Counted from the first letter of the stretch, positions 1-54,938 are shown. The stretch: 54,938 nt of DNA from Pseudogymnoascus verrucosus (GCA_001662655.1 KV460222.1); one strand, 5' to 3'. A program made the numbers and translations. Notes: generated by a model not told the origin, from the sequence alone.

Positions 1-1094
1 AAACGATACAACGTCTTTATCTAATTTCACACGTCTATTTCATGGATTTATGCATTGCGAGCCCATTATTTCTTGTTCGCGATGCAGACAAAAAAGTATC
101 ATGCAAAGCACAGGCGGTATTTATAGTTGCAACTACAGGTCTCACTGCATTGTTTAATTATAGTTTATATTTGTATGCGTGAACTCATTGGGTATTACAG
201 ACGGCCCGAATTGATAAGAAAGACACAACAGCCAAACTACGCATATTTCAAGTCAATTCCAATAAGGATGAGATTCACTTGTAGTCATCCAATCCTCTAG
301 ACTCGAAGGACCAACTTGGGATTGCAGATGATGAGATCTACCATACAAGGAGAAACTTATGATGGTATTTGATCAGCAATGACGGCACATGAACGAGATC
401 AGTTGATATTTAGTTACAAACCTCCATAAGAGCAATAATATTAGACAAAGAAGACCACTAAGGCGTATCTTAAATTTCATGATCTGAACTCATAGCCTTG
501 CCGTACCATTTAATAGTTCTTACCACTGTGTTCAATCATTATTTGTACCCAAGACAAATACTGTGGCAGGGGAATAGGTATTTGCATTAGGCGCCGGTGC
601 CGTCTCTAAATCCTAGTAGCTGTTTCATCTAAACCTTTTCTAAATAATTTGGAATTTGGGCTTCACCCTCCACTGGAGCATCGACATGCGCGTTGAAGTC
701 GGCCTTGCGATCGACGATGAAAAACGTGGCTAGTGCCTTGTAGTCAGTATTATAAGAATCAAACCGGAGAAGAGTTCTAATAGTTACCAACAAGCGCAGC
801 GGTTGAAAAGGCTCCTGCTGTCAGTTCGCTAATGAAAAAAAAACCGATGCTGTCCTGCGTTAAGAATGTTATACGGTGAAGAGATGACCAGGGTGGTAAT
901 GTTGGTGTAAGGAAAATCACAGTTACAAGGGAAACAGGGTGATGACTAGGGAGGGCAGCTGAAAGCAGATGTATGCTACATAGGCGGAAGAGCTGGATGA
1001 CGCTCACAAGAGAGGGTGAGTGTTCGCTGTTTTGGCGCGGGGAGGTGGACGATGTGCATTTCGCTCGTGTTTTTGTGGTAGGAGGGATGGTGAA

Positions 1095-1312
1095 ACCGCC
1101 GCGTACAGTGCATTCTAGCATGGGTTGTGTATGGCCGCAGACCTTTAACACTGAAAGAATTGGAGGCCGCGCTGGCGACGCAGATGAACTCGACAAGCAA
1201 GGAATCCTCAGACGACTACTACACCGAACTTACGCTAAACGCGGTAACTAATGCTGCTGGCATCACCTTGGAAATCATAGACAATAAAGTTCATCTAATC
1301 CACCCGAAGTAG
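1095..1312 (+). pseudogene. Fragment of an NLR-type NACHT NTPase (post-NACHT winged-helix region)
   Basis: Translates RVQCILAWVVYGRRPLTLKELEAALA...AAGITLEIIDNKVHLIHPK*. This matches the 'ILxWvxxaxRPLTlxELxxALa ... LLEIxDxxVxLIHxSAKDFL' pattern of fungal NACHT-WHD proteins. No upstream P-loop; stops prematurely at LIH. Confidence 0.6.
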
Positions 1313-1578
1313 AGGCGCTAAACCAATGTGAGCCAGGACGCTGAAAGCCGCGCCCCGCTTGCCGTAGCATAGTTTACTATATATGAACGTTATGTGTATT
1401 ATAGTTTGATAGTTAGTATTACATATCAAACCATGTATAGTTTAGTCTACCCTGTTCTCTGCCTAAGGGTACCCCTCTAGAGCCCTGTAATAGTATAGCA
1501 TAGCTCTCATTCTAATAAAAGTAGTGTGGATTTGTTATCAAGCAGATATCATATGTAATCTATCAAGTATAAATCCTT

Positions 1579-4444
1579 TTACTCCGTGCTGTTTATCAAC
1601 TTTATGCAATTAGTTAACAAATCCGCCCCCTCGTGTAGCAACTCCCATGTACCCATGCGGAAGATATAGCACAACACCTTTAGCATTCCTGTGCAGCCAT
1701 TAAGACGGTGGAAGGCTACATCCTCTGGGGATTTGATCCTCTCAGTCGATCTCAAAAAGTGCTGCATATCTTGGATGTGATCGTCGATGGTAGATCCCAG
1801 CGATGCTGGCACATGTGCAGGCCCATCAGCGACGTAACTGTAACACCACACTACCAAAGCAGCATAATAAAGCACCCATCGATGAATAGGCAGTGTGGTA
1901 TTACTCGTTGCATAGTTAGTAATGAAATTGTGATCACAGACTTGATTGCTTTCTGTCGACTTGCAAAAAACCGAGCATAAAAATCGAATGGCGTAAAACG
2001 TGGCTTTACGAGCTTCCATAGTCGGCGCCCACTCATTCTGGATTCGCCGTCGTGCAGTCTCAACTTCTTGCTTCCGCATAATTCGACCTAGCACCCGGTT
2101 TGCTCCAGCGGTTATCTGGCATTCCAGAATGTTTGCATGAACGCTTAACTGAGCTAAATGGAAGAGAGCAGACCTGGACCCAAGGAGGGCGTCGGCATCT
2201 TGGGTCCATTTGGACATATCGTTTGAGATAGATTGTGTTGTGTGTTCGTACGTTCCTCTCCACAGATCAAACGCTCTTGTGATGGATCTCCGCCACTTGG
2301 TACCTCTGTCTGCTCCGTTCGACTTCACGTCAAGAGAGCTAATCTGCATCTCCCGTTGATTCATGTGCCAGCTTACACTGAGCAACCCACATAGCAAAAT
2401 TGATCTTCCAAAGGCATTGGTATGGATCTCTTGGTCATTTAAAGTTCTTTGTAGACCCTCGACGAAAGGCAGAGGTTTAACGCCATTTAAACGAAGCATG
2501 GTCTCAACCTTACGTACTTCGTCAACGCTCGTTGCCGACCATAAGGCGTCATCACAAGGCAATACTAGGCGCATCTCATGCGTAACCATAATCATTGAAT
2601 GCCCGAACATTGCTGCATGAGTAGAGTCAATCATGAAAGCTGCGAAAGCAACACGTCGGGTAGCTTCCCTCTCTATCCACTTCTCCCACCACAAATCTGA
2701 AGATGACCTCGACGTCTGGTTTTCGGGATCATTTTCTTCTTGGTTTGGAGGTGTGTCCAATGGAGAACTTCCGACTAGGAAGCTTCCTCGACGCATTAAC
2801 GTTATAGCCGTGGCGTGATGGATGTGTGCTCGTTCATGGAGAGCCCTCGAAGAGCATGTTTTCTCATATGTCTCGAGGAGCAGCAGTGTTTGGAATACCC
2901 AGAGATTGTTTGTCTGTATATGCATGCTGCTGAAGACCTCCCATCTCAAATACCACGCTAGAATTGTCGAGAATTCAGTTGCCGACCTGGCCAGAGCATG
3001 ATCCTCCGATTTCATGGAGCAAGACGCGCCGATAATCATGATAGCAACCAAGAGAAGATTAGGGGTTTTGTCTGGAGAGAACGTTGGTCGGTGCACTAAT
3101 CATGTTTTGTTACTCTCGGTTTATATTCTTTGACAGTGGTATACTTACAGATTGGCAACTGAGAGTGGAAGTTCATCCAATAACTATTGATATATTCTTG
3201 CATCATGTTTTGACTCATAATATTCAAATCCTGGGAGGGATCTCTGTGGAGGGTGCTGTTCTGGAAATTTAACTCAGGAGTATGCTTATTGCCAGTAAGC
3301 CTATCTCGTATCAGATTGAAAATTTCTTTGCTCTTCTCATTTGATAGGGCCGCTGAAGGGAGGTTGGTCTCATAGGATGCCGTTCCTATAGTTAAAGGAA
3401 ACTGAGGAAGATAGCTCTCGCTAAAAATATCAGGATTAGGGCTTTCGGAAAATTGGCTTTGTGTATTTATGCAGCTGTTTATATCAGTTAACCATCCACT
3501 GCACGCACAGCTTTAGACAAGCTGCATCTATGTCACGAAGGCAAGCTCACCTTGGAAAACTCCCCGTACTTAAATTATCACCATTCCTTGAGTTGTTTGG
3601 TTGGTTTCCGTCGAAAAGAAACTGTATAAAATCATCAGGCATCGTAAATACCGAACGAGAGTATCTGTCACCACTAAACTGAGGTATCGCTGTTGGGGCT
3701 GGCAATCCGGTTCTCCAGATTCCAATATCTGGAAGCTGTTCTTGCTGGAATAGGGTGATATTTTGGTTTAATTGGTTGGAATTTATTGGCAGTGGATTAG
3801 GTACCTCATGAACGATGAAAGCGGATGTGTCTTGGGGTCCAGGTTGCTGCATTGCTGTTGATTTAACATAGTGACAGCCTGTCTGCGCCCCGTTTGGAGG
3901 ATATTGCGGTCGTATCTGGACTGGACAATCTGGATCTAAAGTAACATCGGAGGTATAGTCCATCAACTCCGGGGATCGTGTCGAGCCCTGCGCCAGATAT
4001 TAGATTACCAGGCTGGATTTAAAGCAAGTTTATAAACCTTACACTGTGGTTGGTACATGGCGTCTTCGAACTGCCGCTGTGTTGCTGCAAAAACTCACTC
4101 ATGTGACGAGTCTCGTGCCGACTGTGCAAGTCCTCTCGAACAAAACTGCGGCAGCAATTTGGAACATGGCATCTGAAAATCTCCTTTGGGTCGTGATTTA
4201 ATTGATGACGGCTTCTGCACAAAAAGTATGAGTATATCTTGCACCAGGGCAGGTCTCCAAGTAATTAGAAATCCAGTGTTTCTTACAGATGCTCTGCTCG
4301 AGAGTAAACCTTGCTACAACCCTCTACTAGGCATTGGTACACTCTAGAGGACCGCCGGCGGCGGGCCTGTCTTCTAGAGGAGGAATGTTTCGACGATGTC
4401 GAAGCGCTGTCCTCATGGTCGAAAGTTATGTGGGATTGGCTCAT
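1579..4444 (-). CDS. C2H2 zinc-finger plus fungal-specific transcription factor domain protein (5 exons); probable cluster regulator
   Basis: ATG at 4444 (MSQSHITF...). Two fingers: YQCLVEGCSKVYSRAEHL|SRHQLNH and FRCHVPNCCRSFVREDLHSRHETRH. Four GT-AG introns splice in frame to YWMNFHSQLPILHRPTF...WIEREATRRVAFAAFMIDSTHAAMFG...LPCDDALW (Fungal_trans/MHR domain). Stop at 1579. Confidence 0.9.
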
Positions 4445-4838
4445 CCTTATAATATCAAATTTCAGATGTTACTGAGTTTCAAAAAGTTTTGAGTCGAAGC
4501 TGGCTGAAGTGTGCAACTTAAGCAGCAGCCTGGAGTTTAACCCGCCAGGAGCAAGCCAGAAGGACCCATGCAAGCCCAAGCCCAAGTGCGGGGAGGTGGC
4601 GGGCGTGGTTGACCCCACGCGATTTACCCCCACGTACCCCACTCACACGAGGCCGTTATTGTCTTCCAAGACAATACATTCCAAGGTTGGAATGTACAAG
4701 TATAGTTAGTGGATACCGATAGAGCATGTGCCGAAAACGATTACTGGGCGGAATTAAACCCTCTGCATTATACGACGCTAATAATTGACGCATACCCTCG
4801 CTACTAGTATTCTTCTGGGTTGGAGATGTCTTATGTTT

Positions 4839-6752
4839 CTAAAGTCCACTGATTAACCCAGACAAGAATTCCACGAGACCTGCAGCACCAGGATCTGGAC
4901 AATTCTTCCAGTCATCACCACCAACGTACACTGAGCGACCTAAGCTGGCTTCCATCCCTCTCGTGCTCTCGCATCCCTTCCTTGCTGCTGCCACAGCCAT
5001 TACCACATCCTGCGTTTCAACCATCTTCTCCACAAACGGTTGCAAAGCATCCACTAGGGTACGATCTCCAGGCTGGGCGGGTGTATATTTACCTAGAGAT
5101 TTAAGAGCACCCTTTAGAGCATTTGACCACACCTCAGCTGTTACTCGGCTTAGTGTAGGCGTTTCTTGAAGGGAAAGACTGTATGCCAAGGAGTTTAAAA
5201 AGATGGCGTATATTGCCCCTGATGTCCCATCCATACTTGATTCCACGATGTACGCAATCTGGCTGACAAATTGGGCAACGTCGCTGGACATTCTATCTTT
5301 CTTGATATGAGCGAGAACAGCTTCTGCGCCGGCTTTCAGACAGAGTCCACAGTCGCCATCACCGACCATAGTGTCATACTTTGTGATTTCTGGTTCAGCA
5401 GAGATTAAGCCGACGAGGCCTGACTCTAACGCTTTAATTGCTCGACTAGTATTAACTGCTTGCCAGTCAGTTGAGTCATGATACGAGAAGAGTCTTGGGG
5501 GTACTAGCAGGTCAGATTGCTAGACTGAAACTCTCCTATAGCCTCTTCATTTGGCTGCTGTCTATCCTCTACCTTATCAACCCATGTACTTGGTTGAACA
5601 GCAGCTGACCAGCCAGTGGCCTGTGCCGGCGCGTCTAATAATTTCAGCATCGAAATTTGAGACTCTAGACCCGTGTCTACCAATCTAAGAAGCGAAACGC
5701 TAAATCCCAAGCCGTTAAGGCTTGACATGAAAGTCCCAGTTAAAATTCGGACTGGCTGGAGGGAATAACTATTTTTTAGTTGAGAGCAAACTTCATCAGT
5801 TATACAACCGAATTCTAGTCCACTCACGCCTCCCAGATTGTTGATGAGTAGCACGGTTGGTTCCCCTGGCTTAATGTCAACGTATGCGCGGTCTTTATCG
5901 GTTGTATCTAAAAGTTGGGCAAGCATCTCTTTGACAAGGCCAGGGAGACCAGTTTTCAAGCGCCTGCATCCTTCTTCGTTATGAATGCCCATCCCAAGCT
6001 CAATATCGTCGTCTGCGTTGAAGTCATCTCGAGCTAGTGCGCGACCGGGAAGGTGAACATGCGCAAGAGAAGCCCCGACGGTAACAAGGTTCGAGGAGAC
6101 AAGATTGGCAACATTGGAAACTGCGTCTAGAGAGGCTCTTTATGCCATCTCGTCAGCAATTACCACTTCCCAAGAACAGACAGACCACGTACCCGGTTGC
6201 GGCTAAAGCACAAGCAATCTTGTGAACTAGCACTGTGCCAGCAATACCTCGTCTCCCCAGTCTACCGCTTTTCGCTCTCCCAACACCTACGTCGTCGCCC
6301 ACAACCAACATGTCAATCTTAATACCTTGCGCTCGACATTTCTCAACCGCCATGCCGAAATGCAATGCGTCACCGGTATAATTCATGACGATAACCATGA
6401 CCCCCTGCGTATTGTCCACGCGCCGCATTAGACATTGGTAAATCTGCACTGTAGAAGGGCTTGCAAAAATTGATCCCGCCACGGCACCGCTTAACATCCC
6501 ATGGCCGACGTATGCTGCGAACGCTGGTTCGTGCCCGCTGCCCCCGCCCGATATGACTGAAACCTGGTTGCTCTTTGGCTTTTTGAGGTAGACTATTTTG
6601 TGCTTCTCATCAACTGCTACTGAAGGGTTGATCTTTGTGAGGGATCTTAGCGCAGCAACGACCAAGTGATTGGGATCATTATGAAAGTGTTTTGCTGTTG
6701 CGAGGTTAGTTGGGTTGAGTGAGGCGTGAGAAATAGTGCGCTTACAAGCCAT
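4839..6752 (-). CDS. DAK1: Dihydroxyacetone kinase / triokinase (Dak1+Dak2 domains), multi-exon
   Basis: ATG at 6752 spliced to SKHFHNDP. Motifs ISGGGSGHEP, GSIFASPS, NYTGD, DDVGVGR, GRRGIAG, GMGIHNEEG, VGDGDCG, MDGTSGA, GDRTLVDAL, LGRSVYV, PDPGA. Confidence 0.95.
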
Positions 6753-7899
6753 AATGCTGACCTCAAATTTATCTTGGGAGCTGGGAGAACGGTACGGAGT
6801 TACAATCAACAATGCGTTATTTGATATTATCCTTAGCAATTTCTAATTATCTGATTATACACATCTGTACATATATATATTTTGACAACGCGACCCGCTC
6901 GCAGAGCCCAGTACGAAATCGTCGCGGAAATAATTACTCCGAAGCGAATTGCCCCCAACTCCATCAACAGACAACTGAAAATTCACAAATAGCCACCCCA
7001 CGCCCCTCAAATTTAGGAAAAGGCACGGTCGTAATTAAAATGATAAGTGTATTGCTCAACTCAATTTTTCGCCAAGCCTATGGGGTTCAAATCCTAGTCC
7101 TCGGGGGTATTGGGGTAGAGAGGAATCCGCAGACCCAAAACGTAGTCCCGTCTTTGAAGGTACGTCTATGATTCAATATTCTCTGCACGTCTAGCCCAAG
7201 CTGATCGCGTGATCTTCGATAGATCCGCAGTTTTCTAGACCATCCTGCCGCACGCCTCGCGATACGGAGGGGCATAAAAAGTTTGGTTACGCAGCACTAA
7301 ATTTGGGGTGCAGGAAGCAGGAGGCCAGAAGTGGAAAGTAGAGTTAAAAGTGGGAGTTTGCAGTACCGGCGCTGACCCGCGGGGTTGACTGTTGGCAATA
7401 GTCGTTGAGTGGCTTCCGACTTAAATTTGGGGGCAGCGCGGGGAATGAATGGCATGGTAAGGCGACGGGACCAAACTCTGGTTGCCCGCCGTTCCCACAA
7501 CCCACCAGAACCCCAACCCCCCCTTACACAAAACCGACACGCGACACTTGATTTCATGCTAGTTCACATCTCATTAGTGTGGGGGTTCAACAGCGGCAAT
7601 TGACAAACAGACGACTTTGAAGAGTGAGATAGCTAGGCCGTCAAGAAGCTGTGGGTTGCCATCCTTCACCTGGGAGGAATGTCGGGCGGCTACTAGAGGG
7701 CATTTGAGGAGTGTCTGCCCACTTTCTTAAAGAACACTCACTACCTTCGTAACGAGCCCACAAACCGCTTGGCAGGAGCCCAATATCATTTGTCGACTTT
7801 GCATCCACCAACGAGAAACATAATTCTGTGACAGGTCTGGTGTTTTTAGCCTTCAAAACCTTCATGATATCTTCAAGTACTACTTCCCAACAAAGCACC

Positions 7900-8889
7900 A
7901 TGACACCATCAATTCTCGAGCCTTCCATGAGCCGGGCAAACGGCCACTCACAGGAATTTCCGCAAAGCGCAGGTGTGAAACTCATCCCTGGCTTCTACGT
8001 CCCAACAGTCGCATTCTTTGATCCAGATACCGAAGCTATCGACCTCGCCACAACAAGAAAACATGCAATCCGGCTCTCGCAGGAGGGGGTCACTGGTCTC
8101 GTCACACATGGCAGCAACGGCGAAGCAGTCCATCTTTCCCACAATGAGCGCATGCAAATCAACAGCGCAACCCGCGAGGCTATGAACTCTGTCGGCCGCT
8201 CAGACATGCCACTCATCGTGGGCTGCGGCGCACAATCAACACGCGAGACAATACAGCTTTGCAAAGAAGCCTCGGAATCAGGCGGCCAATTCACGCTCGT
8301 TCTTCCGCCCAGCTATTACGGTGGCCTCCTCACTAAGGAGTTGATCATTCAGCACTTTAGAGACGTCGCAGACGCATCACCCATCCCGATTATCATCTAC
8401 AACTTCCCCAGCGCCTGTAGCGGGCTCGATCTCAACTCCGAGGCAATTATTACCTTGTCGCAGCATAAGAACATCGTCGGCGTGAAGCTGACTTGTGGAA
8501 ATACGGGTAAACTTGCTCGCGTTGCTGCTGACGCATCAGCCCCCTTTTTAACTCTAGGCGGCTCGGCAGACTTTACGCTGCAGACAGCGGTTGTGGGTGG
8601 TCATGGGATCATTGGAGGATTGGCAAATATTGCCCCAAAGGCATGCCTCAAGGTCTTGCAGCTTCAAAACGCCGGGAAGGCGGCCGAAGCAGTAAGAATG
8701 CAGCATGTTGTTGCCAGAGGGGATTGGGTTGCTATCAAGGGAGGGTTTGTCGCTGTAAAGGTGGGACTGCAGGCCTATTATGGCTATGGCGGCCTCCCGA
8801 GGAGACCGTGTGCCCTTCCTGAAAAAAAGGATCTGGAGACGATGAATTCTGAGCTTGCGGAGTTAATGCAGTTAGAAAACAGTCTATGA
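7900..8889 (+). CDS. DHDPS/NAL-family aldolase of the GaaC/LGA1 (2-keto-3-deoxy-hexonate aldolase) type, intronless
   Basis: GFYVPTVAFF, GSNGE (GxxGE), LVLPPSYY, IIYNFP (catalytic Tyr), GVKLTCG (Schiff-base Lys), GGSADF, GGLANIAP. Start taken at the ATG at 7900; 7928 is an alternative. Confidence 0.88.
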   Translation: MTPSILEPSMSRANGHSQEFPQSAGVKLIPGFYVPTVAFFDPDTEAIDLATTRKHAIRLSQEGVTGLVTHGSNGEAVHLSHNERMQINSATREAMNSVGRSDMPLIVGCGAQSTRETIQLCKEASESGGQFTLVLPPSYYGGLLTKELIIQHFRDVADASPIPIIIYNFPSACSGLDLNSEAIITLSQHKNIVGVKLTCGNTGKLARVAADASAPFLTLGGSADFTLQTAVVGGHGIIGGLANIAPKACLKVLQLQNAGKAAEAVRMQHVVARGDWVAIKGGFVAVKVGLQAYYGYGGLPRRPCALPEKKDLETMNSELAELMQLENSL

Positions 8890-9494
8890 TTTGAAATATA
8901 GAACTAGCATTAGCGTTGAGTTCTATACAAGCATCTGAATTATCTGATCGATGTGGCCTCCTCCTAACAGAGCTCACGTGAGGTTTGTTGACTTACTCTT
9001 CTTGCGCGTAACGTAACTGCATTCTCTCGGTCGCAAGGGATGGCAAGTAGTGCCAGTACGGCCTAGGACAGGTGATTGTGTTGAACGTAGCGAAGTCTCC
9101 ATGAACATAGGCAATAGCTTGCAGAGCGCGAGATTACTGCAGGCGCGCCAAAATCGCGAGACCTCGGCAACAATCCGAGATCACCACAACGTAATGGTTC
9201 AAACGCCAAGAAAGCCATGACCCCCAACCGCGTGGGGCCCCCAAACAACCCCGCACTACCCATGGCAATCAGCCTCCGATGACCTGCAGGATCGTGTGGT
9301 GCCCATGCATTAGTTCGGCAGATCCAATCCGGGGCCGTGGGGGTTGCGCTTGGCGTTTTGTTCGTAGTCACGACTTATCTCGTCCTCAAAGAATAATAGT
9401 TTCTCCAACTTACGTGACCACTCCCTCCTACCGACATCTATCACTTTACACATTTACTTCTACGATATCGAAAAATCACTCGATACTGACCAGG

Positions 9495-10714
9495 ATGAGC
9501 GAAGCAGTTGATGTGCTGCTTTTTGGGCTTGGGGCGTAAGTCTGCCTGGTGGGAATTTGTCGATGTATCCTGTATCGTGGCCTATTCGGAGCTGACCAGC
9601 ACTACACAGCATTGGGTCCTTCTACGCCTACATACTCACCAAGTCGGAAAATGTTCGTCTGACGGTGGTTGCCCGATCAAATTACGACGCTGTTAAAATG
9701 AATGTGTGTATTACAACACAACAACAGGAGGCCCCGATCAGAACGAAAAAGCTAATGCATCGGCACTCAGGGTCTCACCATCAACAGTGAAGTTTACGGG
9801 TCACATACGTTTCGCCCATACAATGGTATACGCGCTACGACCCAGACAATCTTTCAAGTTATAGACTGACAAGACATATAGTAGTAAAAACTCCCGCAGA
9901 AGCAAGGGGGACATTCGATTACGTAGTGTGCTCACACAAAGCAATTGATCAAAGTTCAGTACCGGCACAGGTAGCACCAGCCGTCGACGCAAAGAAAACA
10001 ACCCTTGTCGTGATACAAAATGGAGTAGGAAATGAGGAGCCGTTTAGGCAGGCCTTTCCTGATGTCACCATCATCACATGCGTTGTGAGTTTTCTTGACC
10101 TCATTTTACCATATTTTATCACTCCTAACGCACCGTAGACATGGGTTGGTGCTCTCCAAACTTCGCCCGGGGTGATCACGCACACCAAATCTGAACATAC
10201 TCAAATTGGACTGTATCCAAACGAAAAGGTAGACAACGCACTGGAACAGGGTTGTTTGGACGCCTTCACAGGTTTCTTGAGGGCCGGCGGAACACCTTTC
10301 GACGTTGTTGAAGACATGCAAATCAAGCGGTGGGAAAAAGTAGTCTGGAATGCCGCCTGGAACTCAGTCACGACCCTAACGCTCCTTGACACGCAATCCT
10401 GGCTCAGTTCTGAAGGCGGGATGTCCTTAACCCGCCAATTAATGACAGAAGTCATTGACGTAGCGCGCAAATGCGGTATACCCTTATCCTACGATTTGAT
10501 TGACGAGCTAATCAATAAGATATTGAAGATGCCGGGGATTCATAGCAGCATGCATGCTGACCGCGTGGCCGGAAGACAGATGGAAGTTGATATCATTTTG
10601 GGCACACCGCTGAGGAAGGCTAGGGAGTTCGGCATGAAGGTGCCTATCATGGAGACTATATATACGCTTCTTACGGAGTTGAACGTGTATTTAAAACAGA
10701 CATCAAGTCCGTGA
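9495..10714 (+). CDS. Ketopantoate reductase (PanE/ApbA) family 2-keto-acid reductase, multi-exon
   Basis: Spliced N-terminus MSEAVDVLLFGLGA|IGSFY (GxGAIG), VARSNY, FDYVVCSHKA, IQNGVGNE, RWEKVVWNAAWNS, SSMHAD...MEVDIILG. Confidence 0.9.
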
Positions 10715-11294
10715 AATGAGGCATGAAGATAATGCACTTACCTGCGAAGTTAATACTGCATCTGCCGTCTTCACATGTAATTTTGGCCGATGACGAGTGT
10801 CCACCTCACCACTACCAATACTGCGAGTACACAGCTTCACAGCGGGTAACTCAATGATAGTGTAATTTAATTACGGTGGTACTCAACATTCGCACTTTCT
10901 AAAGCGTCAGTTTTGCCCGACTCCACCAAGACCCTGCCACTAAACTCCGGCCGGCCTTGCACTAAAATTGGGGTACATATGCTCCATCAACCACGCTAAC
11001 ACGGTTGAGTTGGACTCCGCAGTTTAGCCGGCTCTAGCTTACTCCTCTCCAATCACCCCTGCATTCCCCCCTCACTTCCCAAGGGGGTCACCCCAATAAT
11101 CCCAATCGTGGAACCGCCAGCCTGTTCAAGACAATGTTTCGTACCGCCATGCCACTAATACTATGAAACATTATCCTCGGACTCTTCCTCTCCGTACCGC
11201 CATGTCACCAATGCTATAAAATACAATCCTCCGATACTCCCTCTCCGCAGCAAAACGCAATATATCGCAACAGCTTTAACTATCCAGGATCAGT

Positions 11295-12188
11295 ATGGCG
11301 CCTTCAATTTTGGATATGTTCTCTCTGGCCGGTAGGACAGCCATGTTCACAGGCGGAACTCGTGGGATCGGCGCATCAATGGCCGTTGCATTGGCCGAAG
11401 CAGGCTCAGACATCATTCTCATTCAAGTAGTTCCATCCTTCCTGGCGTTCATGCCCATGAGCTGACTCGTAACAGAGAGACAACTCGAACACAGCTACCA
11501 AATCAAAAATAGAATCGCTAGGAAGAAAGGCAACCATCTACACTGCGGACCTAGCTTCATCTACAGAGGTCTCCGCATTAACAAGAAAGATTCTCAATGA
11601 TGGTCATGACATTGATATTCTGGTTACTTGCGCCGGGATTCAAAAACGCCACCCTGCCCATCTCTTCCCTCAAAATGATTGGGACGATGTTCGTGCCTCC
11701 AATCTCAGAAATCTTCATCCTTCACACTAACCCCCTTTGCGCAGGTCCTACAAGTCAACCTCTCTACAGTCTTTACCCTTTGTCGCGACGTTGGAGCGTA
11801 CATGCTCAGTCGCAAACCGAACGCGGCGGGCCACCGAGGAAGCATAATCAACGTGGCATCTCTATGCTCATTCCAAGGAGGGATAACTGTGCCAGCATAC
11901 GCAGCAGCAAAGGGTGGAGTGGCACAACTGACAAAAGCTCTCTCCAACGAATGGGCAAGCAAGGGCATCAACGTCAACGCAATCGCGCCCGGTTATATCG
12001 CAACTGATATGACTGAGGCGTTACAGAACGATAAGGAGAGGGCGGAAAGTGTTTTATCGAGGATCCCGGCAGGCAGATGGGGCAACCCTAATGACTTTAA
12101 GGGCCCTGTTATTTTCCTTGCGAGTTCTGCGTGTGCGTATGTGTCTGGGGAGATATTTCTCGTTGATGGTGGGTGGATGGGAAGGTAG
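11295..12188 (+). CDS. Short-chain dehydrogenase/reductase, KduD / gluconate 5-dehydrogenase (5-keto-gluconate reductase)-like, 3 exons
   Basis: [42 protein letters not shown] (YxxxK), [30 protein letters not shown]. This is the KduD/IdnO signature set. Confidence 0.9.
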
Positions 12189-12596
12189 ATGGGAAGGTAG
12201 ATTGAAATATTCCACAATTAAATCTTGTATATGATAATGTCAACCAAGTATTTATGAATTGCGACGGATAATAATTTTCGCTCTGAACTCTACTATCCAG
12301 TTATTGATTCTTACTCGCTCTTTTAGAATTCTGGCTATGGCGAAACAAACGATAAAGTTGACTAAACTTTGCTGTTCTACACTGTATTACAAACCCCAAC
12401 AACCCCAAAAATAGCAAGCAAATACGAGTGGCCCACCCCCACGCTTCCTTTTTGGGGAGAGACCCGAATAACGGAAGCTCTTAGCCAATATTTTGTCATA
12501 ACTATGTATTATTATACTCTTCACACTGAGTTTTTACTCAAATCACTCTAAGTTAAGGAAAATTCTTTACCATTAATAGGGCAATAGCCAAAAGCA

Positions 12597-13963
12597 ATGT
12601 CTACAGAAGCCAGAACAATCCAGGCATCCTGCCTGCACGGCGTTCGCGACCTCAGAACCGTAGGAAACCCAAACCCCGCACCAAAATGGCCCTTTGAAAA
12701 CTGAACCCCAAACCCAGGAACAACGCTTTCTCGAGCCACCGCTCCCTAGCGAGTTGCAAATCGCAATCCGCAGCACCGGAATCTGCGGATCGGATCAGCA
12801 CTATTACAACCACTTCGCAAATGGCGATATCCTGGTCCGGGAACCTCTGAGTCTTGGGCACGAGTCTTCCGGCATCGTAACCTCTATTGGCTCAGACGTG
12901 CCTTTAGGGAAATTCGCCGTCGGTGATAGAGTCGCACTTGAGGTCGGTAAGCCATGCGAGGAATGTGGGCTTTGCAAGGAAGGCAGGTACAATATCTGTC
13001 CAAAAATGAGCTTCCGGAGCAGCGCGAAGAGCTTCCCGCATTTCCAGGGGACGTTGCAAGAGGCGATCAATGCGCCGGCGAAGTGGTGCCATCGGTACGT
13101 TCCATGCCCCTCTTTTCAATTGTGTTTCTGCTCATGCGTATATAAATCATCGGTGGCTGACGGAACGATTTTAAAAGGCTCCCACCATCCGTCTCCACCG
13201 AAGAAGGTGCTCTCGTAGAGCCCCTCAGCGTTGCAATCCATGGCATCCGCCGCGCAGCTCTCACTCCAGGCGCGACTACGCTCGTAATCGGGGCCGGGGC
13301 GGTTGGATTACTCACAGCTGCCATGCTACGGGTGACAGGATCCTCGAAGATCGTGATCTGCGACATCGAAGGGCGGCGCGTCAATTTCGCCACAGCGAAC
13401 GAGTTTGCGGATCTCGGCTTCGTGGTCCCCATGAGGCGCGGATCAACTATTGAGGAAAATCTCGAGATTGCTCGGGAGACGGCGGCTTTAGCTGTCGGAG
13501 CGGTACGGGAAGGTGAGGGGTTCGCAGGCTTTGATGCTGTGTTTGAATGCACAGGTGTTGAGGCCTGCATGCAAACTGCGATTTATGTACGTCGTCTTTA
13601 TGTATTTTCAACTTATTGCATGGGTTCAACTGTACTGATTATATGCCAATACAGGCAAGTCGACCAGGCGGAAAGGTGATCATGATCGGGATGGGCACGC
13701 CTGTGCAGACTCTGCCCATGTCTGCCGCTGCATTACGGGAGGTGGATCTGATTGGTGTTTTCCGCTACGCAAGTACATACCCATACGGGATCTCTGTACT
13801 CGCGGGCGAAAATAAAGATGCGGGACGGAGCCTGCCTGATATCTCGAAGCTGATTACGCATCGATTTTTGGGACTGGATAGCATTCCGGAAGCTTTTAAA
13901 ATGGCCGGGAGGGGTGTTGATAAGAAGGGGGACTTGGTGCTGAAGGTCGTTGTTAATATTTGA
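12597..13963 (+). CDS. Zn-dependent medium-chain polyol/aldonate dehydrogenase (sorbitol DH / L-idonate 5-dehydrogenase-like), 4 exons
   Basis: GICGSD, LGHESSG, structural Zn CEECGLC...YNIC, FRSSAKSFPHFQGTLQE, EPLSVAIH, GAGAVG, FECTG, GVFRYA. Confidence 0.9.
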
Positions 13964-14326
13964 GAGGCGTAGAGACGGGCTAGGTGATGATCTTTTGGAT
14001 AGATAAAGCTATTCTATGAATTTGGTTTTTTACTTGACCCTGCACTCGAGGAAATGGTGGGTTGTTACCACTGCTCAGTTTGTGGGAAGGTGTAATTATT
14101 CAATAGCCTTTTAGCTTTGAGTTCACCTTGTTACAAGTCAATTCTACTAAAGCCAAATAGCGCACAGCACCTCCGTCAATTACGCTTAGAGAATTGCATC
14201 AATTTAAAAGTACACATAATGAACACATGCAGCAAATTTCGGAAACTATTCAGAATATACAGAGCATAGCTTTATCATTTCCTAAAAGACCTCCCCGTAA
14301 AGAGTCGCCTTGTGGATATAGACCCT

Positions 14327-15657
14327 CTACCACTCTCTTATACTACCGTCCGGACCAAAAAACTCCTTACACTGCCAGGGCTTCGTGTCTTTACTAATCT
14401 TCCTCACCATCTCTTCATCAATCTCAATACCTAAACCCACCCCTGTCGGCGCGTTGACATACCCATCCGCAATGTCAAACACGCTCTGATCCTTCAAATA
14501 CGTAAGTAAATCAATTCCGTCACCCGACTCAGTATTATAATGCATGCCCAAGCTCATCTCCAAGATCGCAAAATTCGGCGTCGCCAATGCAACCTGTAAC
14601 GAGGCCGCAAATGCAACAGGGCCAAGGGGACAATGCGGCGCGATTGCGACGTCGTATGCCTCAGCCATAATGGCGATTTTCCGCGTCTCGGAGATACCGC
14701 CAGCATGCGCAATGTCCGGCTGCAGAATATCGACCGACGTGTCTTCGAGGAAGCGCTTGATGTCCCAACGCGTGTAGAGGCGCTCGCCAAACGCGATCGG
14801 GATGCTTGTGGAGTCTGCAAGCTGCTTGATGGCTTCCGGGTGCTCACAGAGAAGTGGCTCTTCGATAAAGAGTGGACGGTGGGGTTCTAATGCTTTGGCC
14901 AGCTGTTTCGCCATGGGCTTGTGCAGGCGGCCGTGGAAGTCGAGGCCAACGTCTAGGCCTAGGGATTTTACAATGCGGAGGCGCTCGACTGTGGCGTCGA
15001 GGACGGAGGGTGAGTCGACCCAGTTTGTGTCCTCGGTTGCATTCATTTTGACGCATTTGAGGCCCTGTGCTATTCGTGCTTTGCTGTAGCACGAGTTAGC
15101 AATTGGTCGTGAGTGAGAGGAGTGCATGATCACGTACGCGGCGATTTCGACGTCGGCTGGCCTGTCACCCCCAATCCAGGCGTAGACCTGTACCTTATTT
15201 CTGACCTTCCCACCGAGCAACTCATAGACTGGGACTCCGAGAGTCCGGCCTTTGTTGGGCGAAGATCCTCAGCTTTCGTATCCTGCCAATTATTCTTCAA
15301 TGGAGGGGACTAACCTTTGAGATCCCACAAGGCAATGTCAATTCCAGAGAGTGCAGACATAAAGACCGGACCACCACGGTAGAAGCCATGTCTCCAGAAC
15401 ATTTGCCATATATGCTCAATGTTACTTCATTTTGTTAGCAAGGTATACTCAATAGGCAGCCAACATGAATAAACGACGCACTTTGCTTCCTGGCCAATAA
15501 GTCGCACAATCATCTCGTCTAGTGCACCCTCAACAGCGAGATCGTGGCCCTCGAGGGTGCCTTCACCCCAGCCGTACTGCCCAGCGTCATCACTGATCTT
15601 GACCATCAGCCAGCGAGGCTTAACGCGGAAATATTCGATGCTTGTGATTTTGGCCAT
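14327..15657 (-). CDS. dgoD: Enolase-superfamily (mandelate racemase subgroup) aldonate dehydratase, D-galactonate dehydratase-like, multi-exon
   Basis: [20 protein letters not shown]...[102 protein letters not shown]. Confidence 0.92.
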
Positions 15658-16598
15658 TATGAAATGAGGCAATTAGTCGATGAAGGCTTTTAGAAAGTCG
15701 CACGGTGGGGAAGGGGAAAGGCGTATGATTGATAGATATGGAAGAGTAGAATCGAACAATGAGAAGCATGAGTGATAGAATTCGTGGCTGTCCGCCAACT
15801 TGATGATTAACTGTTCTGCACGGACATACCCTGAAATCGGACCGTGGGGGTTTCCAATTAGTGTAGCAGCTGCTTTGAGCCTAGCGTCGTTATGGACCTG
15901 CCTCGGAACACCCCCAACGTTTTCTGGCCCATCGATTAGACCGCGTACTACCAATCGCCACATTCAGACTAGGTCCCGACTTTTCGGTCCAACGCCGAAA
16001 TGTCCGATAGATTATTACTAGTGGGTACCAACGCAAATATGTCGTTACCCCGCATATCCCACGCTACTACCCGCCCCCACGCTCCTCCGAACTCCCTCAA
16101 ACTTCTTCAAACTTCTCCAAACTCCCCAAACTCCCCCAAACTCCCCCAAACTCCCCCAAGCCCTACCTCCCCCAAGCAAGCCGTTGTCGTCAGCTGCATT
16201 GTTTTAAGCTGTTCTAGACTTCCGCCCTAATTTCGGGGGTGGGGAACTGTTGATTGGCAAATACACCCCTAAGATCCAAGCGTTGGGGGCTAGATCGCTT
16301 GGCAACGAAAGCTCTCCCCCCCCCAAAAAAACCCACCCAGTTTATTATTGTGTTCGCAGCGGATCATGGAGGTTGTCAACATCTCACCGCTACCCCCGAA
16401 TCTTTCCCCTTTTGAGTTCGATGAAGGTAATGGAAACCGCTAACCCCCGCATCCCGTGTCAAACTTAGAAGAGCTGCGAGTCTGGGGTAACACACTAGTT
16501 CCGTGCAGAGCAATATATGACCCTCTCGACATCATCTAACCTCCTCTGAGCCCATCTTCCCATCAAGACTCATCCCGCATTCCTGTAAGAACACAACA

Positions 16599-18381
16599 AT
16601 GGCGCCAATCGACGTTCTTAACGGTAACGAGGACGTGTCATCCATCGGTGACAGCAAGACGAGCTCAAACCAGATCGAAGATAAAGAGTCTGGCACCAAG
16701 GGGGCTCAGGTCAGCGAGGAACGAGTGGTTCTCACTGAGCAAGATGTGAGTCCATCTTTAAAGTGTATCTACTTAGAGACAGAAGAGATTACTAACGCTC
16801 GCCAATAGAACAAACTCATCCTTCGCAAAACAGACAAGTCAATTTTAACAATACTTGTCTGGGTGTACTTCCTCCAGGTCAGCATTCTACTCTACTCGCA
16901 AAGCCCCACGCAGCCCACTAATTTGACCTAGATCCTCGACAAATCAGTGCTTGGATATGCTTCTCTCTTTGGCCTCCGAGAAGATACTAAGCTGAAAGGC
17001 ACAGAGTACTCTATGGTCGGCTCTATAGCCCCAATCGCTCAATTATGTTGGCTCCCCTTCGCCTCTGCCGTGATAGTCAAGGTGCCTCATCGTATCTTGA
17101 TGTCTATACTCATCTTTGGTTGGGGTCTTGCGCAGACCTGCATGGCTGCATCTCACAACTACGCTGGGCTTGTCACCTCCCGCTTCTTCCTCGGTCTATT
17201 CGAAGCTGCTTGTCTGCCACTTTTTGGCGTTATAACTAGTCAGTGGTACCGTCGCGCTGAACAACCAGTTCGTATCGCAGCTTGGTATGGAACTAACGGC
17301 ATGGCAACCATTATTGGATCTGCACTTTCTTTTGGTCTGGGTCATATTCCTAGTAGCACTCTTAGGTCATGGCAGATGTAAGCTTCATTCTAGCCTCCCT
17401 TTATGTGCACTCCAGTGAAGTGGATGCTATGCGCATAGTAGCTAATTTCTCACTAGTATTTTCATTTTCGTTGGACTTGTTACTGTTATTACTGCCCCGT
17501 TCGTTTACTGGAAGCTCGACAACGACGTGGAAAGCGCACGCTTCCTTACTAAACACGAGCGCGCTCAAGCTATTGAGCGACTTCGCGCAAACAATACTGG
17601 TATTGGCTCTCGCGAATTCAAATGGAGCCAAGTCGTCGAGGTCTTCCTTGATCCAAAGACATACCTCTGGTTTGTTTTAGCTCTTCTCGTTAATGTTGGA
17701 GCAGCGGTGAGCAATGTCTTTGGTCCACTTATCCTAAACGGACTTGGATTTGACAAGTACATCACGTCGCTACTTAACATTCCTTTTGGTGCAGTGCAGC
17801 TCTTGGTTATTCTCCTAGCGAGTTACGCTGCACATAAGGCGAAGCTAAAGGGTGCTATCCTAGCTATCCTCATGCTCCCCGTCGTTGCTGGATTAGCCAT
17901 GCTATATGCCCTTCCGCGAAACAGCGCCAACATTGCCCCTAATCTAGTTGCATACTACCTTCTCGCGTTTCTCTTTGGTGGAAACCCCCTCCTTATCACT
18001 TGGCTCGTGGGTAACACTGCTGGAACAACTAAGAAGACGGTCCTAATGGTTATTTACAACATCGGTATATCTGTTGGCAACATCATTGGCCCGCTATTGT
18101 TCAAAGCATCAGATGCTCCAAGCTATCTTCCAGGACTGCGCGTTGTACTGGGCTTGTTCTGCGCAATGGTTGCTGCTATCTTAGCACAGTGGTTCTTACT
18201 CTTCACCATGAACAAAGGCCAAGAGAGGAAGCGTGTTGCGAACGGGAAGCCAGCGAAAATCACTGATCGCTCCATGATGGACCAGTATACCGCGCAGGAT
18301 GACATTGATAGCAGAAATACCGACGCCGCATTGCATGATCTAACTGATCGCAAGAATGACGAGTTTGTGTATATCTACTGA
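16599..18381 (+). CDS. MFS transporter, anion:cation symporter (Dal5/allantoate-permease-like) family, 4 exons
   Basis: ILRKTDK..ILVWVYFLQ|ILDKSVLGYASLFGL, RFFLGLFEA, QWYRRAEQPVRIAAWY, ARFLT, NTAGTTKK, GNIIGP, DAPSYLPG, C-terminal DLTDRKNDEFVYIY. Confidence 0.92.
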
Positions 18382-19200
18382 TGAAACTGTGGCTGTTAGA
18401 GTATTATGGTTTTGGTTATTCGTGTACGGAAGCAGAATTTATTCTTTATTTGTTTATTATTAAACGATAATAACTACTGGCTCAGACAGGAAACCGCATT
18501 TTTCTCGAGGAAAGGCTTCGACATTTGATCGTGACCTGTGTGCCACATAAATGTGATAGACGTTTCTCAGATATGTTAATAATATGATACAATGTTAAAC
18601 GACGACATAATGCATATGCAACAAAAGTATATAGGCTATAATTTCATAAGACGTTAGCAGTAACACATCAATACGGACTAATGCGTTGGTGGCCAAGTGC
18701 ATGGTACGACCATACTCGAGAGGATTGATTTTCGAAACTGCTCCTTCTAAATCTTTATTCCAACTGATTGTCCAACGGTTAGAGAATCTCTTGCAGGCAT
18801 TATTCAAATAAAGCTCCACTTTGCAAAGGAAGCCTCTAGTACAAGCAGTTCTTCTGTAACGCTTAGATCTTCTCTCGTTATAACGCCCTTTCTACTCTAG
18901 GTCCCTAACAACCTCTTCTCGAACCACCCTTGTGCGCTTACGGTTCCTACGACATGCTTAGGAGTATACATACCTGTGGTCACATAACTACATGAGCGCA
19001 TTATACAATATATAATATAATATTAGCGTAGTGTTTTTTGCTACAGACAGCGATTTTATGGTAGTTGGCATGTTAACGGAGGGAGCCACAGCTCTAGGAC
19101 CTGATGTACACCATTTTGCAGTCCTACGAGAATACATTAGATCTCTATAGTAACCGGAATTTCTGTTTAAAAAATCCTTACCCTAAACTTTCTCCGCCTG

Positions 19201-19880
19201 TTACATCCTAGGGAGCGCAAAATGCTCGTTCTTTGCCTTTGCTGCTATCTCCGTAATAGCAACCACATCATCATGCCCAAACGCCGCCGCCATGTGCTCT
19301 AGAGACACGCCCTTAGTCTCCGGCGCCCAAATGAAGATATAAATCCAACCACAAACGACACAGGAGCCAAAGAAAAAAAACGTGCCATACCCAATGCTAC
19401 TAATCATGTATGGCGTAGCCTTCGTAATGACCAGATTCATGACCCACTGCATCGATGCCCCCAGCGTCGCACTGACTGTGCGCACATTTAACGGCGCTGC
19501 TTCGCTTAACAGGATGTACGGGATGCCGCCAAAGGCAGAAGCATAGCCAATGGAATAGATATATATGAATGCAATAGCAGCGATAGCACCACTATTGATC
19601 TGCTGCGTGAAGCCGTCCGGATGCGTGATCTTGACATAGGCGCCGACGAAGAAGAGCGAAAAGCTCATGATCCCGCACGAGCTCAGTAGGAGGGTTTTGC
19701 GGCCGATACGGTCGACTAGGAAGAGCATTGAAATTGTGGCAGACACAGATTTCACCACGCCGTAGATTCCTGTTGCGAAAAGACCAGTGTCGGTTCCTGT
19801 TACGCCTAGTGATTTAAATATGAGCGGTGAAAAGTAGTTCATGCCGTTGATGCCGGAGAGTTGCCAGAGAATTGCTGAGA
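19201..19880 (-). pseudogene. 3' half of a sugar-porter family (quinate permease-like) MFS transporter, 5' half missing
   Basis: WQLSGINGMNYFSPLIFKSLG, VDRIGRKTLLL, SEAAPLNVR, PETKGVSLE. Preceded by an intron acceptor and then AT-rich TpA-rich relic DNA from ~19910. No N-terminal exons visible. Confidence 0.75.
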
Positions 19881-19909
19881 AATCAAGCCAACTATAAACA
19901 TTAGTAGTC

Positions 19910-20890
19910 AACCCTATATGGTAATTTAAGATGTGGACTGCCTAGGTACCACTTAGTATATAGTAACAGAGTTATTAATTCAATTGCCTTTTCCTATTCT
20001 AATGAAGCTACGTAGTATTTATAGGCTTGTAAGAGCCTACTGCAACCCCATAAACCCTCGAGTAACCCATTGGGAGGACCATAGGGAACGCTGGCTTCTA
20101 CAGTGCAGATAACTAGGTTTCTAGGGCCAAAATCAGGGGGTTTATCTAACGCCCGGCCTGTTCCTTAATACTGGCTATGCTAATTAATTATATTAAAAAG
20201 CATCTTAAGACTAGCGTAAAAAAGGAATGTCTATATCCCTTATGTTATATACTACTTATAACACTTTAGACTCCTAGGCCTATTTTTAGGATGCTTACTA
20301 TATTAAAGAACTACGTTTAAACTGTGTTACTAAGAAAAGAAGGAGAGAAGATAGTAAGGAAAGCATGCAAGACACGAAGGACAAGGCTTTAAGCGTTGTG
20401 AGCAAGAAGGTAAAGAATGAGCATAAGAAGGGAGAGGGGGAATATGCGGAATCTACGACATCATAACTAGATAATATCATAGTATCATTTTCAAATTGCA
20501 ATTGAAACTGTGGTCTAGAAGTAGGCGATGCCATTAGAAGCCTATATGTATACTAAAGGGCATAAGAAGGATAGAGATCCTACTATCTTATGTATATAGA
20601 GCTTAGAAAGCTCTAAGTGTAAATACTACATTACCTAGTATATAGTATATGTTCTAGTAGGTTCTTATCTAGCCTCTAGCCTTTATAAATTGTCTATCTT
20701 ACTATTACTAACCTCTAGAGATAGATCTCCTAGTTCCTAGCTAAATAATACTAGAAACCCCTCCAACTTAGCTAACTCCCTATTTGCCTAAGGCTTCCTT
20801 ATACTATATGCCTAAGGCTTATAATTAACCTATAATAGCCCTAAGCCTTAAGGGTGCTATATAACAACTATAACTAACCTAAGTAAGGAG
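19910..20890. mobile_element. RIP-degraded transposon relic block ending in a partial LTR copy (~20745-20890)
   Basis: TpA-rich, CpA/CpG-poor DNA. 20745-20890 aligns by eye with the 3' half of the LTR at 31617-31915 (tttgcctaaggcttcctta...agtaaggag) with C>T/G>A changes. Confidence 0.75.
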
Positions 20891-21994
20891 TGATAGTGAT
20901 AGTGGAGTGGTGGGATAACAATATCAGGATCTGCGCCTGCGGGGTCTTTATAATATGGAAATTGGGGGGGGGGGGGGGTTGGCGGCGAGACGCGCATTTA
21001 CCCAGCAGTGTAGAGTTCAGAGATCAAAGACTCAATTCTGGCTGCTGCCTAGAACGTGCATAGGATGTCTGCATAGATGTTGGAATTACAGCCATGGCAT
21101 CCAACATAATCGACCAAAGTGGAATGTAGCACTGCACCGCATTAGCGTCTCCAGTGCCTGGCGCTATGGAGGGCCTTGCAGGGCCTAACGGGTGGTCTAG
21201 CGGGCCATGGTTGCATAGACATGAAGTACCTCTCCACACAACGCGTTTGGTGGAGTACAGCCAATGACGGTGCAGAATGGTGAGGCACTCTATATAGCAC
21301 AAAGTAATTCCAACACGAGCCGTCTACAGGGTCCTTTCGTAGGATTGAGTTGGCTATAGGGACGATTAGCCAGAAGTTGTAGAATTGGACGAGTGGTATT
21401 TCTATTCGCCGAGTCTGTTTAGGTCTGTTTGCCGGGTCTGTTTGCTGACAATTATTTATTGCGCCGAAGGGGTGTGCAACTGGGTTTTCGCATTCCTTTA
21501 GGTGCCAAGGTGTGATGGTGAGTCTGGATGTGGGATACACGGTTGGAATGGCTGTGAATCCCAACTCCACCACAATCTAACGGGGTTCCTGCGCAGTGGC
21601 TGTGTGATATCGGACGATTCCACGGCGCAGCAGTACAGTGCAGCAGTACAGTAGATCCGGTTCACTCGGGCGATTTATCCTAGCGAAGAAGCCAAGGTAC
21701 AGAACAGAACAGAACAGAACCCTAGCATCTACAGTCCTATTCTCGCCACCACGGCGTTGACAGCATCGCTTCCACGTACTGCACCTGCGAGTACGAATGT
21801 TGTTCGACGTTGACGTTGACGGTCTCCGAGACGAGGGTCATGTTCTCCCACAATACCAAACTCACATGGACAAACTGCTAATGTCTGTGGTCACATTCAT
21901 TGTGTGCGCAAACATGCAGCAAGTTTACACCACAGTTGGCCTTGTAGAATTCCAAGCTAGTGGATTGAGTTTGTATCATACTGTTTAGAATAGA

Positions 21995-23560
21995 CTACTC
22001 GACTGAATCACGACTAATGTCAGTTCCTCCCGTTCCAAGCATCTTCTCCTGCGTTAGGTCGTGAATGCAAACATTGAGGTTGACACGTCCAAAATTACAA
22101 TCAAAACCCTCGTAAATACCTTCACCTGGCTGATCGCCCACCATTTCAGTTGTGTAATCCCTGTTAAACCACGAAATGTAATCAGTTAACCAGTCGCGTG
22201 TTTCCTCAGTTGTCCACTTCCACAAATGAATCTTCCAAGTTTCCCCATGCGATAATTTTTCTTCTACGTCAATGCCTAACTCGGCGGCCCTGCGTAGGAG
22301 GTCTGTAAGGTAGTGTCTATTAAGACTTCCGCGTGCTTCGCGCACTAAGAACTGATCTGGAACCGCTTTAATGCCGTCGTACACACCTTGCATATCTGCC
22401 GCAATGCAAACTCGAGCCACTTGTGGTGCCATGGACGGTTTGCGGCGAACAAGTTCCTCCAAGGTTTTCCAAGCAGGGCGCGCTGGATAATAAATGTTGT
22501 ATGGAAGATCGCTGTAAGGTGTGTCATCAGTGATACGCGACAAGTCGTTATTCATGATAAACCTGGCATTAATTGCTTGGCGAAGGTGTTGATGATGGGT
22601 AACTTCAGGTTGAAGAGACCACCACTTAGCAAACATAGTGTTGTGAAATATACCTCGCATGACACATTGGAATTCACCTCGGAGCATCCGTGGTCGCCGT
22701 AGGCGGGCGTACCTATCGACATTTCCCGAATAAGCAGCCTGGAGAATCAGAACATCCTTGTTGATATTTGGTAGGTCGACTGGCAGAGGCGTGTAAAGAT
22801 ATTGCACCACATGTGGATCAGGAGCAGGTCGGTCTTCTTTTTCGTAGTTATCGACGTGGCCATCCTCAGTTATATCAAAGTATAAGTTCCATCTCCACAA
22901 CCAAAGCGATTGGCTAAATGTACCATCTCTCTCAAACGGGTTTTTCACGTCAAGTGATGATCGCACTGCTGTGTCACCATTCAAGCAAGCGCCAGCTTTA
23001 GGGTAGTCGAGTTCTGCAGAGAGCTTGTAATCATCCAGAACAGCATATTTAACCATGCTTGCCATTATAGAATCAAATATTGCCTTCCCACTTTCTTGAT
23101 TATCACGGGCCTCCTCTGCAATGGAGACCTCAGGAAGGAGGTCAAGCTCGTGAAACAAGCTTGTATAACCGGCAACTGCGCAGGCACGGCCAGCCTGATA
23201 CCGCATCTGAGGATATCGCCGCGCCAATTCGCGGTAGATGGATTCGCTCGCGACGTTCGGATGCCAGATACAGTAAGGGAATTCATGCGCCTCTTTCATG
23301 TTGGGAATAATGTTGCTCATGATGCTGCGAGCGTTGAGTGCTCGAATGAGCTCTGGATACTGGTCGCCTAAGCTATACAGTTCGGTAGCAAATCCAGGGT
23401 GATACCGGATGCCCCGAATTATGCAAAGGCGCGTAGCTTCCAAGCTTAGGTCGTTCGGTAGTTTTTCGCCACGGATGGCAGCAGAGCATTCTTGGATGTA
23501 TGCCATGTCTGAGGAACTAGGTACAGTCCAGTCAACATCGATTGAGAGCGAGTGAGCCAT
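21995..23560 (-). CDS. Intronless 521-aa fungal hypothetical protein built from two internal repeats
   Basis: Long uninterrupted ORF. Repeat 1 CIIRGIRYH..RALNARSIMSN..PYCIWHP..RELARRYPQM..GRACAVAGY..EEAR. Repeat 2 CVMRGIFHN..QAINARFIMNN..PYNIYYP..EELVRRKPSM..ARVCIAADM..REAR. Confidence 0.8.
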   Translation of the reverse strand: MAHSLSIDVDWTVPSSSDMAYIQECSAAIRGEKLPNDLSLEATRLCIIRGIRYHPGFATELYSLGDQYPELIRALNARSIMSNIIPNMKEAHEFPYCIWHPNVASESIYRELARRYPQMRYQAGRACAVAGYTSLFHELDLLPEVSIAEEARDNQESGKAIFDSIMASMVKYAVLDDYKLSAELDYPKAGACLNGDTAVRSSLDVKNPFERDGTFSQSLWLWRWNLYFDITEDGHVDNYEKEDRPAPDPHVVQYLYTPLPVDLPNINKDVLILQAAYSGNVDRYARLRRPRMLRGEFQCVMRGIFHNTMFAKWWSLQPEVTHHQHLRQAINARFIMNNDLSRITDDTPYSDLPYNIYYPARPAWKTLEELVRRKPSMAPQVARVCIAADMQGVYDGIKAVPDQFLVREARGSLNRHYLTDLLRRAAELGIDVEEKLSHGETWKIHLWKWTTEETRDWLTDYISWFNRDYTTEMVGDQPGEGIYEGFDCNFGRVNLNVCIHDLTQEKMLGTGGTDISRDSVE

Positions 23561-24059
23561 GGCAACTAGAATTATGGCGCTGCCATATAGGGTCGTAATA
23601 AGAAAGGGCCCTGATGGATACTTGAGGCGAGGATGTTTATTAGAGAATAAATACTAAATAAAGTGTTTTCACGTGATCTATGAGCTTCGCATTCCTTGTT
23701 GGATATATTATTGGAGTTTGACGACTTGATTGAGAAACTATGGGGGACCGGAGGCCTTATATACATCCAGTATACGATCTACGCTGTGCGGCGTACTTCT
23801 AGGAACATCTCATGTTCCAACATTCCTTGTTGGAATATTACCCCAGCGTCGGGGATGTCCACCAGAATTTGGTGAATATCCCACGGCTATCGCTTTGGCA
23901 CGCTCCGAGTAATGGCAGCCGGAATAGCGGCACCGAAGTAGAATACAGTATATAGAACAGTAAATTTGATTCAATTGAATAAGTAATCTATCTACTGGGT
24001 CTACGCTACTATTTGTAGGCCACGGTGGGCACTCCTTAGCTGCTACAACGCAGCTGCGC

Positions 24060-24720
24060 TGCTATGTGCTCTTTGTTTCTAGTTAATAGTATGCTTTTAT
24101 AAGCATCCTTAGTTAAGTCAGCAGTTGCTAGTAGAATTAGTGTAGAAGGAAGAGCATCTTAAAGCTATAGATTGATTAATTAAGTCCATTAAAAACCCTA
24201 ATGGACATATTTCCCCGCCTTCTTTAGCTAAGTTCATTCTCTTACGTTTCTTAGATTTAGACGTCTATAAGCAGTTCTTTAACTTCGTGCTATAGTGTAC
24301 TTATAACGTCCCTTTAGTCTTTCCTAGGAAGTACTCTACAATTTCGTCCTATTATAATTTATTAACCTCTTTTAGCTGTATTAACAGCTTGTTGTTGTCA
24401 TTAGAATATGTTAGATGCCTTCTACGCCTACTTAGAGTCTGTTCTTATAAAGACAGGCCCTTCTAGTCTCTATTGCTACTAAAGGTGCTACTAATAACAC
24501 CTTACACCTACTCTATTCTAAGAGGAAACGGTAACTCCTCCTAGGAAAATTTAAGGCAGTATACTATTCCTAACTAGAATGTTTATAGTGTAAGGGATCC
24601 TTAAATTAGTAGGTGTTAGGTATCCTTGAAGGTGGGTTTTGGCGGTTGCAGGGTACATTCGTGCATGCTGACTCTATAGGTGATAGGTATCCTTAAAGGT
24701 AGGTTTTGGCGGTGGAGGGA
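24060..24720. mobile_element. AT-rich RIP-like repeat relic with a ~29-bp direct repeat near its right end
   Basis: TpA excess. aggtatcctt(g/a)aaggt(g/a)ggttttggcggt occurs twice (~24618 and ~24685). Element class not identifiable. Confidence 0.5.
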
Positions 24721-24748
24721 TATCATGTAAGTTTGTAGGGTGCGACTG

Positions 24749-24905
24749 CCAATCCGGGACGGGTCGATATGGATTAGTCTAACCTAAAATCTAGTAGTTC
24801 CCATCCCATGGGATGAGAGATGAGACGTTTTGGGTTAGACCGGATTGGAACTTGTATGTACTTTAGTACTTACTATAACTCTAGAGCGCTGGTTCCAATC
24901 GACCC
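24749..24905. repeat. Nested inverted repeats (MITE-like or DNA-transposon-end-like hairpin)
   Basis: ccaatccgg...ccggattgg; gtctaacctaaaa...ttttgggttagac; central catcccatgggatg palindrome; gggtcgatatgga...tccaatcgaccc. Confidence 0.6.
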
Positions 24906-27400
24906 TTGTATGCCTTACAACATCATCAGCCTCATCGCTCTCAATAACTTTCTCATAATAGTGGCGGCTATAGCCAACCCCGTGAACTCTGGGAAATGAG
25001 GATAAGGTTCCTAAATCCTTCCCCGAGACAGCTACGGGGCAGCTGAAGCAATGTATACTAATAACATTAGTGTAATATGCACATCGCCTGTTTTAGTTCG
25101 GGCTTGATGGCCGCACCGTGGCCACTGGTCTAAGCCCCTCGCCCCTAAGACGCACAGTTGCTGTTACGCTGGCATCAGGTAACGGCTGGAGCTGCTATAA
25201 CCGGGGTTGCTCGGGACATTGCCGGCTTTACACAGGGTAGGCGATGCTCATAGTACAGGGCATGCTAGGGCAGTTAGTCCCTGCCTGTTCCGTCTTGAAT
25301 TGTCTCATCTCGTTGTGATACTTCCGAAGACGCCATCTTCGCCTCTGGCCCTACAACAAGTGACGCAGGGACAGGATAGGTACAGGATCACTTGGAACGG
25401 GAACTATTCACCTGTAGATTAGAGTGGGCCGCACGGGTCTATGTTACCGGCGCGGACTTCAGGAGAGTGGTTTCTGTGGAAAGTTGTCCACAGGGCGAGG
25501 ACTACTGTCACACAGCTACTTGGAGAGTATATCAACGACTCTATTTATGATATATTAACTTTCTATCTAAAGCCTATAAACTCCTCGTGAAATATGAGAG
25601 ACACTGTTGGCGTTTTATTCGCTGAATCCATATTTATATTGGATTTGGCATGACGTTGTCTTGCTACGACATATTATGGAGAATGAAAGGAATAGATGCA
25701 ATGGCGAACTCGTGCTGCTGAGCAGCGTCATATAGAATTGGATTAATGCTGGCTAAGTTCGACTTTAACAACAAGTTGATTGTTCTGCGTGTCGTGTTCT
25801 GCGTACCTCCTATTCGTTTTGTTAGAATTAGTTTCAAAGAAGTGATTATGGCGTATGTTTACCCCTTATGTGTCATTCATATGTTAAATATGAAGAAACC
25901 AATGGCCACAACGATGATCATGCTGGCCTGCCATTTACTGTTGCTGCGCCGCTTCTGTGTCGTCGTGGGGATAACAATGTGTGGCGAACGGGCCGTCGGT
26001 TGCAAAGAGCCATTCTTGTAACAAGATTCGGCGTGTCTTGCAAGTTTCCTCTTGCCTGTCGTTGTGAGCTGCCAACTTGTCGGAAAAGTCGATTGTCTTT
26101 TGATATTCTTCCGCACTGGGACCGCTATTTAAGTAGACGTTAGTCACTGCGAAGGCAATATAGCGGTGATTCAAGGAATCAATGGCGTGTAGAACACATG
26201 AGAAGAGCTAGATTAATGAATAGGGTAGGGTGTTGTCACCTCAGATATCGGGATCCTCCCCCTTTTAAAGCACCTGTTAGCGAAGGCATTTCTATCGGAT
26301 GAAAGTCTATTGAAACGTCGGCGTCTTCTGCTGAAATGTGTTTGAGTTGACGGGGTCCATGATTAAAAGATGGGGAGAGGGAAAGACTTTATATTCTCTC
26401 TGTGGTCTGCGCGAAGATTTCTCTCTGCCTCCTCTCAACCTGGCTCTACTCAAAATACACTCTGCACTGTCTACTATCATAATACTCAGGCTAATCACAT
26501 TGAAGTCTAGCGGGGCCTATGGTGTGGCGCTCGGGAACGCCCTGTCACAGCCAATAAGTTTATATCGGGGATACGGCTCGGAGGGATCGACGTTGTTCGT
26601 GACTTGCCGCGACACCGCCTTGAGGCGGGCATTATCCATGCTAAATTACGAACTTGTTAACTGTGCTCTACGCTACGTCCGTTATAACGTAGCCGTGGCT
26701 GCAGCCTTGGCAATATGCTGGGCTCCACAGAGTTTAAAAGCACCATATGAGCGACTCGAGAGGGTTGCCATAGATATACTACCCTTTTGGATTGAACTGT
26801 AGATGTAACTCATTCTCGAGGGGCCATACGTTTTTCTGCTACATTACGTGAATATAGACATATGACAAGTGGGATAAAACCGAACTTTAGGCGCCTCAAT
26901 GCATGGCCCACTCCCCCCGAACCAACACAAGGCTGCCAAATCTTACGTGAAAAGTCCTTTTCCCGGTGTGCGAACCTCTATCTCGACTCCCATTTCCAGT
27001 TAGGATGCCCGAGGGCCATCACCGAGTCATCTAGCACTATCTGCAGGGGCGAGAATAAAAGGCGAGAGGTTTCAGACGATATGAGGACTAGCAAGCATGG
27101 ATTAGTAGTTGCACATCAGAATGTGGATCGGCGCTATCTCGCAGCCTGCTGCCACGTTATACTGCGAAGGAAGGCGTGCAGCGTTGATAATCTTGGTAGG
27201 TATGTAGTAAGTTAGCTCCGGGATCCTCCCCGGGGAATACTAGGAAAGTGGAATCGTGAATATTCACGAACCCCTTGCATGAACGGAGCAAATGTAAGGC
27301 CCCTGATACGTCTTTTGTGAGCATGGTCCGCAACGACCACCACACCGACCGGTGAGTGCCGTTCGCAGCGCTCGTGATTCGTGCCAGCAACTCGCGCTTG

Positions 27401-27556
27401 CAACCCGCACACTGCGCTAGCAATACGCACACTGCGCTTGCAACCCGCACACTGCACTAGCAACCCGCACACTGCGCTTGCAACCCGCACACTGCGCTTG
27501 CAACCCGCACACTGCGCTAGCAATACGCACACTGCGCTAGCAATACGCACACTGTG
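27401..27556. repeat. Tandem array of a 20-bp unit CAA(CC/TA)CGCACACTGCGCT(T/A)G, 7 full copies plus 1 partial
   Basis: Directly visible, exact 20-bp period. Confidence 0.95.
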
Positions 27557-27589
27557 TCCATCTCGTTTGTTTACATGTCCTAACTCACT

Positions 27590-27778
27590 TTTTGCACCCA
27601 TCCATCTCGCTTTTTCGCACCATCCATCTCGCTTTTTCGCACCAGCCATCCATCTCGCTTTTCTTACACACACCCATCCCGCTTTTTTGCACCATCCATC
27701 TCGCTTTTTTACACACCCATCTCACGTTTTTTGTACGATTCATCTCTTTTTTTCGCACCGTCTATCTCGCACCATCCT
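27590..27778. repeat. Degenerate tandem array of a ~22-26-bp unit CACCATCCATCTCGCTTTTTCG
   Basis: About 8 imperfect copies of (c)accatccatctcgcttttt. Confidence 0.85.
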
Positions 27779-28409
27779 GAGTCATAATGTCAGCCTTGCA
27801 TTATTTCCACTAAGGCTCAAGTACGCCGTTAGCAATCCTCTTTCTGATATTCCATCCTATTGTAGATGGAACGAGCGGTGAGGGCAAAATAGTTTTATTT
27901 TTATATGTAACGTAACTTAGGGGGAAGCGGGGCTACTTACTAGTCTTAAGAGGGGGAGTTAGCATTGTTATTATAAAGAAAACAATAGGCTATAGGCAAA
28001 GCTTAAAATTATATTCTAGCTTATAACAAAGCTGTCTAAATTAGGTTAGTACGAAATTCCCCTTTTATATTAAAATTCTATAATAACATATACTATATAG
28101 ACTTAATTTAATACTAATATAGACCCTTATAACACTAATTACTATATATATAACAAAGATGTAACTTTATACTAATAGATTTAGACTACTTCTACTACCT
28201 AAACAACTACTAACTATTAGACTTCTAGATAAATAAAGGGCATCCTAATCTTTATACCTATACCTTATATAATAACCTAAATAGGGGTTTGTTATAGTTA
28301 CTCCTTAGTCTCTATTCTTCCTCTATACTATATAACCTATATAATAACTTATATATAGTATAAGCTTATATACTTTAAGGACAAAGTACCTTCTAAAGGT
28401 AGAGGATAG

Positions 28410-28570
28410 TATAAGGATACTTCCTTACTTAGGTTAGTTATAGTTATTATATAGCACCCTTAAGACTTAGGGTTATTATAGTTTAATTACAACTATAAGC
28501 CTTAGGTATATAGTATAAGGAAGCCTTAGGCAAATAAGGGGTTAGTTAAGTTAGGGGGGTTTTAGGTATT
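28410..28570 (-). mobile_element. RIP-mutated partial copy (inverted) of the 31617-31915 LTR
   Basis: Reverse complement reads ...tatttgcctaaggcttccttatactatatacctaaggc...ctaagtaaggaagtatccttata, homologous to the LTR 3' end ...agtaaggaggcatccttaca. Confidence 0.8.
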
Positions 28571-28579
28571 AAAGGAACG

Positions 28580-29393
28580 TTATATAGGGAGTTCCCTCCT
28601 TATCTTTTTTATATCCTTTATAGTAGACCTATAGGATAGAAGATAGCATTACCTCTAACTTACATTCTTATATATACCTATAGAGAGCTATATTCCCTAT
28701 GTCCTTATATAAGAGGCTATAACGTTAAGATAGATACTAACCTCTAATGACTTAAAAGTTTTCTTCTAGTTGTCTTATATATAAAGATATTAAAAAATTT
28801 CATTATAAAGTGTTTTAAATCCTTAAGATAAGCCTAGAGCTAATCCTAGTAAAAGTAGCATCTTACTACCTAGTTAACATATATTATATTACTATCTATA
28901 GTATTATTTATAGATTTAACATCTAGCTCCCTATATAGGATAGTATAATATTTAAGGCTAAGAATACTAATATAGGCTAGATTTATAAAGACATACCCTT
29001 AAATTAGCACTTCTTAACTAGTAATAGTAGCTAGACCTTTAATAGTTATAGTTTTAAGTAGCTATATAAGGTTCTTAAGCTAGAATTATATAAGAAGTTA
29101 GGAAATTAGCTAAGGTTATTAATTATAGATAGCTATTCTAGTTATATTACTAGTAATATAATTATACTTTATATAGAGAATAATATTAACCTTCTTATTC
29201 TACCTCCTTATTACTCTTATCTACTCTAGTAACTTAATGTTAGAGTATATAGATCTTTTAAGTAATTTTATACTTAGGAAGTAGATTACTATACTTAAGT
29301 AGGAATAAAGTAAATCTAGTACTCCTATTAGGCTAAGATCTTTAAGAGTATTTAAGAAATAGGTCTTATACCTCTAAATATTAGAAGTAGATT
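28580..29393 (+). mobile_element. RIP-inactivated pogo/Fot1 (Tc1-mariner superfamily, DDE_1) transposase relic
   Basis: ~28945-29265 translates IIFKAKNTNIG*I..TSNSS*TFNSYSFK*L..RLLIIDSYSSYIT..NNINLLILPPYYSYLL**LNVRVYRSFK. This is a RIP version of ...GWTSN...LLIIDGHSSH...LPPHCSHLLQPLDVGVxGPFK. Confidence 0.85.
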
Positions 29394-30199
29394 GTAACGC
29401 TAAGTCTTAAACTATAAGACTTATAGAGGTTTCGTTACGTTAGTTTACTTAATAGAGGAGGTAGGGGATTAGACACAAAGGCTTTTATAAAACACGTTAT
29501 AGTATATAATAGAATACTATATTAAGTTAAGCATAAAGCTCCTATCTAAGAACTAACTATCTACTTATATAGTAGCATTGTACTAAAGGGGACTATAAGG
29601 AACTAGAGGAACTATAAGAGTTCCTATAGTTCTTATAGTTCTATTACATAGGGATCTTATAAGGAGGTGCCCTTAAATAGTCTAGTACCTACTCTGTCTA
29701 GTACCTAGTAATAGTTAGGTACTTAGAAAGAGTTAGGTGCCTACTCTGTCTAGTACCTAGTAATTCTTAGGTGCTTAGGAATTCTCTAGTACCTAATGTT
29801 AACCCTACCTTAAGGGTAGCTAAATCGCTACTATGCTCATTACTACTATAACTAGTATGTTAGCAAAAGTATAGCTATAAACGCTAGCTATAACATAGAT
29901 AGAGAGTAGTAAGGTTAACACCCTTTCTCCTAAAAAGAGTACTAGCTAACCTTTTACTTATAAGTAGTTAAGCTACCTTATATACCTTAGAAATTAACCC
30001 TAGTTAGTAGCTTAGACCTCTTAGTACTTTAAAGTTCTCCCCTAGATAGAACTAAACTTAGGTATATAAATTTAGTCTTTAATTTAATAATGGTTACTAG
30101 TAACTTCCCTACTTTACCTACTTAGTGTTATACTAAGTAAATGACTAGGCTAGTTAAAAGTTAGAATACTAAGCTTACTATTCTTTAGAAAGAGGTAAA

Positions 30200-30398
30200 A
30201 GGGTATAAAGAGATAACCCTTTATAGCTATTTCCTTAAATACCTAAAATTGCTCTAACTTAGCTAACTCTCTATTTACCTAAGGCTTCCTTATACTATAT
30301 ACTAAAGGCTGTTAGTTACAACTAACCTATAATAGCCCTAAGTCTTAATAGTGCTACATAACAGCTATAACTAACCTAAGTAAGGAGGCATCCTTATA
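30200..30398 (+). mobile_element. RIP-mutated partial copy of the 31617-31915 LTR
   Basis: ...ctaaggcttccttatactatat...aagtaaggaggcatccttata, collinear with the pristine copy. Confidence 0.85.
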
Positions 30399-30455
30399 AT
30401 AGGTGCCTTTCCTAATAGGCACCTCTCTTTTACTAGGTACCTTCTAAGATAGGTA

Positions 30456-31616
30456 ACGTATTTCACATATAAGTTGGCTATACAGACTAGTTAGCCACTA
30501 AAACACTAGAATTAACAATTACTACTACTACACTACTACTACCCTATATAATGACCCTTATTTAATTGTAATTAATTCCTTATGCCTCTAGCACGTATAG
30601 GAATTATAGCCTATAATACTACATAAGCCATAGCGCTTCTATTAGCCTATAGAACCTACCTACTAACTACTCTTACTTACTACCTCCATATAGAGTTGAG
30701 CATCAACCTTAGCACTCTAAAGGATATCCTCTCCCTCTTGTATAGAGAGACTACCCCCTTGCATTATACGCCTCTTACGCTTCCTTTCCCTCCTCTTTTT
30801 CTGTTCATTTACTGCTTGTAGAGCCTTAACTTCTACCTTAAGTAGAATAGCAGAATGCATCATAACTTAAGCCCCCTTAACAAGGCAGCTAATAGCATCA
30901 TTAATTAAGGTAGGAGAGCTATTGTAATGTCGTACGACACGGTTCTTAATATGCTCTGTTTGAAAATCAAGCTCCCTTATAGTTTAGGGAGTCTTTGAAG
31001 TCCAATTGTTACTCTTAACTATAGGAGGAGTTAGAGTCCTTAACTATAGATTTAAGTAAGAGAGGACACTCTATAGCTCGTATAGAACTAGCCCTATAGC
31101 TTAGAAGCCGCTCTTAATGTTCTGCTCTATAAATGTAGCTTTAAATGCTTCTTTAAATGCAGAGAGAAACTTGAGTTTTGTAATATGGTTTAGCCTATTC
31201 TATACGAAGGTTTTAATCTAACGTCTGTACAAAAGCTTTAGCAGAGTAAAGCAGCTAACGTCAAGTAGTTAAAGAATGTGCAAGGAGTATAGTAGCATAT
31301 AGAGGGTGATTATCTTCCGTTCTATATAGTAGTGTTGAAATTGAGTAGAGAGGTGACTCTTATGCCCGTTAAGAATAAGAAGGCAATAGGTTCTAATCGT
31401 ACGAGTGCTTGTATGTTAATTGAAGTGTTGAATCTACTTATACCTAATTGAATTTAAAGTCTACCCATTCTCACTTAATGTAATCACCTAATTGTCTAGT
31501 AATCCTAAGTCCTCGTACTAAGTAGAGAGGTGATTCTACGCCTTAAAAATGATAAATGGCAGGAGTGCCTATCTATACGAATTAACACCTTAGATAATTA
31601 ACACCTACTCTCTATT
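30456..31616 (-). mobile_element. RIP-inactivated pogo/Fot1 element: 3' part of transposase plus terminal repeat (TA|ACGTA...), cut at 31616 by the LTR
   Basis: Minus strand: NRE*VLII*GVNSYR*ALLPFIIFKA*NHLST*YE ... LHIL*LLDVSCF ... NHITKLKFLSAFKEAF..EQNIKSGF*AIGL ... WTSKTP ... KRYGLCSIIGYNSYTC (zinc knuckle). TA|ACGTA-type end at 30454-30460. Confidence 0.85.
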
Positions 31617-31915
31617 TGTATGGACACAGGGCACCGTATCACGAGAAGTTGCATATGGGAGTGCGAGTCGGATAGAAGTCGGTGCAATCCTATAGGTCTA
31701 CTACAAAGGATACAAAAAAGATGAAGGTGTAACCCTGTATGGCTGTTCCCTTAAAATACCCGAAGCCGCTCCGACTCAGCTAGCTCCCTGTTTGCCTAAG
31801 GCTTCCTTACGTTATGTGCCTAAGGCTGTCAGTCGCGACTGACCCGTAACGGCCCCGAGTCTCGATGGCGCCACGTGACGGCCGTAACTACCCCGAGTAA
31901 GGAGGCATCCTTACA
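31617..31915 (+). mobile_element. Near-pristine ~299-bp solo LTR
   Basis: Begins TGTATGGA and ends TCCTTACA (TG...CA, 7/8-bp inverted ends). Retains many CpG/CpA. Three mutated homologues lie elsewhere in the window. Confidence 0.8.
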
Positions 31916-33099
31916 CTAATCTTAAGCTAATATACCTCTAGGCCTTTATCTAGTGTTGCTTTTAAAGAGGCTAAAGTAGCTTAAATAGCAATATTAATAA
32001 TATACCTAATATAGCATATGTCTCCTACTTTTGCTATAAAAGCCTATAGTTGTTTTAGAGTAATAGATTATACTAAAGCTAGCTTCTTATATTCTAATAG
32101 CATAGTTGTATTTATAGAGGCGTTATCTCTTATAATAGTAAAGATTATAGGTATAATACTATAATCGTCTATTACATTTATCAACTATTTAGCAAGGTAT
32201 TTACTAGAGTAGATTAGCTCTTATAGGTATATAACGTTAAGTATAGTATTTCTTATTTACTAATTATCATTAATCTAGTATACTATAACTACTATATACT
32301 TAGAATAGTTCTAAGTAGACTAAGTATCTATCGTTATTACTAGTTGTCTACTACTTATAATATACTATTATAATTCTACTTAAAGCTGTGCTTTATAATA
32401 GTAGAATAGTTAATATAGATCCTATCTAATTATAGTTCTACTAACTGTTAAGACTATAGGATTTAGATAGTGAACTAATTACTAGAAGGATTAGCTTTTA
32501 ATAAGGCGTAATAGTAGGTTATTTAATACTATAAAAGAGAGAACAAGCTCTCTATATTTTAACGAACTTAGTGCATTACTAGGTGCTTAGCAAGGCTAGA
32601 AGAAAGCAGAAGCAGAAGTAGAGGGTGTTAATAAGCTTCGAATTAAAGATATTGTATTATATTCTACATGCACTAATAGGTACTACTTCTAAAGATGCTT
32701 CTATAGATTGCTTGTCGTTAGGTTCTTTAAGGGCTAGCTTAGCGTATATCTATAATTAGTTTTTAAAGGCATTAGTATTAGATTCTAGTAGGTACTGTAT
32801 CTAATAAAGTACAGTAGAATAGTCTTTTAGAAAAGAGTATTAATGTAGAATTAGGTAATTGAACTCTTAGAGGCATATGTAGCATCGAAATAAGGGGCAT
32901 TAGAATAAGGGGCAGCAGCTCTAAAGCATTAGACTAATACTTAGCTGGCACTAGCGACAGCGAAGAGTCACTCATTACAGGAAGTAATACAGAACGCTTA
33001 AGTAGAAGCTTCAATTATCTATTCTACAATCTATATTACCCCTCTTTGCTAAGGGCTTAGCAGTACTCGAGTATTCAGAGTAGTACTCGGGCAACACTG
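31916..33099 (+). mobile_element. RIP-degraded DNA transposon relic ending in a possible hAT-type terminal repeat
   Basis: Ends ...tactcgggcaacactg (reverse complement CAGTGTTGCCCGAG, a hAT-like terminus) with tactcg subterminal repeats. Internal coding sequence too degraded to confirm. Confidence 0.4.
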
Positions 33100-33921
33100 C
33101 AAGGCACTAAAATGGTGGAGTACTATAGTATTGAGTTAAGCCATACTAAATCTAATGGGCCTACAGGACCACTTTGTGGCCCCTTCGAGACCCTGATTTT
33201 AGCTCGAGTATCTCGGGTTTAGCAGACTCCGCGCCAACCTAATATTTCGTAGTCCCCCGTGAGACCCTTATTTTTAGTTCAGGTTTACCTAGCTCCGCGC
33301 CGACCATCGTAGCACAGCTCTAAATACTCACCTGGGGTGGCGAACTGACTCCAAGAATCTCCTGCAGGATTATGGGGTGCTACAGGATTGCCATGGCTTC
33401 ACTTCATGCTAGATATGATCGCTACTCATTTCATGAGTAAAATATCGACGCTGCCAGCTTAGGGGTACTTCAGCCCGGGGCTTTAGGTCCAATAGCTCTA
33501 ACTCGCGCACCGATGTGACTGTAAGCTACCATTATAAGAGCGCAAACCCCATCGTGAAAGCCAGATTTGGAAGGTTCGTCTCTCGGCAGCAAGGGTTGTT
33601 CTGTTTGCACAGTCAAAAGAATGCTAATAAGAGTGAACTACTGCACGGTTGTAAGTGTGAGCTCGTATTGAAGGGTTTGAGGGTTACATGGAGGATTAAA
33701 AAGATTCGAAGGATTCAAAGTACCCACATAGTTCGCTTACAGTGACATAGCGCCCTCCTGCTAGGGAGTGTTACTTTGGGGGCTAGAATTATGTATATAA
33801 ATTCCCATCTCGACAACTCTCACAATGTAAAAAGCATCACCGACAAACATCAGCTTAAAAGCACCTAAGAAGGATATCAATTCACGCTTAAACTTTCGAC
33901 AATACATTACAACCCTTCATC

Positions 33922-34464
33922 ATGATCTCTTTAAAGCAAGCACTGATTACGGCGATGGCAGTCGTCGCCGTGGTTGCCACACCAGTCGCCATTACCGAAA
34001 CAGCCGCCTTGGCCAAAGACTCTATTGCGGACGGTCCGGCTTTCCAATCCCCAAATCTTCCCAACAACATTCTCGCGAGGGGCGGTACTGGTTGCAGCCA
34101 AGGCACATGTCCTGATTACAACGCCGGCGTAGACTTGATCTATCAGTGGACAGTTATCCCGCAACCTGGAGTCGGGGGCGCCCCTCCCATTCCTCTCGTT
34201 ACGATGGGATACCACGGTCGTTGGAACCATTGCGACAAGTGCGGCAGGGTCTCGTCAAGTGGGGACGGATGTTTTAGCTTCACAGGTTGTGGTGTCAAGC
34301 AAGATGTCTGCATCGACACAAAGAACGGTCGCATGCATCGCATCTACAAAGACACCGGGCGTAAGAAGTGCTGGGCAATTAAGTACCACAATTTGGGGGA
34401 ATGCGGCTTTGTTAAACAAACAAACATTTGGGAGCCTACCAACGAGATTCCATGTAACTGGTAG
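33922..34464 (+). CDS. Small secreted cysteine-rich (10 Cys) effector-like protein, 180 aa, intronless
   Basis: Signal peptide MISLKQALITAMAVVAVVA|TP; propeptide ending NILAR|GG; C-terminal CIDxxNGRMHR...KKCW...EIPCNW; TATA (gtatataaa) at ~33793. Confidence 0.85.
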   Translation: MISLKQALITAMAVVAVVATPVAITETAALAKDSIADGPAFQSPNLPNNILARGGTGCSQGTCPDYNAGVDLIYQWTVIPQPGVGGAPPIPLVTMGYHGRWNHCDKCGRVSSSGDGCFSFTGCGVKQDVCIDTKNGRMHRIYKDTGRKKCWAIKYHNLGECGFVKQTNIWEPTNEIPCNW

Positions 34465-35042
34465 GCCTAGGTTGGCCATGCCATATGAACTGGTATAGGC
34501 TGTAAGGCCCTTGATATCACGGAGGATCAGCTGAGCGAATCAGAAGGAGAGCATGCCAGGTTGGGACAAGGAGCTGATGACAGGAAATGCTAAATTGGAC
34601 ACAGTCGCTACTTACACTTGCGCAAAGGTGACAAAGATATTATATTCCGTGTATTGTAGCCGCGGAAGAGCAACAAGTTAGGAGATGTACTGCATGGCAA
34701 ATTCAAGATATGCAGCCGCTCGAATGTATGATTTCTCATGCGTGCAAGCCCAGTTGGAACACTTGATGAGACTCTATCTGTACATACTCTTGCCACACCT
34801 TTTCCACGTCTTCATGTTTCTCCTTCGTCGCGCTAGCAAGAGACAGTCCAGTCTCCTTCAATTGGTTTTGTCGATAGTGTACTCTCTATAGTAAAACCTC
34901 GCCCCCGTGCTATAGCAAGTCTGTCGTCGGCAGTAAGGACTGGCCGTCCTATGGTAGCAGATACCTTGAAAGAAAATATATGGTGCTGACAGCGGCTGTG
35001 AAATATGAAGCGGGTGGCTGGCCCTTTATATAATTTTCTTAG

Positions 35043-35289
35043 TCCGGCCGTACTCACCTTTCTCACCCATCCAGCTCACCTTTCTCACCCATCTAGCTCA
35101 CCTTACTCACCCTGCTCACCCTGCTTTCCTCACCTTCCTCAGCATGCTCATCCACTCATCCGTGGGCGTCCACTGTCGCGATACAACGCGTTGTTAAAAA
35201 TGGACCCACTTTTGGGTGGTCGAGGTGGTCAAGGTGGTCGCGATCACAAAATAAGGGTAAGGGCGGCGAGGCTCACCCACTAGGCCGGA
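35043..35289. repeat. CTCACC-rich direct-repeat array with opposing GGTGGTC repeats, bracketed by tccggcc/ggccgga
   Basis: 22-bp unit ctcacctttctcacccatc(c/t)ag x2, further ctcacc copies, ggtggtc x3, and 7-bp inverted ends. Confidence 0.6.
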
Positions 35290-35676
35290 TGGCACCGATT
35301 TAAGTATTATCTAGAGGATTGCTTGATATCGGTGGAATAGTAGTTGGGTGGGTGACCACTAGCGAATACCCACCGTTGTATGTTTTTGTCATTTTTGATG
35401 TTTTATATAAATTTTAGCCCCTAACCAATATAATCTAGTTCTATATTTCATGGTTCATATATGATTGAAATAAAAACGGCACATGGGGACGCTTCTACCT
35501 CCCTTCTCACAGTGTGTTTTCTCACTTACTCCTCTTAGCAATCCCATGTCCATCTTCCTTCTCCTTCCTCTTCTTTGCCCGAGTACCTTTCTTTCCACCC
35601 CCCTTATCTCCACCACCGCTCTGCCTCCTCACCATGTCCTTAAAATCCGGAGACGCCGATAGCCTCCTCAAAGACT

Positions 35677-36668
35677 TCACAATGCCCCGCGCATGTCCAT
35701 GATACGGGACATCAAGGTAGTTAGCCTTAATAATCGCCTTCCCAGCTCTAATACGCGAGATCGGCGTCTTCTCCTTTCCCTCTCAGCACTAATGCAAAAC
35801 CTCAAAAAATCATAAATCATCATCATCGTCGTACAATGTAGCAGCCTCCTAAAATCAATGCGCAGTCTTTCCTCATCCGGGTCCGTGCGAACTCCATTGT
35901 GGAAGATGAAGGGGAAGGAGACGGCCTTGAATTGGTCTCGGAACAAATACCACATATGCCTCGGTTTAAAGAGACCATTAATCACCAACGCCCGCTGCAC
36001 CTCATTACTCTGATTCATCATCTCGTAGAATCCGCCATTCTGCATAGCCCCCGCTACGATGGTGCAGGTGAGTTGGAACCCACGATCTAGCGTGGCGCGG
36101 GAGACAGCCGAGACGTGCTCGTGGATCTTCCGGCTGAAGAATCGATAGAGGTATCCCCATGTCTTTGCGTATTTGGGAAGGCAGTCCCGCATCTCATGGT
36201 CCGGCATGGTGTGGTAAAATAATTCAGTAGCCTTTGCCAGTTTCATGCAGAGAACCGGTAGGATGGTTGATGCGTGCTCTTTGTTCTTCGGCGGCTGGGG
36301 CTTTTCTCCTGGCTGGGGCTGGTTGAGGTCGATGAATATTCCCATCGATATGAACTCCGGCGCCGGGGTCTCTGCTCCATATCAAATATCAATATGTAGA
36401 CAAATTGGTACCGGAAATAATGTCTCACCAGATCGTATGCAAGTCCAGCACCCATCATCGGCGGAACCCAGGTTCCAGCCTTCTTGGCTTTCTCGAGTCT
36501 AGCGATGGTGGCGCGAAACAGATCCATTGTAGGGAAAACGGGGTCAGCTTGAGGATGGTTGGGATTTGACGTAGGCTGGTTGCGTGGTTGGCTTTGATTC
36601 GATCTCGATCTAGGCTGTGATTCGGGCTGTGGACGAGGAAGAGGAGAAGGGCTGACCTCCTCGGCCAT
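35677..36668 (-). CDS. Hypothetical protein (probably 2 exons; splice junction near 36370-36430 not resolved)
   Basis: Two overlapping ORFs in different frames (MAEEVSPSP... and ...MGIFIDL...222 aa) with a gtgaga donor between them. No recognisable domain. Confidence 0.55.
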
Positions 36669-37113
36669 GGCTGGCAATGTTAGTGTGTATAAAGAATAAT
36701 AAACGTAACAAACATAAACTTACTGTCGTGCTTGTAGCAATTAATGATCTTTGTTTGTTATCCAGTATTGTTGTCCTTGTCGTCGTCGGAAGAAAGCGTC
36801 GTTGTTGTAAGTCCTTATGAGCAGGCAAATTTATCACATAAACTCCCGTTGTCGAGATCGAAAACACAACCACCCTTCATTATCCCCCCTCCTTTATCCC
36901 AAATCATACAAATCTCCAGGTCCATACCCCAAACCAACGGTTTCCACGTGGAATACTGTAAATCTTGTATATTATATCTCCAAAACCAAACATACTCCTG
37001 TCCCCTCTACCATACACCCACCCACCCATTTTACCCGCCCCCTCTCCCCCAAACCCACCATCCATACGCCCGCTTAAACAAAATCATTTACAACCCATAC
37101 ACCCCCCACCTCC

Positions 37114-39707
37114 CTACCAAAGATCCGGCGTCCCCTTCATCTCAGCCGAAAACCTCCCCGCCGTATACCCACTCTCCCCCATCTCCACAGGATACTCCCC
37201 TCCCCCCCCCATTTCCACCGGATACGCCCCCCCACCCCCCAACTCCACCGCATACACCCCCGCCTCCCCCATCTCAACAGGATAATTATTCGTCCCGCTC
37301 ATCTCAACCGCATACTCGCCTCCCCCCCCCATCTCAGCCGGGAACCTTCCCCCTTCCCCCATCTCTGCTGGAAACCTCCCCTCGCCCTCCATCTCAACGG
37401 TGTATGTGCTACCGTTAATACGTGGCCTCGTACCTTCGAGCTCTGCATACCCGCTCTTTACCGCCGCGGGTGCGCTCATGGATGAGAGGCGTGCGTTGGG
37501 GTGGGGGTGACCGCGCCAGTCGACGCGGGTGAAGTCGATGGGGAGGGAGGGGGTGTCGTCGATGGCTGTTTTGTAGGCGGTGCGGAAGCGGGTTGCTTCT
37601 GGTTTGAGTTAGTTTCTGTTCCTCACGGCCCTGTGACGGGAGTTGGGGCATGGATAGGGAGTAGGGTGTATGGGCTGATAGGGGTAAGGCGAACGTACCT
37701 CCAGCATCGGGAAATGCAATCTTGAGAAACTTCATCTTCCGCGTTAGATCTTCCATCGTCGTCGGCGGCGGCCGGTCACTTGTAACCGAATGTCCGCTGT
37801 CGGAGTGTTGGCTGCCGAAGGACGGGGCGCGTGAGCCGGGTGTGATGGTCGCGATGCTCGTGGCGGCTGTTGTGGCTGAGGCGGCTGTGGAGCGGCGGCT
37901 GAAGAAGCCTGGCGGATGTGGTTAGTTGGATCTCTAGAAGAAGGGATAAAACGAGAGAGCATACCTGTTGATGTGGTGCGGTCTGTGGTAATGGTGCTGA
38001 AGGTGTTGGTGCGGGAGTGGGTGAATTCAGACTCAGACGATGAGCTAAAATATCCCTGTCTGATTGATGGAGATGTAGTGCGGAGCTGACTCAACGGAAG
38101 CGGATCAAAGCGAAGGACAATTTCCTTGTCGCTCTTCGTCGGCTCGGGGTCCCTCTTGATATACTTGAACGGGAAGTCTAGATCCCTCGCCTTCTCCAGA
38201 GAATTTCCATAGAAGGAGAGCGAGCACTGGCCCGTCTCCTTGTCGCGCCATATCTTGAGGTGCTGGTAAGTCGCGTCACCATTTCTTCGGGACGTCTCGG
38301 AGGAGATCTTGTTTACGGCAAAGGCGCCGAGGAAGAACTTGTTGCGCACGGCGGACTGGAAGTCAGTGAAGTCGGCGATATTGGCGAATACGTAGCGCGG
38401 GATGGTCGTTCCGAGGTCTTGCGGCTTGCCTTTGAAATATAGGGAGTGGCTGCCTTGGGTAAATGTCACCTCCAGAGCGGGGTGGGTTCCGCTGTTCCAG
38501 GTATATGGATAGCAGCGCTGTGTCGAACCGAGCTTGACTGTGAGAGCGGTTAATTGACTGAGGAATAGGTGGGACTCGGTAGACTTACTTCGGTGCTTTA
38601 GCCGCTCTTTGTTCTCCTCATTGATGATGACGAGTTCGCGGCCAGGAGACTTTGGTGACGTAGAGGGCCGTCCAGCAGGCTTGCGCCTGATGGGTATTTT
38701 ACTTGTACCAAAAAATCTGTCTGCAGTTAGAAAATGGCCCCAAGGAAGGAGAGAGGGAACCTACACCTCAGCAACGACGTAATCCAACGCAGGCTGTGGC
38801 AGAATAAGCTCGGGGCATGAGGAGAGCTGCGGTGATGCGATGCTAGATAGGCGGCTGGATGGCGGAGGGACGGGACTACTGCGGGGACTGATGGAGCTCC
38901 TGATAGTGTCGGCCGTCGAGAGCTCGGGGCTGTTCTGTGGGCTTGGTCCATATGACGATGGAGGCCGATGCGGAGACAGAGTCTGGCTGTCGTGATAGAA
39001 CCCGGGCTTTTCCAGGCTTCTGCTCGGAGGGGTTCTGTTCGGAGAGCTTCTGCTAGGACTCACAGGGACCGTCACATATTGGTATTTGTTGTTGATTATC
39101 GTGTTGTCTGGGGTGGGTATGTTTGGAATCTGAAGGCCTCCCAGGGTTGGCGAGACGGGATAGTTCTGGTTATTGATGGTTGGCCGCCGCTGATTATTTT
39201 TTTCCCATACCTCTTCACCCTGTTTTTCTGCTAGACCATTATTTGGCGTTGTGGTTTTGTCCCTGCGAGTTGTTAGGTATATGCATAAACAAAGTAGTGA
39301 AGGACTTACAGAATATGAAGGACAGATTGGGCTGTTAGGTCTGCCTTATGAGCCCGGATCGTTTCTTTCAGTTTCTGAACGTAGTCCTGGCTATACGAAA
39401 ACTTGGCAATCTTCCACATCGCCTCTGGGGTCTTCTTGTTCGACAGTATGGGCTTGTTCTTTTCGAGGAAATCGTAGCCTCTGCGTAAGGTCTTGTAGAT
39501 CGCTTCATACTGCGCATATCGCAGCCCAGCTCTCTCAAAGGCCTCCCGATTCATTTCCACAATCTCCGCAAAGGACGTGATCTCGTGGATGAGGTCTTCA
39601 TACTGCGTTGCCGAGTTCGAGTACTTGTCGAAGAAGGCATCATAGACATTTTTAATCTGAATAGCCGCACCGATCAGGTCATTGATGGAGAAGCCTGGGG
39701 CGGCCAT
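37114..39707 (-). CDS. 6-exon protein: N-terminal fungal STAND-associated (SesA/HeLo-like) helical domain, Ser/Pro-rich linker, PH-like region, C-terminal decapeptide repeats
   Basis: Five GT-AG introns with CTAAC/TTAAC branch sites join ORFs 39306-39707, 38761-39075, 37744-38469 and 37114-37479 in frame. N-terminus GFSINDLIGAAIQIKNVYDAF...ATQYEDLIHEITSF. Middle YVFANIADFTDFQSAVRNK...QHLKIWRD...SLSFY. The domain names are pattern-based inference. Confidence 0.75.
37135..37405 (-). repeat. Coding 30-bp tandem repeat: (Y/F)(P/A/T)(V/A)E(M/L)GxGGx, 8 units plus 1 dispersed
   Basis: YTVEMEGEGR FPAEMGEGGR FPAEMGGGGE YAVEMSGTNN YPVEMGEAGV YAVELGGGGA YPVEMGGGGE YPVEMGESG ... FSAEMKG. Confidence 0.9.
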
Positions 39708-41994
39708 CTTTGGGAGGGCACGAGGCCTCCGTTCTTTTTTTTTCAGTTATCAGAAGAGGACGAGGTCAAAGAGTATAAGCCGATAACGCAGTCGCGTGCA
39801 CGGCATCATGACGACTCTCCGAACCGCATACAGTTCATGCGGTCCGAGGGTGATCACGAACGAGTGAGTGGAGTTATAGTCTGGCGGGAATAAGTTCTGA
39901 AAAACATGAGATGGATGGCCTAAATGGATATTTATCTACGGTAGGGCTATGGGGAGCGGGAACTTGGCAACTTGGAAGGCGATGGGGGGGGGTTGACGTG
40001 GGCGGTTGGGTGGGGGGAAGGGAAGGGAAGAGAAGGGACGTGTGGGATGTGGGGGGGTGATGGTGAGTGTCTGGGAGGCGCATGGTGGTCAGAGAGCTAA
40101 AACGAGGAAGGGGAGACATGTAACAAAGTACTGTACTGCCCGGCTCCCCACGCCCAGCCAGTAGTAGAGTAGGATGGCCGCGGGCGGGGTACGTGTCCTG
40201 AATTCTCCGGTAGTACCCTTTGCCTTTCCCTTAGTTCAGAGGACGGGTCAGCACATCGGATGGCGCCTATGGCGCGCAACAGGGGCCCGAGCACAGCGTT
40301 GAGGGGAGGCAGGCAGGTAGGCAGCGAGTGAGTGGTTCGGCGAGTTTGCGACAGGACGGACGCGGCCGTGGTGGCGGGACCTACGTTAGGGCAGGTGGTC
40401 GTGCAGCACAATGCAGGCAGGAGAGTACTGCGAGCACAGTAGCGTGCTCTATCCCACGGAGACGTCTCGTGGGAAGGAGTCAATTCCCATAGTTGGGGTC
40501 TCAGGGTCTCAGGGAGGGACTGTCAAGTGGCCTCGGGAATCGGGAAGACTGAGTGATCGTCAGATCGGCATAACATGGAGGGGAGGGGGAAGGGAGATAC
40601 TGTGTATAGTCGCCATAATAGATGGCCCCCTGCCTTCCTCGGTCTGGATCTCTGGTGCGTTGGGAAACGAAGGGGAAGAGAAAGTCTGCAGTAGCGCAAG
40701 CGGCAAGGAGGATACTCTACTGAGAAGTGATGATAGCCTTGCTTCGTGCACCACTGTTAGAACAGCGTCTGGCCTGTAGATGCAGAGTGGTACTACGTAT
40801 ACGGCGTAGTATTCAGCACTAGAATTGTGGCTGAGGGCGAGACTATTGAGAGATTATTGGGAGACGTTGTAGTGGGCAGTAGGCTGTGGGCAATGGTACT
40901 ATACTGAACAGTGCATGATGGTAAAGTGAGATGAGATGAGATGTACCTTGCTCTCCAGCATCCCAAGCACCACGACGACATCCGGAATCAAAGAGTATTT
41001 AGCGAAGTGAGAACGGACCTATCACAGCACGAGGCGGCGAGAACGTGGGTGGATGCGTCGCTGTGAGTGGATTTAAGCTTTGGCAAGGGCGGGCAGGGGC
41101 GGCACGAGCGGGCAGGGGTTCGCACTGCGGAGTATGATGGGGGGTTGACAGTAGAAGTATCTCACAACACATAATTGTATGGAGGGATACTTTGGCAGCT
41201 CATTTCTGACGTCTCATTTCTCATCCACCCCCCATCTGCACACCGAAAGCATGGATATTATCATCAATGGTACACGGCTTCCTTACGCATTTACCACCAA
41301 ACTGTATGTATTTTCTCTACTACTGACCATACATCCCCTATGCGCCGTCGACAAGGAGAACACCACTCCGACGACTCAGCCGCCTCTTCTATACGCACTA
41401 CACCATACACTACTACCCATTTACATCAAAGTCGTCTCTTTTGGGAATTGAGGCTTAGCTATCATACTAGGAATAACCCTAGTCATCCTAGCCATGCTAT
41501 CCGCGATAGAATACTCTAGTTCATAGTGCAATTCTTCCCTCCTCATCTCGTCTCTCTTGCCTGCTTCCATCTCTCTCTTTCTCCTCTCTCTTCTGCCCCC
41601 CTTTTCCTCTCCTCCCAACACACCGGTCCGCGCCAAGTGACGTACGATTCTCATTATATCACTCACACTTGGCTCACTTGGCTCACCTCCCTCTCCCCTT
41701 CCTCGCATTACTCACCTTGGCAAGGCGTTCGTACACATCCACAAAAGTACAATACGGAAGTACGTGCACTATTGGACTCAGCCGGCCCCGACCACTCTCC
41801 CACCACCATCCCCCCAGGCTACCCTCTTCCTCCAGCTATCCATAATCCCGTCCACCTCCTCCCGACACCACACCCTCCACTCCCAGCCTCGTCGTGCCGA
41901 CCCCCAACTCCATGATTTGACGCCCCAGACACCTGCTATGACCATCCGGGAGAGCCCTGCCAAGTCCAAGGCTCCGTGAACGTCTCTGCCCCCA

Positions 41995-42000
41995 CACGTG
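41995..42000. promoter_or_regulatory. CACGTG E-box (candidate Pho4/NUC-1/PalcA site) upstream of the phosphate transporter
   Basis: CACGTG ~110 bp before the ATG and AACGTG at 41042. Single hexamers are weak evidence. Confidence 0.3.
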
Positions 42001-42109
42001 CCCTCGTCTCATGGCCTCATATTATCTACCGCATGCCCGCCCATTGCTCGCCCTTCATCTCTATCATGTAGCCTCTTCGGCATTCTAAACCCCCAACTCC
42101 ATCTTCCCA

Positions 42110-44358
42110 ATGCGTGTCTGGATCAATCCCACCGATGTTGGCCGGCATCACACGGTGAGTAAACCCGCTGCCTGTTGGGCGTCTGCCGCGAGAACGCGCC
42201 TCTAACAAATTCCCCCCAGACCAACGACGACAAGAGAGAGCAGATCTGCCGTGATATCGATAACAATGGTTTTGACTGGCAGGTTTGGGCCGTAGCCGCC
42301 TCAGGATTCTTCACCGACTCATACAACCTATTCGCTACAAATGTTATTCTCCCGTGTCTGGCCTTCGTCTACTGGCCTGATGACAACACCGGCAGAGAGG
42401 GCAGGATCAACATTATCACGCTAGTTGGGTCGTGTCTTGGGCAGCTGATCTTTGGATTCCTCGCCGATAAATATGGACGTAGGAAACTATATGGTTTCGA
42501 GCTGATCGTCGTCATCTTCGGCACCCTCGGCGTCGCACAGGCCTCTGCTGGGTATAATGACTCCATGTCCATCCTATCATGGATGATGTTCTGGCGGTTC
42601 TTCGTGGGGGTAGGCATAGGGGCTGAGTACCCCCTTAGTGCTGTGATTACCGCAGAGTAGGTTTCAATGAGACGTCAATTATCCCAAGAGGCGCAAAATA
42701 AATTCCTCCAAACTAAAACTAACCTCTCCAGATTTGCCGCCCGCCAATCCCGCGCCCGCATGATGGCCGCAGTCTTCATAATGCAGCCCATCGGCCAACT
42801 CATGGCCTCCCTCGTGGGTCTCATCGTCCTCCTCACCGTCGGCCGCGCCGGCGGCCTGCACCTCATGCAAGACGACGACGAAGCGGCCAAAAAGATCGTC
42901 GACAGCATCTGGCGCTGGGTCATCGGCGTCGGCGCCATCCCCGCCCTAATCGCCATCGGCTTCCGTCTCACCATCCCCGAATCCCCTCGCTACACCCTGG
43001 ACGTCGACCAGGACGGTGCTCGCGCGCTCAGAGACACAGAGCAATACCTCCGCCAGCCCGGCGCCACCGTCGCTGGCGCCGACGACGACGATGACAGACG
43101 CCCCAACGGCCTCGGTCTCGACGACGACACACCCGGCCTCCGCCCGCCTCCGCGCGCACACTACGACGACGACAGTGATGCCGCCTCCGCCGTCTCAGAC
43201 GGAAGCATGGACATCATCGACGTCAGCGGCGCCCCCGTCCGCCACAGCGCCCACGCCACCGCCCCCCACGACGACGACGACGACTACGACGCCGGCTCAA
43301 CCTCAACCACCACCCCCACGCACCCCGACCCCTTCTCCTACGCCGAACTCAAACGCTACTTCTGGACCGAAGGCAACTACCGCACCCTCGCCGGCACAGC
43401 CCTAACCTGGTTCCTCCTCGACCTCGCCTTCTACGGCCTCGGCATCAACAACCCCCGCACCATCGCGCGTCTCTGGTCCTCCAAGCGCGTCGAGGTGGTC
43501 GAGGCGCTCATACCCAGCTGGGCGAACCCGGCGGATGCGGGGATGGGGATTTATGAGACGCTGAGGCTGGATGGGGTGAGGGCGATTATTACGGATGCGG
43601 CGGGGTCGTTGGTGGGGAGCGCGCTGTTGATAAAGGCGATTAATTATGTGCCGAGGAGGTCGTGGTTGGTGTGGAGTTTTGCGGGGATGGGGGTGCTTTT
43701 TGCGGTTATTGGGGGGAGTTATTTTAGGGCTGTGGATACGGACTTGCATGCTCTTACTATTACGCTTTATGTGTTGGTGCAGTTGTTGTTTAATCTTGGT
43801 ATGTTTCCCCTTTCCTCTTTTCTTTCTCTTTTTCCCTTGTTCTCCCGTCCCCCCCCCCCTTTTTCTCGATCTTACCTCCCCATCCCCTCCCAAACTCCTC
43901 ACCACTAACACTCCCCCCCAGGTCCAAACACCCTAACCTTCATCCTCCCCGCCGAGCTCTTCCCAACCCGCTACCGCGCAACCTGCCACGGCATCTCCGC
44001 CTCCCTCGGCAAACTCGGCTCCATAGTCGTAGTCGCCTTCCTCCCCTCCCTCCACATAAACGACCCGCACTCTCGCCACCTCGGGTACCTCCTCATCGCC
44101 TTCGCGCCACTAATGGGCATCGGAGCCCTCGTAGCGTGGGCCTGGATCCCGGAGGTGCAGGGGCCGAGGGGGAGTGCGTGGAAGGGCGGGAAGGAGAAGG
44201 GGAGGTGGGTCGTGCCGAGTTTGTCGTTGGAGGAGTTGGCGGTTGGGTTGGGGGGGAGGGGGGAGTTGAGGGAGAGGTTGGGGTGGAGGAGGGCGGGGGT
44301 GAGTATGAATATGCAGATGCCGGGGGGGGAAGAGGGGGGGGTGAATGGGAGGGTGTGA
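42110..44358 (+). CDS. PHO84: Phosphate:H+ symporter (PHO84-like MFS), 4 exons
   Basis: [124 protein letters not shown]. Confidence 0.9.
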
Positions 44359-46283
44359 GAGGGTGGTTGAAAGGGGTGGGTTTGGGGCGTTTGGGTTGGG
44401 TTGGGATGGGAAGGGACTTAGATTTTGGTGGAGCGAGCGTGTTTTTGGATGTGACTATATAGAATATACCCCTATAATTTTGTGCAAAGTTTCCCACATA
44501 TGTCATTCCAAACCACAATGCGATTCTCCAATGAAGATATAAGGGTCACATATTTTGGATCGCTTATCACCCTTTCAAAACAGTTCTATCTGTTTGGTGA
44601 GCAGTTTAAAGCAGTATCTTTACCTCTGTTTCATAAAGGTGCTCGGCCAGTTGCTCTCAGTTTCGTGTACGTCGATGTTCAGTTTCTCAAAGTTGTGCCT
44701 TTCTTGCCACCGTCCATTTTCTCGTCGCCGTTTCATCCCCTGTCACCACCCCTTTTTCTCACTGCCCCATTCTCCCTTCATACAACGCCCCTCCGCCTGG
44801 CGCTGCGTGAATTGTTCCATATGCGTGGGGAGGACACACAAACATGTTATGACCACTGTCGTGGTGGAGGAACTCTACGCCTCTTGTGAACTCTCTGGTC
44901 GGATGATCTTGATCCCGTCTCGAGCCTTAAGGTATTTCTAGATCCACAATCGTATATGTAAAGTTGTCGGTGGTCAAAGGGATTTCGGTCGATATTTGCT
45001 TCTCGGGGATGCTTATTCTATGTCTAGTATCCCCTGTCATGGAAGCAGCACTATTCAACTCCGAACTAAAGACACTAACGAAAATATGTCATATCTACAC
45101 TTTCTACTACATTTTAAGGGATCACAAATACGTAGATGGGGAAAACATCAGCTAGTGCAAGCCGAAATAGACATACCCGCGCCTTTCCGATCAATGGGGC
45201 TAGGAGAGAATGCGCATCAAGAATAACTATATCGTGACTCTAACAAATGACTCCAACAAGTGGACCAGCAGGTGAAGTCAACAAAAGCCTGAAGAGATTT
45301 ATGTCGCACATGTTCGTGCGCTATAACCAATTTACCTTCCCAAATAATCTGTCTTCCCGAATAATGTGCCTCTCTCGCCGTCGTCTGTTTTCTAGTCGCC
45401 GTTTCATTCCCTACCGCCGCAACGACCCCTTTTCTCGCTGCCCTGTTCTCACCGACACCGTTCTCACCGACACCGTTCTCACCGACACTGTTCCCAGTAG
45501 GAACCGCTGCTTGGTGCGGCGTTGAAATTCATGGCGGCCAGCGTACGTCGGTAAATGCGGTTAGCTTTGCGTCTTTGGTATGTAGCTCATGAGCCACATG
45601 TGAAGAAGAGAGTGTAGTAAAGGCAGGATGTAGGGATCAGAAATTGGAAACCAGACCTCTGTGACGAAGTAGGAGCCAACTTGATGAGCGAAGAATGATA
45701 TATGACTACTTTAAGTAACACAGGACTGCCAATTAACTAGTGAAGTAGGAAAAAAGACAGTAATTAAGGCACGTATAGTTGAAGTAAAACACGGCTGACA
45801 GTAAACTGGTAGACTAGTACTCCAACGAACATCGCGGACAGCATGGTTATTACAGAAGAGTTTTCCCTAAAGAAAAGAAGAATCCCGCACGATTTCTATG
45901 TTTCAAACAGAGCTATAGCATGAGAGATACATGTGCGGTCTCATTACAGATGAATTCATGAGGGACAGAGTCAAAGAACTAGAGGCACGAATTGGTATTG
46001 TTACGGCAAACTTGGCAGCCATAAATCCAGGACGACAAGAAATATGTGTTGCAAAGGCAGCACAGACAGAAGCAAAGACAGAAGAAGCAAGGAAGACACA
46101 CACACTTTCGGATATCAGGATGACAAATGGCAACAAGATGTTCGACTTCATCTCTGTTAAATTCGAGAAATTTGACAAACCTGTTGTCTTGAGTAGCCGG
46201 TCATGTATCGATCTTAATCATATGCTGCCGCTCGTCTCTCGCCACTACACCCTTCTCACCACCCCCTTTTCTCGCTAGCCCAA

Positions 46284-46362
46284 TCTCACCGTTCCCAATC
46301 TCACCGTTCCCATTCTCACCGTTCCCATTCTCATCGTTCCCATTCTTGCCGTTCCCATTCTT
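46284..46362. repeat. 15-bp tandem repeat CTCACCGTTCCCA(A/T)T x5-6; related CACCGTTCTCACCGA x3 at ~45445-45495
   Basis: Directly visible. Confidence 0.85.
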
Positions 46363-47180
46363 CAGGGTTGAGATTGGGAGTTGACTGCGTTTGGTCGGGA
46401 ACGGAATGAACTCCCCAACCCGCGAGTGGCGCTCAAACACAAAGCGGCTGATGGCCATTCCCAAGAAAAGCGAGAACGGTCCCCGTCGTCGCCTCATTTG
46501 GCGCGGCCACTTCCAGGAGGGAGATCTTAGAGAGATCTTTGCCCCTTTGCGACCAGGGGTAGATCTTGAGACTATACTTGCGACGAAGGACGGTGTATGG
46601 CGAAACTGGCTATATGATTCTGCAGCTTCACTTGCCGATGACATATTCATATATCATATTGCACAGGGTTTGGCTGGAATGGAGGAACCGGCCTCACAGG
46701 TCTCAATCGAAAGCTTGCCAACCTCTTATTGCCAGCCGCTTCTTGCCGCTGTTCCTTTCTCGCCGCTGTTCCTTTCTCACCGCCGCCCATTTTGCTGTCG
46801 CTATCAGGTTCTCGTCACCATCGGTATTGAATCGAGGGTAAACATGGAGACTACCTAAAGACTTGTTAATTTTCCGTTGTGATGAGGGTGTTGATGTAAT
46901 TCACTCGATCTACCCTTTTCTCTTTCCGCATAACTGATTGGAAATTAGATGACGTGATATTCTTCTCAACAAGCATGCAGGATAGACGAAATCCCCAGTC
47001 TACGGTTCGCCTTGACACTGCGGATATTTTGTCATTGATTAACTAATACCCCGATCTCACTTCCGTCTTTCTCTACCCAATCTCTGCAAAACAACCCCTC
47101 TGTCTCTAAACCACACAAAACTCCCCGCCAAACCCAAACGCCCATTCCCCAACCCAACCCGCTCATACCGCCATACTACC

Positions 47181-48441
47181 CTATCTCATCGCCCCAAAAT
47201 CCAACTTCCTCGCCACCGCCGGCCTCTCCTCACTCCCCACCACCCCCGCCCCCCTCCCCATATCCTTCCCCACCGCCTCCGCTCCACCCCCCTTCCGCGG
47301 CAAATCCTCCTTCCTCGTCGGCCTCGGCTCGCAGCTCCACCACGGATGTTCCAGCACCGCCTGCGCCGTAATCCGCGCCCGCGGGTCCAACACCAACATC
47401 GCCATCAGGAGATCCACGCCCTCGTACCCCGCGGTCCCGAAGGTCCCGAGGTAGGTCTCGCGGCCCCTGACCGGGTTGTGCGGCTCGGGAACGGTGTATT
47501 CGGGGAGTTTGCTGACGCCAGGCCAGACTTCTTCTGTTGGTGTTCCGATTGCTTGGCAGATCAGGCTGATTTGGTGCACTTCTGTGTCACCAGCCAGGTA
47601 GGGCGTGCGGATCAGCAGCTCCGCGAATACCAGTCCGACGGCCCAGATATCGACGGCGCCGGAGTAGTGACGCGCGCCGAAGAGCAGCTCAGGCGGGCGG
47701 TACCAGCGCGTGATGACGTTGCTGGTCATCTGCTTATACGGATCCGCGAATGCGCGCGCAAGACCGAAATCCGCAAGTTTGACCATCCCATCAGCGGCGA
47801 TTAGCAAGTTATTAGGCTTGATATCGCGATGCAGCACCGCATTAGCGTGGCAGAACCACACAGCGCGGCTGAGCATGCCCATCCAAGCCTTGATATCCGC
47901 TGCACCGTATCGCACGCCCTCAACGTCTTTGATAAGCATCTCCAGGTCGCCGAGGGGAAGGAACTCGAGGACGAGGTTTAGGTTCTGGTCGCGTGAGGAG
48001 AAGACGGAGTGAAGAGTTATGATGTTGGGATGGGATAGCTCCTGGAGGTGCTTGAGTTCGCGCACGGCGTCGGGGGCGAGCCCTTCGGTGTACTCGGCCT
48101 GGATTTTGATCTTCTTGATCGCGACGAAGTGGGTGGGGTCGCTGCGGAGGGTGCCTAGGTAGACGTTTGCGTAGGTTCCTTCTCCGAGTTTCTTGCCTGG
48201 TGGGGTGTTAACTGTTGTCTGTGATGCTGGGTGGAGAGGGTGATGAGGGACCTTTGATGTATTTCGCCTTCTCTTCCATGTTCAACTGCTCCGCCAGATC
48301 AGGCGCAGCTTCAGGAATCGGCGACGCATTTCCTGAGCCATTCTGTGCCTTCGTTGCTGCGAATAGCTTTGATCTCGCCCCAGGTGGACTCCTGCCTTGA
48401 TCTGCGCCGGGCGCTCCTACAATCAGCGGGGACAACGCCAT
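47181..48441 (-). CDS. KIN28: TFIIH/CAK cyclin-dependent kinase (CDK7/Kin28/Mcs6), 2 exons
   Basis: One intron (~48198-48251) joins YIK|GKKLGEGTYANVY. VAIKKIK, APDAVRELKHLQEL, HRDIKPNNLL, DFGLAR, MTSNVITRWYRPPELLFGA; C-terminal ARKLDF. Confidence 0.95.
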
Positions 48442-48869
48442 ATCGGCCTTATGTGTATTGTAGCTATAATAGTCGTTCTTTCAGGCGTACATAACATGCA
48501 AAACCTTCAAGTCAACAACAATAACATCAAGATAAGGTCATCAAACCACGAACATTAACATTGGAACTCACCCCAACTTTTCCGCCTCGTCGTCCCTGAT
48601 TCGCCAGGCTCCTCCCGGATACACAAGGCTGACAACCCTCCGCCCCAGTTTTTCCGCTCCCTCAGGTCCGTGCCAGCCTTACGTAAGCAACGGACCAAAA
48701 ACAGTACAAGCTTAAACTTTTCGAACCACGACCGACGACAACACACCTCGAGCTCAATCGCAGCGTCCACAACCACAGACAGTGCGTCCCTCCCTACCCC
48801 CTCACATCAATCCCCTAACTAACGCCTCTCCCCCAGAAACCCACGGCCACACCGCCAACCAAACACAAA

Positions 48870-49514
48870 ATGTTCGCCCGACCCGCCCACCGCGCAACAA
48901 CCTCCCTCCTCACCACCACCACGAAACCCTCCCTCACCCGCGCCCTACACGCCCGCATTCCCCAGCAGCCAATCCCAGAACCCACCCCCTTCGTCCCCGA
49001 CGCGCCGACATTCCTCTCTCTCATCGGACGAAACCTCTCCCAACACGCCTCCAAAATCCCGACGTGGGAATCGCTCTTCCGCCTCACCTCGCCGCAGCTG
49101 CGTGACCTAGGCGTCGAGCCCGCGCGCGCGCGCCGATACCTGTTAGCGTGGCGCGAGCGCTTCCGGAGGGGGGAGTACGGGCCGGGTGGCGATGCGAAGG
49201 TGGTAGAGGATGGGATTGCGAGGTTGAGAGTTGTGGAGGTTGAAGGGGGCCCAGCAGTCGGTACGGCGACGCGGACGGCGGGGATGAAGAGGGTGGCTGT
49301 TAATGGCGGGGAGGAGATTAAGGGGGTTAGAGTTCGGGGGGCGCAGAGGGTGGTGGGAAGTCATGTCTTGCCGGTTAAGGGGGGGGCGCAGATTAAGGCC
49401 GCGGAGGGGTTGTGGGAGATTAGGAGGGGGAGGAAGATTGATGGCGGGGAGAGGAGGAGGGCGGAGGTTAGGTCGAAGAGGAGGGCGGCGGAGAGGAAGG
49501 ATGCGAGGAAGTAG
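48870..49514 (+). CDS. FYV4: Mitochondrial small ribosomal subunit protein mS41 (IGR-motif protein)
   Basis: Arg/Thr-rich presequence; IPEPTPFVPDAPTFLSLIGRNL..KIPTWESLF.LTS.QLRDLGVEPARARRYLL.WRERFRRG; KIDGGERRRAEVR. Confidence 0.9.
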   Translation: MFARPAHRATTSLLTTTTKPSLTRALHARIPQQPIPEPTPFVPDAPTFLSLIGRNLSQHASKIPTWESLFRLTSPQLRDLGVEPARARRYLLAWRERFRRGEYGPGGDAKVVEDGIARLRVVEVEGGPAVGTATRTAGMKRVAVNGGEEIKGVRVRGAQRVVGSHVLPVKGGAQIKAAEGLWEIRRGRKIDGGERRRAEVRSKRRAAERKDARK

Positions 49515-50337
49515 GGGGGACGGGGAGGCCGAGTGTGGCTGGGGGGGGGGGGGGGTGTGCTTGTGGGAGACTGTGGGGATGTATGATAGTGAGGCTTTGT
49601 AAATATACTGTACGGTTCCACTGACACCCTCTTTTTTCAGTGACTGATGACCTCCCCGTCTTCTATGTGTGATTTCTATTCCCCCGACATATCTCCCTTA
49701 CTACAGGACCCTCCACCCCCTTTCCGCTCGCCCCGTCCCATCCCATTCCGCTCGCCCCGTCCTCCCCGTCCCGCAGACCGGCCCAGATCACACACACCCA
49801 AGCAAGGCACCAAGACGCAGCGTGGCGCATGCACGATGCCATGGGACGAGCTAGGCAGCAGCGGGCGTGCATGCAGATATTCGACGGTTACGCCTCGGCG
49901 TGGAGGTGCGGCTGAGGCGTGCTGGCGCTTGTGGGGTGCTTCTGCCAGGGGTAGGACGGGGAATGGGGGATGGGGGAAGGGTAGATGGGAGGGGTGGGAT
50001 AGTGTCAGTAGTTGGTGTAGCTTTGAAAATATATGTACAATACTATCTGACATCTCTCCACAACCACAGCAGCAGTGTGATGACATCTCCCCCTATCCTC
50101 GTGTAGAATTCCCCAATACGCTTCCCCTGCGACAAACTCCCCTTCTTCCCGCTCTCATTTCTCCACGCCGAGAACCGCGCCACCTGCCCTATACCCTGTT
50201 CCGCTCCCGCCATCCTTCTCCCCGTCCTCTTCCCGGCCCCATCTTTCCGGAACCCCTTCCCCATCCAGCACCCTTCCCGGCGCGGCGCGCAAACCGGTGA
50301 GCGGGGGCGTGGGAGTGGGCGTGGACGGTGCATGTGC

Positions 50338-53300
50338 NNNNNNNNNNNNNNNNNNNNNNNNNNNNNGGGGGGCGGGGGAAGAGAAAGTGAGGAAGGATAG
50401 ACAGGGGGCGTGAGAGGAGGAGAAAGTGAGAAGGACAAGGGGGATATGAGACAAGAGAACAGAAAGTAATAGCAGGGGTGCAGCAGGTGAGGCGTGCTAG
50501 CACAGCACAAACCATCTTCCTACCTATCAACTCACCTCTCTCGCCCGGAAGCCTACCTACTAACTCCTCCGCAGAAGACGGGGTGCCTTGGCGTGGAAAT
50601 AGTGCGGAAAGGAATGCATGATGTCCAGGATCTCGAGCCTGGGATTTCATGTCAGGTCAGGGTATAGACGGATGGGATGGATAGACTTTCCCGGGTAAGG
50701 CGGAGGGATAGAACGACACCGTAGCGCGCGCGTGGGGTCCGGGTCGTCCGGGTTTGCTCTGCTCTAAGACGGGGAGGTGGGGAGGGAAGGCTTACAGTTC
50801 GGCCGCTGCATAGACCGCTGCATAGAAGGGACAAGGATATCAACTCGGGAAGTAAGTGTAAGATGAAGAAATGCAAAGATGGAAAGATGGAAAGATGGGA
50901 TGNNNNNNNNNNNNNNNNNNNNNNNNNNNNNNNNNNNNNNNNNNNNNNNNNNNNNNNNNNNNNNNNNNNNNNNNNNNNNNNNNNNNNNNNNNNNNNNNNN
51001 NNNNNNNNNNNNNNNNNNNNNNNNNNNNNNNNNNNNCTCTCTAACCCCCTGCTTAGTTCGCAGCATTGCCGCCTACCCACTATCCCATGTAGGCAGCGGT
51101 TATCATAACAACAGGCATCTCCACACGGCACTCGCCGCCGCTGCGGACGAACTCGAACTTCTCGGCGGCTCGGCGGTTTCGTACGATGCGCGTAAGCAAG
51201 GAGTCTGATAAGAGCGGTTATTCGCACGGACCGCGGCGGTTGATTGTCCCGCCGCCCGCGTTGGCGGCACTGCACTGCTCGGGGACGGGGACGGAGTAGG
51301 GGGGAGGGGATGGCCGGTTGGTTGTCTGTGTGGTGGATGCTGCTGTGGTGGGTGGGTGTAGATGTTTGTTTCGTGTCCAGGTTCAGGGACCTCCGGATAG
51401 CTGCCTATGAAGGTGTAGCCTGCTGTTTGAATCTGCTGCGTGTCCCTTTATCTGATCTACCTCTCTCCAGTATGCAGTATACACGGCTGCCTACACCATC
51501 GCACACACAAACAGCTGTGGTTAGTTAGTAACACCTCCCTCTAACAACAACTATAACCTCCCGGGGCTGAAACTCAGCCTCGCCTCATTGCAGCCGTGCA
51601 AGCACCACCCACACCTACCACCCACACCTCACACACACCCAACCTACCCCCCAGGGATCACCTCCAACCATGCGCCTGCACCGCATCCATGCACACACCC
51701 ACCCTCCCCTCCCCTCGCATCGCACGCGGCCGCAATGCGAGATGCGAGATAATCGGCGGATCTTTAGTCCTTGCTGACATGTCTTGGTTGTGTGTGTGCA
51801 GGGGTGAGTGCAGTGGTGTTTGTGTGTGTGGTGAAGGGTGTGTGAGGGGTGTGAGGTGTGTGGTGAAGGTGTGTAGTGAGGTGCGAGGTGTGTGTGCAGG
51901 GGGGCACATTTGGTAAGCGTGTGGGTATACTCGGTGAGAGAGTGGCTGGAGGGGATTGGAGGGAGGCTTGGATTATTCNNNNNNNNNNNNNNNNNNNNNN
52001 NNNNNNNNNNNNNNNNNNNNNNNNNNNNNNNNNNNNNNNNNNNNNATGAGCACCTGTGAATCCGCAGAACCATCCCCCACCCACGCCCTCCACACCACCC
52101 CATCACGTCCTCACGTGTCAACGAGAGACGACGGGGCACAACATCCCTCCGCTTCCGCGCCCGTGGCCGTGCAACTGAAACCGTCGTACATCGTACATGC
52201 ATCTTCCTCCCTACCTAGCAGCCTACCACTCGAGTAACACGCCTCCACGTTTCCGCCCTTCCCCCCCCCAGTCACCCATGTGCACTCCACGCCCGACATG
52301 TCAGGGAGGGGGGATGAATTAAGGTGATGATTAATCGGGGGAGGGGGTTTCTATTTCCGCCTTCCCGGCGTGGTGGCTGATCTGCGGTTGTACGACCGTA
52401 TGCTGTCACTCACAGGTGCAGTGCGGCGCATGGCAAACTGCGATCGAATCCGAAGGCAGGCACCCACAATAGTAGTGAACAGTGAGTGAGTCGGATGATC
52501 TCCGGCTCGGTACTGACTACACTACACGGCGCGGGAGAGTTTCGAGGGAAGACAGCACATACACCGCAGGATATTGCCTGATGTAGGCAAGATGACCGCG
52601 CACCGGTTCGGATACCCTCGCATTGGAGAGCAAGCAATGTTACCACCAGATCGAGCGAGCATATGATACGGTAACGATCCAGCCCGCACGCCCAGAGTAG
52701 CCCCTCCCCTCCCCCCGCCTCGTAAAAGACGCCATGCGATCGCCGAGCCCGCCCCTCCGCCCAGCCAGCCGCTGCAAGTCCCGAAAGCGGAACAAACAGA
52801 CGAACCAGCGTCCCCCCTCCTCCTCCTCAATCTCGAATAGTGGGAAGGGGAAGGGTAAGGGTAACGTTGTGAAGCTTCACCGTCACCCGGCCCAAGCAGA
52901 CGCCCCGGCTCCGCGTGAATGCCCTGCTTTAGGCCAGGATGTGTGGATCCAGACAGCCCGCCAAGGATGCGCCAAGATGAGCTAAGCACGCGCTAGGTCT
53001 TTGTGGACCCGGGCTGGAAGGCAGACCTGAGGAAAGGAGGGAGTATTAAACAATGGCGCTAGTAGGGGTGAGAGTGGGGCGGGGGGGAAGAGCTGTGGAA
53101 GAGGAGAGGAGAAGNNNNNNNNNNNNNNNNNNNNNNNNNNNNNNNNNNNNNNNNNNNNNNNNNNNNNNAATCAGAGGGGGAGGGAGAGGGCAGTGGGCTA
53201 ATCGTATTGATTTCCTTAACCCTGACCCCACTGTAGTCCCATCACATCACTCAGTGACCTGCAAGGGGTTGCTGTGGTCGCTGTGGTCGGTCGCCGAACT

Positions 53301-54256
53301 GATGATCACCACTCAACACTCCACTGCACTACCTCATCAAGCCATACAAGACACACACACATCCCATGTACCTGTCTCTTCAATTCTCCGTTTGTGTCCC
53401 CGTCCCCCGTCCCCTGTCGCACCACCACCTCTTCTTCTCCCATCATCCCCACTCTACTCCACTCCACACCCCTACACCCCTGGCGCCACAGGCCGGTAAA
53501 AAGCCTGACGTCCCTCCGCGCTAGGCTGCTTTCGCCACAGCCGCACGTCAGTCTGCCTAGGCTAGGCCGTTTTTCTGGGTTTGGTGGTGATCGCGCTTGC
53601 TGGTGCGTGTGAAGATAGGTGCACGGCCTGCTTCTTACTTGATTAGTTTTGTTATGTCACTTGGTGGTGTTCGTGGGATGTCACCTTTTTTTCTTCAGCT
53701 GCCTGGCTGGGCTTGGACTTATTGGGATGTATTTGGAGGTGGGTGTGTAAGGTGTAAGTAAGAGTAAGAGTAGGGATAGACGAGAGGGTAAGAATAGGCA
53801 ATAGAGTAAGAATCAGGATAGTAGTAAGAAAAAGAGAAGAGTAAGAGTAATACTGACCCGTGACTTTCCTCAGCTGCCCCCCTGCCCTCCCTACCTCCCT
53901 GCCTGCAAATATGACTCGATCGGGTTCTCGATCTGGCTCTATCTCTGCTCCTCCCTCACACCCAACAAACAAAAGACGCCTTGCGCCAATCCCAACCCCT
54001 GCCACCTGTCTATCCTCGGCTGTTAAATGTACCCCTGTTCCTGTTACCCTTGTTAAACTTCCCTTCTCATCCTTCCTCGCTTGTCATGCTCTTATTTCTC
54101 TTTTTTCCACCCCCTGTCCCCTTCTTATCCACTCACCCATGTCACAATCATCTATCCCATCTCTGTCTTTCTCTGCCCCCCTTCCNNNNNNNNNNNNNNN
54201 NNNNNNNNNNNNNNNNNNNNNNNNNNNNNNNNNNNNNNNNNNNNNNNNNNNNNNNN
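50338..54256. other. Five assembly gaps (50338-50366, 50903-51036, 51979-52045, 53115-53168, 54186-54256) in a low-complexity non-coding stretch
   Basis: Runs of N, mostly flanked by purine- or pyrimidine-rich tracts. Confidence 0.99.
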
Positions 54257-54938
54257 CACAAGGCTGTCCTTCAAACCCTCAACCCCACTTTCTGGCTTCT
54301 CAATCCCTTCTTCCACCTCTCATCGGCTCCCGAAACACGGTTACCTGCTCGCCGTATCTTCTTCGGGGAAAGTACTTGCATCTAAACGGTAATTTGCTAC
54401 TATCCCGCATGTACTATCCCCAATTCTCTTCCTCTGTTTCCTCACTCTATTTCCTCCCCTCCCTCCTTGTCTACTTCCCCACCCCCCTGCTAACCCTACC
54501 ACCACCCCCCCTCCTCCACCTCCACCCCTCCACCTATTACTTACTTCTCCTCCACCATCTCTCAAATCTCCCCCCCTCACAGCTCGCGCCTATTGCTCCG
54601 CCACGGCTTTTTTTATACCTCCTCTCCCCCATACAGTCACAGTCACATCAAGTCCACCTAACTACGCCCTACCTGTGCTTCTCTCAAAACAATGATCCAA
54701 TTTTAGGATCACACATACATCTCGGGGAAACTGAGAAAGAACATAGGAACCTAGGACACAAAACCGTCCCCATCACCATCTGGCCTCTCGATCCTGAAAA
54801 ATCCTGATATAAAGATGCGTCCCAGACGCCTTCGAAGCTCTTTTCCTGTTCCATCTCCATCATCATCATCTTCACATTCCATCACCTTCACTTTCTCATC
54901 TTCATCTGAACATTCATCACCACCATCGCTAGCACCTA

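Follow-up and report, generated by a model that had tools for sequence, protein, structure and literature searches.

An eight-gene cluster for probable sugar-acid catabolism

Our analysis supports the presence of a conserved, transcribed sugar-acid catabolic cluster at positions 1579-18381 of the window, by which we mean the whole 54,938-nucleotide stretch of Pseudogymnoascus verrucosus DNA that was analysed (GCA_001662655.1 KV460222.1). This is probably a conserved, co-regulated Pezizomycotina cluster for non-phosphorylative aldonic-acid catabolism, most likely of D-galactonate, that would work by a five-step mechanism. An earlier note on the same DNA had proposed a sugar-acid catabolic cluster, and co-conservation in fungal loci and RNA contigs over the genes bear that proposal out.

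Pfam (30 ORF pieces) and NCBIfam scans, together with spliced models, placed the eight gene families contiguously, in the order and at the coordinates given in the note: regulator (TF), dihydroxyacetone kinase (DAK), aldolase, PanE-like, short-chain dehydrogenase/reductase (SDR), medium-chain dehydrogenase (MDR), dehydratase and MFS permease. All eight genes are intact, with full reading frames and a single terminal stop each, and encode products of 877, 601, 329-341, 322, 262, 385, 384 and 528 amino acids, respectively. The limits 1579 and 18381 proved to be the exact stop codons of the TF and MFS genes. The Pfam scan matched no family in the intergenic ORFs that it covered, a set that excludes ORF 6761-7171.

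Seven of the eight genes lie under RNA contigs in two runs of one study (X1 and X4), and soil metatranscriptome contigs (X5) also cover parts of the cluster. Spliced contigs from X1 and X4 confirmed 15 GT..AG introns (seven of them also confirmed by X5): four in the PanE-like gene, two in the SDR gene and three each in the MDR, dehydratase and MFS genes. The aldolase gene is contained in an RNA contig spanning 7605-8942. In the DAK gene, RNA joins 5453 to 5509; given the two letters between the sides of the joint, we place a GC..AG intron at 5456-5508. The first DAK intron and the four TF introns, absent among the RNA joints listed, are predicted. The dehydratase/MFS promoter region (15750-16323) had zero cover in the RNA runs and is covered by X7, a DNA-like run.

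Conservation across fungi

A lack of co-conservation in any species had been named in the note as grounds for rejecting the pathway reading, and cluster genes do recur together in other fungi. Twenty of 30 aldolase-anchored environmental loci carry at least one further cluster gene (SDR in 13, TF in 13, dehydratase in 11, PanE-like in 6, MDR in 5 and DAK in 4); seven of the ten aldolase-only loci are shorter than 4.1 kb. A single environmental fungal contig, L004, has all eight genes in a changed order. Neighbouring genes were found in Coniosporium apollinis (EON64707/EON64708), Oculimacula yallundae (KAL2075208/KAL2075209) and Taxawa (H2203_001126/_001127), cluster genes lie close together in Pseudogymnoascus (VE04_04503 and VE04_04507), and gene models fuse the SDR with the dehydratase in A. 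affinis and with the MDR in A. thermomutatus. One published supplement gives consecutive T. marneffei protein IDs, 6594 and 6595, for a DHDPS-family protein and the DgdB ortholog (PMC6231085). Because clustering recurs in other fungi, the linkage of these genes is more than chance.

The recurring core consists of the aldolase, dehydratase, SDR, PanE-like and regulator genes. DAK and MDR, both of which have a step in the note's route, fall outside it in the 30-locus survey and occur in closer relatives only, together in L004, L005 and the window. Distant variant clusters have in their place a gene for a flavocytochrome b2 type L-2-hydroxy-acid dehydrogenase, adjoining the PanE-like gene, and FMN_dh family genes are present in five variant loci. 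The triokinase step is lineage-specific: no more than 4 of the 30 loci, one of these a weak case, have DAK beside the aldolase, and L001, in which the MDR is present, has no DAK between its TF and aldolase genes.

Regulator and promoter motif

The regulator gene (1579-4444, minus strand; predicted exons 4444-4287, 4214-4043, 3987-3551, 3498-3149 and 3095-1579) encodes a fungal-specific transcription factor domain (PF04082, 6.5e-56) and two canonical C-X4-C-X12-H-X3-H zinc fingers, located at residues 38-60 and 68-90 by a regular expression run on the spliced model. The Pfam zf-C2H2 model gave no match on the separate TF exon pieces, and the finger region is 38-68% conserved among the TFs of related loci. 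The TF is not a protein of the Zn2Cys6 type.

Cluster promoters in both the window and rearranged relatives contain the motif CGTGGGG(G)T, which was picked post hoc. The cluster promoters, 4,039 bp in all, contain eight of its 16 sites in the window: two 5' of the TF gene (4613-4619 and 4628-4634), one in the divergent DAK/aldolase promoter (6996-7002), two 5' of the PanE-like gene (9231-9237 and 9336-9342), one 5' of the MDR gene (12437-12443) and two between the divergent dehydratase and MFS genes (15843-15849 and 16075-16081). Five 7-mers are common to at least five of the six promoters; the mean under the null was 0.18, and none of 500 shuffles reached five. In nine related loci, 24 of the 26 sites within cluster spans lie outside protein-matching stretches, and only two sites occur in ~42.6 kb beyond those spans. 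The C2H2/Fungal_trans regulator would drive the cluster genes by binding this common element. Because the core of the motif, GTGGGG, also matches the CreA consensus, SYGGRG, it may mark catabolite repression instead of the cluster's own regulator.

Uptake, dehydration, cleavage and phosphorylation

The dehydratase gene (14327-15657, minus strand, four exons; MR_MLE_C 2.5e-63) encodes an enolase-superfamily D-galactonate dehydratase of the DgoD type. Its C-terminal fragment alone scored 365.5 bits against the NF010624 equivalog in NCBIfam (cut-off 311). Identity to E. coli DgoD amounts to 47.5% across 385 aa; fungal proteins are 74-94% identical (A. niger An04g02760, 75%), and the protein matches PDB 3rr1 (2.2e-82). 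Membership in the DgoD equivalog family points to D-galactonate rather than D-gluconate, through which the earlier note had drawn its upstream route, and the enzyme would form 2-keto-3-deoxy-D-galactonate.

The single-exon aldolase gene (7900-8889, plus strand) encodes a HOGA-like class I aldolase of the DHDPS/NAL family (PF00701, 1.2e-42) of 329 aa, or 341 aa from an alternative upstream ATG at 7864. Across 14 orthologs there is no change in GSNGE, in the Schiff-base Lys (within GVKLT) or in the Tyr (within IYN). PDB matches include 3qfe (2.3e-57), human HOGA1 (5.2e-37) and YagE (1.2e-25; 32% identity to the E. coli protein), and the greater closeness to HOGA1 than to YagE-type KDG aldolases counts against the D-galactonate reading. 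Linkage and family make this enzyme a candidate 2-keto-3-deoxy-D-galactonate aldolase, which would split its substrate into pyruvate and D-glyceraldehyde. One account of the fungal D-galactonate route states that 'no aldolase has been associated' (PMC6231085); if our assignment is true, the cluster supplies the aldolase gene still missing from fungal D-galactonate models.

DAK (4839-6752, minus strand; introns 6192-6138, predicted, and 5508-5456, with the GC..AG donor in the window) is a two-domain ATP-dependent dihydroxyacetone kinase/triokinase (Dak1 1.4e-57 and 1.6e-34, Dak2 2.2e-44). Its three exons scored 245.8, 205 and 223 bits against TIGR02361, a rough sum of ~674 (cut-off 574.95), and the spliced model contains GIHNE and GDGDCG motifs. 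In this lineage it would phosphorylate a triose, either D-glyceraldehyde directly or dihydroxyacetone. In one study, a fungal host that received an A. niger D-galactonate dehydratase together with a KDG aldolase, but no enzyme for the next step, could no longer grow on galactose, and the authors suspected glyceraldehyde toxicity (PMC8113861).

The MFS permease (16599-18381, plus strand, four exons; MFS_1 4.5e-17 and 7.8e-11) belongs to the anion:cation symporter (ACS, DgoT/Dal5-like) family and would bring in the sugar acid. It scored 79.9 and 65.9 bits against TIGR00893, under the cut-off of 395, and shares just 23-24% of its residues with LgoT and DgoT, which counts against D-galactonate. 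Galactose dehydrogenase and lactonase were not found in the cluster.

Oxidoreductases and alternative pathways

The PanE/ApbA-family gene (9495-10714, plus strand, five exons; ApbA 2.4e-11, ApbA_C 2.1e-32) is of the 2-keto-acid reductase type; two of its five exons scored 121.1 and 35.3 bits against TIGR00745 (cut-off 141.35), and identity between the product and the PanE of E. coli is only 24%. The SDR (11295-12188, plus strand, three exons; adh_short_C2 3.4e-35) has TGGTRGIG and YAAAK motifs and is KduD-like: two of three exons scored 203.1 and 43.3 bits against TIGR01832 kduD (cut-off 338.85), identity is 46.1% to KduD (229 bits) versus 38.3% to IdnO (179 bits), and the top PDB matches, among them 4hp8 (8.8e-46), are KduD-type enzymes. 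The MDR (12597-13963, plus strand, four exons; ADH_N 2.9e-21), with GICGSD, GHE and structural-Zn Cys motifs, is a Zn-dependent dehydrogenase of the polyol-dehydrogenase type, matching ketose reductase 1e3j (5.2e-26), xylitol, L-arabinitol 4- and sorbitol dehydrogenases and IdnD 6dkh (5.1e-15); its identity is 29.9% with IdnD and 28.5% with LgoD.

Published D-galactonate catabolism needs no PanE-like reductase, KduD-like SDR or MDR. Because the SDR and PanE-like genes nevertheless belong to the conserved core, the real substrate may be another compound that is converted into the DgoD substrate. Most likely the two enzymes would turn keto- or epimeric aldonates into a 2R,3S-aldonate accepted by the dehydratase: the PanE-like enzyme would convert a 2-keto acid to a D-2-hydroxy acid, the SDR would interconvert keto and hydroxyl groups at C5 of hexonates or 2-keto-3-deoxy-hexonates, and the oxidative half of the inversion could come from the NAD-type MDR here or from flavocytochrome b2 in variant clusters. 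The proposal that redox steps at C5 and C2 supply the dehydratase is chemically coherent, if speculative.

Alternatively, the core could be D-galactonate catabolism with the oxidoreductases acting downstream, the SDR or PanE-like enzyme reducing D-glyceraldehyde to glycerol, the MDR oxidizing glycerol to dihydroxyacetone and DAK producing DHAP. The MDR is of the polyol 2-dehydrogenase type, DAK clears the glycerone kinase model and accompanies the MDR in L004, L005 and the window, glyceraldehyde toxicity is suspected, and in fungal models glycerol is metabolized by glycerol dehydrogenase and DAK (PMC9781776). We consider this arrangement unlikely, however, as a single reductase would suffice and two are conserved, KduD-type SDRs use hexonate-type substrates and L001 has an MDR without DAK. 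PanE-family enzymes use 2-keto acids, and the fungal glyceraldehyde reductases known to us are aldo-keto reductases.

Rather unlikely, too, is the full upstream route of the earlier note, in which the PanE-like enzyme would reduce imported 2-keto-L-gulonate to L-idonate (or L-gulonate/L-idonate derived from D-glucuronate or ascorbate would enter), the MDR and SDR would invert L-idonate at C5 via 5-keto-D-gluconate, and the resulting D-gluconate would pass through KDG to triose and DAK. In its favour, both D-gluconate and D-galactonate are 2R,3S, one NAD-type oxidative enzyme (the MDR) and two reductase types suit inversion chemistry, MDR exon 2 has L-idonate 5-dehydrogenase as its best NCBIfam match (1.5e-23), and the SDR also matches gluconate 5-dehydrogenase models. 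The variant-cluster flavocytochrome b2 would suit the conversion of L-gulonate to 2-keto-L-gulonate, for which the gene 'has not yet been identified' (PMC13158570). Against this route, the dehydratase is a DgoD equivalog; A. niger reduces 2-keto-L-gulonate with GluC and GluD, which belong to the D-isomer 2-hydroxyacid dehydrogenases and not to the PanE family (PMC5306355, PMC4870679); the SDR is nearer KduD than IdnO; and the MDR, nearer polyol dehydrogenases, sums to ~119 bits, far under the L-idonate 5-dehydrogenase (IdnD) cut-off of 469. Moreover, the MDR is missing in more distant clusters, and A. niger, a species with the D-glucuronate pathway, phosphorylates D-gluconate (PMC5814732), has no aldolase ortholog among the best 120 matches and, among the matches listed, has a close SDR in a single strain.

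A Dahms-type pentonate pathway, in which L-arabinonate or D-xylonate would be dehydrated and cleaved to pyruvate and glycolaldehyde and the variant flavocytochrome would oxidize glycolate, is highly improbable. Both acids are also 2R,3S, and among pentonates L-arabinonate is the counterpart of D-galactonate; HOGA, which the aldolase resembles, yields pyruvate and glyoxylate, and the FMN_dh genes of five variant loci would fit. DAK, however, would be purposeless with a C2 aldehyde, the dehydratase clears the galactonate dehydratase equivalog cut-off, and the Pfam scan of window ORFs found no aldehyde dehydrogenase in the cluster. There is only a minute chance that the eight genes, whose functions are inferred from sequence only, are mere neighbours without a common pathway, given that their linkage survives rearrangement in many lineages, their promoters share a motif and they lie jointly in RNA contigs.

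Comparison with known systems

D-galactonate catabolism, our preferred reading, would share its last three steps with the published fungal pathway, which proceeds from dehydratase through 2-keto-3-deoxy-D-galactonate aldolase to a DAK-type triokinase (PMC6231085, PMC9781776, PMC11219438), and whose A. niger dehydratase-family protein is 75% identical to that of the cluster. The earlier note knew of no description of this gene set as one pathway; literature searches agree for the set, but its three core steps had already been published as a pathway. In the literature, the published genes are dispersed and the aldolase has no assigned gene, whereas the cluster places the steps side by side and adds a permease, a dedicated regulator and three extra oxidoreductases.

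The A. niger D-glucuronate pathway (GluC/D = GurA/B, GluE = IddA, GluF = KgrA) and E. coli idnDOTR likewise have an MDR and SDR pair that could invert hexonate C5, and gluD and gluE are also clustered (PMC5306355). The A. niger pathway differs in the family of its 2-keto reductases and ends in gluconate phosphorylation, whereas the cluster has an SDR nearer KduD and ends in dehydratase and aldolase. E. coli KduD, of the bacterial KduI/KduD step in hexuronate and unsaturated-uronate catabolism, is 46.1% identical to the cluster SDR, but the cluster has no KduI isomerase, KdgK kinase or Eda aldolase. By family, the fungal D-galacturonate pathway (GaaA-D) resembles the cluster in using an enolase-superfamily dehydratase (GaaB) and then a DHDPS-family aldolase (GaaC) without phosphorylation; unlike the cluster, it runs in the L-series, from L-galactonate to L-glyceraldehyde that is reduced to glycerol, with regulators GaaR/GaaX and another transporter type.

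Like the cluster, the E. coli dgoRKADT operon of the phosphorylative De Ley-Doudoroff route contains DgoD (47.5% identity), an ACS-family transporter and a dedicated regulator. The cluster has neither a DgoK-type kinase nor DgoA, a KDPGal aldolase whose fold differs; their places are taken by a triose kinase and a DHDPS-family aldolase of class I, and phosphorylation would therefore come after cleavage.

Gene content, gene models and transcripts

In a Pfam search with 30 stop-to-stop ORF pieces from window positions 780-23653, we found the eight families that an earlier note had named from the sequence, in the order in which it named them, and the limits it had set, 1579 and 18381, coincide with the stop codons of the genes at either end of the cluster. 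In window order, the genes encode a transcription factor (TF; Fungal_trans, 6.5e-56), DAK (Dak1/Dak2, 1.4e-57, 1.6e-34 and 2.2e-44), an aldolase (DHDPS, 1.2e-42), a PanE-like protein (ApbA/ApbA_C, 2.4e-11 and 2.1e-32), an SDR (adh_short(_C2), 3.4e-35), an MDR (ADH_N, 2.9e-21), a dehydratase (MR_MLE_C, 2.5e-63) and an MFS permease (MFS_1, 4.5e-17), with gaps of 363-1147 bp between them. The DNA of the window is fungal, and its introns are short; the 355 N of the window all lie past 50 kb, in runs between 50338 and 54256. Enumeration of frame-compatible GT..AG introns gave spliced models that each form one complete frame (TF, 877 aa; DAK, 601 aa; PanE-like, 322 aa; SDR, 262 aa; MDR, 385 aa; dehydratase, 384 aa; MFS, 528 aa), and the aldolase comprises 329 aa, or 341 from an upstream ATG. 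The catalytic and cofactor motifs of SDR, MDR, PanE-like protein and DAK were all found.

We placed contigs from two RNA runs of one study on a close relative (X1 and X4), a soil metatranscriptome (X5) and a DNA-like run (X7) on window 1400-18600. All 15 listed GT..AG introns are spliced in X1 and X4 (PanE-like 4, SDR 2, MDR 3, dehydratase 3 and MFS 3) and seven of them in X5 contigs, while X7 contigs run through, with 0 of 15 spliced. The PanE-like intron 9826-9881 was fixed by RNA contigs. At the DAK joint, RNA contigs from the close relative leave 2 letters between the two sides, and our reading puts intron 2 at 5456-5508, where the window has a GC donor (GC..AG). The introns of the TF and intron 1 of DAK, absent among the joints listed, are predicted. 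The X1 and X4 contigs cover seven genes (DAK, aldolase, PanE-like, SDR, MDR, dehydratase and MFS), and the TF has little RNA cover. The bin holding the dehydratase/MFS promoter, 15750-16323, has X7 cover and no RNA cover; contig depth is unfit for ranking genes, and such gaps in RNA cover are a weak hint at most.

Beyond the cluster, a Sugar_tr sugar-porter gene lies about 0.8 kb past the MFS gene (19204-19941, minus strand) and a second at 42163-43905 (plus strand). The segment 28001-34000 is strongly AT-rich (GC 0.28-0.38), holds no long ORFs with a Pfam family and may be repeat-degraded DNA. Genes for a protein kinase (47184-48281, minus strand) and mitochondrial ribosomal protein mS41 (48819-49511, plus strand) are unrelated to the cluster.

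The genes are linked across fungal species

With an alignment of 14 aldolase orthologs as query, we obtained 30 environmental fungal loci and searched them by tblastn with the eight spliced proteins. The co-conservation on which the earlier note's pathway depended was borne out, with at least one other cluster gene at 20 of the 30 loci: SDR at 13, TF at 13, dehydratase at 11, PanE-like at 6, MDR at 5, DAK at 4 (one weak) and the window-type MFS at 1. Near-duplicate loci (L004/L005, L001/L008 and L025-L028) reduce these to about 10 independent arrangements. Locus L004 carries all eight genes at 55-86% identity in the order TF-DAK-ALD-DEH-MDR-SDR-PanE-MFS (ALD, aldolase; DEH, dehydratase), an order other than that of the window; L001 carries six of the eight, L015, L017, L019 and L022 carry aldolase, TF, dehydratase, PanE-like and SDR genes, and L025 carries SDR, aldolase, TF and dehydratase. 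Among the ten loci with the aldolase only, seven are under 4.1 kb, and the three long ones (L007, L011 and L012) probably hold paralogs.

Public records show the same adjacency. Neighbouring accessions encode dehydratase and aldolase in Coniosporium apollinis (EON64707 and EON64708), neighbouring locus tags encode SDR and aldolase in Taxawa (H2203_001126 and H2203_001127), and Oculimacula yallundae has the neighbouring accessions KAL2075208/KAL2075209. Public gene models (annotations P0241, P0282 and P0307) that fuse SDR with dehydratase (A. affinis) or SDR with MDR (A. thermomutatus and Pseudogymnoascus VKM F-4518) are probably annotation errors, yet they are evidence for adjacency. At least 12 further species have two or three cluster genes on same-sized contigs, a proxy of lesser weight. 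The PMC6231085 supplement gives consecutive IDs to the DgdB ortholog (6595) and a DHDPS-family protein (6594) of T. marneffei, whereas the gene numbers of the A. niger counterparts, NRRL3_08012 and NRRL3_06731, are far apart; this dispersal may be a reason that A. niger-centred work overlooked the link.

To describe the variant clusters, we ran Pfam on 69 additional ORFs of 10 loci. An MFS gene adjoins the aldolase in L015, L017 and L019, and the two checked against NCBIfam (L017 and L019) belong to the same DgoT-type ACS family. From these variants, the core comprises regulator, acid permease, aldolase, dehydratase, SDR and PanE-like genes. By linkage across species, this is a conserved fungal catabolic gene cluster. 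The aldolase alignment matched just 2 prokaryotic loci (Ktedonobacteria, 43% identity), and tblastn with the eight proteins detected no further cluster gene at either, which leaves no prokaryotic analogue as a lead to function.

Dehydratase, aldolase and DAK as candidates for the last steps of D-galactonate catabolism

The dehydratase has both enolase-superfamily domains (MR_MLE_N and MR_MLE_C) and scores 365.5 bits on the D-galactonate dehydratase equivalog NF010624 (DgoD, EC 4.2.1.6; cut-off 311), a score from the C-terminal 313-aa piece alone with an in-frame intron still inside; the runner-up NCBIfam family gives that piece 164.5 bits. Once spliced, the protein shares 47.5% identity with E. 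coli DgoD across 385 aa (E = 1.9e-129), and its closest solved relative is 3rr1, a 'putative D-galactonate dehydratase' (2.2e-82). It is 74-94% identical to its best 120 fungal matches; the 94% matches come from several Pseudogymnoascus species and were obtained with the piece as query, 18-codon in-frame intron included. The best A. niger match is An04g02760 / ASPNIDRAFT_50500 (75% identity), and in a comparison with A. niger DgdA and DgdB (NRRL3_10522 and NRRL3_08012), the close-match species A. versicolor, T. marneffei and Penicillium resemble the DgdB row in species pattern only. These data place the cluster dehydratase in the DgoD family, with D-galactonate dehydration as its predicted activity.

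The aldolase scores 146.1 bits on the DHDPS/NAL class I pyruvate aldolase family (PF00701; cut-off 22.1), and the Schiff-base lysine of GVKLT, the catalytic tyrosine of IYN and GSNGE are invariant across the 14 orthologs. Among PDB entries, it ranks a fungal DHDPS-family protein (3qfe, 2.3e-57) ahead of human HOGA1 (5.2e-37) and YagE (1.2e-25; 32% identity), and it scores 80.7 against a cut-off of 390 on the NCBIfam archaeal KDG aldolase model. A 99% identical protein, VE04_04503, occurs in Pseudogymnoascus sp. 24MN13. Linkage to the dehydratase and the identity to YagE make this HOGA-like protein a candidate 2-keto-3-deoxy-D-galactonate / KDG aldolase (EC 4.1.2.51). Passages on the fungal D-galactonate pathway state that 'no aldolase has been associated' (PMC6231085, 2018) and that the genes for the penultimate step 'are still elusive' (PMC9781776, 2022); the cluster supplies a specific and widely conserved candidate for this missing fungal gene.

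DAK unites Dak1 and Dak2 in one protein. Against the glycerone kinase equivalog TIGR02361 (ATP-dependent dihydroxyacetone kinase / triokinase), its exons reach 245.8, 205 and 223 bits, which in a rough sum exceeds the cut-off of 574.95; the motifs GIHNE, with its histidine, and GDGDCG are present. The corresponding 2.4 kb between TF and aldolase in L001 (7577-10040), which is the DAK site in the window and in L004, contains no DAK homolog, so the gene was gained or lost within the group, and DAK is a lineage-specific addition to the core. In an account in PMC8113861, a fungal host that expressed an A. niger D-galactonate dehydratase together with a KDG aldolase, with no further step, lost growth on galactose, for which its authors suspected glyceraldehyde toxicity. 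Such toxicity would be a reason for keeping a triose-handling enzyme linked.

Under the reading that we consider most likely, the permease would import the acid, and dehydratase, aldolase and DAK would carry out the three published last steps of the fungal D-galactonate pathway. Because three enzymes match three steps and the permease fits uptake, the cluster is probably where Pseudogymnoascus and a wide range of further Pezizomycotina encode that pathway, and the HOGA-like aldolase gene is the candidate for the one still missing from it. According to a passage of a 2024 review (PMC11219438), the fungal route is known only through A. terreus biochemistry. The cluster also offers a candidate permease, a regulator and a putative regulator motif, which makes the question directly testable.

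A C2H2 regulator and a shared promoter element

The spliced TF model contains two canonical C2H2 patterns, found by pattern match; Pfam zf-C2H2 had no match on the TF exon pieces. The TFs of the variant loci all share the finger region, at 38-68% identity. Five of the six cluster promoter regions contain words of the motif, ACCCCCACGC / GCGTGGGGGT. CGTGGGG has 16 sites in the window, eight of them within the cluster promoters, which total 4,039 bp (post hoc binomial, 6e-6), and a ninth lies inside an MFS intron. Five 7-mers are common to at least five of the six promoter regions, against a Markov-shuffle mean of 0.18 (0 of 500 shuffles reach five); the same control for 8-mers gave two against a mean of 0.006 (1 of 500 shuffles).

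The motif was detected post hoc in the window and then observed in related loci. Across nine related cluster loci, 24 of 26 in-span sites fall outside the stretches that match proteins and account for 45-68% of the spans, and about 42.6 kb beyond the spans holds only 2 sites. The sites keep to the corresponding promoters despite changed gene order. The cluster promoters thus have a cis-element in common, and CGTGGGGGT is a candidate binding motif of the C2H2 regulator. The core GTGGGG fits the CreA consensus as well, so the element may act in catabolite repression, as a target of the cluster's own two-finger regulator, or as both.

Two extra reductases and a variable oxidative enzyme

The SDR scores 203.1 and 43.3 bits on the KduD equivalog TIGR01832 (exons 3 and 2 of three, against 338.85), is 46.1% identical to E. 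coli KduD as against 38.3% to IdnO, and has 4hp8 and 4z9y as its top PDB matches; on this evidence it is KduD-like. The PanE-like gene has both domains of the PanE/ApbA subfamily TIGR00745 (121.1 and 35.3 bits for two exons out of five, in a rough sum above the cut-off of 141.35), reaches no equivalog model and shows 24% identity to E. coli PanE, consistent with a family member for which pantoate formation is not implied. PanE-family enzymes convert 2-keto acids to D-2-hydroxy acids, and for KduD-type enzymes the site of action is C5 of (deoxy)hexonates. The MDR falls short of the L-idonate 5-dehydrogenase equivalog NF007375 (83.1 and 35.8 bits on two exons against 469) and is 29.9% identical to E. 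coli IdnD; its PDB matches to ketose reductase and to xylitol, L-arabinitol and sorbitol dehydrogenases (5e-26 to 6e-21) are stronger than that to IdnD (5e-15), and the aspartate typical for NAD-dependent oxidation can be read from its sequence.

Flavocytochrome b2 oxidises L-2-hydroxy acids. A gene of this type (Cyt-b5 and FMN_dh; L-lactate-dehydrogenase-like in NCBIfam) occurs at five loci (L015:1-1158, L017:3482-5095, L019:6088-7527, L022:16229-17749 and L025:11573-12711) and in L022 is divergent and adjoins the PanE-like gene; the Pfam scan detected no FMN_dh gene in the window. The oxidative enzyme varies by lineage, with the MDR in the window and the flavocytochrome in more distant variants. 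The published pathway requires none of the three oxidoreductases, yet in the cluster the SDR and PanE-like genes are conserved to the same degree as the dehydratase. A set of one oxidative and two reductive enzymes points to inversion at C2 or C5, or to 2- and 5-keto aldonates being used directly, either of which would yield the 2R,3S-aldonate required by the dehydratase; this is the part of the earlier note's idea that is worth keeping. Two extra reductases consistently accompany dehydratase and aldolase. Either the textbook scheme of three steps is therefore incomplete, or the true range of substrates is wider, and both cases bear on the engineering of fungi for sugar-acid use or production.

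A second possibility is that the oxidoreductases act downstream on trioses, from glyceraldehyde through glycerol and dihydroxyacetone to DHAP; the polyol dehydrogenase matches of the MDR and the DAK scores are compatible with it, and the KduD-like character of the SDR points to hexonates. Unlikely, in our view, is that the conserved core (C2H2 regulator, ACS permease, PanE-type, KduD-type SDR, DgoD-type and HOGA-like genes, with MDR and DAK or flavocytochrome b2) forms an undescribed funnel in which C2 and/or C5 inversion would turn several aldonates or keto-aldonates into one 2R,3S-aldonate that is cleaved without phosphorylation. Its candidate substrates are L-gulonate, 2-keto-L-gulonate, L-idonate and 2-/5-ketogluconate or ketogalactonate, and candidate sources are soil bacteria, D-glucuronate or ascorbate. 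Were it true, the missing L-gulonate 2-dehydrogenase of fungal D-glucuronate catabolism would have a candidate in this clustered flavocytochrome b2. Since the gene for conversion of L-gulonate to 2-keto-L-gulonate was still unknown in April 2026, according to a passage of PMC13158570, this bolder reading stays alive, only as a lead.

A. niger has the D-glucuronate pathway, and no close ortholog of the aldolase from this species is among the best 120 matches. A close SDR is present among the best 120 in one strain only (KAI3036902.1; annotation P0277, CBS147352_11147, on an 11 kb contig; 78% identical, in a cluster of 1 member), a record that may represent an accessory gene or a contaminant contig, and no record identifiable as GluF (EHA27001.1) is among the SDR matches listed. 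The A. niger D-glucuronate RNA-seq table in PMC4870679 includes no DgoD- or DHDPS-type gene besides gaaB and gaaC, and a passage of that paper reports none of the A. niger sugar-acid dehydratases to be active on L-gulonate. The route from 2-keto-L-gulonate through L-idonate and 5-ketogluconate to D-gluconate, which the earlier note had drawn on, found no homology support: the A. niger 2-keto-L-gulonate reductases GluC and GluD belong to the D-isomer specific 2-hydroxyacid dehydrogenase family (passages of PMC5306355 and PMC4870679), a domain absent from the cluster in the Pfam scan, the SDR is nearer to KduD, and the MDR scores well under the cut-off for IdnD.

Relation to known sugar-acid pathways

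Of the interpretation first put forward for these genes, the core steps stand, already modelled in the literature, and the upstream steps are unproven. What is new is the conserved cluster, the candidate for the elusive aldolase, the regulator with its candidate motif and the two extra reductases. In agreement with the earlier note, we found no description of the gene set as one cluster or pathway in the literature at the level of abstracts and passages, a scope outside which subscription papers such as Motter et al. 2014 lie. The T. reesei L-fucose system, as outlined in PMC12370193, uses LGD1/LGA1, a different gene set. Among the scanned ORF pieces of the window, none contains a PfkB/DgoK kinase or KDPG-aldolase domain. 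Thus, in comparison with the DgoK/DgoA route, the cluster itself is without 2-keto-3-deoxy-galactonate kinase and KDPGal aldolase, and the D-galactonate catabolism that it would encode is of the non-phosphorylative kind.
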